DNA of 64,000 bases from Vulcanimicrobiota bacterium. GTDB taxonomy: Bacteria; Vulcanimicrobiota; Vulcanimicrobiia; Vulcanimicrobiales; Vulcanimicrobiaceae. The notes below the pieces were generated by a model, which had not been told where the DNA came from, searched no databases, and saw only the letters and a list, made by a program, of their open reading frames with translations. Made by a program: the position numbers and the translations under genes. The stretch is taken from NCBI GenBank assembly GCA_963812155.1, contig CAWETW010000002.1, positions 256,001 to 320,000 of the forward strand, read 5' to 3'. Positions 1 through 64,000 of the stretch are shown piece after piece; positions within the stretch are counted from its first letter, which is position 1; the number at the start of each line of letters is the position of its first letter.

Positions 1-1983
1 AACGAGAACCTCGTTGACGAGCGTCGACTTGCCGCTGCCGCTGACGCCCGTGACCGCACACAGCGCGCCGACCGGAAAGCCTACGTCGATACCGTCGACG
101 TTGTTGGCGCGCGCGTTGCGCACTTCGAGCCAACCGCGCGGCACGCGGCGCAGGCGCGGCACCGGAATGTACTTACGCCCCGACAGGTATGCGCCGGTTT
201 CGGACTGCGGGTTAGCGAGGATGTCGTCGAGCGTTCCGACGGTGAGAATCTCGCCGCCCTCGGCTCCCGCTCCGGGCCCGATGTCGACGATCACGTCGGC
301 GGTACGCATGGTATCCTCGTCGTGCTCGATGACGATCAGCGTGTTGCCGAGATCGCGCAGCGTCTTGAGCGTCGCGAGCAGCCGTCCGTTGTCGCGCTGG
401 TGCAGCCCGATCGACGGCTCGTCGAGGATGTAGAGCACGCCGACCAGCGCGCTGCCGATCTGGGTCGCCAGCCGGATGCGCTGCGATTCGCCGCCCGAGA
501 GCGTCGTCGCCGACCGGGCGAGCGTGAGGTACGTCAAGCCGACGTTCGTGAGAAATCCGAGCCGGGCGCGAATCTCTTTGACGATTTGATGCGCGATCTG
601 TTCCTGACGCGCCGTGAGCGTCAGGTCGGCGAAAAACCCCTCGAGACGTTCGACCGGAAGACGCGTGAGCGCGTCGATGTTTTCGCCGCCGACGGTCACC
701 GCCAAGGCTTCCGGTTTCAGACGCGCGCCTTTGCAGGCCTTGCACGTCGACGCCGACATGAATTTTTCGATCTCTTCCTTGACGTAATCGCTCGAGGTCT
801 CGCCGTACCGCCGCTGCAAGTTATTGACGACGCCCTCGAACGACGCGCGGTACTCCCACGTCTTGCCGGCACGCGACGTGTATGCGAACGTCTGCTCGTT
901 CTCGGTGCCGTAGAGAATCGTGTCGACGACGTCGTCCGGCATCGCGTCGATCGGCGTCGTCATCTTCAGACGATGTTTGCGCAGCACCCGTTCGAACTGT
1001 TGGAGGTAGTACGGATTCATTGAGGGATATCTGCCGGACCCTAGGTTCCGGCTCCACGGAACGATGGCGCCGTCGGCGATGGACTTGCTGCGATCCGGAA
1101 GCACCTTCCACGGATCGATCTCGATTTTCTCGCCCAAACCGCTGCACTCGGGACACGCGCCGTACGGCGAGTTGAACGAAAACAGCCGCGGCGCGAGTTC
1201 CTCGAACGACAGCCCGCAGTACACGCACGCGAACGCCTCGCTGAACGTCAGCTCGCGTTCGCCGGCGAGCACCGTGACGATGCCGGTCGAAAGGCGCAGC
1301 GTCGTCTCGACCGAGTCCGTCAAGCGCCCGCGCATGTCGGGCTTCATCACGAGCCGATCGACGACGATCTCGATCGTATGCTTGCGCTTCTTGTCGAGGA
1401 CGATCTTGTCGCGAAGTTCCTTGACCTCGCCGTCGACGCGCACCCGCGCGAAGCCCTCCTTGGCTGCCTCTTCGAACAGCTTCGAGTACTCGCCCTTGCG
1501 GCCGCGCACGAGCGGCGCGAGCAGCTGCAGACGCGTTCCTTCCGGCAGTTCCATAATCGAGTCCACGATCTGCTCGCTCGATTGGGTGCTGATTTCGCGA
1601 CCGCAGCGATAGCAGTGCGGCGTCCCGACGCGCGCGTAAAGCAGGCGAAGATAATCGTAGATCTCCGTCACCGTCCCGACGGTCGATCGCGGATTGCGTG
1701 AAGTGGATTTTTGATCGATGGAAATTGCCGGCGACAAGCCCTCGATGTAGTCGACGTCGGGCTTCTCCATCTGTCCGAGGAATTGCCGCGCGTACGAAGA
1801 GAGCGACTCGACGTAGCGCCGTTGCCCTTCCGCGTAGATCGTGTCGAAAGCCAGCGACGATTTTCCGGAACCGGAGAGGCCGGTCACGACGATGAGACGA
1901 TTGCGCGGCAGCACCAGGTCGACGTTCTTGAGATTGTGCTCGCGAGCGCCCTTGATGACGATCGAATCCAGCCCCGAAGCCAT
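1..1983 (-). CDS. uvrA: Excinuclease ABC subunit A (3' end runs off the window)
   Basis: Manual translation from ATG 1983 gives [22 protein letters not shown]..., Walker [10 protein letters not shown], Zn-finger Cys pairs, LSGGE signature and a second Walker A (GVSGSGKST) near base 30. The frame stays open to base 1. Confidence 0.97.
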
Positions 1984-2035
1984 AGATTCTCAGAAACCTC
2001 CGAAGGGGTGAAGGTTACGCCGCAACGACGGGTCT

Positions 2036-2755
2036 TTACGGAAGCGCGAGCAGCGCCCGCCCGGCTTCCTCGAGGGTCGCGCACACGACGTCGGGCGGGG
2101 GTGCGCCCGGCGGCAAGGATTCACCTCGTACGTTCAGCCAGACCGTGAAGAGGCCGGCCTCGCGCGCGCCGCGTACGTCGCGCTCGTAGCGGTCGCCGAC
2201 CATCGCACCGTGCGAAGGCGACGCCCCCATCGTCGTGCAGGCGTGCGCGAACAGCAAGGGATCGGGCTTGAGCATACCGACTTCGTCGGCGATGAAAATC
2301 GCGTCGAAGAACTCGCCCAGACGCAGCAGCGAGATCTTTTCACGGTGCGTCTCCGAGAATCCGTTGGTCACCATGCCCAACCGTTTTCCCCGTGCGCGCA
2401 GCGAACGCAGCAGTTCGATCGCACCGGGGAACGGCACGTAACGCCGCTTTCGATAGTCGTTGTAGCGACCGGCGGAGCGTCGAGCGACGGCGGCGTCGGC
2501 GATGCCGACGCTTTCGAGCGCGCCGCTCCACAAGCGCTCGCGAACGCGCGCGAGTTCGACGCGCAAGGTGTCGGGCGCGAGCCGCTTCCAGAAACCCTCG
2601 GCGGCCGCAACGTAGGCGGCTTTCAGCTCGAGTGCGTCGATACCGTGCTCCGCGGCAATCTCGTGCGCTACTTCCTCGGCGGCACTCTGGTACGCGAGGG
2701 TGTCGTCGTGAAGCGTGTCGTCGAGGTCGAAGAGCACGATGTCGAGCCGGCGCAT
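2036..2755 (-). CDS. HAD-superfamily hydrolase
   Basis: Motif I FDLDDTL, VTNG, KPDP and MVGD...D. The start is trimmed to ATG 2755 inside the longer track ORF. Confidence 0.9.
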   Translation of the reverse strand: MRRLDIVLFDLDDTLHDDTLAYQSAAEEVAHEIAAEHGIDALELKAAYVAAAEGFWKRLAPDTLRVELARVRERLWSGALESVGIADAAVARRSAGRYNDYRKRRYVPFPGAIELLRSLRARGKRLGMVTNGFSETHREKISLLRLGEFFDAIFIADEVGMLKPDPLLFAHACTTMGASPSHGAMVGDRYERDVRGAREAGLFTVWLNVRGESLPPGAPPPDVVCATLEEAGRALLALP

Positions 2756-2769
2756 GAACGGCGAGCGAA

Positions 2770-3555
2770 CTACGGGATGTGCGGAAGGTGTTGCAGCAGC
2801 ATGATCCACCCATCGTCGGAGATGCGCACCGATCCGTCGAACGGCGAATCGAACTCGGAGATGACGATGAACAGAATCGCGATCAGCCCCGCCAGAATCG
2901 CTGTCATCACGAGCTGTGCGCCGCGGTTTTCGACGCCGAAGAGAAAAGCGAACGACAGCATCGCAAGCGCTCCGGACACCAGCGCGAACCAAAGCACCAT
3001 CGGCACCGACGGAGCGTCCTGAATCAGCCGGAGCCGGCGGGCATCGAACAGGCGCTCCACCTGCGTCATCGCCGCCTGCTGCACGTCTGCATCGCCCGCA
3101 CCGTGCGGCTTGTACGTATTGATCTCGTGCGCGAGGTCCTCGAGCACGATCAAATCTTTCGGCACGTTGATGCGCAGCGACATCTGCGGCCATTCGGTTT
3201 GCACGACGCCGTTCGCGTACGAGATTAGTTGACGGCGGACCACGGAACGTGCCGGTTCGGCCAGGCCTCCGGCAACGCGGTAGAGATCGGAAACGGCTGC
3301 AATTTCCGTGTCGACCGTGGAGACGGTCGCGTCGTACTTCTCCCATACCACCACGACGACGAATCCCAGCACGACGGCGTAAATAACGCCCACCGCCGAG
3401 AAAAGAAAGCCCGCGACGTCGTTGTGCTTTCGCAACATTTCGCTGCGGAAGCGGCGCTGCCACATTGCGTGCAAAACGACCGTAACGGTGACGACCAGGG
3501 CGATGATGAGAATTTCGCCGACTGCTTCCGACATCTCGTACGAGGTATGCGTCAT
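2770..3555 (-). CDS. DUF4239-like membrane protein
   Basis: 261 aa with ~4 TM segments, HNDVAGF..VGVIYAVVLGFVVVVVWE and C-terminal DSPFDG. Confidence 0.75.
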   Translation of the reverse strand: MTHTSYEMSEAVGEILIIALVVTVTVVLHAMWQRRFRSEMLRKHNDVAGFLFSAVGVIYAVVLGFVVVVVWEKYDATVSTVDTEIAAVSDLYRVAGGLAEPARSVVRRQLISYANGVVQTEWPQMSLRINVPKDLIVLEDLAHEINTYKPHGAGDADVQQAAMTQVERLFDARRLRLIQDAPSVPMVLWFALVSGALAMLSFAFLFGVENRGAQLVMTAILAGLIAILFIVISEFDSPFDGSVRISDDGWIMLLQHLPHIP

Positions 3556-3591
3556 GCCGCCGGCATATCCTCGCCGCGGCCCGTCACGCGC

Positions 3592-5637
3592 TTACGTTCC
3601 GACGAGGTCGGCGAGCGCGCGGCCGAAGATCTTCGGAGCTTTGCCTCCGAAAAGAATTCCTTCGTTCCCGCCGATTTGTTTTCGCAGTTCGATCAGCTCG
3701 TCGCGCAGCGCGGCCGCCTTTTCGAACTCCAGATTCGCCGCGAGTTCGCGCATTTTGCGCTCCAGGTCGGCGGCCGTCTTCAACGCGACCTCGCGCGGGA
3801 GCTTATCGTATTTGAATTTCTCGGCGTTCTCGGCGGTCGCGCCGACGAGGCTCAAGATGTCGTGCACTTCCTTACGGATCGACGTAGGTTCGATGCCGTG
3901 CTCGAGGTTGTAGGCGATCTGCCGCTCGCGGCGCCGGCGCGTTTCACCGATGGCGCGTGCCATCGACTCGGTCACGCCGTCGGCGTACATCAGCACTTTC
4001 CCTTCGACGTGCCGCGCCGCGCGGCCGATCGTTTGAATGAGCGACGTCCCGCTGCGCAGGTATCCTTCCTTGTCGGCATCCAGGATGCCGACCAGCGAGA
4101 CTTCGGGCAGATCTAACCCTTCGCGTAAAAGATTGATGCCGACCAAGACGTCGAATACGCCCATGCGCAAATCGCGGAGAATTGCCACGCGCTCGAGCGT
4201 ATCCACTTCGCTGTGCAGGTAGCGAGCGCGCAATCCCATCTCGAGCAAGAAATCGGTCAGGTCTTCGGCCATTTTTTTCGTGAGCGTCGTCACGAGAACG
4301 CGCTCTCCGCGGTCGACGCGCAGCCGTATCTCCTCCATCAAATCGTCGATTTGGTTGCGCGTCGGACGCACCTCGACTTCGGGATCCACCAGCCCGGTTG
4401 GACGGATGATCATCTCGACGACCTGAGCACTGCGCTGCAATTCGTACGCGGCGGGCGTCGCCGAAACGTAGACCGCCTGCGGAACGTGCTCGTCGAACTC
4501 GGCATACGTCAGCGGGCGATTGTCGAGCGCACTCGGCAGCCGGAAGCCGTGCTCGACCAGCACTTCCTTGCGCGAGCGGTCGCCGGCGTACATTCCGCGC
4601 ACCTGCGGCAGCGTCACGTGCGACTCGTCGACGAAGAGCAGCCACTCCTTGGGAAAGAAATCGATCAGGCACCACGGCGTGGATCCGGGTTCGCGGCCGG
4701 TCAGGTGCCGCGCGTAGTTTTCGATGCCGTTGCAGTAGCCGACTTCGCGCAGCATGTCGAGGTCGTAGCGCGTGCGCATTTCGAGACGTTGCGCTTCCAA
4801 CAGTTTTCCGTGCTCGCGGAAGTAGCCTAAGCGCTCCTCGAGTTCGACCTCGATGGATACGATCGCGTGGTGCAGTTTTTCCTCGGGCGTAATGAAATGT
4901 TTGGCCGGAAAGATCAAGAGTTCGCTCTTGCTTTCGACATACTCGCCCGTGAGAATGTTTACCACGCTGATCGATTCGACGTCGTCGCCGAAGAATTCGA
5001 TTCGATGCACGAGCTCCTCGTCGACGCCCACGTACTCCAACACGTCGCCGCGTACGCGGAACGTGCCGCGCACCAGATTGATGTCGTTGCGGCGGTACTG
5101 CATGTCCACGAGCCGGCGCAGCAGCACGTCGCGATCCATCGTGTCGCCGACGCGCAGGCGGGCAGACATCTCGACGTAATCCGACGGCGAGCCCAAACCG
5201 AAAATGCACGAGACCGAGGCGACGATCAGCGTATCCGGCCGGGTGAGCAGCGACTGCGTGGCGGAGTGCCGCAGCCGTTCGATCTCGTCGTTGACCGAAC
5301 TGTCCTTCTCGATGTACGTGTCGGTCGACGCCACGTATGCCTCGGGCTGGTAGTAATCGAAGTACGAAACGAAATACTCGACGGCGTTCTTGGGGAAGAA
5401 TTCGCGGAACTCGGCGCAGAGCTGAGCGGCAAGCGTCTTGTTGTGACAGAGCACCAGCGTCGGTTTCTGCACCAGCTCGACCGTGCGCGCCATCGCCATC
5501 GTCTTGCCGCTGCCGGTGACGCCGAGCAGGGTCTGGTACCGATCGCCGCCGCGGACGCCTCGGGCCAACGCCTCGGTTGCCTTCGGCTGATCGCCGGCGA
5601 GGGCGAACGGCGAAACCAACTCGAATTTCTGCGCCAT
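3592..5637 (-). CDS. uvrB: Excinuclease ABC subunit B
   Basis: [40 protein letters not shown], and a C-terminal UVR coil FEKAAALRD. Confidence 0.98.
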
Positions 5638-5763
5638 ATTCGTCCCAAACAGCCCTTCCGGTCGCCGAGGTTGCCGCGCCGGGTATCCCCGCTCGGCCAT
5701 ACCGAGGAAGCGCGGGCTTCTCGCGTGAACACCAGCCCTCCGCCTACGGGGAGAAACGACACG

Positions 5764-6780
5764 TTGAGCCAGCCTCCGCTCATTTTCAGCGGAAACTCCA
5801 ACCCGCACCTTGCCGACGAGATAGCCAAGCGTCTCAAACTGCACGTCGGTAAGGCGCTGGTCGCCGAATTCAAGAACGAGGAGACGCGCGTCGAGATCGG
5901 CGAGAACGTGCGCGGCTCCGAGGTCTTCGTCGTGCAGTCCATCTGCCGAACGCCCGAAGGCAAGAGCGTCAACGACGCGCTCATGGAACTGCTGCTCATG
6001 ATCGACGCGCTGCGCCGCGCGTCGGCAGCGCGCATCACCGCCGTCATCCCGTATTACGGTTACGCCAAGCAGGACAAGAAAACCAAAGGCCGCGAGCCGA
6101 TCTCGGCCAAGGTCGTCGCCAACCTGCTGAAGGTGACCGGCTCGAAGCGCATCGTGACGATGGACTTGCACGCCGCGCAGATTCAGGGTTTCTTCGACAT
6201 TCCGGTCGACAATCTGATGGCGATGCCGGTGCTCTGCAACTACTTGAAAAAGGAAGGCCTCTACGACGATAAGATCGTCGTCGTCTCGCCCGATGCAGGC
6301 GGCGTGCACCGCGCCGAGATCTTCGCCAAGCGGCTCAACTGTTCGCTCGCGATCGTTTTCAAGCGGCGTCCGGAGCCTGACGTCTCCGAAGTCACGGACA
6401 TCGTCGGCGACGTAACCGGCAAAATCGCGGTCATCGTCGACGACATGATTTCGACTGGCGGCACGCTCGCGAACGCGGCCGAGGCGATCAAGGCGCGCGG
6501 CGCAACGCAGGTGTACACCGTCGCCTCGCACGGCATCTTCGCCGGCGATGCCGTCGGCGTGCTCGAACATTCCGACATCGAAAAAGTGATCGTCACGAAC
6601 ACGATGCCGCTGGAGAACGTCGAACGCCATCCGAAGTTCGTGCAACTCTCGATCGCCCAAACGTTCGCGGATACGATCAGCCGCATCACGACCAACCGTT
6701 CGGTGTCGGAACTCTTTGCCGGCGACGAAACGCCCAAACTCGATCGCCCGGTTCTCGTGCCGGAAGCGGTCGTGGGCTGA
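5764..6780 (+). CDS. prs: Ribose-phosphate pyrophosphokinase
   Basis: [30 protein letters not shown] and [13 protein letters not shown] start follows a GGAG. Confidence 0.96.
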
Positions 6781-6807
6781 ACTTCAACCATTTTCGAAAG
6801 GTAGACC

Positions 6808-7464
6808 ATGCCCGCTAAAGAGCTGAAGCTCTCGATCGAATCTCGCGCCAAGACCGGCACGACCGGTGCCAACGCGCTGCGCCGCGCCGGAAAGATTCCG
6901 GTGGTGCTCTACGGCCACGGGGCCGCGCCCGAACACGGCGCCGTCGACGCCCACGCTTTCGAAGAGCTGCTCCATCACGGCGGCCGCAACGCGATCATCA
7001 CGCTGAGCGGCGGCGAGAAACGCGGCGAAACCGCGCTCGTGCGCGCCGTGCAGTACCATCCCGTTTCGCGAAGCGTCCTGCACGCCGACCTGCAACGGGT
7101 CTCGGCGCGTGAAACGATCACCGCGACGCTTCCGGTGGTAACGGTCGGCGTCGCGCGCGGCATTCGCGACTCCGGCGGCGTGATGGACGTCGTAACGCAC
7201 CAACTCGAAATCGAAGGACCCGCCGGCAGCATTCCCGAGCACATCGAAATCGACGTGACGGAACTCGACCTGCACGACCACGTGACCGCGGGCGACGTCA
7301 CGCTGCCCGAAGGATTCAAAATGGTGACGCCGGCCGACACGATCGTCGTTTCGATCGAGCCGTCGCGCACGGAACGCGAACTCGAAGAGGCGGCCGCGGG
7401 CCCGGGAGAAGCGCCCGAACCCGAAGTCATCGGCGAGACGCCTTCACCCGAAAAGGAGCAATAG
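6808..7464 (+). CDS. rplY: 50S ribosomal protein L25/general stress protein Ctc
   Basis: LRRAGKIPVVLYG, QYHPV..LHAD and an acidic C-terminal tail; prs-rplY-pth synteny. Confidence 0.95.
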   Translation: MPAKELKLSIESRAKTGTTGANALRRAGKIPVVLYGHGAAPEHGAVDAHAFEELLHHGGRNAIITLSGGEKRGETALVRAVQYHPVSRSVLHADLQRVSARETITATLPVVTVGVARGIRDSGGVMDVVTHQLEIEGPAGSIPEHIEIDVTELDLHDHVTAGDVTLPEGFKMVTPADTIVVSIEPSRTERELEEAAAGPGEAPEPEVIGETPSPEKEQ

Positions 7465-7467
7465 TTT

Positions 7468-8049
7468 CTGGCCGATCAAGGGGCGCGGCTCGTCGTCGGC
7501 TTGGGGAATCCCGGACACGAGTACGCGCAGACGCGGCACAACGCCGGCTTCATGGTGGTCGACGAGGTCGCGCGGCGCCACGGCGTGACGTCCTGGAGAA
7601 AGAAAGACAGCGCCGAGCAGGCCTACGATTCGGTTCGGCGCGTCGTGTTCGTGAAGCCGATCTCGTTCATGAACTTGAGCGGCACGCCGGTGCGGCTGAT
7701 TTCGTCGTGGTATCGCACGCCGGCCGAAGACGTGCTCGTCGTCGTCGACGAGATGGACTTGCCGTTCGGCAAACTTCGCATGCGCCCGTTCGGCGGCCAC
7801 GGCGGCCATAACGGGCTGCGATCGGTGATCGCCACGATCGGCGACGGATTCCCGCGCTTGCGCGTCGGCGTGGGACGTCCGCAGGACGACTCCATCGATC
7901 ACGTGTTGGGAACGTTCGACCAAGCCGAACGGCGCGACGTGCCCGCGATCCTTTCCGCCGCAGCCGATGCCGTCGAACTCTGGCTCGGCGACGGCCTCGA
8001 CGCGGCGATGCGCTTTGCGAATACCTGGGAAGCTACGGACAGCCGCTAG
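7468..8049 (+). CDS. pth: Peptidyl-tRNA hydrolase (probable CTG start)
   Basis: LVVGLGNPG..Y..TRHNAGF, FMNLSG and GGHNGL. The conserved N-terminal strand lies upstream of the track's TTG 7501. Confidence 0.93.
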   Translation: MADQGARLVVGLGNPGHEYAQTRHNAGFMVVDEVARRHGVTSWRKKDSAEQAYDSVRRVVFVKPISFMNLSGTPVRLISSWYRTPAEDVLVVVDEMDLPFGKLRMRPFGGHGGHNGLRSVIATIGDGFPRLRVGVGRPQDDSIDHVLGTFDQAERRDVPAILSAAADAVELWLGDGLDAAMRFANTWEATDSR

Positions 8050-9298
8050 GCACGCCGTTGATGGCTTCGGCGCGCACCGCCGGACTGGGATGCGCGTCGA
8101 GGAACAGATGCGGTAGAAATTCCGGACAGACTTCCTGCGTCCGGCGGTCGGCCGCGCGCACGATCGCGCGAACCGCAGCGGGCCGGTCGGCCGTCAACGA
8201 GAGCGCATAGCCATCGGCAGCCACGTCGTAGGATCGCAGCGCCGCGTTGCGCACCGGCACCGCGACGATGTAGACGATCGCCAACAGCGCGCCGACCAGT
8301 GCCAAGCGCGAGAGCGGGTCGTCGTCGCGCCGAAAACCGATGCGATCGGCCAGTACGATGGCCAGCGCCGAAAAAACGATGATGATGCCGCCTTCGATCA
8401 GCGCGAAGAACAGCGGATCGGCATGGAGCGAGTGGCCGATTTCGTAGGTAACCACGTAGACGATCTCCGGAATCGTGCTGCCCGCGACGAGCGAACTCGT
8501 CAACACCACGCGCCGGAACGGGCCGAGGCCCACCACGACCGCATCGGGCAGCGACGACGTCCGGCTCCGCCGGACGAGCACGGGTACGGGAGGCACGCGG
8601 CCGCGCGCGAGCGTCGTCTCGATGCCCTGGCGGATCGCGCCGCCCGCCGGTTGCAAGCCCCACGCGCCGGGAACCTCGAAAAGCGGGCTCGCATACGACC
8701 AGGCGAGGCTCGCGCCCAAAACGATCACGACGGTGTAGGCGTACCACTGGTGCGTTCGATCGACGAGCCATAACACGACCGCAACGATGATGCCCGCGAC
8801 GATCATGGCGAGGATCGTATGAAAGATCCAATACGCCGCCCAGACGCGCGTCAGCTCGGGAGAGAGTCCCATCGCACGTTCGACGCGGTAGAGGTAGAAC
8901 GCGGGAAGCAATGCCGCCACGCGAGCGATCAGCGCGAGCGTCGCGCCGAATACGAAACGCACCGTCGCCTCGCCGGCAATGCGCCGGCGCAACCGGTCGC
9001 GCATCGTTGCGGCCGCGCCGGAACTCCAGAAATACGCCAGTGCCGCCGCTTCGAAGAGGGCCGCCAGCAGCCAGCCGGGCAGCGTCATCTGCGCGCGCCG
9101 CCGCGCTGCGGCTTGCCGGTCGGGATCGACCAGCGCGATGACCGGCTGCGTCGTCAACGCGTGCTGCGAGATCTCGTCGACGCGCCGGTCGAGTTCGTTC
9201 GGGGCTTGCGATGCGGCCGAGCCGAACGCGAACGCCGCGGAGAACAGCGTCACCGCGAGCAGCGCGGCTCGGACGATCCGCCGAAACTCGAACGGCAT
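8033..9298 (-). CDS. M48 (Ste24/HtpX-like) membrane peptidase homolog with a degenerate Zn site
   Basis: Multi-TM protein with VVGLGPFRRVVL, YEIGH in place of HExGH, and C-terminal HPSPAVR. Confidence 0.75.
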   Translation of the reverse strand: MPFEFRRIVRAALLAVTLFSAAFAFGSAASQAPNELDRRVDEISQHALTTQPVIALVDPDRQAAARRRAQMTLPGWLLAALFEAAALAYFWSSGAAATMRDRLRRRIAGEATVRFVFGATLALIARVAALLPAFYLYRVERAMGLSPELTRVWAAYWIFHTILAMIVAGIIVAVVLWLVDRTHQWYAYTVVIVLGASLAWSYASPLFEVPGAWGLQPAGGAIRQGIETTLARGRVPPVPVLVRRSRTSSLPDAVVVGLGPFRRVVLTSSLVAGSTIPEIVYVVTYEIGHSLHADPLFFALIEGGIIIVFSALAIVLADRIGFRRDDDPLSRLALVGALLAIVYIVAVPVRNAALRSYDVAADGYALSLTADRPAAVRAIVRAADRRTQEVCPEFLPHLFLDAHPSPAVRAEAINGVPSGCP

Positions 9299-9319
9299 CG
9301 CAAATGGGTTCGCGATGGC

Positions 9320-10366
9320 CTACGGGCGGCCTCCGGCCCGAAGCGTCGCATAGACGCCTGGCGACGCGGCGAACGAAACCCGATCGCGCCCACTGCGCTT
9401 GCTGCAATACATCGCTGCATCCGCGACGTCGAGCAAGGCGTTTGCGGTCGCCGCATCGTGCGGGAATGCGGCGACGCCGACGCTCGCGGTCACGCGCACC
9501 GGCACGCCGAAGTCGCCGCCGCGCACGGCGTCGCAGAACGCCTGCGCGCGCTCGATGGCGCGCCGTTTTTCCGTCACCCGCAGCAGCGCGCAGAATTCGT
9601 CGCCGCCGTGGCGCGCCGCCACATCGAGCCCGGCGACGAGATGGCCGTCGAGAAGCGACGCGACGCGCTGCAGCACGCCGTCGCCCGCGCGGTGTCCAAA
9701 GCGATCGTTGACCTCCTTGAAGCAGTCGGTATCCGCGTACCATAGGCAAAACGTGCGGCCGCCGCTCCCGGCGCGAGACGTTTCTTCGGCAAGGCGGTGC
9801 CGAAAGGCGCGCGCCGAGAGTAAGCCCGTCAGCGGATCGCGCGCCGCATCGTCGCGATCCGTCTCGCGCTCCAGCGCGACGGCATAGGGCGCGGCGGCTC
9901 GTTCGATGACGGACACGATTGCGTCGCAGGCGCTGCCTTCGAGCACCTGCGGCGAGGCGGCATACACCACGCTCGAGAGCGTTCCCCCGGCGGCCAGCGG
10001 CACTGCAATCGCGAAACGGTCGGTCGGCGCAATCGCTTCTCCGCCCGTCGCGAGCGCGGCACGGCAGCCGGTTTGCGCGGCGAGCGCCGGAAGGCGCCGC
10101 GCATCGTCGCGCCGCAGACGAACGCCGCTCAGGTACGCGGCTCTCGCGCCGGCGGCATAGACGCACGCGAGATCCTCACCGCACGGATGGAAAATGAGCA
10201 GCACGTCGACGCGCGCATCCACCGCGCGAAGCGTGCTTTGCAGCCGTTCGACCACCGCGGCGCTCGACCGCAGCGATGCATCCGAAAACGCGCCGGCGGC
10301 ATCGAGGAGCCGGTGCATTCGACGGGTCTCCGCGTGCGCGCGCCGGAGCTCTCGCAATCGCCACAC
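9320..10366 (-). CDS. Diguanylate cyclase (GAF-like N-terminus + GGDEF)
   Basis: DPLTGL, DTDCFKEVNDRFGH..GD, RHGGDEF, and ADAAMY..K..GRD. Confidence 0.9.
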   Translation of the reverse strand: MWRLRELRRAHAETRRMHRLLDAAGAFSDASLRSSAAVVERLQSTLRAVDARVDVLLIFHPCGEDLACVYAAGARAAYLSGVRLRRDDARRLPALAAQTGCRAALATGGEAIAPTDRFAIAVPLAAGGTLSSVVYAASPQVLEGSACDAIVSVIERAAAPYAVALERETDRDDAARDPLTGLLSARAFRHRLAEETSRAGSGGRTFCLWYADTDCFKEVNDRFGHRAGDGVLQRVASLLDGHLVAGLDVAARHGGDEFCALLRVTEKRRAIERAQAFCDAVRGGDFGVPVRVTASVGVAAFPHDAATANALLDVADAAMYCSKRSGRDRVSFAASPGVYATLRAGGRP

Positions 10367-10395
10367 GGGTGGATAGTGCCCGCGTCGTGCGTACC

Positions 10396-11729
10396 CTACT
10401 TTTTCGGTAAAGGACGGGCCGGATTGCCGGCGACGCGTTCGCCCGGCGCGACGTCACGCGTCACGACCGAACCGGCTCCGGTCAGCGCGCCGTCACCGAT
10501 CGAGACGGGAGCCACCAGCGAAGAGTTCGAGCCGATGAAGACGTCGCTGCCGACGATCGTCTCGTTCTTGTTTTCGCCGTCGTAGTTGCACGTGATCGTT
10601 CCGGCGCCGATGTTGGTTTCGCTGCCGATAATCGCATCGCCGAGATAACTCAGATGCGAGGCTTTCACGCCGGCGTCGAGCCGCGATTTCTTGATTTCGA
10701 CGAAGTTGCCGACCCGCACGTTCTCACCGAGCGTGGAGTCGCCGCGCAGGTGAGCGTAGGGGCCGATCGTCGTGCCCGCGCCGATCGTTGCATCGATAAC
10801 GACGCTTTCGCGGACCGTGACGCCGGAGCCGAGGACGGCATTAGAGATGCGGGTGTTGGGCCCGATCGTACACGCTTCGCCGATCTCGCTCAAGCGCGAG
10901 ATCGCCGTATTCGGATAGACGACGGTATCGGGACCGATGCGCAGTTCGGGCTCGAGATACGTCGTCGCCGGATCGACGATCGTTACGCCGGCCAACATGT
11001 AGCGGTCGCACAAGCGCGCGTTCATCTCGCGCCGCGCTCGCGCGAGGTCCGAGCGGTCGTTAATGCCGATTGCATCCAGCGGACGCGGCGACGCGACCGG
11101 GTGAACGCGCTTGCCGCGCGTCACGAAATAGCCGACGGCGTCGGTGAGATAGTATTCGCCTTGCGCGTTATCGCTGCGCAGATTGGCGACCGCCTCGCGC
11201 AGGTCGGGCTCGCGGAACGCGTAGATGCCCGCGTTCATCTCGTCGATCTGCATTTCCGCGGGCGTCGCGTCGCGAGCTTCGACGATGCGCGCTACGCCGG
11301 CTTCGTCGCGCACGATGCGCCCGAAGCTCGAGGGCAGACCGAGCTTGACCGTCACGAGGGCCATCGCAGACTCGCCGCCGGCACGTTCGAGTGCCGATGC
11401 AACCGCGACGAACGCATCTTCGGAAATGAGCGGCATGTCGCCGTAGACGACGAGGATTAGGCCGTCGCGAAGCGCTAGCGACTCGAGCGCCACCTGCACC
11501 GCGTCGCCGGTGCCGCGCTGCTCCGGCTGCACCACGCCCTCGACGCCGAATTCACCGATGCGCTCTTGCAGTTCGGCATTCGTGACGACCAAGATGTCGG
11601 CAATGCCCGCGCGGCGCAACGCCTCGATGACGAACCACAGCATCGGGCGCCCGCACAGTTCGTGCAGCACCTTCGAGCGCGCGCTCTTCATGCGCGTGCC
11701 CTTTCCGGCGGCCAGCAAAATCGCTCGCA

Positions 11730-11730
<1 letters not shown>
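10396..11730 (-). CDS. glmU: Bifunctional UDP-GlcNAc pyrophosphorylase/glucosamine-1-P acetyltransferase
   Basis: LAAGKGTRMKS, EYYLTD, hexapeptide repeats, GNFVEIK, HLSYLGD and TCNYDG. The ATG overlaps the gltX TGA. Confidence 0.97.
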
Positions 11731-13598
<1,868 letters not shown>

Positions 13599-13725
13599 GG
13601 TTCCTTTCGTTGCGCGACAGGCTCAACCTCAGCGCCTCTTCGAGCTTTCCCTTTACCTCGGAGAGCGTGCGCCGAAAGCGCCGGCGCTCGAGATCGGTCG
13701 TGAATCTCACGCTAGTGTCCCGACA

Positions 13726-15438
13726 CTAAAAGACCGAGCGTTCGGTATAGCGGCCGTACACCTCGACCATCGCTTCGACGATCTCTCCCTCGGTGCAGTA
13801 CGCGTTGACGCAATCAATCAGATGCGGCATCACGTTGTCTTTCGGATCGCGGCACGCGCGCTGCAGCCGTTCCAGCGTGGCTCCTACCGCAGCCGCATCG
13901 CGGTTCGCACGCACGGCTTGAACCGAGCGTGCTTGCTCGCGCTCCATCTCCTGGGTGATCTTGAGTAAGTCGATCTCCATCTGTTCGTCGTCGCGCACGA
14001 ACGCGTTGACGCCGACGATGATGCGCTCCTTGCTTTCGATCGAACGCTGATACCGGTACGACGCTTCGGCGATCTCCTTTTGGAAGAATCCCGCCTCGAT
14101 CGCCTCGACGACGCCGCCGTATTCGGCGATCTGGGCGAAATAGGCCTCGGCTTGGCGTTCCATCTCGTCGGTCAGAGCTTCGACGTAGTACGATCCCCCG
14201 AGCGGATCGACGACGTTGGTGACGTTCGTTTCGTACGCAAGCACTTGCTGCGTGCGAAGCGCGATTTCGACCGACTTCTCGGTCGGCAGCGCCAGCACTT
14301 CGTCCATCGAGTTCGTGTGCAGCGACTGCGTACCGCCGAGAACCGCCGCCATCGCCTCGAAGGCCACGCGCACGATGTTGTTTTCGGGCTGCTGCGCGGT
14401 GGCGCTGCAGCCGGCGGTTTGCGTGTGGAAGCGCAGCTGCCACGACTTCGGATTCTTCGCGCCGTAGCGTTCGCGCATGTGGCGCGCGTAGATGCGGCGC
14501 GCGGCGCGGAACTTCGCGATCTCCTCGAAGAAGTCGACGTGCGAGTTGAAAAAGAACGAAAGGCGCGGAGCGAACGAGTCGACGTCCATCCCGGCGGCCA
14601 TGCAGGCTTCGACGTACGCGAATCCGTCGGCCAGCGTGAACGCGAGTTCTTGAGCCGCCGTCGAGCCGGCCTCGCGAATGTGATATCCGGAGATCGAGAT
14701 CGTGTTCCACTTCGGCATCTCTTGCGTGCAGAACTCGATCATGTCGACGATGATGCGCATGTGCGGACGCGGCGGAAAGATCCACTCTTTCTGCGCGATG
14801 TACTCTTTGAGAATGTCGGCTTGAATGGTGCCGCCGAGTTTCGCGCGCGGAATGCCCTTCTTCTCGGCAGCCGCTACGTATTGCGCGACCGCAATCGCGG
14901 CCGGTCCGTTGATCGTCATCGACGTCGTGATGTCGCCCATGTCGATACCGTCGAAGAGCACTTCCATGTCGGCCAGCGAGTCGATCGCGACGCCGCACTT
15001 GCCGACCTCGCCGAGCGCTTGCGGCGCATCGGAGTCGTATCCCATCAGCGTCGGCATGTCGAAGGCGACGGAGAGTCCGTGCTGCCCTTGTCCGAGCAGG
15101 AAATGATAGCGCTCGTTGGTCTGCTTGGCGGTGCCGAAGCCGGCGAACTGCCGCATCGTCCAGAGACGGTCGCGATAGCCGTTGGGATGGATGCCGCGCG
15201 TGTACGGATATTCGCCCGGCCACGCCAGATCGCGCGCCAGGTCGAGATGCGCGACGTCCTCGGGACCGTAGACGGTCTTCAGCGGAACGTCGGACATCGT
15301 GCGGTCGACCGCGCCGGAGCCGGCGCCTTTGCGCCGCTTCCCGCGCGCCGACAGCTCGTGCCAGCGTTGCTTCTGTTCCTCGAACTCCGGGGTCGCCGGC
15401 GCGCCCAGTCCACTCGGGCGCTCGATCATTTTGGCCAA
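13726..15438 (-). CDS. B12-dependent acyl-CoA mutase large subunit, isobutyryl-CoA mutase-type
   Basis: [48 protein letters not shown] and GGTQSLHTN. Confidence 0.92.
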
Positions 15439-15524
15439 GCCGGTTCCTCTTTATATTCCTGGATGCGGTCCGTTATCGAGCCGCAACGCTTCGACGGGAG
15501 GCCGCGAATCTCCCCAAGCGGGTG

Positions 15525-16523
15525 CTAGTTGAGGCCTTTGACGGTGGCTCGCGGGCGGGGAACCGAACCGAAGTCATCACCTTCGCCGTCGTCTGCGCCA
15601 AAAGTCGTGAGGACTCGGTCGGCGGCGGCGTACGGGTCGATGCCCTCGGGAGCCGACCCTAGCAGCGTACGGTCGAGCCGCCGCTCCAAGCGGCCCAGGG
15701 CGAGTTGGCGAACTTGATGCAGAAATGCCTCGCGGCGTTTCTCGTGCACCTCGCCGGTCTCGTTCAAATACGCGATGTGACGCTCGATTGCCGCCCATAA
15801 ATCGGCGATCCCGTCGCCCGTGAGCGCCTGCGTCGTCACGAGTTCGGGAACCCAGCCGGGAAAATTCAGCATCTCCATCATCGAGCGAATCTCGCGGCGC
15901 AGTTGGTTCGCCATCGGGTGATCGGCTTTGTTGACGACGAAGACGTCGGCGATCTCCATGATGCCGGCCTTGAGCACCTGAATCGAATCGCCCGATCCCG
16001 GCTGCAGCGCGACGAGAGTCGTTTGCGCGAGCTCCGCGATCTCGATTTCGCTCTGACCGACGCCCACCGTCTCGATCAGCACGACGTCGAGGCCGAACGC
16101 ATCCATCAGCGATACGGCGTCGGCCGTGGCACCCGCGACGCCGCCGAGATGGCCGCGGCTCGCCATCGAGCGAATGAAGACGTCGTCGTCGGTGAAGTGC
16201 TCGGTAAGCCTGATCCGGTCGCCGAGCAGCGCGCCGTGCGAGAACGGCGAGGTCGGATCGACCGAAACGACGCCGACGCTCTTACCGAGTTCGCGCGCCG
16301 TGCGCACCAGCGCCGACGAGAGCGTCGATTTTCCGACGCCTGGCGGCCCGGTGAGACCGATAGTCGTCGCGCGTCCGGTGCTCGCGTAGAGCGCGCGAAT
16401 CAACTCCGCGCCGCGCCCCGCCTCGGCCCACGAAATGGCGCGCGCGAGCGCGCGCGGTTTGCGTTCGCGAAAATCGCTGAGCAGTTCGGTGAATTCGTAT
16501 CGCGGAGCCAAGGAGCGAATCAT
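15525..16523 (-). CDS. meaB: MeaB/ArgK-family GTPase chaperone of B12 mutases
   Basis: GLTGPPGVGKST, DPTSPFSHGALLGDRIR, ETVGVGQSE and NKAD. Confidence 0.93.
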   Translation of the reverse strand: MIRSLAPRYEFTELLSDFRERKPRALARAISWAEAGRGAELIRALYASTGRATTIGLTGPPGVGKSTLSSALVRTARELGKSVGVVSVDPTSPFSHGALLGDRIRLTEHFTDDDVFIRSMASRGHLGGVAGATADAVSLMDAFGLDVVLIETVGVGQSEIEIAELAQTTLVALQPGSGDSIQVLKAGIMEIADVFVVNKADHPMANQLRREIRSMMEMLNFPGWVPELVTTQALTGDGIADLWAAIERHIAYLNETGEVHEKRREAFLHQVRQLALGRLERRLDRTLLGSAPEGIDPYAAADRVLTTFGADDGEGDDFGSVPRPRATVKGLN

Positions 16524-16616
16524 TGCGGTCCGCGCACGCGCGGCCCTGCCTTGGGCAGTCTGTTCCTAAACCTTGCTCAAGGAGCGAAGGTCAATGCAAA
16601 GCGAAGGTTTGCTTTC

Positions 16617-18005
16617 ATGACCTTCCGGCGCATCGCCGCGCTGACGCTCGGCGTCGGATACGTATTAGCCGCGACGGCACCCGGGCGCGCGCAAACGCTG
16701 AACATCCCGGTCGCGTCGCAGATTCGCCCCATTGCGACGGCAGTGCTCTTCCAGGAGTTCTTCACCGATTTCTTCCCGGAGAGCGACGGCACGACGTACG
16801 TGCAGACCGGCGACATTCCGGCAATGTGGCTGCGCGACTCGGCCGCCCAGACGATCCCCTACATTCGCTTCGTCAAAGTGTATCCAGCGCTGCGCTCGGA
16901 GTTCTTCGGCGTTGTCCAGCGCGACGCCAAGAACATCCTCGTCGATCCGCACGCCGAAGCTTTCAGTGCCGACTATCACGTGTGGGAAGGAAAGTGGGAG
17001 ATCGATTCCTTGGCGTGGCCGGTCACGCTCGTCTTCATGTACTACGCCAATACGCACGACCGCACGATCTTCACGCCGACACTGCATCGCGCGCTTCAGA
17101 CGATCGTCTCCACGCTCCAGTGCGAGCAACGGCATGCGACCTGCAGTCACTACTCCTGGCCGCAAGCCGTCCCGACCCACAATCGATACAACCCCGGTAC
17201 GGGCATGATTTGGAGCGCGTTCCGGCCATCGGACGACCCGGTCACGTACCGGTTCAACGTTCCGCAGAACGCCTTCGCGGTGGTGGCGATGCGCCTGCTC
17301 GCCCAATTTGCGCGCGAAGTCTACGGAGACGCGAAGCTGGCGAGCGACGCGATGACGCTGGGAAATCAGGTGCAAGCCGGTATCGAGCGGTACGGACGCA
17401 CGTGGGACGCCGCGCACGGGTGGATGTACGTTTACGAAACCGACGGGTTCGGCAACGACAACCTCATGGACGACGCGAACATTCCGAATCTCACTGCGCT
17501 GCCGTATATCGGCTGGTGCGCGTCGAACGATCCAGTCTACCTCGGCACACGCGGCTTCACGCTGAGCAAATCCAATCCGTATTACTATTCGGGAAAGTAC
17601 GCGACGGGACTCGGCAGCCCGCACACGCCGGCCGGCTGGGTCTGGCCGCTCGGCATCATCGGTGCGGCGATCTCGACGCGCAACCGTCACGACATTACCC
17701 ACAGCATCGACATGCTCGACCAGAGCGATACGCTCAACGGTCTGATGCACGAATCGGTCGATCCCAACGACCCGTCGCGCTTCACGCGTCCCGAGTTCGG
17801 CTGGGCGAATGCGTTCTGGGCCGACCTGCTCTTTCGCACGGTCGCCGGGTATCCGGTGACTCCGTTCGCGCCGATGAGCACGGCCATCCCGTTCGAAAGT
17901 TATAGCGACGTTCCGCAGATTACATTGCTGCCGACGCAGTTGTTCAACACCGCCGAAATCAACTCGACCCTCGGATACCTCCTTTACCGTCGTGCTCGAC
18001 GCTGA
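16617..18005 (+). CDS. Glycoside hydrolase family 125 (exo-alpha-1,6-mannosidase-like) with signal peptide
   Basis: TGDIPAMWLRDS, WEGKWEIDSL, FRPSDD, MDDANIP, GSPHT, MHES and FGWAN; N-terminal signal ending in ARA/RAQ. Confidence 0.9.
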   Translation: MTFRRIAALTLGVGYVLAATAPGRAQTLNIPVASQIRPIATAVLFQEFFTDFFPESDGTTYVQTGDIPAMWLRDSAAQTIPYIRFVKVYPALRSEFFGVVQRDAKNILVDPHAEAFSADYHVWEGKWEIDSLAWPVTLVFMYYANTHDRTIFTPTLHRALQTIVSTLQCEQRHATCSHYSWPQAVPTHNRYNPGTGMIWSAFRPSDDPVTYRFNVPQNAFAVVAMRLLAQFAREVYGDAKLASDAMTLGNQVQAGIERYGRTWDAAHGWMYVYETDGFGNDNLMDDANIPNLTALPYIGWCASNDPVYLGTRGFTLSKSNPYYYSGKYATGLGSPHTPAGWVWPLGIIGAAISTRNRHDITHSIDMLDQSDTLNGLMHESVDPNDPSRFTRPEFGWANAFWADLLFRTVAGYPVTPFAPMSTAIPFESYSDVPQITLLPTQLFNTAEINSTLGYLLYRRARR

Positions 18006-18014
18006 CGTCCGCGG

Positions 18015-19157
18015 TTGACCGCGCTGCTTCTTGCGGCGGCGTTCGCACTGCCGGCCGCCGAACGAACGCAGATCGACGCCGTCGTCGCAAGCGTCACGCG
18101 CGAGCAGCACATCGCCGGCCTCTCGCTTGGAATCGCACGCAGCGGCAGACGGTTGTACCTGCGCGGATACGGATTGCGCGACGTCAATCGCGACCTGCCG
18201 GCCGATGGTTTCACCGTGTATCGCGCCGGCTCCATCGCTAAGCAGTTCACCGCCGCACTGGTCTTGCGCGCCGTAGAAGCTGGCCGAATGCACATGCCTG
18301 CGGTGGAGCATCTCCTGACCCAAACGAGCGGCGATTCCGGCGCATGGCATTACGACAACGCCAACTATGCGCAGCTCGGATTGATGCTGGAAGCCGCTTC
18401 CGGCCGCTCTTTTGAAAATCTGCTGCGGGAACGGATCACCGGCCCGCTGGGCTTGGAGTCGACGGGGTGCCGATTGCCGCCCTACGCCGGCAACGCCGCG
18501 CGCGGCTATGCATGGAACGGTTCGTGGACGGCTCTACAATCCGGCGACGACGTGCCGTGCAGTTCGGCCGGCCTAACGGCAAACGCGCCCGACCTCCTGG
18601 CTTGGCTGGAAGCGCTGCGCTCCGGAAGCATCGTCTCGGCGGCATCGTTCGCAGCAATGACGACGTCGGCGAGACTTCGCAGCGGGATCCCGGCGAACTA
18701 CGGATATGGTTTTTTCATCGCCGATTGGTTCGGATACACCGTTGCCGAGCATTCCGGGAACGTTCCCGGCTACTCGGCTCTCGACGCCGTCGTTCTGCGC
18801 GATGGCCTCGAAATCGCGGTCCTCACGAACGCCGACGCAGTAGACCTCACGCCCCTAGTCAAGAGTGTCGTCGCAGTCCTGGATCCGCCGCTCGATCGAA
18901 ATCTCGCAGCAACCGTCGGTGCGCCGCCGCAGAACGAGAATCTCGGCGTGACGGACGCGCTAAAAGCACTGCTGCAGACCTCCGGCTTCGCATCGTACGG
19001 AACGCTTGACGCCCTCGAGTTCGTCGAGCGTTCGGCCTCCGCCGCAACGACCTACGACAAGTATCGCGCCACCTTCTCGACCGGGCAATGGTGGGTGGTA
19101 TTAGGGTATCGTGCCGGCGATACGATCGTATCGCTCTCGCTCTCGCCGGTCCAATGA
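18015..19157 (+). CDS. Serine hydrolase, beta-lactamase/PBP-like family
   Basis: SxxK (SIAK), YxN (YDN) and HSG motifs; signal-like N-terminus. Confidence 0.8.
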   Translation: MTALLLAAAFALPAAERTQIDAVVASVTREQHIAGLSLGIARSGRRLYLRGYGLRDVNRDLPADGFTVYRAGSIAKQFTAALVLRAVEAGRMHMPAVEHLLTQTSGDSGAWHYDNANYAQLGLMLEAASGRSFENLLRERITGPLGLESTGCRLPPYAGNAARGYAWNGSWTALQSGDDVPCSSAGLTANAPDLLAWLEALRSGSIVSAASFAAMTTSARLRSGIPANYGYGFFIADWFGYTVAEHSGNVPGYSALDAVVLRDGLEIAVLTNADAVDLTPLVKSVVAVLDPPLDRNLAATVGAPPQNENLGVTDALKALLQTSGFASYGTLDALEFVERSASAATTYDKYRATFSTGQWWVVLGYRAGDTIVSLSLSPVQ

Positions 19158-20533
19158 AGCGGCTTGCGTCGGGCGCCGTCCTTGCCGCGTTGCTGGCGCT
19201 TTTGCTGCCCGCGCACGCGCGCGCCCAGGCGCTGGTCGTTCCGCTAACCGGGAAGCGCGTGCACGACGTCCAGCCGGACCGGTTTTTTCACACGCTCTTC
19301 TCCGACTTCTTTCCCGAAGACGACGCCACGACGTACGTCCAGACGGGAGACATTCCGGCGATGTGGCTGCGCGATTCGTCGGCGCAGACGATTCCCTACG
19401 TGCGCTTCCAAACGGCGTTCCCAATTCTGCGCGGGCGTTTCGCGGGGGTGATCGCGCGGAACGCGCGCAACATCGCCACCGATCCGTACGCGAACGCCTT
19501 TCAAGCCGACTACCACGTGTGGGAGCGCAAATGGGAAGTCGACTCGCTGGCGTGGCCGGTCGTGCTCACGTGGGTGTACTGGCGGCTCACGCGCGACGAA
19601 ACGATCTTCTCGCCGGAACTCCACGTCGCGATGCGGACCATCGTCGCGACCTACGCATGCGAGGAGCGCCATCGTCAGTGCAGCCGGTACGTCTATCCGT
19701 ATCGCGTCTCGACCAATAACGCGTACGCCGCCAACACGGGATTGATTTGGGGGGCATTCCGGCCGTCCGACGATGCGGTGCTCTATCGTTTCAACATTCC
19801 GCAAAACGCGCTAGCCGTCGTGGCGCTGCGCGAAATCCGGATGCTCGCGCTTCAAGGCTACGGCGACGGAGAGCTTTCTAACGCCGCGGGTTCGCTGAGC
19901 GACCGCGTGGAGAGTGGGATTCAGCGCTTCGGCCGCTTCTTCAACGTGAAGCGGCGCGCGTGGATGTACGCCTACGAAACCGACGGATACGGCCGCAACA
20001 ATCTCATGGACGACGCCAACCTCCCCAATCTCACGACGCTCCCGTACATCGATTGGTGCTCCGCGTTCGACCCCACGTATCTCAATACGCGCGCCTTTGC
20101 ATTGAGCTCCGACAATCCGTTCTTCTTCAAGGGACGTTACGCCGCAGGATTGGGCAGTCCACATACGCCGCCCAACTACGTGTGGCCGCTGGGCATCATC
20201 GGGCGCGCGCTGACGGCGACGGGTTCCGGCGAGGTTGCCGAAGCGATTACCACGCTGGCGGAAACCGATGGCGAGTCGGGCATGATTCACGAGAGTTTTT
20301 ACGACGACGGCTATTGGCGTTATACGCGCGCCGAGTTCGGCTGGGCCAACGCGCTCGGCGCCGACCTGTTCTTTCGAAGCCTCGGCGGATTTGCATCGAC
20401 GCAGTTCATGCCCGACGGGGCGGTGCTGCCCTTCCAGCGGCGTACCCCGACGCCGACGCTGGTGCCCGCGTACACGCAGTTGGAAAACGCGCGCAAGATC
20501 GTTCGCGCGCTCGGGCGCCTGCTCGAACGTTGA
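19154..20533 (+). CDS. Second GH125 glycoside hydrolase with signal peptide
   Basis: Same motifs as the first copy (TGDIPAMWLRDS, WERKWEVDSL, FRPSDD, MDDANLP, IHES); ATGA overlap with the upstream gene. Confidence 0.9.
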   Translation: MKRLASGAVLAALLALLLPAHARAQALVVPLTGKRVHDVQPDRFFHTLFSDFFPEDDATTYVQTGDIPAMWLRDSSAQTIPYVRFQTAFPILRGRFAGVIARNARNIATDPYANAFQADYHVWERKWEVDSLAWPVVLTWVYWRLTRDETIFSPELHVAMRTIVATYACEERHRQCSRYVYPYRVSTNNAYAANTGLIWGAFRPSDDAVLYRFNIPQNALAVVALREIRMLALQGYGDGELSNAAGSLSDRVESGIQRFGRFFNVKRRAWMYAYETDGYGRNNLMDDANLPNLTTLPYIDWCSAFDPTYLNTRAFALSSDNPFFFKGRYAAGLGSPHTPPNYVWPLGIIGRALTATGSGEVAEAITTLAETDGESGMIHESFYDDGYWRYTRAEFGWANALGADLFFRSLGGFASTQFMPDGAVLPFQRRTPTPTLVPAYTQLENARKIVRALGRLLER

Positions 20534-20592
20534 GCATTCCGCGCGAGCGTTGAGCGGGATGCGCCGGGCGCATCGCCAACGAGCAAACCGGT

Positions 20593-23500
20593 ATGAATCA
20601 GGGCTATTATCGGTATCCTACGATCGCCGGCGACCGGATCGTTTTCGTCTGCGAAGACGATCTTTGGAGCGCCGGCGCGGACGGCGGAGTTGCACATCGC
20701 CTCACGGTGAGCTTCGGCATGTGTTCGTATCCACGGCTTTCACCCGACGGACGCTCCGTTGCGTTCGTTTCGACCGACGAAGGGAATCCCGAGGTCTACG
20801 TGATGCCGGCGGACGGCGGCGTCCCCAAGCGCCTGACGTTTCTCGGAGCCTCGCAGGCGGCCGTTTGCGCGTGGTCGCCGGACGGTAGTGAGATCTACTT
20901 CGTTGCGAATCCGACGACGTGGGACGAGCAGGCGCGGCCGTTTGCGACCACCGTGGAAGGAGCCGTACGGGAACTCGGCCTCGGACACGCGCGCTCGTTG
21001 GGGCTCGCGAACGACGGCGGAATCGCGCTCGGACGTAACGCCGTCGACGCGGCTCGGTGGAAACGCTATCGCGGGGGTACCGCGGGCGAAATATGGTTCG
21101 CTTCCCAAGCAAGTGGAACGTTCCGCAAGCTGCCGCTTCCCGACGGGAATCCGACGTGGCCCATGCCGATCGGCGAACGCATTTATTTTCTCTCGGATCA
21201 CGAAGGCATCGGCAACCTGTACTCGTGCGACCTCGAAGGGAACGGCGTCTCTTGTCACACGCAGGAGCGGGAATACTATGCGCGCTTTCCGTCGACCGAC
21301 GGCAAGCGCATCGTCTATTCGGCCGGCGGAGAGATCGCATGCTTCGACGCGACGACCGGCGACACGCGGCGCGTTCCGATCGAAACGCACTCCGCCGCGC
21401 CCCAAACGGTGCGCCGTTTCGAGGACGGATCCTCGTCGTTGGAGCACTTTGCGCCGCATCCCGACGGTACGCGCATCGCATTCGTTTCGCGCGGCCAAGC
21501 GTTCACGATGCCGCTCTTCGAAGGCGCCGTCAACCATCACGGTGCCGGCAGCGCGTCGCGCGTTCGATTGACCGAATGGCTCGCCGACGGCAAGCGATTC
21601 GCCTGCGTCACCGATGCCGGCGGCTACGAACGCATCGCGGTCTTTCGCGCGGATTCCGCGCGGGAACCAGAGATTGTGACCAGCGGCGACATCGGGCGCG
21701 TTACGGCACTCGTCTGCTCGCCCTCGAGCGACACGCTGGCGTTTGCCAACCATCGCCACGAACTCTGCGCCGTCGATCTCGAGGACGGTTCGGTGCGCAA
21801 GCTCGACACGAGCCCCACAAGGCGCGTCGAGGATCTCGCATTCTCTCCCGATGGGCGCTATCTCGCCTACGTCTGGTGGGCGGCGCAGCAAACCTCCATC
21901 GTGCGCATCGTCAAAATACGTTCCGGCAAAATCCACGACGTCACGACGCCGCTGCGCGTCGATCGCTCCCCGGTGTGGGACCCAGCCGGAAAGTATCTGT
22001 ATTTCATTTCTACGCGCGATTTCAATCCGGTCTACGACGCGCTGCAGTTCGAGTTGAGTTTTCCGCAGGCGGGCAGGCCGTTTGCCGTCACGCTGCGCGA
22101 CGACGTTCCTTCGCCGTTCGTGCCGCCGCCCAAACCCGTGCACCGCGCGCACGAGCAGGAACGTGAGGAAAAAAAGAAGCGCGACAAGGCGGTCGACGTC
22201 GATATCGATTTCGACGGAATCACGGGCCGCGTGCTCGGATTTCCGGTCGACGAAGGAGAGTACGGCCAAATCGTCGCGCTCGCCGATCGGGTGCTATTCA
22301 CACGTTTTCCGCTTCAGGGCATCAAACCGACGCGGCGCGAGGATCGTGAAGAGAACGAGCCCGGAACGCTCTACGCGTACGACTTCGAACAGCAACGTCA
22401 GGCGACGATCGCGCAGGAGTGCGAGGAGATTCGACTCAGCGCCGACGCACGCACGCTGGTCTACCGCTCGCAAGACCGGTTGCGCGCGATCGACGCGCTC
22501 AACGACCTTCCCGAGGAAGGCGACGAGCCGAAGCCGGCATCCGAACCCGGTCGCAAGAGCGGATGGATCGATCTCGATCGCGCGAGCGTCGAGGTCGTTC
22601 CGCGCGACGAATGGGCGCAGATGTACCGCGAAGCGTGGCGTCTGCAAGCCGAGCAGTTCTGGGTAGAAGACATGAGCAACATCGATTGGAAGCGCGTGTA
22701 TGCGCGCTACGATGCGGTCTTGCCGCGCGTACGGACGCGTGGCGAACTTTCCGATCTCATCTGGGAGATGCAAGGCGAGCTCGGAACGTCGCACGCCTAC
22801 GAATACGGAGGCGACTACCGCGTCCCGCCGCAATACCAGCGCGGATTTCTCGGCGCCGATCTGGTTTGGGACGAAGCGCGAAAGGGTTATCGCATCGAGC
22901 GCATCTATCGCGGCGACTCGTGGAACCGCGACACCGATTCGCCCCTGGCCGAACCCGGGCTGGCCGTACGCGAAGGCGACGTCGTCGTCGCCATCGGCGG
23001 CAAGCGCCTTTCGCGCGAAACGACGCCCGAACGCCTGCTGGTCAACACCGCGGGACGCGACGTTTCGGTGACGCTGCGGGCGCGACGCGACGAAGAACGG
23101 ACGGTGCTCGTCAAAGCGCTTGAAAGCGAGCACGCCTTGCGCTACCGCGCGTGGGTCGAAGCCAACCGGCGTCTCGTCCACGAACGGACCGGCGGCCGCA
23201 TCGGATACCTGCACGTACCCGACATGGGACCGTGGGGATTCTCCGAGTTTCATCGCGGATTCTTGAGCGAGTTCGATCGCAAAGGCTTGCTCGTGGACGT
23301 TCGCTACAATCGCGGCGGACACGTCTCGTCGCTGCTTTTGGAGAAGTTGGCGCGCAAGCGCGTCGGCTACGACGTGCCGCGCTACGGAGCGCCCGTCCCG
23401 TATCCGCCGGAATCGGTCGCCGGCCCGCTCGTCGCGCTCACGAATCAGTTTGCCGGTTCGGACGGCGACATCTTCAGCCATTGTTTCAAGCTCTACCGGC

Positions 23501-23809
23501 TCGGGCCGCTCGTCGGGAAACGCACGTGGGGAGGCGTCATCGGCATCGAACCCTATCATTATCTCGTCGACGGCACGCTTACGACGCAACCGGAGTTCTC
23601 GTTTTGGTTCGCCGACGTCGGCTGGCGCGTCGAAAACTACGGCACCGATCCAGACGTACGACGTCGACGTCGCGCCGCACGACTATCGCGACGGAAAGGA
23701 TCCGCAGTTGGACACGGCGCTCGAGTTGATGGAACGCGCGCTTGCCGATTTCGTCGACGTTCGTCCCGACATGACGGCGCGTCCGTCGCTGCCCTTGCCC
23801 GAGGCCTAA
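20593..23809 (+). CDS. Tricorn protease homolog (S41), apparent frameshift ~23656
   Basis: GYYRYPTI..FVCEDDLW, WKRYRGGTAG, GELGTSH, PDZ, DVRYNRGG, AGSDGD and GKRTWGG. The C-terminal DPQLD..L is in a shifted frame ending at TAA 23809. Confidence 0.9.
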
Positions 23810-25285
23810 GTGTCTTCGCGCCGGCGGCTCGCGTGCGATTTGGCCGCGTTTCTCGTGCCGGCGATCGTATACGTCGCCAGCGCGTCGCACGAGCCGGCAT
23901 CGTGGGACACGGCCGAGTTGCAAGGCGTGCCCTACATCCTCGGCATCACGCACCCGACCGGTTTTCCGTTCTACGTGCTGCTCGGGTGGGTGTGGTCGCA
24001 CGCGATTCCGCTCGGCACGATCGCGTTCAGGCTGAACGTTTTTAGTGGGGTCGCGCTCGCCGCCGCCGCGGCCCTAGCGTACGCGTGCGCGCTGGAGTTA
24101 GGTGCGTGGCCCCCGGTCGCGCTCGCGGCGTCGCTGTGGTTTTCGTTTACGCAGAACGTGTGGTCGCACGGTGCGCGCGCCGAAGCGCAGGATTTGGCGG
24201 TCGCCTGCGAAGCGTTCGCGTTGTACGCATTCCTGCGATGGATGCGCGGACACGGCGATCGCTGGTTTTTGGCGGCATTTGCCGGCTTTGGTCTGGGCAT
24301 TGCAGCACATCCCAACGCGATTTGGCTGGCGCCGGGTCTCGCCGCCGGCGCAATCGTCGCGCGATCGCGTCCTACGGCCAGGCTTCTCGCCGGAGCGCTC
24401 GCGCTGACGGCCGCCGGATTGCTGCTGTACCTGTATCTTCCGTTACGTTCTGCATACGTCGTCGCGCACGGCCTCGACCCGGCGCACGTGCTGCCAGGCG
24501 CGGGCGGCGGAATCTTTTGGAACTATAACGACCCGAGCACTCCGGCCGGGTTCGTGCGGGCGTTGACCGGAACGGAGTCCGACGCGCCGCACTTCTTGCT
24601 GGCATCGCTCAATCCGTTGCACGCACAGGATGCGCTGTGGGCCTTCTTCTCGGCAATCGGCGAACAGTTCGGCGCCTTCGCGTTGATCGTCGTACTCGCC
24701 GGCGCCGTTTCGGCGTGGAAACGCGATTGGCGAACCACGCTGTTTCTCTGCATTGCGTGTACCGCCGCACTGCTGTTCTCGGTGACGTATCCAAACGAAG
24801 CCGACGTCGGACGTTACCGCATGCTCGCACTGTGGCTCGCGGTCCCGCTGCTCGGCGCGCTCGCGCCCTCCGGCGGCGCATCGGCGAGGAGTTCCTCGCT
24901 GCGCGCGCTCCTCGCCGCATTTCTCTGCGCGGGCGCGTTGATTTCGCTCGTGTCGCATCGCAGCTTCTTCACGCGTGCACCGCGCGAAGGCGGACGCTGG
25001 GTCATCGATGCCGTCCGCCCGTTCGTTCCGCCCGGTGGGGTGGTGGTCGTCGACGGCTGGATCGACGCAACGTCGCTGGCGTACGGCGCGTACGTCGACC
25101 AATCGCTTCCGGGACGAATCGTCGTCTCCGGTTGGGACCGCGCCGACATGGGAAACTACCGAGCCTGGGCGAGCGGACGGCCCGTTTTCGTTCTCACCGA
25201 TCCGCACGTCGAAGGGTCGCTCCCGGGTGCGACGCCGGCCGCGCGGCTGGATGCCTACCACGAGCTTTTCAAAGTCGAGCGATAG
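23810..25285 (+). CDS. DUF2723/TMEM260-like GT-C glycosyltransferase
   Basis: [18 protein letters not shown], many TM helices and YLYLPLR. Confidence 0.75.
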
Positions 25286-25290
25286 GAATC

Positions 25291-25356
25291 GTTTTGCAGC
25301 AGTGCAAAACCAACCATCCAACGATTGGATTTGACCCATCCAATGCACCGATCCAA
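25291..25356. promoter_or_regulatory. Putative operator/promoter region of aceA-aceB
   Basis: GTTTTGCA-N4-TGCAAAAC palindrome; ATCCAA repeats at 25316, 25338 and 25351, with inverted TTGGAT at 25325; TTGACC at 25331. Confidence 0.45.
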
Positions 25357-25413
25357 AGATCGTACCGGAGCCAGCCAATCTCCGAACGCTACACCGGAGG
25401 AGGAGCCAACGCC

Positions 25414-26716
25414 GTGAACGCCACCGAACGCGCCGAAGCCATCGCCCGCACGTGGAAAGAGCCACGTTGGAACGCGACTCGCCGTCACTACTCCGCCACC
25501 GACGTCGTGCGCTTGCAAGGCAGCGTCGTCGCCGAACATACCTTGGCGCGAATGGGCGCGCAACGGCTTTGGGATGGCCTTCACGGAAGCGCCGCGACGG
25601 CGGCACTCGGTACCCTCACCGGCAATCAAGCCGTGCAGGCGGCGCGCGCCGGGCTCGATGCGATTTACTGCAGCGGCTGGCAGGTGGCCGCCGACGCCAA
25701 CGTCGCAGGCGAGATGTACCCGGATCAAAGTCTCTATCCGGTCAACAGCGTGCCTTCGGTCGTCCGGCGCATCAACAACGCGCTCGCCCGGCTCGACCAA
25801 ATCGAGTCGCTCGACGGCAACGGCGGAGCGCATTGGTTTCTTCCGATCGTCGCCGACGCCGAAGCCGGATTCGGCGGACCGCTCAACGTCTTCGAACTCA
25901 TGAAAGCGATGATCGCAGCCGGCGCGGCCGGCGTGCACTTCGAAGACCAGTTGAGTTCCGAAAAGAAATGCGGCCATCTCGGCGGCAAAGTGCTGATCCC
26001 GACGCAGCAAGCCGTGCGTCACCTCGTCGCGGCGCGGCTCGCGGCCGACGTGCTCGACGTGCCGACGATCGTCATCGCGCGCACGGATGCAAGCGCCGCC
26101 AAGCTGATCACCAGCGACGTCGATCCGATCGATCGTGAGTTTCTGAACGGAGAACGCACGGCGGAGGGCTTTTTCGTCACGCGCCCGGGCATGGACGCGT
26201 GCATCGCCCGCGGCCTCGCCTACGCGCCCTACGCCGACCTCGTGTGGATGGAAACGTCCGAGCCGAGTCTGGAGGAGGCCGAACGCTTCGCCGCCGCGAT
26301 CCGCGCCAAGTTTCCGGGCAAGATGCTCGCGTACAACTGTTCGCCGTCGTTCAACTGGAAGAAAAAACTCGACGAACGGTCGATCGCGACGTTCCGCGAA
26401 CGGCTCAACGACATGGGGTACAAGTTCCAGTTCGTGACGCTGGCCGGCTTTCACGCACTCAACTACGGCTTTTTCACGCTGTCGCACGACTTCAAGACGC
26501 CGCGGCATGAGCGCGTACGCCGACTTCCAAGAGACGGAGTTCGCGGCCGGCGCCGACGGATACACCGCGACGCGCCATCAGCGCGAGGTCGGAACCGGAT
26601 ACTTCGACGAAGTCGCGACCGTCATCGGCGAGGGGCGCAGTTCGACCACCGCGCTCGCAGGGTCGACCGAAGCCGAACAGTTCTACGAAAACGGCAAAAG
26701 CGTTCACAGCGCGTGA
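25414..26716 (+). CDS. aceA: Isocitrate lyase (apparent +1 frameshift ~26500)
   Basis: [21 protein letters not shown], catalytic KKCGH and [11 protein letters not shown]-terminal [16 protein letters not shown] is in another frame. Strong SD GGAGGAGG before GTG. Confidence 0.95.
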
Positions 26717-28218
26717 ACTTCGCCCCGGCTGATTTTTCGCTCGACCGCGATTTGCCGAGCGGATTCGGCGATTTCTACCGTTCCCTGCACGCCCGCTTTA
26801 CGTCCGAGCAGCGCCGGCTCTCCGACGCACGCGCGCGCAGGCTGACGCGCGCGAATGCCGGCGAGCGGCCGCACTACTTACCGCCTTCGCGGGCCACGAC
26901 GTCGCCGTGGAGGATCGATCTCCCCGACTGGTGTCGCGACCAGCGCAATCAAATGACCGGGCCGGCCGACGATGCGGAACTCGTCGTAAAAATGCTCAAT
27001 TCCGGCGCACCCGGCGTGATGCTCGATCTCGAAGACTCGATGGCCAACACGTGGGAGCATCTGATGCTCGGCCACGCCAACATCGTTGCCGCGCTCTACG
27101 GCGACCTCTCGTATCGCGACGCCAAGCGCGATGCGACGGTACGAATTGCACCGAGCGCAACCGTCGTGTGGAATCGCGTGCGCGGTCTCCATCTCTCGCA
27201 AGCCGGCATCTTCCCGGGCGAAACGACGAGCGCGTCGCTCTTCGATCTCGCATTGCTCGCGTTCACCGTCGATTTCGAGCGCCTGAAACATCCGCTCTGC
27301 ATCTACATTCCGAAATCGGAGTCGGCCGAGGAGGCGCTCTGGTGGAAGGACGTGTTCGACGCGCTGCTGATTGCCAAGCGATGGCCGCCCGGCTCGATCC
27401 GCGCGATGGCGCTGGTCGAATCGCATCCGCTCGCCTATGAGATGGAAGAGTTCCTCTTCAACTTGCGCGACTACATCCTCGGGCTGAACTTCGGGCGTTG
27501 GGATTACATGGCCAGCCTGATTCACTACAACTTCACCGATCCGGATTGGGTGCTTCCCGATCGCAATACGATTCCGCTCGACGTGCCGTTTTTTCAGCGG
27601 CTGCGAACGATTCTTCCGGAAATCGCGCACACGCACGGCGCGCTCGCAATCGGCGGAATGACGGCGCTCTATCCAAGCCGCGAAGATCCCGAGCTCAACG
27701 CGCGCGCGCTGGCCGTTCTCGACCGCGACAAGAAAAACGAAGCCGCGTGTTTGATGGACGGCGCGTGGACCGGCCATCCGGATCAAAACGCCATCGCCGT
27801 CGCGGCGTTTCCGGCGCCCAACCAAATCGAGCGGCGTCCGGAACTCTCCAACCGCCATCCCGACCTGCGACCGGCGCCCGCCGGAGTCGGCACGACTACC
27901 CTCGACGGCACGCACGCCGCGATACGCACCGTGATTCGCTATCGCAACGGCGTGCTCGAAGGCAAAGGCGCGAGCCTGCTCGACGGTTACATGGAAGACC
28001 TCGCCACCGACCGCATCTACCGTCTGATGATCGCGCAGCGCCTGCGTTTTCCCGGCGCGTACACGCCGGCCTCGCTCCCCGCTGCATTCGACGAAGAACT
28101 CGACCGCATTCTGCGCGAGCTGGGCGCCGGCGCGCCGCCGGAAGCACGCGCGCGTTTTCGCGAGGCGCGCGACCGTTCCGAACGCATGATCGTGGAGGGC
28201 GCCTTCGACCCGGCGTGA
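26713..28218 (+). CDS. aceB: Malate synthase (short A-type-like)
   Basis: [41 protein letters not shown] and MEDLAT; GTGA overlap with the aceA stop. Confidence 0.88.
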
Positions 28219-28231
28219 AACGCCGCTTGCC

Positions 28232-29755
28232 GTGAACGAACACCGCAGCGTGCGCATTCCGCTGATCGCAGCGGCGTTGACGCTCGTCGCGCACCTCGCC
28301 GGCAATCCTCACTACGGATTTTTCCGCGACGAACTGTACTTCATCATCTGCGGATTCCACCCGGCGTGGGGCTACGTCGATCAGCCGCCCGTCGCACCGC
28401 TCTTGGCGGCCGGCTCGCAACTCTTCGGACAGTCGCTCTTCCTCTTACGGGCGGTCCCCGCGATCTTCGCGGCTGCCGGCGTGTACGTCGCCTGCCGGCT
28501 CGTCATCGAGATGGGCGGAGGCGCGTTCGCGCAGATCGTCGCCGCGCTCGCGGTGTTTTTCGCCAACGTGCTGATGTCGTTCGGCATGAAAGTCGGGCCG
28601 GACATGGTGGGGCTGTGGCTGTGGCCGCTGACGGCCCTCTACGTGCTGCGCATCGCCAAGGGCGCCGACCCGCGCTGGTGGCTGGCCGCGGGTGCGGCGC
28701 TGGGCGTGAGTCTCGAAAGCAAGTACAGCGCGGCATTCTTCGGCTTCGCGCTCGTCACCGGATTGCTGATTTCGCCGCAGCGGCGAATTCTTGCATCGCG
28801 CTGGTTCGTGGCAGGCGCGGCGGTTGCCGCGCTGATTGCGCTGCCGAACTTCCTGTGGCAGGCGCACTACGGTTTTCCGATGCTCGAACTGCTCCGCAAC
28901 GGACAGAACGGAAAGAACGTCGTCGCGGGACCCGTGCTCTATCTCGTGCAGCAGCTTCTGCTGACGAATCTGTTTCTTTCGCCGGTTTGGATCGTGGGGC
29001 TCGTCGCGCTGCTGGTACGGCCGGCGCCCGCGCGGTTTCTCGGATGGACCTACGTGGCGCTCATCGCGCTGATGATTCTCATGCACGGCAAGCACTATTA
29101 TCCCGGCGACGTGTATCCGATCGTCATCGCGGCCGGCGCCGTGGAGATTGCGGCATGGATTGGGCGCAGGCCGGCGCTGCAGGTTGCGCTTGCGGCCGTC
29201 ATGGTGGCGGCCGGACTCTTTTTCTTACCGTTTTCTTTGCCCGTGCTCTCGGAAGATTCGATGATGGCCTACGGTGGATTGGTCGGACGCGTGCTGCACG
29301 TGAACAAGTCGACGATGGCGACCGAACGCCATCAAAATGCCGATCTTCCCACCGACTGGGCCGACATGCACGGCTGGCCGGAACTCACCGCAACGGTGGC
29401 GCGGGTTTACGCCGCGCTGCCGCCCGGTCAACGCGGGCGCGCGGCCATCGTCGCGAGCAACTACGGCGAGGCGGCGGCGATCGATTTCTTCGGCAAGGCG
29501 TACGGCCTGCCGCCGGCGCTTTCGGGCCACAACAACTATTGGCTCTGGGGACCGCGCGGCTATACCGGCGACGTCGTCATCGACGTCAACGGCGACTGCG
29601 GCGCATCGGCGTATCTCTATCGCAGCGCGCGGCTCGCCGCGCGCTCCAATCCACCGTGGGTCATCTCCTACGAGCGCGACATTCCGATCATGGTTTGCAC
29701 GCGGCCGCAGAGCGATCTCCGCACGATCTGGCCCTCCCTCAAGAACTATATTTAA
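28232..29755 (+). CDS. GT-C glycosyltransferase family 39/ArnT-like membrane protein
   Basis: YGFFRDELY, WGYVDQPP, ~11 TM segments, NYGEAAA and SGHNNYW.WGP. Confidence 0.82.
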   Translation: MNEHRSVRIPLIAAALTLVAHLAGNPHYGFFRDELYFIICGFHPAWGYVDQPPVAPLLAAGSQLFGQSLFLLRAVPAIFAAAGVYVACRLVIEMGGGAFAQIVAALAVFFANVLMSFGMKVGPDMVGLWLWPLTALYVLRIAKGADPRWWLAAGAALGVSLESKYSAAFFGFALVTGLLISPQRRILASRWFVAGAAVAALIALPNFLWQAHYGFPMLELLRNGQNGKNVVAGPVLYLVQQLLLTNLFLSPVWIVGLVALLVRPAPARFLGWTYVALIALMILMHGKHYYPGDVYPIVIAAGAVEIAAWIGRRPALQVALAAVMVAAGLFFLPFSLPVLSEDSMMAYGGLVGRVLHVNKSTMATERHQNADLPTDWADMHGWPELTATVARVYAALPPGQRGRAAIVASNYGEAAAIDFFGKAYGLPPALSGHNNYWLWGPRGYTGDVVIDVNGDCGASAYLYRSARLAARSNPPWVISYERDIPIMVCTRPQSDLRTIWPSLKNYI

Positions 29756-29756
29756 A

Positions 29757-29856
29757 GGAAGCTCTGATTTTTTCCAAATCTAGGAACCGAGGGCCGACGT
29801 TTGCTACGGCAAATGAGGCCCGAGGTGACAACGAGTTGGGAAATATCAGAGCTTCC
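29757..29856 (+). repeat. ~100-nt structured palindromic element, copy 1
   Basis: Outer stem GGAAGCTCTGAT/ATCAGAGCTTCC; core nearly identical to 38248-38349; cTACGg loop. Confidence 0.85.
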
Positions 29857-31200
29857 CTAGTGGTCGTCGGGCGGCCGCAAGTCATCGCGCCGGTTCAGGA
29901 AGAACGCCGCCTTTTGCGGTGCGTCAATCGGCGCGAACGCGCGCGGCGGGTTCGCAAAGTCGAAGCAGTCCAGTGCCGGCGAGTTGGCGCGCGCATCGCT
30001 GGCCGCCAAGCGTCCCAAACCGAAAGCGTCTTCCGCGAACTTCAAAATGCTGCCGTGCTCGTAGCGAACGTGCGAAACGTAGCCGTGCTTTGCGTAAGGA
30101 GAAATCACGAGCAGCGGCACGCGAAAGCCGAGGCCGTCGTCGTCGACGTGCGGGGGCGTCACGTGATCGTAGAGCCCGCCCCAATCGTCCCACATGACGA
30201 AAATTGCGGTCGAACTCCAGAACCTCGACTCGCCGACGGCGTTCACCACGGCAGTCACCCACGACGGGCCGTAACCGCCGCCGCAGTTGGGATGATCCGA
30301 CGCTTCGCACGTGGGCGTGATCCACGTGACGTTCGCAAGCGTTCCGGCGGCGACGTCTTTGAGGAAGCGCTTCTGCGGCGTGACGACGTTCTTCCAATCC
30401 GGACCGTAGCGAATGTGCCGAACGGCCTGATACCCCGACCAAACGCCGTCGGCCGGATCGTCGATGCGGCTGCTGTAGAACCGCCAGGTGCGGCCGGCCG
30501 CATCGAGCTCGTCGCCCAACGTTTGGTAGTCGAAGCAGGGATGCTGAGGATTGCCGAACGCGCGATCCTTCTTCAGGGTTTCGACGAAGTTGTGCTTGTT
30601 TCCGCATCCCCAGTCGGGCAAGAACGGGATGTCGACGCTCGATTGCGCCTGCGCCGCGATGATGTATTGATGCGAGACGAAACTTTCGTCGAGATGCGAT
30701 TGGTGCATGTCGTCGGCGAGCACCCATTCGTTCGCCATGTCGAAATACGGCTTACTTTCGCGGTGCGGGACGTAGACGTACTCGCCGTCACGCGGACCGC
30801 CGAGCTGCCGTTCGCGATCGAATCCGTCCATGCGGCACTGCGTTCCCGGTACTTTGCCGGCTCCGTCGCACGCCGCGAACATGGCTGCGGCCGAATGATC
30901 GATGTCGTACTGCGTCTTCAAACTCATCGGCCGCAGCGCAATGGATTTTCCGGTCGAGCTCTTTCCGGTGGCGACCGTGTTGGCGCCCGGATAGCCTTGA
31001 AAGAGATTGTCGAAGCTCCGGTTCTCCTGCACGACGATGACGACGTGCGCAATTTTGTCTACCGGCCGCCCGTTGCGGGCAACTGCCGGTTCGACGCCGC
31101 TTCCGGTCGCTGCACGCGGGCCGTACGCGCACGCCGCCAGCGCGAGCGCCGCGAACGCGGCGACCGCTCGGAAGCGACGGCGGTAAAAAACCGGCGGCAT
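29857..31200 (-). CDS. Phosphoesterase/phospholipase C family lipoprotein
   Basis: Lipobox [31 protein letters not shown] and GFRVP..ISPY. Confidence 0.88.
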
Positions 31201-31214
31201 GGCGCGCTCTGATT

Positions 31215-32102
31215 TTATTCCGGCAGTCCCAGCGCCTGCAGCAGTCGCGGATAGACGAGGCCGGTGCGCGCGAGCGGATTTTGCGGATCCACGATGTCGT
31301 GGTTGATTGGGAGCCCGCGCAACTCGATGTAGTCGACGCCGCCGGGAATCCAGCCTTGCCACTCGCGCACGATCGCTTCGGTCACCTCGTTGTTCACCGC
31401 CGGATCGCTGTGGTTGACTACCGTCACGATGCGTCCGGCGCGCGGTGCTTGCCGGCGCGCCGCCGCGTAGACGTCGTCGCCAACCGCGAGCGTCTGCGCG
31501 AGCGCTCGCGTCGAGTACCGCGGGTACGCCGTGACCGGGCGATGGTGCTCGCGGTCGCGTGGGTCCCACCACAGGAAAAAGTTCGGCAGCGTCGCGAGCA
31601 CGCGAGCCGCGAGTTTGCTTGCCGGATACGGCAGCTCGAGCAGCGCGAAGCTTGGAGCGACCGGCACCGCGAGATCGACCGCGCGGAACGCAGCCGCATG
31701 GGCGGCGAGTACGCCGCCCATCGAGATGCCGAGAACCGCGACGCGTTCGCCTAACCCCGCGGCGGCGTCGAGCGCGCCGGCAACCGCGTGCAGCAACGCC
31801 GTCGCCTTCAGTTCGGCGATCGACGCCGTCATCCGGTCGCGAGCGCCGTGTTCGGGCATGCGCGGAACGAAGACGTTTGCGCCGCGCGCGAAAATCAGCG
31901 GAGCGAGTTCTGCGTATTGCGCGGGATTGTTCGTAAATCCGTGCAGCGGCACGACGGCAAGCGGCACGCGCCGTCCGTGTTCCAACAGCAGGGTCTTTGC
32001 AGCGGGAAGAATCTCCTCGCCGTCGAGCGCCATGACGGCACGCGCGCGCGCAATGCCTTCCGCGTACGTCTGCGCCGGATCGGCGGCTGGAAATGCGACC
32101 AC
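31215..32102 (-). CDS. Alpha/beta hydrolase (start uncertain, 32102-32150)
   Basis: LHGFTN, PRMPEHG, GISMGG nucleophile elbow and C-terminal NHDIVDP. Confidence 0.8.
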
Positions 32103-32143
32103 GCGGGGGCGTTGGCGCGCCCGCGCGAATCGACCTTTCGACC

Positions 32144-32710
32144 ATGGCACGACGAATCACGCCCAACCTACGGTGCTCGTGGGCGACGAGCGAACTTTCG
32201 ATTCCCTATCACGACCGCGAGTGGGGCCGCCCGGTTCACGACGACCGGCGGCTCTTCGAGATGTTGACGCTCGAGGGCGCGCAGGCAGGGTTGAGTTGGG
32301 AAACGATCTTGCGCAAACGCGAGCGGTACCGTCGCGTCTTCCACGATTTCGATCCTGCGCGAGTTGCAAGAATGCGGCCTGCCTCGGTGGAGCGTATTCT
32401 CGGCGACCCTGGCGTCGTGCGCAATCGCGCTAAGATCGAATCGGTCGTTTCTAATGCGAAGGCATTCGTCGCAGTGCAACGCGAATTCGGCTCGTTCGAT
32501 GCATTTATCTGGCAGTTCACCGGCGGCAAGCCGCGCGCCGAAACGCGCCGCAGCCGGGACGAGTTACCTGCGGCGACTCCGCAGTCGGAAGCCATGAGCG
32601 CGGCCTTGCGCGCACGCGGCTTTCGGTTCGTCGGGCCGACGATCTGTTACGCGTTCATGCAAGCCGTCGGCATGGTGAACGACCACCTCACGACGTGTCC
32701 GTGGCGGTAG
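32144..32710 (+). CDS. tag: DNA-3-methyladenine glycosylase I
   Basis: [51 protein letters not shown]. Confidence 0.95.
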
Positions 32711-33566
32711 CAGCCCCAGCCACGGGATCGATCGCCGACAAAATTTCCGGATAGACGCGATCCGCGAGCCCTCCGCGGCGCAGCGGTTCGATGATGTCGT
32801 GCGACAACGGCAGGCCCCCGAGCGCGCGCACCTCGACGCAGCCCGGCCGATGCGCTTGCCAGCGCGCGTACAGCCGCCGGATCGCGCGGTTGTTCACGCC
32901 GGACTCGCGCGCGTTGACGACGAGCACGGCGTGCCGAGCCAACGGCTCGCCGGCTGCCGCTTCGTCCAGCACGGTGCGCGCCACGCGATACGCGTGTGCG
33001 AGCGCGTGCGTCGAGTAGCGCGGATAGCCGTGCTCGGGCATCTGGCGCTCGCGCACGATTGGATCCCACCAGTGGAAGCGGTTGGGAACGTGCAGCAGCA
33101 ATTCGGCGAGCGCCGTCATCAGTCGCGCCGGAATCCATGCCACGCCGAGGAACGGCGCGATCGCCACGCAACGGTCGATCTCGTAATGCTGCGCGCTCCA
33201 TGCGGCCAGCAAACCGCCCAGCGAGAAGCCCGCAATCGTCACCCGGTCGCCGAGTTCGCGCGCGATGGAGACGTAATCGCCGGCGGCGACGTAGAGTTCG
33301 TCGGGGCGCAGACGGGCCAGCGCCGTCGACAGACGATCGGCGTGACCGTGATGCGGTAAGCGTGGAACGAGGACGTTGTGTCCGCGCGCGTAGAGATCGC
33401 GCGCATACCGATCGAACTGTGCCGGACTCGAGCTCATGCCGTGCAGCAACACGACCGCACGCGGCCGGCGCCCTTCATGCAGGTGCGCGATGGTGCGGCC
33501 TTTTTCGCCGACGCGAGCATGATCGCGGGCCAAGAGCCGGTCGAGACTCGTCCAAGAGGTTCCCAA
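32688..33566 (-). CDS. Alpha/beta hydrolase, paralog of 31215-32102 (start uncertain)
   Basis: LHGMSS, PRLPHHG, GFSLGG, WWDP..YPRYST and SHDIIEP. Confidence 0.8.
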   Translation of the reverse strand: MGTSWTSLDRLLARDHARVGEKGRTIAHLHEGRRPRAVVLLHGMSSSPAQFDRYARDLYARGHNVLVPRLPHHGHADRLSTALARLRPDELYVAAGDYVSIARELGDRVTIAGFSLGGLLAAWSAQHYEIDRCVAIAPFLGVAWIPARLMTALAELLLHVPNRFHWWDPIVRERQMPEHGYPRYSTHALAHAYRVARTVLDEAAAGEPLARHAVLVVNARESGVNNRAIRRLYARWQAHRPGCVEVRALGGLPLSHDIIEPLRRGGLADRVYPEILSAIDPVAGAATATDTS

Positions 33567-33676
33567 GGGATGCGTCCTTAAGTCAGCCCGTGAAGTGTTC
33601 CTCGAACGCGGGCCGGCTGCGCCCCCGCGGTCCCGCTCCTCGAGCGGTAAACACACGCGGCGCTTTGTGGAATTCG

Positions 33677-34888
33677 ATGCCGATACTTTCGGAACGCGCC
33701 CGCGATCTCGTCGCCGCCGAAGAACGCTACGGCGCTCACAACTATCATCCGCTCGACCTCATCGTCGATCGCGCGGAGGGCGTGTGGTTATGGGACGTCG
33801 ACGGAAAGAAGTACCTCGACTGCATCAGCGCCTACTCCGCGGTCAATCAGGGACATTGCCATCCGCGCATCGCGGCGGCGCTGCTGGAACAATCGAAAAA
33901 AGTCACGCTGACGTCGCGCGCGATGCGCAACGACCGGATGCCGGGATTTCTCGAGAAACTGACGCGCGTCTGCGGATTCGAGATGGCCCTTCCGACGAAC
34001 ACCGGCGTCGAGGCGGTCGAAACCGGCATCAAGCTCGCGCGCCGCTGGGGATATGAGGTCAAAGGCATTCGGGAAAACGCCGCTGAGATCGTCGTGTTCT
34101 CCGACAACTTCCACGGGCGCACGATATCGGCGATCAGCGCAAGTTCGACGCCGGAGTATCGCAAGGATTTCGGACCGTTCGTTCCAGGTTTCGTATGCGT
34201 TCCGTTCGGCGACGCCGACGCTCTCGAGCGAGCGCTGACGCCCGAAACCTGCGCTATTCTGATCGAGCCGATTCAAGGCGAAGGCGGCGTCAACGTCCCG
34301 CCCGACGGATACCTCAAGCGCGCGTGGGCGCTCTGCCGCGAACATCGCGCGCTCTTCATTGCCGACGAGATTCAGACCGGATTCGGCCGCACGGGCGACT
34401 TGTTCGCGTGCGACTACGACGGCATCAAACCCGACGTACTGCTCGTCGGCAAAGCGCTGGGCGGCGGCTACTATCCCGTCTCCGCAACGCTCGCCGATGC
34501 TTCGCTGATGCGGTTGTTTCGTCCGGGCGAGCACGGCAGCACCTTCGGCGGCAATCCGCTCGGATGCGCCGTCGCCGAAGCCGCACTCGACGTGCTCGTC
34601 GACGAGAACCTCGCGTCGCGCGCGCGCTACGCCGGCGCGAAGATCATGCAGGGTCTGCGCGCGATCGGTTCGCCGCTCGTCACGGAGCTTCGCGGGCGCG
34701 GGCTGCTGATCGGCATCCAACTGACCGTTCCGGCACGCCGGGTGTCCGAAGCGCTGCTCGAGCGCGGCGTCGCCGCGAAAGATACGCACGAGATGGTGCT
34801 GCGAATCGCGCCGCCACTGGTGATCGACGACGCGGCAATCGATTACTTCCTCGAACGGTTCCGCGACGCCATCAAAAGCGTCGCGTAA
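33677..34888 (+). CDS. rocD: Ornithine--oxo-acid aminotransferase
   Basis: GAHNYHPL, SAYSAVNQGHCHP, FHGRT, EPIQGEGG, DEIQTG.GRTG, GKALGGG and HGSTFGGNP. Confidence 0.93.
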   Translation: MPILSERARDLVAAEERYGAHNYHPLDLIVDRAEGVWLWDVDGKKYLDCISAYSAVNQGHCHPRIAAALLEQSKKVTLTSRAMRNDRMPGFLEKLTRVCGFEMALPTNTGVEAVETGIKLARRWGYEVKGIRENAAEIVVFSDNFHGRTISAISASSTPEYRKDFGPFVPGFVCVPFGDADALERALTPETCAILIEPIQGEGGVNVPPDGYLKRAWALCREHRALFIADEIQTGFGRTGDLFACDYDGIKPDVLLVGKALGGGYYPVSATLADASLMRLFRPGEHGSTFGGNPLGCAVAEAALDVLVDENLASRARYAGAKIMQGLRAIGSPLVTELRGRGLLIGIQLTVPARRVSEALLERGVAAKDTHEMVLRIAPPLVIDDAAIDYFLERFRDAIKSVA

Positions 34889-34899
34889 TCTCGGGCCCG

Positions 34900-36765
34900 C
34901 TACTTCGACAGCGGAGCGATCACCTCCGACAGGCGATCCGGCGTGCCGTCGATTCGAACGAGATGCGGATAGCGCGGTCCGCCACCGTATGCAATCGAGA
35001 TCGTGCGGTAGACGTCGCCGTGCTGCACGAGCAGCGCAATCGGCTGCTGATTGCGAGAGGCCGCCTCAAGTGCGTCGTACAGCAAATCGCTCGAATAACT
35101 GCGGCCGTTGACGGCGACGAGTTTCGTATCGATGCCTAAGCTCGCATTCCACGCCGGCGAACCCGCGCGCACGTCCGCGACGGTACCGGCAGTCGCGGAG
35201 AAACCGAGCGAATACCAAAAATTGTCTTTATGCACCCAGTGCGAGGGTTGGTTGGTGTAGACGAGCCGCCACCCGTCTGCAGTGAATCCATCGGGCGGAT
35301 GAATCGCGATCTCGTCGATCCACGTGCGGAAGAATGCGTTCCAGTCGTAGGGGACGATCGCGTTGAGTGCGGCGACGACGTCGGGCCGATCGTAGGTTAC
35401 GACCGACGGACCGGTATCGTTGCCCCCGAAGAAGGCTCGCGCAAGCGTGTCGAGCGACTCGCGATCGCCGGTCTGCGCGCGAACGATCGAGTCGGCCTTC
35501 AGCCACATGAGTTCCGACTCTGAATAAAAGTCCGCGCCGCGGCGCTCGGCGCCGTATCCGCGCGGCGCCAAATAGATAAACGGTCCGGACACGGCCGTGT
35601 CGCCGAGCGTGCGCCAACGACGCCCCGGCTGATTGTCGTACGATGCATAAACGGCGGCGATGTGATCGGGATACGTGTAAGGTTTGCGAATCCCGTCGCG
35701 CCACGACATCACGTTGCCGTAGTACTGCGTCATCCCTTCGTAGACCCACAGCAGCGAGTCGTCGTAGGGCAGCTGCAAGTTCGATTGATAGAGACCGGCG
35801 GGCATGCGGTACTTGCCGTCCCACGAATGATTGAACTCGTGCGATAAGAGATCGGCGCCCCGGTCGAGCGATTCCGGATTGGTGAGATAGTCGCCGCCCG
35901 CGCCGTCGTCGCTCGATTCGTGATGCTCGATGCCCTCGCCGGGCATCGCATCGGAGAGGGTGAGCAGGAAGTTGTAATTGCGCCAATGGCGCGCGCCGTA
36001 CATTGCCAGCATTTCGCGCACGAGTTTTGCGTACGCTCCGACGGTGGCGGGCGGCACGGCGAGTTCCTCGGGCGTGTCCGCAAAGGCGTTGAGATACGCC
36101 GCCGCGCCGCCGTCGTTCCACAACAGCCATCGCTTGTAGTTCACGCCGGCGTCGAGCGGTGAATCGATCAAATGCTCGAGCGAGACGTCGTCGAAAGACA
36201 CGAAGTTCCCGTTGCGCCGCGCTCCCGTCAACGCGGTTGCGAACTGCCAGTCTTCGGCGGGCAGCAGAATCGACGGTTTGAAGAGGCTGTTCGAGATCGT
36301 GCCGGTCGACGGATAGAGCAAGTTTTGGTGCCACGTCATGACGAGCATGTTGGGCGTCGCGAGCCGGGCCGTCGAATAGCGGCCGAACGTCGCGCCGATG
36401 TATGCCGCCGCCACCTCAATTGACGACGCGCCGGCCGGAACGTCGACGTCGAAGGCGTAGAGGTCGCGCGGCTCGCGATGCCATACGAGCGGCGCACCGT
36501 TGGCGGAGATCGTCAAGCCGACGAAATTGGCGATCGGACCGGCCGGCATGTGCTCCCCGGGAATCCATTGCGGATAGTAGAGGACGAGCTTTCCGGGCGA
36601 AACCGGGATCGTTTCGCGGGTGAACACGACGTTTTGGGACGGAGCCTTGGATGCGTCGACCTGGAGAACGATCGGCGTTTCGGCGCGGGCGATCCCGCAG
36701 CACGCGACGGAAAAAACCAGGGCCGCGACGCCGGCGAGCCCGTGGCACGACCTTCGACCCGGCAT
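34900..36765 (-). CDS. M61 glycyl aminopeptidase with C-terminal PDZ, secreted
   Basis: Signal peptide, YPQWIPGEH, GIEH, HEFNH zinc motif, WVYEGMTQY and GSPA PDZ. Confidence 0.9.
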   Translation of the reverse strand: MPGRRSCHGLAGVAALVFSVACCGIARAETPIVLQVDASKAPSQNVVFTRETIPVSPGKLVLYYPQWIPGEHMPAGPIANFVGLTISANGAPLVWHREPRDLYAFDVDVPAGASSIEVAAAYIGATFGRYSTARLATPNMLVMTWHQNLLYPSTGTISNSLFKPSILLPAEDWQFATALTGARRNGNFVSFDDVSLEHLIDSPLDAGVNYKRWLLWNDGGAAAYLNAFADTPEELAVPPATVGAYAKLVREMLAMYGARHWRNYNFLLTLSDAMPGEGIEHHESSDDGAGGDYLTNPESLDRGADLLSHEFNHSWDGKYRMPAGLYQSNLQLPYDDSLLWVYEGMTQYYGNVMSWRDGIRKPYTYPDHIAAVYASYDNQPGRRWRTLGDTAVSGPFIYLAPRGYGAERRGADFYSESELMWLKADSIVRAQTGDRESLDTLARAFFGGNDTGPSVVTYDRPDVVAALNAIVPYDWNAFFRTWIDEIAIHPPDGFTADGWRLVYTNQPSHWVHKDNFWYSLGFSATAGTVADVRAGSPAWNASLGIDTKLVAVNGRSYSSDLLYDALEAASRNQQPIALLVQHGDVYRTISIAYGGGPRYPHLVRIDGTPDRLSEVIAPLSK

Positions 36766-36788
36766 GCAGCCGTCATATAAGAAGCGCC

Positions 36789-36819
36789 TTGACATTCCCC
36801 CTGCCGCCCGTGATATGCT
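36789..36819 (+). promoter_or_regulatory. Putative sigma70 promoter of the infC operon
   Basis: TTGACA at 36789 and extended -10 TGATATGCT at 36811-36819. The spacer (19 nt) is long. Confidence 0.5.
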
Positions 36820-36828
36820 CGGCGGGCC

Positions 36829-36956
36829 GAAGAAGCGACCCCAGGCTGCGAAGCTTGCGAACGCTCACCGGATGCCTGCGGGCGATCCGGTCTTCACTCG
36901 AGGAGCCGTCGGCCGGTTCCGCACGGTGGGGCTGCTCCGGCGGCGCCATTTTTTTC
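36829..36956 (+). ncRNA. Probable L20 leader (ribosomal-protein autoregulatory attenuator)
   Basis: Lies 5' of infC-rpmI-rplT. Shows an AGAAGC..CTCACC pattern, hairpin ACCGGAT..ATCCGGT, and a terminator stem 36926-36949 plus T7. The 5' CCCCA can pair with the terminator's TGGGG. Confidence 0.65.
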
Positions 36957-36975
36957 TTTCTGGGGTTTTTGGGGA

Positions 36976-37056
36976 CCCGCGAAGCGGGGGCGCGCAGCGC
37001 GAAGCGCGGAGCGCTTTCAAACTTAAGGGGCCCCCAAAGAACGAAGTTTTTTGGGG
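36976..37056. repeat. Cluster of three REP-like hairpins with cGAAg loops
   Basis: CCCGC-GAA-GCGGG; GCGC[GCA]GCGC-GAA-GCGC[GGA]GCGC; CCCCAAAGAAC-GAA-GTTTTTTGGGG. Confidence 0.6.
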
Positions 37057-37079
37057 AGATATTTTTTGGGAGAGACGTC

Positions 37080-37667
37080 ATAGCACGACCGCTCCGCGTC
37101 AACGATCAGATTCGCATTCGATCGGTTCGGGTGATCGACGAAAACGGCGAACAACTGGGAATCTTGCCGACTGAAGACGCGCTCGCGCGCGCCCGCACGG
37201 CCGGCCTCGACCTCATCGAAGTTTCGCCGACGGCGCAGCCGCCCGTATGCAAGATCGCAGACTACGGCCGGCTCAAGTACGAGCAGTCCAAAAAAGACAA
37301 GGACGCTCGTAAGAAACAACGCCACTTCGAATTGAAAGAAGTCAAGTTGCGTCCGAAAATCGAGACGCACGACTACGAGACGAAGGCGCGCATGGCCGAG
37401 CGGTTGCTGATCGACGGCAGCAAGATCAAGGTAACGATCATGTTTCGCGGACGAGAGATCACGTACGCGTCGTTCGGGCGGCGGCTGCTCGATCGAATGG
37501 CCGAAGACATGATACCGCTGGCCACGATCGAGCGCGAGCCGAGACTCGAAGGAAGAAACATGTTCATGATTTTGGCGCCCCGTGCTACGCCGACCGGTCC
37601 GCCGAAATTCAGCCACACCGCACCAAAATTGGAGGAAAGCACCAGTGCCCAAAATTCGAACGCATAG
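37080..37667 (+). CDS. infC: Translation initiation factor IF-3 (ATA start)
   Basis: LRVNDQIR, GLDLIEVSP..PPVCKIADYG, KEVKLRP and FRGRE. GGGAG SD is followed by an in-frame ATA. Confidence 0.95.
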   Translation: MARPLRVNDQIRIRSVRVIDENGEQLGILPTEDALARARTAGLDLIEVSPTAQPPVCKIADYGRLKYEQSKKDKDARKKQRHFELKEVKLRPKIETHDYETKARMAERLLIDGSKIKVTIMFRGREITYASFGRRLLDRMAEDMIPLATIEREPRLEGRNMFMILAPRATPTGPPKFSHTAPKLEESTSAQNSNA

Positions 37668-37851
37668 AGGTACCGCCAAGCGCGTCAAAGTGAGCGCGAC
37701 GGGCAAGGTGCAGCATCGCCACCAATTCAGCGGCTGCGGCCATATCCTGAGCAAGAAGACCCGCAAGCGCAAGCGCAAATTCCGCAAGGATCAGCCGGTT
37801 TTCAAAGGCGACCTCAAGCGCCTGGCCCCCACGATTCCGTACTTGGTCTAG
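37645..37851 (+). CDS. rpmI: 50S ribosomal protein L35
   Basis: MPKIRTHRGTAKR..ATGK..H.LSKK; GGAGG SD. Confidence 0.95.
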   Translation: MPKIRTHRGTAKRVKVSATGKVQHRHQFSGCGHILSKKTRKRKRKFRKDQPVFKGDLKRLAPTIPYLV

Positions 37852-37869
37852 CGAGGAGAACACCGAACG

Positions 37870-38229
37870 ATGGCACGCATCAAGCGCGGGGTCCACGGCC
37901 TCAAGCACCGCCGCAAAGTCATGAAGCTCGTCAAGGGCTTCCGCGCGGCTCGTGGACGCAACTACCGGGTCGCCAACGAGGCGCTTCTCAAATCGCTCGC
38001 ATATGCGTTTCGCGACCGTCGCGTTCGCAAGCGCGACTTCCGTTCGCTATGGATCAGCCGCATCAACGCAGCCGTACGCCGCGAAGGGCTTTCCTATTCG
38101 GTCTTCATGAACGGATTGAAAAAATCGGGCGTCAGTTTAAATCGCAAAGCGTTAGCCGAACTCGCAATTTCGGATAACGCGGCGTTCGGCTCGCTCATGA
38201 ACATCGCCAAACAAGCCGTCCGCAAATAG
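37870..38229 (+). CDS. rplT: 50S ribosomal protein L20
   Basis: MARIKRG, YAFRDRR.RKRDFR.LWI.RINAA and NRK.LAELA. Confidence 0.98.
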   Translation: MARIKRGVHGLKHRRKVMKLVKGFRAARGRNYRVANEALLKSLAYAFRDRRVRKRDFRSLWISRINAAVRREGLSYSVFMNGLKKSGVSLNRKALAELAISDNAAFGSLMNIAKQAVRK

Positions 38230-38247
38230 AATAAATCTTCGAAGTAT

Positions 38248-38349
38248 ATAAGGCTTCCGGTTTTTCCGAATCTAGGAAGCGAGGGCCGAAGTTTGCTACG
38301 GCAAATGAGGCCCGAGCTGACAACGAGTCGGGAAAATCGGGAGCCTTAT
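38248..38349 (+). repeat. ~100-nt structured palindromic element, copy 2
   Basis: 25-position outer stem with three G-T pairs and one A/G mismatch; core shared with 29757-29856. Confidence 0.85.
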
Positions 38350-38615
38350 TCTTCGCCTTCGGCTAAGCGGCGGCCAGTCGCTTCCACCACCTTGCCGAGC
38401 ATCGTGACGGCTTCGGCGCGTGTGGTATTGCTGAACATGTAGCGCAGGCGTTCGTCGGCATCTTCGACGATCAGCACCGCGCGGCGGCCGGAACGCACGG
38501 AATCAATGAGCGAGTTCAAGTAGGCTTCGTCTTCGGGAGCCAGCGACGACGCTTCGGAATCGCGCGCGTCGAGTAGGCGTTTGAGGACGGCGTCGATATC
38601 GCTCGGTATTTCCAC
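38346..38615 (-). CDS. Small hypothetical protein (~89 aa)
   Basis: GGAGG SD before GTG 38615; fills the gap with protein-like composition. Confidence 0.6.
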   Translation of the reverse strand: MEIPSDIDAVLKRLLDARDSEASSLAPEDEAYLNSLIDSVRSGRRAVLIVEDADERLRYMFSNTTRAEAVTMLGKVVEATGRRLAEGEE

Positions 38616-38687
38616 GGCTGCCTCCAAGACCAAAAACCCCCGCGTCCGTATGACCGGTGCGCGAGCCGTTCGGGAGACTACGATGCG

Positions 38688-39245
38688 TTAGGGCGGAAAT
38701 CCGCCTTCGAATTCGTCTTTCTGCGAACGCATCCACAACAACCCCAGCACCGTCTTACAATCGGCGATGCCGCCTTCGGCAACCAAGCGCCACGCATCTT
38801 CGCAGGCGAATCGGCGCACCTCGATCCGCTCGTCTTCGTCGAGCGCTTGTTCGCCGGCTTCAAGACGATCGGCGTAGAAAAAATGCATGAGTTCGTCGCA
38901 GAATCCCGGCGTCGAATACAGCGCGAACACGTGTCGAATGCGGCCGGCACGAAACCCCGTTTCCTCGCGAAGTTCGCGCAACGCGCCGGCAGACGGCGCT
39001 TCGCCCGCGTCCGACCGGCCGGCCGGAAGCTCCCACAGCGCGGCGCGTGCCGGATGCCGATATTGGCGCACCAAAACCACTTCGCCGGGTGCAGGCGCGG
39101 CTGCGATCGTGAAGGACGGCCCGTGCTCGACGACGTCGATGCGGTGTTGCGAGCCGTCATCGTATCGTAGCTGGTCGATGCGCACCTTGAAGACCCGGCC
39201 TTCGAAGACGCGCGTCGAGGAGATCGTTTCGGGCAGTTCGCTCAT
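38688..39245 (-). CDS. NUDIX hydrolase (ADP-ribose pyrophosphatase-like)
   Basis: LVRQYR, ELPAG..ALRELREETG Nudix box, TPGF and DEDE.IEV. Confidence 0.92.
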   Translation of the reverse strand: MSELPETISSTRVFEGRVFKVRIDQLRYDDGSQHRIDVVEHGPSFTIAAAPAPGEVVLVRQYRHPARAALWELPAGRSDAGEAPSAGALRELREETGFRAGRIRHVFALYSTPGFCDELMHFFYADRLEAGEQALDEDERIEVRRFACEDAWRLVAEGGIADCKTVLGLLWMRSQKDEFEGGFPP

Positions 39246-39294
39246 CGCAACCGGGTTGGCGGGACCGTTCGCGCCCGCCTCGTATCATCTGTGC

Positions 39295-39501
39295 GTGCCG
39301 GCACCCCGTTCGTCCGTGCTCGTCGAGATCGGCTGGCTGGCGTTTTTCATCGCCGTCTTCGTCGTGCTCGTCTACCTGCTGGTCGGATTGCTGGTGCCGC
39401 ACCATTTCAACGACAAGATCGCGATCGCACTGGCGGCGCTCTTCGCCGGACTCATCATGATCGGTACGCGCGCCTGGGCGACGCGCGTGCAGCGACGGTA
39501 G
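39295..39501 (+). CDS. Small two-TM membrane protein (68 aa)
   Basis: Two hydrophobic segments and a basic tail; TATCAT -10-like box 6 nt before GTG. Confidence 0.6.
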   Translation: MPAPRSSVLVEIGWLAFFIAVFVVLVYLLVGLLVPHHFNDKIAIALAALFAGLIMIGTRAWATRVQRR

Positions 39502-39508
39502 CCCGCCG

Positions 39509-40285
39509 TTGCCCGTAGCACTCGGGCGGCACGCGCCCCGCCTCGCGGCCGTACGCGCGCTCAAGACGGTCAAGGGACGGCGCGAGCAGGGCCGTTTCGC
39601 CATCGAAGGCGCGACGCTGCTGGACGAAGCGTTGCGGGCTGGTCTTCCGATCGAAGCCCTGTACGTCACGCCGGCTGCCTACGCCGCGTCGCGGTTCGTC
39701 CGCGAACTCGACGAACGAGGGACGCCGACGTTCGCCATTGACGAGCGCACGGCCGCGGCGCTCTCCGACGTCGAAACGCCAAGCGGCATACTCGCCGTCG
39801 CACCGGTGCGCCGCGAGGAGGTTCTAGCGGTGCTGGGACGCGCGGGCCTGGTGCTCGTGCTCGCGGATCTCAACGACCCGGGCAACGCCGGCACGCTTGT
39901 CCGCTCGGCTGAAGCCTTCGGCGCGGCCGGCGTCGTCTTCGGACGCGCCGGCGTCGACCCGCATCACCCCAAGGTCGTCCGCGCCGCGATGGGCTCGCTC
40001 TTTCGTATGCCCGTGGCCGTCGGCGATGCGGGCGAAATGGGGCGGGCAGCGTCGGCGCTCGACGTTCGAGCGGTGGGGCTCGTCTCGGGCGGGTCGCCGC
40101 TGGAGAGCGGCGCCTGGCCTGCGCGCTGCGCCCTCGTCGTGGGCCACGAGCGCCATGGCCTCGGCGACTGGGCGGCCGCCTGCGACCGTCTGGTGGCGAT
40201 CCCAATGCAGGGTTCGGTCGAAAGCCTCAATGCGGCCGTGGCAGGATCGATCGCACTCTACCAAGCGGCTTCCAGGCAGTCCTGA
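39509..40285 (+). CDS. TrmH/SpoU family RNA methyltransferase
   Basis: DPGNAGTLVRSAEAFG, VGHERHG and IPM..ESLNAAVA. Confidence 0.93.
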   Translation: MPVALGRHAPRLAAVRALKTVKGRREQGRFAIEGATLLDEALRAGLPIEALYVTPAAYAASRFVRELDERGTPTFAIDERTAAALSDVETPSGILAVAPVRREEVLAVLGRAGLVLVLADLNDPGNAGTLVRSAEAFGAAGVVFGRAGVDPHHPKVVRAAMGSLFRMPVAVGDAGEMGRAASALDVRAVGLVSGGSPLESGAWPARCALVVGHERHGLGDWAAACDRLVAIPMQGSVESLNAAVAGSIALYQAASRQS

Positions 40286-40359
40286 GTGGATTTGCAAGCG
40301 GCTTGTCAAGAGAGTGTCTGGGGGCCAAAAAGTCAAGACTACCGGCCCTAAAAGTCACA

Positions 40360-40368
40360 TGCTATACT
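40360..40368 (+). promoter_or_regulatory. Extended -10 promoter element upstream of the small ORF and pheST
   Basis: TGCTATACT, preceded by AAAAGTCA direct repeats 22 bp apart. Confidence 0.55.
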
Positions 40369-40429
40369 CTCGGCATTCCTCGAGAACGCCGCCCAGGAGC
40401 CGACGGCTGAGAAGGAGACCGAGCGCGAC

Positions 40430-40528
40430 ATGACCGCCACTTTCTTCTGGAAGCTCTTCGCCCAAACGGGTTCGATCGACGCGTATCTGGCGTACCGAAA
40501 TCTGCATCCGGCATCTCATCCAAGCTGA
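40430..40528 (+). CDS. 32-aa YqzL-like small protein / candidate leader peptide
   Basis: MTATFFWKLFAQTGSIDAYLAYRNLHPASHPS; the W..F..TG.I..YL pattern matches my recollection of the YqzL family. AAGGAG at 40412-40417. Confidence 0.72.
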   Translation: MTATFFWKLFAQTGSIDAYLAYRNLHPASHPS

Positions 40529-40566
40529 AAGCGTCGCCGCGGACGCAAGAAGTCCGAGCCATTTGT

Positions 40567-40604
40567 GAAACGCCCGGCATAGTATGACCACCGGGCGTTT
40601 TTCT
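40567..40604 (+). terminator. Terminator-like hairpin between the small ORF and pheS
   Basis: AAACGCCCGG/CCGGGCGTTT 10-bp stem, running into TTTTTCT. Confidence 0.55.
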
Positions 40605-41639
40605 CATGGCGACCTCGCCTCCGAACTCCAATCCTTGGAACGGCGTTTCGACGACGCGCTCGCAGCGTCGTCCGGCGAAGCGGCGCTCGAAGCGGCGCGC
40701 GTCGCATTTCTCGGGCGCAGCGGCGAAGTCACGCGTCTGCGCCGGACGATCGGTACGCTTTCACCGGCCGAGCGCCCCGGCGCCGGAAAGCTGGTCAACG
40801 AAACCGTCGCCACGATGGAGGCCAGTTTCGCCGCCGCGCGCGAACGCTTCGAATCCGAATCGGTGCAGCGCGACCTCGAGCGTTCGATCGACGTGACGTT
40901 TCCCGCTATCCAACCCGAACTCGGCTCGTTGCATCCCGTGCGGCGCATCATCGACGACGCATGCGAATACTTTCGCCGGCACGGCTTCGCGGTGGTGACG
41001 GGCCCGGAGATCGAACCAGACTACTACAACTTCGACGCGCTCAACATTCCCGCCGATCATCCGGCGCGCGAAGGTTTCGATTCGTTTTGGCTCACCGACA
41101 CGCTGCTGTTACGTCCGCATACCTCGCCAATGCAGATTCGCACGATGCAGCTGCACCGGCCGCCCGTCGCGATCGTCGCTCCGGGAAAGTGTTATCGCCG
41201 CGATGCGCTCGATGCGCGGCACTTGTTTCAGTTCCATCAAATCGAAGGTTTGCTGGTCGCGCGCGGCATCCACTTCGGACACCTCAAAGGAATGCTGACC
41301 GGAATGTGCCGCGAGATCTTCGGCGCTTCCCAGAGCGTGCGTTTTCGGCCGTCGTTTTTTCCGTTCACCGAACCCAGCGCCGAGGTGGACACGACGTGCC
41401 CGAAATGCAAGGGTTCGGGCGGACGATGCGGCATGTGCGGCGGATCCGGTTGGATCGAACTAGGCGGGGCCGGGATGGTGCATCCCAACGTGCTGCGGGA
41501 GGTCGAATACGATCCGGACGTCTACTCGGGCTGGGCGTTTGGATTCGGGGCGGAACGGCTGGGTCTTTCACGTTACGACGTCGACGATATTCGTCGCTTC
41601 GTCGAAAGCGATCCCGGCTTTCTCGAGCAACTGCAGTAG
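40584..41639 (+). CDS. pheS: Phenylalanine--tRNA ligase alpha subunit (start uncertain)
   Basis: GSLHP, NFDALNIP.DHPAR, LRPHTSPMQ, FHQIEG, RFRPSFFPFTEPSAEVD and GMVHP. Confidence 0.97.
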   Translation: MTTGRFSHGDLASELQSLERRFDDALAASSGEAALEAARVAFLGRSGEVTRLRRTIGTLSPAERPGAGKLVNETVATMEASFAAARERFESESVQRDLERSIDVTFPAIQPELGSLHPVRRIIDDACEYFRRHGFAVVTGPEIEPDYYNFDALNIPADHPAREGFDSFWLTDTLLLRPHTSPMQIRTMQLHRPPVAIVAPGKCYRRDALDARHLFQFHQIEGLLVARGIHFGHLKGMLTGMCREIFGASQSVRFRPSFFPFTEPSAEVDTTCPKCKGSGGRCGMCGGSGWIELGGAGMVHPNVLREVEYDPDVYSGWAFGFGAERLGLSRYDVDDIRRFVESDPGFLEQLQ

Positions 41640-41654
41640 AGGCGAGGCGACCCA

Positions 41655-44018
41655 ATGCTCGTTCCCATCGGATGGTTGCGTGAGTTCGTCGACCTGCCCC
41701 GCGATGCCGAAGAGATCGCGGAGCGCCTGGCGATGCTCGGCTTTCCCGTCGAGGAGATCGTGCGGCGCCCGCATATTACCGGCGTCGTCGTCGGCACGAT
41801 TCTCGACGTCGAGAAGCATCCCAACGCCGACCGGCTGTTGGTCGCGCGCGTCGACGCCGGCGGCGACCGTCCGCTGACGATTGCGACGGCGGCAACGAAC
41901 GTTGCGGCCGGCCAAATGATTGCGGTCGCGACGATCGGCGCGCGGCTGCCGGAGTTGACGATCGAGCCGCGCAAGATGCGCGGCATCGCGTCGGAAGGCA
42001 TGATGATCTCCGCCGGCGAGTTGGCACTTCCGCCGGAGTGGTTTGAAGACGGAATCCTGCAACTCGAGCCGGGCGCGTCGCCGGGCACCGACGCCGTCGC
42101 ACTGCTCGGACTCGATGCCGGCGTGCTCGACGTCGAAGTCACGAGCAATCGCGTCGACGCGATGTCGATGCTCGGGCTCGCGCGCGAACTCGCCGCATCG
42201 TACGGAACGCCGTTGCGCGCGCCGTCGCTGGAAAATCCCGGCACTGCAATCGAAGCGCCCGGCGATGCGCCGGATGTGACGATCGAATCGCCCGACTGCA
42301 CCCGCTTCGTCACGCAGCGCTTCGACGCTTCGATTGGGACGGCGCCGGCTTGGATGCGCGTGCGCCTCGCGCTGGCCGGACAGCGCCCGATCAACAATCT
42401 GGTTGACGTTTCAAACTACGTGATGCTCGAGATCGGCCAGCCACTGCACTTCTACGACGCCTCCGCCGTGAAGGACGCACATTTCTTCGTGCGCGACGCA
42501 CGCGACGGCGAACGCCTCGTCACGCTCGACGGCGTCGAACGCACGCTCTCGACGCAGATGCTGGTCGTCGCCGATGCGCGCGCCGCACTCGGCCTCGCCG
42601 GCGTCATGGGCGGACTCGACAGCGAGGTCGGCGACGCGACGCGCGCGATTCTGCTCGAAGCCGCAAACTTCAACGGCGCGCGCGTCCGGCGCACGAGCTA
42701 TGCGCTCGCGCTGCGCAGCGAAGCGTCGTCGCGCCACGAGAAGACGCTCGCGCCGGCGCTCACCGACGCCGGCGCGGCCCGTGCCGCGCAACTGCTCTGC
42801 GAACTCGGTGCGACGGCGTACCGGCCGCACGCCTTCGGCGCCGAGCTACGCGCGGCCGAGCCGATCGCGCTGCGCTCCGGTGAAGTCGAACGGCTTCTCG
42901 GCGTGGCGATTCCAGCGCAGCGCATTGCCGAACACTTGCGCGCGCTCGGGTGTACGGTGGCCTCCGACGGCGCCGGCGCGTGCTCGGTCGTGCCGCCGGC
43001 GTGGCGCCGGGATCTGGTCAGCGCCGCCGATTTGATCGAAGAGGTCGCGCGCATGGAGGGCTACGACCGCATCGAAGCCGTCGTTCCATCGGTCGAACCG
43101 CACGACATTTCGAGCGCGCAGTACGATCGCGAAGGTGACGTCGCGCGCACGCTGGCGAGCCTTGGGTATCGCGAGGTGATTACGCTGTCGCTGCACGGCC
43201 GCGAGACGCTCGAACGCGCGCAGCGAAGCGGCATCCCGTTCGACGACGCGTATCTCGAAGTGCTCAACCCACTTTCCGAAGAGCAACGGTATTTGCGCGC
43301 GTCGCTCGCCGACGGGCTGATTCCGTATTTTGCAAAAGTGAACGCGCCGGTGCGCGTTTTCGAAATCGGGCACGTCTTTCGGCGGGATGACGGCGCTCCC
43401 GGCGAGCGCGCGATGCTGGCGTTCGGGTTTGCCGCCGAGCCGCTCGACGAACCGCCCTGGCGCGACGCGAACTTCCTCCGTTTGAAGGGCGACTGCGAAA
43501 CGCTCCTCGAGCGCGTGTGCGGGCGTCGCGGCGACGTTGCTCGCGCGCAAGCACCTGGGCTGCATCCCGGCACGAGTGCGTCGTTTTCCATCGAAGGGCA
43601 AGCCGTCGCCGTCCTGGGACGGCTGGATCCGCGTCTCGCGCACGCTTTCGACGTGCGCCTTCCGGTGTATCTCTGCTTCGCATCGCTCGACGCGCTGCCG
43701 CCCAAGGCAACGCCGGAGTATCGTGCGCCCTCGAAGTTTCCGGGAACCACTCGCGACGTCGCGCTTTCGGTCGGGCTCGACGTCACCGCGCTCGACGTGG
43801 AGCGCGCGATCGCGCGCGCGCTCGGCGGCGAGTGCACCGGCGTTCGCGTCTTCGACGAATATCGCGGCCCGCAAGTGGGCGAAGGCCGTAAAAGCATTGC
43901 CGTGCGCGTGGCGCTGCAGCGCTTTGACGCGACGATCACCGACGAACAGGCCGACGAGGCGATCGAGCGCGCGCTCGACGCAGTGGGCGGCGAGCTCGGC
44001 GCGGCAATTCGGACGTGA
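41655..44018 (+). CDS. pheT: Phenylalanine--tRNA ligase beta subunit
   Basis: KHPNADRL, RGIASEGM, NRVD, INNLVDVSNYVMLE.GQPLH, DLIEEVAR, FEIG and RDVA..FD.YRG. Confidence 0.97.
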   Translation: MLVPIGWLREFVDLPRDAEEIAERLAMLGFPVEEIVRRPHITGVVVGTILDVEKHPNADRLLVARVDAGGDRPLTIATAATNVAAGQMIAVATIGARLPELTIEPRKMRGIASEGMMISAGELALPPEWFEDGILQLEPGASPGTDAVALLGLDAGVLDVEVTSNRVDAMSMLGLARELAASYGTPLRAPSLENPGTAIEAPGDAPDVTIESPDCTRFVTQRFDASIGTAPAWMRVRLALAGQRPINNLVDVSNYVMLEIGQPLHFYDASAVKDAHFFVRDARDGERLVTLDGVERTLSTQMLVVADARAALGLAGVMGGLDSEVGDATRAILLEAANFNGARVRRTSYALALRSEASSRHEKTLAPALTDAGAARAAQLLCELGATAYRPHAFGAELRAAEPIALRSGEVERLLGVAIPAQRIAEHLRALGCTVASDGAGACSVVPPAWRRDLVSAADLIEEVARMEGYDRIEAVVPSVEPHDISSAQYDREGDVARTLASLGYREVITLSLHGRETLERAQRSGIPFDDAYLEVLNPLSEEQRYLRASLADGLIPYFAKVNAPVRVFEIGHVFRRDDGAPGERAMLAFGFAAEPLDEPPWRDANFLRLKGDCETLLERVCGRRGDVARAQAPGLHPGTSASFSIEGQAVAVLGRLDPRLAHAFDVRLPVYLCFASLDALPPKATPEYRAPSKFPGTTRDVALSVGLDVTALDVERAIARALGGECTGVRVFDEYRGPQVGEGRKSIAVRVALQRFDATITDEQADEAIERALDAVGGELGAAIRT

Positions 44019-44551
44019 TCGGCGGCTTTACGTGGCCCGATGCCGTCATCGTCCTCGTGCTCGTGGCCGCGACGTTCAAAGGCTTTCGGCGGGGGTTCGT
44101 CGGCGAACTCGGGGGAGTCGCGGCGCTCGCTGCGGCGTTGATCGCGCCGTGGTACTACAACGGCGCGGCCGACGCGCAGATTCAAATCTATAGCAAACTC
44201 AACCCCGGACAGGCCCACGTCGCGGGCATGCTGCTCACCGCCGTCTTTGCCTATATCGTCGTGCTCGCGCTGGCCGGCATTCTGGGGCGTATCGCGCGGC
44301 TGCCGATTCTGGGTACGGGCAACGCGCTGGCCGGTGGGGTGGTCGGCTTCGCCAAGGGCGCGATCCTGATTTGGATCCTGCTCTTCGTCGCGCTGCTCTT
44401 TCCCTTAACGCCGGCCGTTCGCGACAGCCTGAGGGACGCGCGTCTCGTGCCGTATTTTACTTCGTTCGACGATCCGGCGGCGCGTGCGGTCGAAACGATC
44501 GTGCCGTCATTTTTGCGTCCGATTTTCGATCCGCTGATTCAACGCCGCTAG
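44015..44551 (+). CDS. CvpA (colicin V production) family membrane protein
   Basis: D..I....GFRRGFVGEL, four TM segments, N.LAGG.VG..KG; GTGA overlap with pheT. Confidence 0.85.
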   Translation: MIGGFTWPDAVIVLVLVAATFKGFRRGFVGELGGVAALAAALIAPWYYNGAADAQIQIYSKLNPGQAHVAGMLLTAVFAYIVVLALAGILGRIARLPILGTGNALAGGVVGFAKGAILIWILLFVALLFPLTPAVRDSLRDARLVPYFTSFDDPAARAVETIVPSFLRPIFDPLIQRR

Positions 44552-45255
44552 TAAAATCGGCGGACGTTCTCGTTCCACCAGGGCCAGTCGTGTCCGAAGA
44601 CGCCGGGCCAAATCTCGCAGTGGTTCGGCACGCCGCGGCTCGAGAGCAGCGCCGAAAAGTCGCGATTGTCGTTGACGAGCGAATCGAACTCGCCGGTCGC
44701 GATCGTCCACTGCACGCCACGCAGGCGCGCTATCCACTCCGCATCCATGTTCGGAATGTACGCGGTTGGACAGTTAAAATAACACGTATCGTCCCAGTAG
44801 CCGTCGAGGAAACGATGAACGTCGTAAATCCCCGAGAAGCAGACGGCCTTCGTTACCAAACCGGGATAACGGGCCGCGAAATTGGCGGCATGATAGGCGC
44901 CGAAACTGCAGCCGAACACGCCGAGATCGCCGCGCCCGGTTACGCGTTGGACGTAAGGTACGAGTTCGTCGTGCAGGTAGCGATCGTACTGCGCGTGGCG
45001 CGCCGCGCGCGCCGCGGGCGGCGCTTTCTCGTTGTACCAACTCTCGGCATCGACCGAATCGACGCAAAAGAGCTGAATGAAACCCTGCTCGACCTTGTCG
45101 GCAAGCCAGTCGACGGTGTGCATGTCGGCATATTGATGGTAAGAGCCCATCGACGTCGGAAAGGCGATGACGCCGAAGCCGCGATCACCGAAGCGCAGAA
45201 ACTCCATCGACCGCTGCAACGCGCTGCTGACCCACGATTCGTGTTGGCAAAGCAT
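44548..45255 (-). CDS. Esterase family alpha/beta hydrolase
   Basis: W.S..L.R.M, FPTSMG, DSVD.ESW, GCSFGAYHA and HDWPWW. Confidence 0.88.
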   Translation of the reverse strand: MLCQHESWVSSALQRSMEFLRFGDRGFGVIAFPTSMGSYHQYADMHTVDWLADKVEQGFIQLFCVDSVDAESWYNEKAPPAARAARHAQYDRYLHDELVPYVQRVTGRGDLGVFGCSFGAYHAANFAARYPGLVTKAVCFSGIYDVHRFLDGYWDDTCYFNCPTAYIPNMDAEWIARLRGVQWTIATGEFDSLVNDNRDFSALLSSRGVPNHCEIWPGVFGHDWPWWNENVRRFY

Positions 45256-45380
45256 CCGGCCGCGGTACGCCGCGTCGCTGCGCGGGGCCTCTCGCCGTGC
45301 GAGGCGACGGCGTGCGAGGTGCCCGGGTGCCGCCCTTGAATCAAAGACGCCCGGCGCCAGATGAAACGGAGGGAGCCGCG

Positions 45381-46343
45381 ATGGCAGACGCGTCCAAAAA
45401 AATCGGCATTCTGTTCGGCATGGAAGACACGTTTCCGTGGGCGCTCATGCACGCGATTACGACGCTCTCCGAGGGCGAGTTCGAAGGCTGTCCGGTCAGC
45501 GTCTCCTACCTCAGCGACCGCCAACAGTTCGACTACGCCGCCATCCTCGACCGCATCAGCCACGACGTCAAGTTTTATCGCGTTTATCTCAAGTGTGCGG
45601 CCGCCGCGGGCACGGCCGTCATCAACAATCCGTTCTGGTCCTGTGCCGACGACAAATTCTTCAACAACGTCGTCGCCGACGCCGCGGGCGTCGCGGTACC
45701 GAGGACGGTACTGCTTCCGCCCAAGCAACACCCGCCCGGAACGCAGGCCAAGTCGTTTCGCAACATGCGCTTCGTCGAATGGGACGATGTCTTCGCTTAT
45801 CTCGGCTTTCCCATTTTCATGAAACCCGCCGACGGCGGCGGCTGGCGCGACGTACACAAATGCGATTCGCCCGAAGCGTTCTTTACGGCGTACGACGGCT
45901 CGCGCGATCTCTGCATGATGGCACAAGAAGCGATAACCTTCACCGAATACTACCGGCTCTACGTCTTGGGCCGCGAGCACGTACTGATCATGGCGTACGA
46001 TCCGGGTGCGCCCCATCACGAGCGGTACGTGCGCGATGCGCCGCCGATCGAGCCGGCTCTCGAAGCGCGCATGCGCCGCGACGGCATCGCACTCTGCGAG
46101 GCCCTCGGCTACGACATGAATACGGTCGAGTTTGCGGTACGCGACGGCGTCCCGTACGCCATCGACTTCATGAATCCGGCACCCGACGCCGATCGCGACT
46201 CGGTCGGCGAAGAGAACTTTGCGTGGGTGGTCGATACGATGGCGCGCGTGCTGATCGAACGAGCGCGCCGCCCGCGTCCGCTCGAGACGACGGGGGCGTG
46301 GCCATCACTGCTCGCGCGCGAAACGGTGCCGGCCGCCCGATGA
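45381..46343 (+). CDS. ATP-grasp ligase (RimK/glutathione-synthetase-like)
   Basis: LDRISH, INNPFW..DDKFF, VPRT, FMKP.DGGGW, QEAI, NTVEFA..DG.PYAIDFMNP; GGAGGGAG SD. Confidence 0.88.
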   Translation: MADASKKIGILFGMEDTFPWALMHAITTLSEGEFEGCPVSVSYLSDRQQFDYAAILDRISHDVKFYRVYLKCAAAAGTAVINNPFWSCADDKFFNNVVADAAGVAVPRTVLLPPKQHPPGTQAKSFRNMRFVEWDDVFAYLGFPIFMKPADGGGWRDVHKCDSPEAFFTAYDGSRDLCMMAQEAITFTEYYRLYVLGREHVLIMAYDPGAPHHERYVRDAPPIEPALEARMRRDGIALCEALGYDMNTVEFAVRDGVPYAIDFMNPAPDADRDSVGEENFAWVVDTMARVLIERARRPRPLETTGAWPSLLARETVPAAR

Positions 46344-47464
46344 TGCAAAGCGGCGTCACGCCCTCGTTCACGCTGGGAATCGAGGAAGAGTTCCAAGTCA
46401 TCGATCCGGAAACGCGCGAACTGCGCTCGCACTTGCAAGAAGAAATATTCGCTCAGGGCGAGCTGCGGCTGCACGATCAGATCAAGCGCGAGATGCACCA
46501 GCCGATGATTGAGGTCGGTACCGACATCTGCAAGAACGTTCAAGAGGCGCGCGCCGAGGTGACGCGTCTCCGCAGCGAGATCGTGAGCATCGTGCGCAAG
46601 AATGGGCTTCGCCTGGCGGCCGCCGGAACCCATCCATTCACGCACTGGTCGAGCGTACCGATCACGGATAGCGAACGCTACGCACGCTTGATCTACGATT
46701 TCCAAATGGTCGCGCGCGCCAATCTCATCTTCGGCTTGCACGTCCACGTGGCCGTTGAAGATCCGGATACCCGGATTCATCTCATGAATGCGACGCGTTA
46801 CTTTCTTCCTCACATCTTTGCGCTCTCGGTGAACTCGCCGTTCTGGTGCGGCACGAATACGGGCTGGAAGAGTTACCGCGCCAAGGTGTTCGAACGCTTT
46901 CCGCGCACCGGGATTCCCGACTACTTCGGTTCGGCTGCGGAACTCGACGAGTTCGTGCGCACGCTCGTCGTCACGGGTTGTATCGACGACGGCAAGAAGA
47001 TTTGGTGGGACGTCCGGCCGCATCCCTACTTTCCGACGCTCGAGTACCGGATCTGCGACGTGCCGATGCGCGTCGACGAAACGATTTGCCTGGCAGCCCT
47101 CTTCCAGGCCGTTACCTACAAATTGTGGCGCCTGTACAGCCGCAATCAAGGGTGGCGCCTCTATCGCCGGTCGCTCATCGCCGAAAATAAGCAGCGCGCC
47201 GCGCGTTGGGGTATCGACGGCAAGCTCATCGATTTGGGCAAACGCGTCGAACTTCCGACCGAATCTCTGCTCAACGAACTGCTCGAGTTCATCGACGACG
47301 TCGTCGACGAGCTCGGATCCCGCAACGAGGTCGATTACGTGCACGAGATCCTGCGGCGGCGGACCGGCGCCGACCGGCAACTCAAAGTCTTCGAAGAGAC
47401 CGGAAGCCTGCCTGCGGTGGTGGACTACATCATCGCCGAGACCGAACACGGGCTCGCCTCGTGA
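46340..47464 (+). CDS. Carboxylate-amine ligase, YbdK/GCS2 family
   Basis: FTLGIEEEFQ, AAGTHPF, FGLHVHV, NSPFW, PRTG.P, WWDVRP..FPTLEYRICD and ENK.RAARWG. Confidence 0.92.
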   Translation: MMQSGVTPSFTLGIEEEFQVIDPETRELRSHLQEEIFAQGELRLHDQIKREMHQPMIEVGTDICKNVQEARAEVTRLRSEIVSIVRKNGLRLAAAGTHPFTHWSSVPITDSERYARLIYDFQMVARANLIFGLHVHVAVEDPDTRIHLMNATRYFLPHIFALSVNSPFWCGTNTGWKSYRAKVFERFPRTGIPDYFGSAAELDEFVRTLVVTGCIDDGKKIWWDVRPHPYFPTLEYRICDVPMRVDETICLAALFQAVTYKLWRLYSRNQGWRLYRRSLIAENKQRAARWGIDGKLIDLGKRVELPTESLLNELLEFIDDVVDELGSRNEVDYVHEILRRRTGADRQLKVFEETGSLPAVVDYIIAETEHGLAS

Positions 47465-48474
47465 GCGCTCGTTTCGCATTCGTTCGTCCCGAGTCGCGCG
47501 CGGCAGTGCCGAAGCCGAGCCCCGGGTTCGTGGACGTGCACGTGCTCGACATGAATCACGCATGGCATAACGCCGGTCACGATTCGATCGTTTGGCTGGT
47601 GCGCAGGCTGGCGAAAGACGACGAGACGCGTCTCGCACGCGCCGGTCTCACGGTACGCTTGATTTCTTACGACGTGCGTCGCCGCACGCTCGTGCCGGAC
47701 CAGCCGCAGGGCGTCGCGCTGTACGTCGGAACGGGTGGCCCCGGGCATCTCGACCCGCGCTTGAATCTGCGCGACGACGTTGATGCCGGGGAGATTCTCG
47801 AATCGGACGCGTGGGAGGCACCGCTCTTCGAGTTCTTCGACTCCGTGAAGCGTGACGATAACGCCATGTTCTACGGCGTCTGCCATTCGTTCGGATTGCT
47901 TTGCCGTTGGTCGGGCGTTGCGCGGCCGTCGCGCCGGACCTCGGAAAAGGGCGGCCCGAGCATCGGTATCGTCGAAAACGTTTTGACGCCGCAAGCGCTC
48001 GCGCATCCGTGGTTCGCGCAGTTGGCCGGCCGCCTTCCCGATGGGCGGCGTCTACCGATCGTCGACTCGCGCCACTACGATTTGATGCCGGAAGGCGACG
48101 CGTTTCCGCCTGGCGTCACGCCGATCGCTTACGAATCCGCCGAAGACGGCGCCGCGCTGACGATGTGCGAGTTTGCGCGCAAGGTGGACGGCATGCCGCG
48201 CATGTTCGCCGTGAACCACCATCCGGAAATCGCGGATGCGGCCGAACTCGGCGCGCTGCTAAAACACAAACTCGATTCGGGCGAAGTCTCACGCGAATGG
48301 TACGAGAGCCGTGCGGGACTGATCGGCGCGCTACAGGAGCGCAGCGACCGCGAAGAGCTGCGCCTGTTGGCGGCGGGATACTCGTTCGGATTCTTGCTGC
48401 GCGACGGCCTTCGCGAAGCGATCGACGCGGCGACGGGATCACGCCGTGGATCCACGATTTCGACCGCTCTTTAA
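47461..48474 (+). CDS. Class I glutamine amidotransferase-like protein
   Basis: VLDMN, TGGPG, GVCHSFG (nucleophilic Cys) and HPE. Confidence 0.78.
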   Translation: MSARFAFVRPESRAAVPKPSPGFVDVHVLDMNHAWHNAGHDSIVWLVRRLAKDDETRLARAGLTVRLISYDVRRRTLVPDQPQGVALYVGTGGPGHLDPRLNLRDDVDAGEILESDAWEAPLFEFFDSVKRDDNAMFYGVCHSFGLLCRWSGVARPSRRTSEKGGPSIGIVENVLTPQALAHPWFAQLAGRLPDGRRLPIVDSRHYDLMPEGDAFPPGVTPIAYESAEDGAALTMCEFARKVDGMPRMFAVNHHPEIADAAELGALLKHKLDSGEVSREWYESRAGLIGALQERSDREELRLLAAGYSFGFLLRDGLREAIDAATGSRRGSTISTAL

Positions 48475-49669
48475 CGCCGGATATTCCGGCGAGCTGTACC
48501 GGCGTTACCTCGCCGACTTCGCGCGCCGCTGCGGCACGGCGATCGACATGCAAATCGCGGAGACGCCGGTCTTCCTGCCGCCGGATCTGCGCAAACGCGC
48601 CGAGTCGGCGGGAGCGGCGATCCTCGCGCAACTCTGCGATCCCGCGCGCATCGCCCGGCTGCGCTCCGCCGTGCCGGCGCGCTGGAACGCGCCGAACGAA
48701 ACGCCGCTTCCCACATTCTGCGCGATCGACTTCGCCGTAACGCTCGACGGCGCGGGGCAACTGCAACCCAAACTAATCGAACTGCAAGGCTTTCCGACGC
48801 TCATCGCTTACGAAACAATGCAGCACGACGCGTGGGCCGCCGCCCTGCAATCGATTCCCGGGCTCGATTTGCCGTGGACGTCATGGTTCTCGGGCTTGAC
48901 GCGGGACGCGTTCCTCGCGCTCGCGCGCCGAACGATTCTCGGCAGTTGCGATCCCGAGCACGTCATCCTCATGGACCTCGATCCACCCGCGCAGAAAACG
49001 TATCCCGACTTTACGGCGTCGCACCGTCTCTTCGGCATCGAAGCGGTCTGTCCGACGCAACTGGTCAAACGCGGCCGCCGCCTCTACCGGCGCGACGCCG
49101 GGGGCCGTGACATTCGCGTGCAGCGTATTTACAATCGCGCGATCGCCGACGAACTCGAGCGCAAGGCGGTGATGCTTCCGTTCGATTTTCGAGACGACCT
49201 CGACGTAGAATGGACGCCGCATCCGAACTGGTTCTGGATTTGGTCGAAGTATGCGCTTCCGCTGCTCGATCATCCATCGGTGCCGCGCGCGCGCTTTCTC
49301 TCCGAGGTCAAAACGCTGCCCGACGATCTCGGTGAACGCTACGTGCTCAAGCCGCTCTTCTCGTTCGCGGGTGCCGGCGTCAACGTCGCGCCCACCGCGG
49401 CCGCCGTCGCGGCGATTGCGCCCGAGCAACGCGGTGCGTGGTGCTTACAGGAGAAGATCGAGTATGCTTCGGTTCTGGTGGCCGCCGATGGTGGCCGCGT
49501 GAAAGTCGAACTGCGCCTTATTTATCTACGCCCCGACGACGAGCCGCAGTTTACGCTCGCGCAGAATCTCTGCCGCCTTTCACGCGGCGCGATGATGGGC
49601 GTCGATCACAATAAAGCGCACACGTGGGTCGGCTCGTCAATCGGCATGTGGCCCTTTGCATCACCCTGA
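48446..49669 (+). CDS. Circularly permuted ATP-grasp / glutathionylspermidine-synthase-like ligase
   Basis: AETPVF, IDF....PKLIELQGFP, RIYNR, HPNWF..SK, VLKPLFSFAG.GV, LQEKI.Y and RLSRG.MMGV. Confidence 0.72.
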   Translation: MDPRFRPLFNAGYSGELYRRYLADFARRCGTAIDMQIAETPVFLPPDLRKRAESAGAAILAQLCDPARIARLRSAVPARWNAPNETPLPTFCAIDFAVTLDGAGQLQPKLIELQGFPTLIAYETMQHDAWAAALQSIPGLDLPWTSWFSGLTRDAFLALARRTILGSCDPEHVILMDLDPPAQKTYPDFTASHRLFGIEAVCPTQLVKRGRRLYRRDAGGRDIRVQRIYNRAIADELERKAVMLPFDFRDDLDVEWTPHPNWFWIWSKYALPLLDHPSVPRARFLSEVKTLPDDLGERYVLKPLFSFAGAGVNVAPTAAAVAAIAPEQRGAWCLQEKIEYASVLVAADGGRVKVELRLIYLRPDDEPQFTLAQNLCRLSRGAMMGVDHNKAHTWVGSSIGMWPFASP

Positions 49670-49685
49670 CGCGGCGCCCAATCTG

Positions 49686-49733
49686 TGTCATCCTGAGCGC
49701 AGTGCGAACGCAGTTCGCGCGGAGTCGAAGGAC
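49686..49733. repeat. REP-like element TGTCATCCTGAGCG...GTCGAAGGA
   Basis: Imperfect hairpin TCCT..GTGCGAAC-GCA-GTTCGCGC..AGGA at a convergent gene junction. Confidence 0.65.
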
Positions 49734-50872
49734 GAAAGACGTTCGCTGGCGGCTGCGACGCCGCTGCCGGGAACGATGCGCGCGCCCAATTCGGCGAGCG
49801 CGAGCTCGATCGCCCCGATCGCGCCAAGGAGATCGCCTTCGCGCACGTCGCCCATCGTTCCGAAGCGAATGATTTTTCCGGAGAACGCGCCTTGGCCGCC
49901 GGCGAGTACCACGCCGTAGCGATCGTGAAGATGCTTTAGCAGCGCGGCAGGCGCCACGCCTTCGGGCGGATAGGCCGCCACGACGGTAACGGAGTGAGCG
50001 CCGGGACGCGAAAGGATCGTAAACCCGAGCGATTCCAAAGCCGCGCGCACCGCGGCCGCGTACCGTTCGTAGCGCGCCCACGCCGCTTCCATGCCGCCGG
50101 CATGGTAGCGCTCGAGCGCGACGTCGAGGGCCGCGAGGATCGGTATCGGCGGGGTCCACGGCGTTTCTCCGTTACGCATCGAATCGCGTGCGCGACGGAG
50201 GTCGAAGTAGAAGCGCGGAATCCGTGCGCGTTCCATTGCATTCCACGCGCGTTCGCTCGCCGCGACCATCGCGACCCCGGGCGGCGCGGCGAATGCCTTT
50301 TGTGATGCGGTCACGACGACGTCGTAGCCCCAATCGTCCATGCGAAACTCGGCGGCGCCTAAGCCGCTGATCGAATCCACCAGCGTGAGCGCGCCGTGCC
50401 GCCGCACGATCGGCGCCAGCGCCGCCATGTCGTTTTGAACGCCGGTCGACGTTTCGTTGTGGGTGAGCAGAATGCCGGAGATTTTGCGCTCGCGATCGGC
50501 CTCGAGGCGCGCGGCCAGCGCATCCGGCTGGAGTGCCGCACCCGGTTCGACGTCGAGCGATTCGACTTCGCAGCCGTACGTGCGCGCGATCGTGGCGAAG
50601 CGTTCGCCGAACGCGCCGAGCGAACACGAGAGTAACCGGTCGCCGGGAGAGAAGCAGTTTGCCACCGCCGCGTCGAGGCCGCCCGTGCCTGACGAACCCA
50701 ACACCAGGACGCCGCCGGCCGTACCGAATGCCGGCTGCATCGCGCCCACCACGCGTTCGAGTAACTCGCCGAAGGCGGCGTCGCGATGGTTGAACAGCGG
50801 ACGTGCCATCGCTTCGAGTACGGGCTGTGAAACCGTCACCGGACCGGGGAGAAGCAGCAGCGACCTCTTCAT
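49688..50872 (-). CDS. Class V PLP aminotransferase (alanine-glyoxylate/serine-pyruvate type)
   Basis: LLPGPV, SSGTGG, HNETSTG, VDSIS, ASQKAF..PPG and GGQG....IIRFG.MG. Confidence 0.92.
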   Translation of the reverse strand: MKRSLLLLPGPVTVSQPVLEAMARPLFNHRDAAFGELLERVVGAMQPAFGTAGGVLVLGSSGTGGLDAAVANCFSPGDRLLSCSLGAFGERFATIARTYGCEVESLDVEPGAALQPDALAARLEADRERKISGILLTHNETSTGVQNDMAALAPIVRRHGALTLVDSISGLGAAEFRMDDWGYDVVVTASQKAFAAPPGVAMVAASERAWNAMERARIPRFYFDLRRARDSMRNGETPWTPPIPILAALDVALERYHAGGMEAAWARYERYAAAVRAALESLGFTILSRPGAHSVTVVAAYPPEGVAPAALLKHLHDRYGVVLAGGQGAFSGKIIRFGTMGDVREGDLLGAIGAIELALAELGARIVPGSGVAAASERLSSFDSARTAFALRSG

Positions 50873-50978
50873 GGGCACCCCTTCGATTGCACCCCGGACG
50901 CATCCGCCCGAAGCGCTACGGTCGCTTCAGGCCGGGCCCGCTCGTAGCCTCGCGACGCTGTTCCTACAACCGGCCGCA

Positions 50979-50987
50979 TGGTATAAT
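50979..50987 (+). promoter_or_regulatory. Consensus extended -10 promoter element
   Basis: TGGTATAAT ~60 nt upstream of ORF 51049. Confidence 0.6.
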
Positions 50988-51048
50988 TCTCGACGCAAAG
51001 CGCCGGCGTTGGAACGCGCCGTGACCTTGTGGGCGAGGTACAGCGGCT

Positions 51049-51675
51049 ATGATTCAAGACAATCCTAACGAGATGCAAAGCTCACTCGATATATGGACGA
51101 AGATCTTCGCCATCACTCGAGATGTGGTGTTCATTGCTGCAATCTATCTTTATTTCACCGGCGTCAACTACCGCTATAGCTATTACGATCACTTTGGGTT
51201 AAGGAATCTGATTTCGGATCCGACGCCGTTCAGCGCATTCGTCCTCTCATACGGTGTGATCGCGTCGCATTGGATGGTTATCGCTGCAGTAGCGATTCTC
51301 TTTTTGGCGGTTCTCGCTGCGGCAAGAGGCAATGCGCCTCGCGTTCAGCGGCGAGTGTCCGGCATCATTGCGATAGCAACCGCCCTCGCATTGTTCCCTA
51401 TACTAAACGTGTACGCTTCGCAAAAAGCCGATGCCGATGCGTCTCGCGACGAAATAGCAGCTTCCAACGGCAAAGATACACGGCTTACCATCGCTGCGGG
51501 TGCGAGTGCCAAATACAGCCAGTTTTTTCTAAATGCAGCCGCGGGTTACGACGTCCACATCCTGACGCGTGACGACAAGAATACCTACGTTTTATGGCAA
51601 ACGGACCCAAGCCGTGGGGAGGTTTATGCGATTCCGAACAACGCAATCATGTACGGGGAAACGGTCGAACACTGA
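51049..51675 (+). CDS. Hypothetical membrane protein (~3 TM), lower GC
   Basis: 208-aa ORF with GAGG SD and hydrophobic segments; no family recognised. Confidence 0.65.
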   Translation: MIQDNPNEMQSSLDIWTKIFAITRDVVFIAAIYLYFTGVNYRYSYYDHFGLRNLISDPTPFSAFVLSYGVIASHWMVIAAVAILFLAVLAAARGNAPRVQRRVSGIIAIATALALFPILNVYASQKADADASRDEIAASNGKDTRLTIAAGASAKYSQFFLNAAAGYDVHILTRDDKNTYVLWQTDPSRGEVYAIPNNAIMYGETVEH

Positions 51676-51676
51676 C

Positions 51677-51961
51677 GTGAGACTGTGCCGGAACCTCCTT
51701 ATCGTTCTCGTCGCGTTTGCGGCAATCGCGATCCCGGCACTTGGAGTGTGTTCGAGCCCACAACTCTACGTCGTCCAAACGGCGAAAGGCCCGCTTTTCG
51801 GCTACGAGAACGATGGATATTTCGTGCCGTGCCCCGGAAGCGGATCGCGAATACTGCTAACCGACGCCATGTTTAAGCAGCAGAAACCCTCACCCGTCCC
51901 GGGAAACTGCACTACCCCGTCGCCGCCGCCGACCCCGCACTCACCGGCGGACGTCCGATAG
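51677..51961 (+). CDS. Small secreted hypothetical protein with Cys residues and a Pro-rich tail
   Basis: GTG start, signal-like LLIVLVAFAAIAIPALG; fills the gap between the flanking genes. Confidence 0.5.
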   Translation: MRLCRNLLIVLVAFAAIAIPALGVCSSPQLYVVQTAKGPLFGYENDGYFVPCPGSGSRILLTDAMFKQQKPSPVPGNCTTPSPPPTPHSPADVR

Positions 51962-53356
51962 ATGAGGCGCCTCCTACACAGTGGAATCGCCGTCGTTGCT
52001 TTAGCGCTCCTTGCCTCTTGTTTTAGCAATGCGGAGCCGGCCGGCGGCGTTGAGCCGAGCTTGGCTGGGCACGTTCAATCCGCGATGCCCTCGCGCGATG
52101 CCGTTCACAAGGGAACGGCCACTATTAACCACATCGTGGTCATCGTCCAAGAAAACCGGACCTTCGACAATCTCTTCGCGACGTTCCCCAAAGCCAACGG
52201 CACGACGCAAGGCACGATGCATACCGGCCAAGTGATTCCATTGACGAAGGGGCCGCTCGTATCGGAGGACATCAACCACAACTACGATACGTATTTGACC
52301 GACTGCGATTTGCAAGGCGGCAAATGCAAGATGGATGGTTTTGATCTGTCATACATTGATGGGCAGCGCATCAAGGCTAATAAATATCCCTACCGCTACG
52401 TCGACCCGTCCCAAATTACGCCGTATTGGACGCTGGCGCAGCAGTACGTGCTCGCCGACAATTTCTTTCAAACCCAAGGCAGCGGGAGTTTCATCGCGCA
52501 TCAGGATCTCATAGCCGGCGGTACCGCAATCAATTCGACCGAGAGTCTCGCCGACGATCCTTCCGGCCCACCGTGGGGCTGCAACGCACCGCCCAGCGTC
52601 GTAACGTCGCTCATTACTATTCAGGGACAATTCTTAAAGAATCAAGGGCCGTCCCCGTGCCTGACGTATCCGACCGGCACGCTGCGCGATCTGCTCGACA
52701 AACATCACGTCACGTGGAAATATTATACGCCGCCGTATCAGAAAAATACGATCGGCGTAATGTGGAGTGCATTCGCTGCGATCGACGCCGTTTACAACGG
52801 CCCCGAGTGGAAAACGAACATTTCAATGCCGGAGACAAATGTGCTCACTGACGTCACGAGCGGGAAGCTGCCGATGCTGTCGTGGGTGATTCCCAGTTCG
52901 CACGATTCCGATCATCCGTGGTCGGCGCACGGCGCCGACAATGGCCCCTCGTGGGTTGCATCCGTCGTCAACACAATCGGGCAAAGCAAATACTGGGACT
53001 CGACAGCCATCATCATCCTATGGGACGATTGGGGCGGATTTTACGATCACGTTCCGCCCGCGTTTTTCGACGACGCCGGCGGCCTCGGTTTTCGAGTTCC
53101 AGTGTTGATCGTTTCACCATACGTCAAGGCCGGCAGCATCGCGCACACGCAGTACGAGTTCGGCAGTATTCTTAAATTTATCGAAGGACGCTTCAATCTC
53201 GGTTCCCTGGGCACGACCGATAAGCGCGCCGTTTCCATCGGTGGCATCTTCAACCTCAACCAGAAGCCGATTCCATTCCAGCCGATTCCCTCGGCCCATT
53301 CGCGCGAGTACTTCTTGCACCAGCCTCCCGACTACGAACCGGTCGACACCGAGTAG
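51962..53356 (+). CDS. Phosphoesterase/phospholipase C family lipoprotein
   Basis: Lipobox LASC, IVQENRTFDNLF, SDHP, WDDWGGFYDHV and GFRVP..VSPY. Confidence 0.88.
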   Translation: MRRLLHSGIAVVALALLASCFSNAEPAGGVEPSLAGHVQSAMPSRDAVHKGTATINHIVVIVQENRTFDNLFATFPKANGTTQGTMHTGQVIPLTKGPLVSEDINHNYDTYLTDCDLQGGKCKMDGFDLSYIDGQRIKANKYPYRYVDPSQITPYWTLAQQYVLADNFFQTQGSGSFIAHQDLIAGGTAINSTESLADDPSGPPWGCNAPPSVVTSLITIQGQFLKNQGPSPCLTYPTGTLRDLLDKHHVTWKYYTPPYQKNTIGVMWSAFAAIDAVYNGPEWKTNISMPETNVLTDVTSGKLPMLSWVIPSSHDSDHPWSAHGADNGPSWVASVVNTIGQSKYWDSTAIIILWDDWGGFYDHVPPAFFDDAGGLGFRVPVLIVSPYVKAGSIAHTQYEFGSILKFIEGRFNLGSLGTTDKRAVSIGGIFNLNQKPIPFQPIPSAHSREYFLHQPPDYEPVDTE

Positions 53357-53433
53357 GCGACACGAGCGCTCAGCAACCGGTAATCAGGGGATCGTTGCGT
53401 GGTCTGAGCGATTGTGCACTTCCAGAGTCTGGT

Positions 53434-55902
<2,469 letters not shown>

Positions 55903-55907
55903 GGTCG

Positions 55908-56297
55908 TTAGACGTGGGTCCTCTTTACGAGTATGTGAAGTTCGGTGCGAGATGGACGGCGATAAGCGGTGACCGCGATCGGCAGCGCGACGATGAGCAG
56001 GCCGTCGATGTAGTCGGCGGCAGCGCCCTCGTATTCCACTGCAACCGGGAGCGCGATGCGACGGGCAAAATCGCCCGACGCAATCTCCTTTTGCACGAAC
56101 GAGCCGTGGCGTAAACGCACCGCCTCGCGCCGCCGGCCCCGGACGTAGAGGTACTGCTCGTCGAAACCGACGCGCAGCGACTCCGGGTCGGCGCCGGCGA
56201 CGTCGACCACGGCCACCACCTGGCGGCCATCGTCGTCGACGAAGACGTCGGCGTTGGGCTCGAACGCTCCGAGCCGCCCTCGCAAAAGAAACTCCAT
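55908..56297 (-). CDS. Hsp20/alpha-crystallin small heat-shock protein
   Basis: PNADV, EI..G.F.RRI.LP and A.Y.DGLL.V.LP. Confidence 0.88.
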   Translation of the reverse strand: MEFLLRGRLGAFEPNADVFVDDDGRQVVAVVDVAGADPESLRVGFDEQYLYVRGRRREAVRLRHGSFVQKEIASGDFARRIALPVAVEYEGAAADYIDGLLIVALPIAVTAYRRPSRTELHILVKRTHV

Positions 56298-56318
56298 TCT
56301 CTGCCTAGACCCCTGATT

Positions 56319-56345
56319 TTAGCACTCGGATGCGACGGGTGCTAG
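56319..56345. promoter_or_regulatory. CIRCE element (HrcA operator)
   Basis: TTAGCACTC-N9-GGGTGCTAG versus consensus TTAGCACTC-N9-GAGTGCTAA. It overlaps the minus-strand extended -10 TGCTAAAAT upstream of hsp20. Confidence 0.85.
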
Positions 56346-56364
56346 AGGACCTCGAATAGTGCCC

Positions 56365-56890
56365 CTACATGCTTGGGTCGGGGAGCGGCCGGCCAGGCGG
56401 CCAAGCGACGCACGGAACGATCTGAAATTCTCAGCGTACTGAGCATCGTGGGCGGTATCTGTACCTGAAAGAACTGCTGGTACTTAGTCGCCACGCCGTG
56501 ATTCATTTGCGGCGGAAACTTCGAGACGTTCTGGCCCGGAATGTGGGTGAACGACAGCACCTGATTGATTTGCTCGGCCGCCGCCGACGACATGTAGGGC
56601 GCCGCCCGCTGGCCGAGCCACGACGAACCGTCGCCGAGCGTGTACAGATAACCGATCGTCTCACGGGGCATCAGCGACGCCGTCGACTCGATTTTGTCGA
56701 TGCGAACGACCTGCATGTTCCGGATGACCGGAGGCTGGAGCACGTGCGGCACCGGACGCGGCGAATCGAGACACGCACCGGTATCCAGGGGTTGCTGCAT
56801 CGGCGGAACAACCGGAGCCATGGGCATCGCGGTTTGGACCGGCTGCACCTGCGCGATCGTGAGGGCTGAGAGAACGATGGCTTCAAGCAT
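56365..56890 (-). CDS. Hypothetical secreted protein (probable +1 frameshift ~56426)
   Basis: MLEAIVLSALTIAQ start. Removing one T gives the tail RIQIVPCVAWPPGRPLPDPSM* at 56365, which avoids running into the CIRCE region. Confidence 0.55.
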
Positions 56891-57425
56891 GTCTGGGGTT
56901 ATTCGCAACGCGCCGCTGCAACTCCGCGTTGCGGCCTCGCTTTTTGCGGCGCTCGCCGTCGCACCGTCGTGCGCCGGCGCTGCGACGATTTTGCCGAACG
57001 GAACGTACGTCTACGAAATCGCCGAGAACGGCAAAGGCGAAGCGACGAGCACGGTCGTGGTCACGCGCACTCCCGGCGAGATCGTCGTCACCGAGCATTC
57101 GTCGCCGATGGAGGCCGGCGAAATCACTCGGCGCAGCTACGACGCCGCCACGCTTGCGGCGCTCACGTTTGACAACGCGGTCGGCGGCCACGCCTATACG
57201 ACGGTCAACGTCGACGGCACGACTGCGGTGCTGGTACAGGGCGGCCGAAAGACGACGCTTACCGCGCCGGCGGGCGACGCCCGGATCCAGGTGAGACTCG
57301 ACGAGAAGCCGGCGACGCTGTGGTACGATCCCGTGAGTTACGTGCTCGACGAGTTCGACGTTCCCGCGCAGCGGATGTCGTTCGTCCTCGCCAAGCGCAG
57401 CGACGCCGTCACATCACTGCCGTAA
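56889..57425 (+). CDS. Hypothetical secreted beta-rich protein (start uncertain)
   Basis: Signal-like AASLFAALAVAPSCAGA, LPNGTYVY and LWYDP. Confidence 0.6.
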   Translation: MSGVIRNAPLQLRVAASLFAALAVAPSCAGAATILPNGTYVYEIAENGKGEATSTVVVTRTPGEIVVTEHSSPMEAGEITRRSYDAATLAALTFDNAVGGHAYTTVNVDGTTAVLVQGGRKTTLTAPAGDARIQVRLDEKPATLWYDPVSYVLDEFDVPAQRMSFVLAKRSDAVTSLP

Positions 57426-57438
57426 GGAAATCGAAGGA

Positions 57439-58779
57439 TTGTCCACGCTGCTACGACGACTCGGAGTACGCGATGCCGCCCTCATCGTGATGGGAGGGAT
57501 CGTAGGCTCGGGCATTTTCATGAACCCGTCGGTGGTGGCCGCCTTCATTCCGTCGGCGCCGCTGATCATGGGCGTCTGGATTGCAGGCGGTGCGATCGCC
57601 CTGCTCGGCGGCGGCGTCTTTGCCGAACTCGCGTCGCGGCGGCCGAACGACGGCGGACTCTATGCGTACATGCGCGAGGCATTTCATCCGTCGCTGGCGT
57701 TCATGTACGGATGGACGTTGCTGCTCGTTTCTCAAAGCGGCGGAATGGCCGCCGCTGCGGTCACGTTCTCGAACTACTTCGAACCGCTGACGGGACTCCA
57801 CATTTCGACGAAAGGACTCGGCGTCGTCGCGATCGCGGCGTTCACGTTCGTCAACGCGCTCGGAGTTCGCGCCGGAGCCTCGGCACAGAACGCCTTCATG
57901 CTCGTGAAGATTGCGGCGATCGGCGGCTTCGTGGCGGTGGGATTGTTCGCACCGCACGCCGCAGCCGCCGCGCCGGCGCCTGCGGTTACGGGCAGCGCGA
58001 CGCTTGCGGCGATGGGCTTGGCAATGGTGCCGGTGCTCTTCGCGTATAGCGGCTGGCAGACGGCATCGTTCATGTCGGCCGAACTGAAGGACCCCGCGAG
58101 AACGCTGGCACGCGGACTGCTCATCGGCGTCCTCAGCGTCGTCGTACTCTATCTCGCGGTCAACGCCGTGTGCCTGCGCGTGCTCGGCGCCAACGGTTTA
58201 GCAGCGACGACGACGCCCGCATCGGCGGTTGCGCACCTCGCGTTCGGTCAGCCCGGCGAGCGGGTGATGGCGGCGATCGTCGCGATTTCCACGCTCGGCT
58301 TTCTCAGCAATCAAATCCTGACGTCGCCGCGCGTCTATTTTCAAATGGCCGCCGACAAAACGTTCTTCAAGCAACTCGCGTGGATCGATCCGCGCACGCA
58401 CGTTCCGGTGCTGGCCATTCTGCTGCAAGGCTGCGTTGCCGGAGTCATTACGCTTTCCGGACGCTACGATCAAATTCTGAACTACGTCACGAGCGTGGAT
58501 TACGTATTCTTCGGTTTGGCCGCGATCGCACTCATCGTTTTTCGGAACCGCGACCGCCACGATCCGCATGCGTCACAGCCCGCCTACCGCATGCCCGGCC
58601 ATCCCTGGACGACGTGCCTCTTTCTCGTGGCCGCATGGACGATCGTCGCTGACGTGCTCGTGAAATCGCCCGTTGCGACGTCGATCGGTCTGGGGATTCT
58701 GCTCAGCGGTCTGCCGGCCTACGCCCTTTTTACGGCGTGGCATCGCCGCCGCGCGCCGGCCGCAACGGAGGCGCCGTAG
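57439..58779 (+). CDS. APC-family amino acid permease
   Basis: IVGSGIF, AEL..R.P..GG.Y.Y, FAYSGW and ~12 TM segments. Confidence 0.92.
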   Translation: MSTLLRRLGVRDAALIVMGGIVGSGIFMNPSVVAAFIPSAPLIMGVWIAGGAIALLGGGVFAELASRRPNDGGLYAYMREAFHPSLAFMYGWTLLLVSQSGGMAAAAVTFSNYFEPLTGLHISTKGLGVVAIAAFTFVNALGVRAGASAQNAFMLVKIAAIGGFVAVGLFAPHAAAAAPAPAVTGSATLAAMGLAMVPVLFAYSGWQTASFMSAELKDPARTLARGLLIGVLSVVVLYLAVNAVCLRVLGANGLAATTTPASAVAHLAFGQPGERVMAAIVAISTLGFLSNQILTSPRVYFQMAADKTFFKQLAWIDPRTHVPVLAILLQGCVAGVITLSGRYDQILNYVTSVDYVFFGLAAIALIVFRNRDRHDPHASQPAYRMPGHPWTTCLFLVAAWTIVADVLVKSPVATSIGLGILLSGLPAYALFTAWHRRRAPAATEAP

Positions 58780-58781
58780 CA

Positions 58782-60590
58782 GTGCGGTTCCTGCGAATCG
58801 CCGTCGTCACGCTGATCGCGGCGTATGAAATTGCCGCCTTCGTGACGACGATGGCGACCTTCAGCCAGCCCGTTGGAGAGTACGGCTATACGGTCGGGCT
58901 CGACGGCACGACCGTCGCCTCGGTCGAGCCGGGACTCCCGGCTGCCAACGCCGGAATTCAGGTCGGCGACCAGATTCCGTTCGCGACGCTCTCGGTGCTC
59001 GGGCGTCTCAACTCGCTTCAAGGTCAACTCGTTAAGCCGAATACGGCAATTCGCATGACCGTCGTGCACGACGGGCAACCGCGCTCGCTCGCGATGCGCT
59101 CGGCCGCGCTGCCGTCGACCTACGCGCTGACGAACCTCGCCTACGCCATTGCCGGGCTGGCGCTCGGGATCGTGAGTTTGGTGCTGGTGATGCTGCGGCC
59201 CAGCCGCATGACGTGGGGCTTTGCGCTGATCGCGCTGCCCGTGTTGCTGCCCGACGTTCTCATCGAATTCGAACACCAAGCGGCGGCCGTTCCGGCGCTG
59301 GCAGCCGACGTCTTTGGGTCGCTGCTGGCCGCGCTGCAGTTCTCGGGCATCATGATTTTTGCCAGCCGTTTTCCGAGCGACGACCCTCGCGGCCTCAATC
59401 GGGTGATCGACCGCCTCGCCGTGCCGTTCGGCGTTGCCGCGGCGGCGATCTATCTCTACGTGACCTTCGCCATCTTTTTCGGCAGCGCGCCGCCGCCGAT
59501 TTGGATGATGCTCACGCAGGATTACATCGCACCGACGCTGCCGAGTATCGCCGGCGTGGTCGCGCTCGTCACGACCTTCGTCATCAGCAGCCGCAGCCTG
59601 CGCAGCCGGCTGACGCCCGCGCTGGTGGCGTTCGTTCTCACGATCGTCACCGATGCATTGGCGCAGTACGTATCGATCGCGACGAGCAATGCCCGCGTCA
59701 TTCTCTTCGCGTATTTCGCGTTTCCGGTCGCGGTGATACTCTTGGCCTGCTCCGTCGCCTACGCCGTCGTCAGGCATCGCGTCATCGATGTGAGCTTCAT
59801 CGTGGGGCGTACGGTCGTCTATAGCATTCTCACGATTTTCGCGGTGAGCATCTTCACGCTGATCGAGTTCTTCGCCGGCAAACTTCTCGAACGCAACGGA
59901 TTGGCGATCGTGCTCGAGATCGTCGCCGCGCTCGCCCTCGGCCTGTCGCTCAACGCGCTGCACAACCGCCTCGACAAGGTCGTCGATCGCGTGCTCTTTC
60001 GCCGCCGCCACGTCGCCGAGGCGCGTCTGAAACGAATGGCGCTCACGCTGCCGCACGCCGTCTCGACCGAGACAGTCGCCGACATGCTCGTCGAGGAGCC
60101 TGCCGATGCGCTCGATCTGGCCTCCGCCGCCGTTTTCGTGCTGACCGAAGACGAACTCCGTTACGCGCGCGTCCGCGCCGAAGGCTGGAGCTCTGCCGAC
60201 GCGTTGGAATTCGATCTGGACGATCACCTCGTCGTGCGGCTGCGCGCCGAGTTGCGAGCGGTGCACCTGAACGATTTGCGCTGGCCGCGCACCGACGTGC
60301 CGACGGGGAACCGGCAGCCTACTTACGCCATTCCGGTCGCCGTCGGCAACCTGCTGGAAGCCATCGTACTCTACGGAGCGCATAGCGCCGGCGAGGATCT
60401 CGATCCCAACGAACGCCGCAGCCTGCGCGACCTCGCGCGCGGCGGCGCGCTTGCGTACGACCACCTGCGCGCGCAGGCGTTACGGAAGAGCCTCGACGAG
60501 GCCCGCGGCGAGAACGCGGCGCTGCGGCGCGTGGAGCAAACGCTCACGGCGCTGCTCGAGAAGCGCCTGAAAGAGACCGGCGGCGCCTAG
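58782..60590 (+). CDS. PDZ + multi-TM + GAF membrane sensor-like protein without an output domain
   Basis: VASVEPGLPAANAGIQVGD (PDZ), ~9 TM segments, YAVVRHRVID, VDRVLFR, a GAF-like region and a terminal coiled coil. Confidence 0.7.
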   Translation: MRFLRIAVVTLIAAYEIAAFVTTMATFSQPVGEYGYTVGLDGTTVASVEPGLPAANAGIQVGDQIPFATLSVLGRLNSLQGQLVKPNTAIRMTVVHDGQPRSLAMRSAALPSTYALTNLAYAIAGLALGIVSLVLVMLRPSRMTWGFALIALPVLLPDVLIEFEHQAAAVPALAADVFGSLLAALQFSGIMIFASRFPSDDPRGLNRVIDRLAVPFGVAAAAIYLYVTFAIFFGSAPPPIWMMLTQDYIAPTLPSIAGVVALVTTFVISSRSLRSRLTPALVAFVLTIVTDALAQYVSIATSNARVILFAYFAFPVAVILLACSVAYAVVRHRVIDVSFIVGRTVVYSILTIFAVSIFTLIEFFAGKLLERNGLAIVLEIVAALALGLSLNALHNRLDKVVDRVLFRRRHVAEARLKRMALTLPHAVSTETVADMLVEEPADALDLASAAVFVLTEDELRYARVRAEGWSSADALEFDLDDHLVVRLRAELRAVHLNDLRWPRTDVPTGNRQPTYAIPVAVGNLLEAIVLYGAHSAGEDLDPNERRSLRDLARGGALAYDHLRAQALRKSLDEARGENAALRRVEQTLTALLEKRLKETGGA

Positions 60591-62062
60591 CGAGTCACCG
60601 CGCGGTGATGGAGTCTCCCGAACGGCACGTAATGCCGCATGGGAATCTCTGCTTCGGCCGCGTGACGTAAGCCGAAGACGGCGACGAGCGTCGCGACGCC
60701 AAGTGCCACCGAAACCCAAAAGGCCGCATGCAACCCACCGGCGAGCGCTGTATTGGGCGACGCTCCGGCCTGCAGCAGCGCGCTCGTTCGCAGTTGCTGC
60801 GCCGCCGCTCCGAACGCGACGCCGAAGCCGATGCCGAGTTGAAGTGCAAAACTCAACGCCGCCGACGCGCTGCCCTCGTCGACGTCGTCGACGTGCGCGA
60901 GCCCGGCGATCATGCCGCTTTGATACGCGAGCATGCCGCCGAAGCCGCCGATGCACGTAGCCGGGAAGATCGCGGCCCAATATGAGGACGACGGCTCCAT
61001 GAAGAGCAGAATCGTTTCACCGGCGATCATCACCACGCTGGCGACGATTCCCATCGTCCGGACGCCGATGGCGCGCGCGAAACGCATCGTCAGCGGCGCC
61101 GCTATGAACGAGATGATCAACGCCGACGGCAGGAACGCGAGGCCCGCAAGCAAGGGCGAGTAACCGGAGACGCGCTGCACGTAGACCGAGGCAAAGACCA
61201 TGACGCCGGCTTCTGACATCGGCTGCAGCAAGACGACGCTCGCGCCGGCAAGCAGATCGGGATAGCGCAGCAAGGCGGGCGAGAGAATGGGAACGACGGC
61301 GCGCCGCTCGACCACCGCGAGCAGCGCGAGCACGACGACGGTGATCGCCAAGCCGGCGAACGTCGCCGGTGATAAAAAGCCGCGGTCCGGGATAGATTCT
61401 ATCGTGTAGACGAACGTCACGAGCGCCGTCGTCAGCAGCAACGCGCCCGCGACGTCCAGTTTGTGTCGCACCGCCGCGCCGCGGTCGTGCGTGAGAACGA
61501 ACGGCGCGACCGCGAGGACGATCGCAGCAAAAGGCACGTTGACGTAGAGCACGGAGCGCCAGCCGAGATACTGCACGAGCACGCCGCCGAAGAGCATCCC
61601 GGCAGCGATGCCCGCGCTTCCGATCGTCCCCCACAGCGCCACGGCCCGCGAACGCTCCGGACCGGCGGGAAACATCGAGAGCACGATTGCCAGCGCCGCC
61701 GGATTGACGAGCGCCGCCCCCAACCCCTGCAGAGCCCGCATCGTAATCAGAAACGTGCCGTCGCGTGCCAGGCCGCCGAGAAACGACGCGACCGTAAAGA
61801 GCACCAGACCCGCGATGAAGAAGCGGTAACGGCCGTAGAGATCGGCGCAGCGCCCCGTGAGCATGAGAAATCCGGCGAGAAAAATCGCGTACGTACTCAC
61901 GATCCACTGCCCTTGGACGGCGCTCATATGCAGTTCGGTTTCCATCGAGGGCAAGGCGATCGAGACGATCGAGAAGTCGACGAGCAGCATAAAAAAGGTC
62001 GCGCTCAGCAGCGTGAACGCGACCCAATTCCGCGTACCGGCCGACGTCGGTGCGACCGTCAA
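60587..62062 (-). CDS. MFS transporter, DHA2 (14-TM) family
   Basis: D.SIV.IALP, GR.ADLYGR, RALQGLGAA and WRSV.YVNVP; TTG start overlaps the upstream TGA. Confidence 0.9.
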   Translation of the reverse strand: MTVAPTSAGTRNWVAFTLLSATFFMLLVDFSIVSIALPSMETELHMSAVQGQWIVSTYAIFLAGFLMLTGRCADLYGRYRFFIAGLVLFTVASFLGGLARDGTFLITMRALQGLGAALVNPAALAIVLSMFPAGPERSRAVALWGTIGSAGIAAGMLFGGVLVQYLGWRSVLYVNVPFAAIVLAVAPFVLTHDRGAAVRHKLDVAGALLLTTALVTFVYTIESIPDRGFLSPATFAGLAITVVVLALLAVVERRAVVPILSPALLRYPDLLAGASVVLLQPMSEAGVMVFASVYVQRVSGYSPLLAGLAFLPSALIISFIAAPLTMRFARAIGVRTMGIVASVVMIAGETILLFMEPSSSYWAAIFPATCIGGFGGMLAYQSGMIAGLAHVDDVDEGSASAALSFALQLGIGFGVAFGAAAQQLRTSALLQAGASPNTALAGGLHAAFWVSVALGVATLVAVFGLRHAAEAEIPMRHYVPFGRLHHRAVTR

Positions 62063-62472
62063 GGTGACGATTTTACTTTGGCGAGAAAGCGGTACATGTG
62101 CCCCTTCTGCGTAGCGGTTCCGGAGATCTCTCCGTTGCTCGAGAGCGTGCCGCGTACCGTAAATCCGCTCATGCCTCCAACGTCGAGGTTGATGTTGCCG
62201 TGCTGCACGGTGCCGGTGACGTTGATGATCCGTCCGTAGAGCGGGTCGGGTCGGGTCGAGATCGCGCTGTACGTGCCGCTGATGATCCCGTGATTGAACG
62301 TAAGCTTCATGTCGCCGGCGTAGGGTACGCCGCCGTTCCACAGGGGATTGTATGCAGCGACGTAGGTCGCGCTCCACACCGGGCCGTGTCCGACGACCGC
62401 GAGCGCCCCCGCGACGGCCGCCGCACCGAGGGCGAGCGTGAGAAAACCCATCCGAGCGTAACGTGCGAGCAT
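62059..62472 (-). CDS. Hypothetical secreted protein
   Basis: AAGGAG SD, signal peptide, and a Gly/Thr-rich beta-strand pattern. Confidence 0.65.
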   Translation of the reverse strand: MLARYARMGFLTLALGAAAVAGALAVVGHGPVWSATYVAAYNPLWNGGVPYAGDMKLTFNHGIISGTYSAISTRPDPLYGRIINVTGTVQHGNINLDVGGMSGFTVRGTLSSNGEISGTATQKGHMYRFLAKVKSSP

Positions 62473-62493
62473 CGTTTTCTCCTTCGAACCGGA

Positions 62494-63505
62494 TTATGCG
62501 TGCATCATGCGATCCCAGTCGTCGCGGTCGATCCGCAAATCTTCCTCTTCCAGCGCGGCGAGCGGAACGTTGGGAAGGCGCTCGCGTCCGCAGAGATCGT
62601 GCGCTTTCGTGTCGACGTACAACAGTCCCGTGACGAACTCGCCGCGGCTGTTGGCGTCGTGAATCGTGCGTAAAGCCTGCATGGCATCCGACGGGTCGTA
62701 GTCGACGTCGAGTTTGCGCAACACGATGTGGGATCCGTCCTCGAGTTCTACGTCGTGCGCCGTGCCCGGTTCGTAGTCGACCGTCACTTCGCGGCCGCCC
62801 GGCGATGTAGTCGGCGGTGTGCAGCACGATGTCGTGATCTTTCACGTACGCGTAGCTCTTGGTCGAACCGGTATGGTCGTTGAAGGTAACGCACGGGCTG
62901 ACGATGTCGATGATCGACGTGCCGCGGTGCGAGAAAGCGGCCATCAGCAGCGGAACGATTTGCTTGCCGTCGCCGGAGAACGATCGCGCCACGAAGGTCG
63001 CGCCGAGTTCGATCGCTAGACCGCAAACGTCGATCGTCGAGTATTCGTTGACCTTGCCGCCCTTCTGGGTCGACCCGACGTCGGCGGTCGCGGAAAACTG
63101 CCCTTTGGTCAATCCGTAGCAGCCGTTGTTTTCGATCAGGTACGTCAGATCCACGTTGCGGCGAATCATGTGGCAGTACTGACCGAGGCCGATGCTGGCC
63201 GTGTCGCCGTCGCCGCTGATGCCGAGCACCATGAGTTCGCGATTGGCGACTTTTGCGCCGGTGGCGGCCGACGGCATTCGCCCGTGAAGGCTGTTGAAGC
63301 CGTGCGCCTGTTCGACGAAATACGCCGGCGTCTTCGAAGAGCAGCCGATGCCGCTCATCTTCGCCAGCTTGTGCGGATCGACGCCGTACTCGTAGAGCGC
63401 CTTGATGAGATGGTTGGTGATCGAGTTGTGGCCGCAGCCGGCACAGAGCGTGGTCGGCAGACCTTTGTAGACTTCTCGCGTGAGCCCGATCAAGTTGACG
63501 GTCAT
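62494..63505 (-). CDS. 2-oxoacid:ferredoxin oxidoreductase beta subunit (frameshift ~62795)
   Basis: LCAGCGH, SGIGCSS, HGR, SGDGD, NNGCYGLTKGQ and SPCVTFN. The C-terminal TGLLY part is in another frame. Confidence 0.9.
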
Positions 63506-63519
63506 TTGCGAAACGTTCC

Positions 63520-64000
63520 TTATTCCGTCACGACGGCCGGCGCGCGCTCGGCATCGAGCAGAGGATCGATGATGGCGTGAGCGTCGATGGGGACGCCGTT
63601 GTAGTGACAGATGGATTCGAGACGCTGCACCAGATGCGTCGGGAGTTCGGTGCGCAGGATTCCGTAGAGTTGGCCGTCGCGGTTTTGTTCGACGACGTAC
63701 ACGCGGTCGTGACGCTGAATGAACGGCGCGATCTCCGGCGATAGCGGCAGCGCGCGTACGCGCATGTAGTCGATCTCGAGCCCTTCTTCGCGCAGGCGAT
63801 CGAGCGCTTCGACGACGGCGTGATGGGTCGTGCCGTACGCCACGATGGCGATGCGGTGGCCCTTGCCCTTCACGACCGGCGCCGGCACCGCCGTGCGCGC
63901 GGTCTCGTGCTTGCGCACGAGCCGATCGAGGTTGCGCTTCCACACCTCCGGCAGTTCGGAGTACCGCGCTTCCTCGTCGTGGCCGGTACCGCGCGTGAAA
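63520..64000 (-). CDS. 2-oxoacid:ferredoxin oxidoreductase alpha subunit, C-terminal part
   Basis: FTRGTGHD...Y.E, YGTT, VVEQNRDGQL and HYNG.P; lies upstream of the beta subunit. Confidence 0.88.
   Translation of the reverse strand, partial: FTRGTGHDEEARYSELPEVWKRNLDRLVRKHETARTAVPAPVVKGKGHRIAIVAYGTTHHAVVEALDRLREEGLEIDYMRVRALPLSPEIAPFIQRHDRVYVVEQNRDGQLYGILRTELPTHLVQRLESICHYNGVPIDAHAIIDPLLDAERAPAVVTE

Follow-up and report, generated by a model that had tools for sequence, protein, structure and literature searches.

Introduction

The gene-less intergenic repeat of Enterobacteriaceae designated ERIC, IRU, or RU-1 has been known since about 1990 and is, in the reviews on it (Delihas 2007, PMC2759123; Delihas 2008, PMC2229807), a rod hairpin that is reported to influence the decay of mRNA according to its orientation, with neither a mobiliser nor a binding partner identified there. 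Two further kinds of repeat are close to the subject of this report, namely MITEs derived from IS5, an insertion sequence whose target is given as YTAR in PMC5009759, and the GTAG- and CGTC-tagged REP/BIME/REPIN hairpins (PMC3733652), which are located behind stop codons and between convergent genes.

The element considered here is a gene-less repeat of about 100 bases, two copies of which were found in a window of 64,000 nucleotides (the whole stretch of DNA that was analysed) from a soil bacterium of Vulcanimicrobiota/Eremiobacterota; this genome is referred to as G000, and other G numbers designate the genomes compared. With moderate confidence the element is regarded as most likely a non-autonomous MITE with IS5-like arms and an ERIC-like core, the latter probably being maintained by selection that acts on one strand. 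Taken as a repeat family the element is nothing unusual, one more MITE behind stop codons, and its interest rests on its centre; it probably belongs to a known kind of element, of which it is a variant carrying a widely shared structure.

Structure and Neighbourhood of the Two Copies

Copy 1 (29757..29856, + strand, 100 nt; 117 bits with model R1) and copy 2 (38248..38349, + strand, 102 nt; 115 bits with the same model) are real hairpins at the places where the original prediction had put them, and they have in common a 75-nt stretch of 93% identity; the compensatory changes that had been listed between them are present in the sequence. Folded together with short flanks, each copy forms a single rod (z = −9.25 and −9.33), and 0 of 200 shuffled sequences reached a fold as good. 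Of the two strands the + strand has the better fold, the energies of + versus − strand being −59.1 versus −46.8 kcal/mol (copy 1) and −67.1 versus −46.2 kcal/mol (copy 2) for RNA, and −29.0 versus −23.5 and −28.2 versus −21.5 kcal/mol, respectively, for DNA.

Both copies occupy convergent junctions behind + strand genes, as had also been predicted. Copy 1 is situated between host genes for a PMT_2 family glycosyltransferase (28232..29755, +) and for a phosphoesterase family protein (29857..31200, −; stop at 29857-29859, start by the ORF caller), while copy 2 begins 19 nt behind rplT, the gene of ribosomal protein L20 (37870..38229, +), and includes in its last bases the stop (38346-38348) of a short convergent ORF given by the ORF caller (38346..38633, −).

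In copy 1 the left arm (29757..29772, +) and the right arm (29841..29856, −) are terminal inverted repeats of IS5 type, aligned with IS5-family ends of relatives, and enclose a conserved core (29776..29837, +) that consists of internal loop A (29781-29785 with 29827-29832) followed by a 10-bp stem, internal loop B (29796-29798 with 29815-29816), and a 6-bp terminal stem with its loop at 29805-29808. The corresponding core of copy 2 (38268..38329, +) scored 80.9 bits with model R2.

Distribution and Proposed Mobilisation

The motif had been described as twice repeated, whereas G000 carries full copies in 25 distinct places as well as dispersed remnants; a length of 100–102 nt, the lack of a transposase gene, and multiple dispersed copies are the features by which a MITE is recognised. 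The search for further copies with a covariance model, suggested by the original prediction, revealed many of them in G000 and its relatives with strong covariation, including 14–31 matches in each of G000, G001, and G007. Across the host's family, in which related genomes were counted together and are not independent samples, the 62-nt core is present in 57 of 71 genomes and gave no match in the other 14, the copy number ranging from 1 to at least 63 per genome. Copy 1 had no BLAST match among plasmids or phages.

In copy 1 and in many other copies the likeness of the arms to IS5 ends extends over some 16 nt, but it is lacking in copy 2, the arms of which have diverged from the IS5-type consensus yet are fully paired and fall outside the top 45 IS-end sites. 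Among relatives, 11 of the 30 DUF772 loci carry an end like the arm of the element, and four such DUF772 transposases pass the IS5 family cut-off (NCBIfam NF033581); these IS ends were first picked with an element-derived matrix, so that the match is only partly independent, and L421 and L432 were confirmed as end pairs. When a matrix of IS ends only was applied to G000, 8 of the top 10 and 15 of the top 20 sites fell within copies, which constitute 0.1% of the genome, the left and right arms of copy 1 taking ranks 6 and 19 of all G000 sites. Because of this likeness of the arms to IS5 ends a non-autonomous MITE is the most likely identity of the element.

Directly outside the right arm of copy 1 stands CTAG (29857..29860, +), a target of YTAR type within which the − strand phosphoesterase gene has its TAG stop codon. 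The left flank reads TTAA (29752-29755), where the upstream gene ends with TAA, followed by a single A, so that an exact duplication is absent. In G000 as a whole YTAR was present in the left flank of 8 of 24 copies and in the right flank of 8 of 24, with no clean duplications, a count confounded by stop codons. According to the proposed mechanism an IS5-family DDE transposase supplied in trans would have copied the element into YTAR sites, which would be rare in a genome of 64% G+C and would often coincide with TAA or TAG stops, and insertions between convergent genes would be tolerated.

With IS5-derived MITEs the element thus shares the matching arms, the YTAR outside the right arm of copy 1, and the existence of arms-only derivatives. 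It differs from them in its interior, a folded and conserved core that did not turn up in the IS5 loci examined, in arms that drift in step (those of copy 2 being no longer IS-like), and in strong orientation bias. Several observations stand against the MITE account: an IS5 transposase whose ends match was detected in only 1 of the 15 genomes that represent the genus, and not in the copy-rich G000, G001, and G007, exact target duplications were not seen in G000, and a symmetric-ended DDE transposase alone does not explain the polarity described below. The two IS110 elements of G000, read by eye, showed no link to the element, and the single PF01609 elements of G000 and G016 have different ends.

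In another family of the phylum (f6) the core is embedded in near-identical units of 158–160 nt flanked by CTAG, which in young copies is found on both sides in many cases though not in all, and the unit ends match IS1182-family elements over 12 nt including the target. Unpaired ends of this kind led to truncated MITEs or contig ends and to no full IS, and BLAST of the f6 variants against plasmids gave one 38-nt piece and otherwise no match.

The Conserved Core and ERIC

Of 37 pairs in the fold 29 change on both sides, and 91.8% of the cells are paired, versus 76.7% in shuffled and at most 47.8% in slid controls. The core is characterised by two internal loops with covarying non-canonical pairs at a fixed spacing: the non-canonical pair of loop A is A·G in 62 and C·A in 35 of 101 copies, and the loops also contain a near-invariant G=C and a near-invariant G·A, each found in 100 of the 101. 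The invariance originally ascribed to the terminal loop and to the tandem GA did not hold, since the loop is of UNCG type in 39 of 101 copies and TATG in 18, the rest varying, and Watson-Crick pairs often stand in place of the middle tandem GA. On one strand G·U is commoner than A·C (236 versus 40 cells in the 101 copies), three columns giving 131 of the 236. We infer from this that the core forms a defined three-dimensional structure recognised by a host factor.

In Rfam 15, searched in gathering-threshold and E-value modes, no family matches the element and no ribozyme family was found on it. Acido-Lenti-1 (RF01687) and Flavo-1 (RF01705), which are multi-copy hairpin motifs with purine-rich internal loops, were rejected, as they gave nothing above the cut-off in five genomes and nothing at E ≤ 1 in G000. 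A kink-turn is defined by a 3-nt bulge followed by tandem G·A pairs, with an invariant A at position 1n; loop A of 5 × 6 nt, with C at 1n in 37 of 101 copies, is not of this kind, and an SRP-like reading of the same loop was dropped.

The hairpin had been thought unassignable to a known family, but its centre matches the ERIC/IRU centre in structure. Model R2, applied to the given ERIC loci of E. coli K-12, matched 12 of 13 copies weakly, and in 40 kb its top 10 matches (13–25 bits, best E 1.9e-5) were all located on ERIC; a whole-chromosome search with strict filters missed ERIC, and BLAST of K-12 ERIC in G000 gave 0 matches, so that similarity to the 127-bp ERIC was not found at this level. 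Both repeats are gene-less intergenic rod hairpins of similar size in which one strand folds better than the other. In both, the terminal stem has 6 bp, is capped by a G·A loop, and has G·U as its closing pair; the outer loop is likewise shared, with G=C at its centre and, in full-length K-12 copies, a C·A pair. The differences are the length (127 versus 100 nt), the phylum, the terminal repeats, from which the ends of the element are distinct, and the distance between the two motifs, which in ERIC are separated by a longer spacer that has additional internal loops.

A model constructed from Vulcanimicrobiota copies only detected the centre, with other ends, in 28 of 151 sampled Pseudomonadota genomes, where loop A switches likewise (C·A in 18 and A·G in 8 of 31 matches); single genomes from other phyla, five in all, gave no match. 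A similar core may also be present in Rickettsia RPE and Yersinia YPAL. In the open-access literature no paper describing the shared core was found.

Polarity at Gene Ends

In G000 17 of 24 copies lie between convergent genes and none between divergent ones, and the better-folding strand usually abuts with its 3' end the stop codon of an opposite-strand gene. The 3' end was found at such a stop in 14 of 20 cases versus 5 of 21 for the 5' end at a sense stop (p = 0.005), and in G069 the respective figures were 11 of 12 and 0 of 11. Copies between tandem genes of G000 are sense in four and antisense in three cases, and those behind tuf are antisense in three other genera, which means that the core is often not on the mRNA strand of the operon; the occurrence of both orientations in tandem contexts weakens a purely mRNA-level role.

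The best guess at a function is nevertheless 3'-UTR RNA, and a role as 3'-UTR stabiliser or protein-binding RNA is possible. The host factor would most probably recognise the core in its RNA form, at the 3' terminus of the upstream gene's transcript, whose decay or termination the core would influence, an effect that has been reported for ERIC. The strongly folding strand would be counter-selected directly behind a stop codon, and such counter-selection would result in the observed polarity.

A wider reading, which is put forward tentatively, is that an ancient two-loop structure of isosterically swapping sheared purine pairs is carried across phyla not only by ERIC but also by MITEs whose ends are of IS5, IS1182, or another type, as well as by arm-less copies in rRNA and tRNA spacers, and is putatively bound by a conserved host protein, which would operate at the 3' ends of genes and determine the polarity of the element towards stops. 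If this were true, ERIC would be one case of a general recognition system. The survival of the core in a distant phylum, within elements that have other ends and with covarying non-canonical pairs, indicates the exact nucleotides to mutate and provides a bait for the partner; a second feature that can be tested directly is the polarity towards stop codons.

The same polarity can be read differently, with the core serving the element itself as a structure in ssDNA or element RNA that a host or mobile enzyme recognises and uses to copy the element or to insert it at gene ends in a fixed polarity; the IS-type ends would then be secondary. This is rather unlikely, yet it would account for the occurrence of one core within elements of unrelated ends, for both orientations in tandem contexts, for the better folding of the + strand as DNA too, and for the matching transposase missing from copy-rich genomes. 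Against it, neither a Y1 transposase nor a reverse transcriptase was found in G000, where the original prediction had suggested looking for a linked RAYT/TnpA or RT gene; the neighbouring ORFs, scanned against Pfam, contain no transposase or nuclease family, and arms-only units without the core exist. Likewise the core was not found in 30 DUF772 or 6 + 1 PF01609 transposase loci, and in 49 loci its search gave only two matches, both weak (E 0.03–0.04) and both in Y1 loci.

Fate of Copies at Orthologous Sites

Thirty-seven sites of G001, G007, and G006 were checked in G000, and 19 of them were filled in the same orientation (one being arms-only in G001), 2 were flipped, 15 lacked the core with gain and loss not polarised, and 1 was not syntenic. 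The rplT junction, for example, is filled in G001 in the orientation of G000 and inverted in G007. Empty sites have no clean insertion point, and several resemble deletions or replacement by another repeat. Some old copies are flipped between the arms, and others have been stripped of the core or of the 5' half. Retroposition, at first suggested by the four 5'-truncated copies, is less likely than an origin of these copies by decay, since two of the four are full at the orthologous site in relatives. Recombination between the arms would rewrite them in step, and part of the outer-stem covariation may arise in this way.

These flips and central deletions, the ready loss of copies, and the mild strand bias of the distal outer stem (G·U 41 versus A·C 21) agree with a fold that has no function, the arms of a long hairpin being held complementary by template switching and gene conversion within it, and the shared centre being inherited baggage. 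This reading is improbable, because hairpin repair yields Watson-Crick pairs on both strands and does not explain the switch from A·G to C·A; nor are the near-invariant G=C and G·A of the loops, the fixed spacing, and the same loops in Pseudomonadota and ERIC explained by it.

Copies near Stable RNA Genes and at Other Junctions

The core is also found without IS5-type arms, in sense orientation in the 16S-23S spacer (G000, with a copy also in G079) and between tRNA-Leu and tRNA-Gly (G000 and G007), and copies are found behind tuf, groEL, rpoD, and rplT. Such locations would fit a host RNA signal for processing or stability of stable-RNA and housekeeping transcripts that was later picked up by MITEs; this is very improbable in view of the 14 family genomes without a match, the variable copy number, the antisense tuf copies, and the fact that most sites are not conserved.

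Mobilisation as REP/REPIN by a RAYT (Y1) transposase, already disfavoured, is scarcely credible, since the extragenic hairpin resembles REP in its place behind stops and its enrichment between convergent genes, but is a much longer single rod with IS5-type ends rather than a short palindrome or REP doublet, and Y1 transposases occur in only 7 of 151 genomes of the host's family and in neither G000 nor G016. The structure-selected mobile element of REP/MITE-like kind that had been proposed is therefore retained as regards mobility and MITE character, for which further copies, covariation, presence/absence, and IS5-type ends argue, and abandoned as regards a GTAG-type REP.

Several G000 junctions where the element is absent are filled by a CGTC-like repeat (PMC3733652). 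A link to the leading or lagging strand was not convincing, 16 of 24 copies being on the G-poor strand by local G+C skew.

Genomic setting and fold of the two copies

The window corresponds to G000:C2:256001-320000 in the Vulcanimicrobiota genome under study, G000 (2.96 Mb, 64% G+C, 84% complete). Most of the nearest named records for the rplT of this genome belong to Vulcanimicrobiota (Eremiobacterota), Baltobacteraceae and Ca. Cybelea among them. The original prediction described two copies of a hairpin of about 100 nt, copy 1 at 29757..29856 and copy 2 at 38248..38349, and these coordinates proved correct on sequence inspection. Each copy forms one long rod (z about -9.3 against shuffles), and the + strand, which had been marked as the relevant one, does fold better in both copies, as RNA and as DNA. 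The claimed placement at convergent junctions also holds: copy 1 spans almost exactly the distance from one stop codon to the other of a convergent gene pair, and copy 2, which sits behind rplT, overlaps the stop codon of a short ORF on the opposite strand. In the suggested Rfam check no family matched either copy.

The window also carries a single 1193-aa ORF (24637-28218, +) with isocitrate lyase and malate synthase domains, that is, both glyoxylate-shunt enzymes fused in one protein, an arrangement known mainly from nematodes and Euglena. Two GH125 alpha-mannosidase paralogues (15903-18005 and 19088-20533, +) lie 2.5 kb apart with a beta-lactamase-fold gene between them and share stretches of about 72% DNA identity.

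Structure and covariation

The whole-element covariance model (R1) was built from 24 G000 copies, in which both sides change in 29 of 37 pairs and 91.8% of cells are paired, versus 76.7% when shuffled and at most 47.8% when slid. In the core, the conserved 62-nt centre, 19 of 22 pairs change on both sides and 88.8% of cells are paired versus 67.6%. The compensatory base changes noticed between the two copies are present, and covariation among the G000 copies is strong (29/37 pairs).

Loops were counted in 101 distinct copies (113 model matches minus 12 opposite-strand second matches); the central G=C of loop A (5x6 nt) is present in 100 of them and a G·A of this loop in 94, the inner pair being A·G in 62, C·A in 35 and other in 4, and loop B (3x2 nt) has its G·A in 100. 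As sheared pairs, A·G and C·A are isosteric. These loop and pair counts overstate the number of events, since the genomes are related and not independent of one another. The UNCG loop had been called essentially invariant, which is not the case, since the terminal loop varies and is of UNCG type in 39 of the 101 copies. On the better-folding strand G·U exceeds A·C by 236 to 40, an uneven excess in which three columns contribute 131 of the 236 cells and the distal outer stem 41 versus 21. Selection probably acts on the core as a three-dimensional structure of one strand.

Distribution in the phylum

A covariance-model search of the kind proposed earlier located the element at 25 places in G000, the two original copies included (28 R1 matches, three of them second matches on the other strand), and in many relatives. 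Four more 3'-half-only remnants were found in G000 by HMM, two at weak E-values of 0.07 and 0.12. Of the 15 genomes of the genus, 14 have R1 matches, as do 33 of 61 in the family, where copy number ranges from 1 to at least 63 (this family tally includes G078, flagged as unpublished, with 2 matches). The core-only model (R2), which has 62 positions and was built from 68 Vulcanimicrobiota rows, reaches further, to 57/71 genomes of the family, 2/2 of the sister family, 4/17 of family f6 and 2/14 of f20, with 0/9 in f3 and no match in the remaining 13 sampled families of the phylum. Tandem arrays were observed in G011 (7 units at about 96-nt spacing, L254:2194-2858), G028 (5 units, C18:195225-195670) and G277 (3 units, C1:1430681-1430964).

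Some cores lack IS-type arms. One lies in sense in the G000 16S-23S spacer (L033, G000:C1:247379-247441; also L063), where ARAGORN detected no tRNA gene, and G079 has a copy at the corresponding position; the tRNA-Leu/tRNA-Gly interval holds one full and one partial core in sense (G000:C1:131962-132097, L253; also in G007).

Position relative to genes

According to our own ORF caller, 17 of the 24 full G000 copies are convergent, 4 tandem sense, 3 tandem antisense and none divergent, the convergent share of all G000 gene pairs being 449/2761. The 3' end of the better-folding strand falls -3 to +5 nt from an opposite-strand stop in 14/20 cases, versus 5/21 for the 5' end at a sense stop (Fisher p = 0.005). 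By a coarse gene-end finder, which overlooked many genes, the corresponding values were 11/12 and 0/11 for the 20 copies examined in G069, out of at least 63, and 35/55 and 8/38 among 77 other copies, G000 copies included. The core is found behind tuf in four genera, in three of the four antisense.

The selected form of the core would most plausibly be RNA behind the upstream gene. Reviews describe an orientation-dependent effect of the enterobacterial repeat ERIC on mRNA decay, and PMC12306157 describes ribosome stalling by REPs at most 15 nt from the stop; both may serve as precedent for the polarity of the element.

Ends, mobility and proposed origin

Thirty-seven sites were compared with G000 (23 from G001, 11 from G007, 3 from G006), which represent most though not all matches in the first two genomes and few in the third. 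The element was present in G000 in the same orientation at 19 sites (one of these being arms-only in G001) and flipped at 2; a core was absent there from 15, and synteny was missing at 1. At the rplT junction the G001 element is oriented as in G000 and that of G007 is inverted, with different arms in each; the other 11 genus members having rplT carry no element there. Among the more distant rows of that comparison is G048, flagged as unpublished, on which no claim rests. Empty sites defined no clean insertion point, and several were occupied by another hairpin repeat. This shorter second repeat, presumably a CGTC-type REP, stands at G000 junctions orthologous to element-bearing loci of relatives (L223, L224, L226, L231, L241 and L244), as if swapping with the element. 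Core-less, arms-only units of 26-27 nt were also seen (G000:C1:253435-253461, where G007 has a full copy, L251, and C1:11845-11870).

A DUF772 transposase domain occurs in 35 of 201 genomes of the family. In 11 of 30 fetched DUF772 loci the IS end consists of YTAR plus arm-like sequence, both ends being seen in L421 and L432, and four transposases of such loci passed the IS5 family cut-off. YTAR is duplicated by IS5, as stated in PMC5009759. When G000 was scored with a matrix of eight IS ends, 8/10, 15/20 and 19/30 top sites lay inside copies, which make up 0.1% of the genome, a partly independent result given that the ends were originally located with an element-derived matrix. The mobile, REP/MITE-like character proposed originally is borne out by the 25 places in G000, presence and absence at orthologous sites and IS5-like ends, and the element is most likely an IS5-type MITE. 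It would insert at YTAR sites, which in G000 often coincide with stop codons, and inserted copies would age by flips, arm rewriting and deletions. A matching IS5 transposase is scarce in the genus (1/15 genomes, G003) and was not found in G000, and the arms of copy 2 have lost their likeness to IS5-type ends, which argues against an active partnership.

In f6 the core lies inside near-identical units of 158-160 nt flanked by CTAG, whose ends, target included, agree over 12 nt with those of IS1182-family elements in family f1; no IS with such ends was found in f6 itself, nor was the core found in the IS5- and IS1182-type loci searched. As separate observations, one DUF772 transposase is present in about 24 copies of identical score in the complete 3.5 Mb genome G062 (L415), which has a single core copy, and an IS110-family gene between tRNA-like sequences in G000 (L038, G000:C1:502147-505395) is apparently part of a small island at a tRNA cluster.

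The core beyond the phylum and its relation to ERIC

Among genomes sampled from the phylum of a Ferrigenium record, R2 matched 28 of 151; none of the 121 sampled from the phylum of a Clostridium record gave a match. Most of these out-of-phylum matches are rod hairpins with different terminal arms beside housekeeping genes; at least two (L394 and L395) appear to be false. All of the 31 best matches have the G·A of loop B; for the loop A pair, 18 show C·A and 8 show A·G.

In 7 kb of E. coli K-12 the best R2 match lies in the aceF-lpd spacer, and on visual comparison the centre of the repeat there agrees with the ERIC consensus given in Table 1a of PMC2759123. In 40 kb comprising 13 K-12 ERIC copies and flanks the top ten matches all fall on ERIC, and 12 of the 13 copies are matched on their better-folding strand with low scores, some alignments placing the nearer ERIC loop where loop A belongs. 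A whole-chromosome K-12 search under strict filters gave no R2 match, and BLAST found no similarity between ERIC and the element. The earlier statement that no known family could be assigned stands as regards Rfam but not for the centre, which resembles ERIC (12/13 K-12 copies, low scores). The element may act like ERIC and shares its centre, without being an ERIC member by sequence. No description of the repeat family or the shared core was found in the open-access literature searched; the supplements of a bioRxiv non-coding atlas (10.64898/2026.10.21.760802) and of large MITE surveys could list the family. Adjoining one core-bearing repeat, a sub-threshold match to Rfam V_AS5 was observed (54.5 bits, cut-off 96; L376:1592-1715, - strand), and V_AS5 itself looks like an ERIC-type repeat, not a specific antisense RNA.
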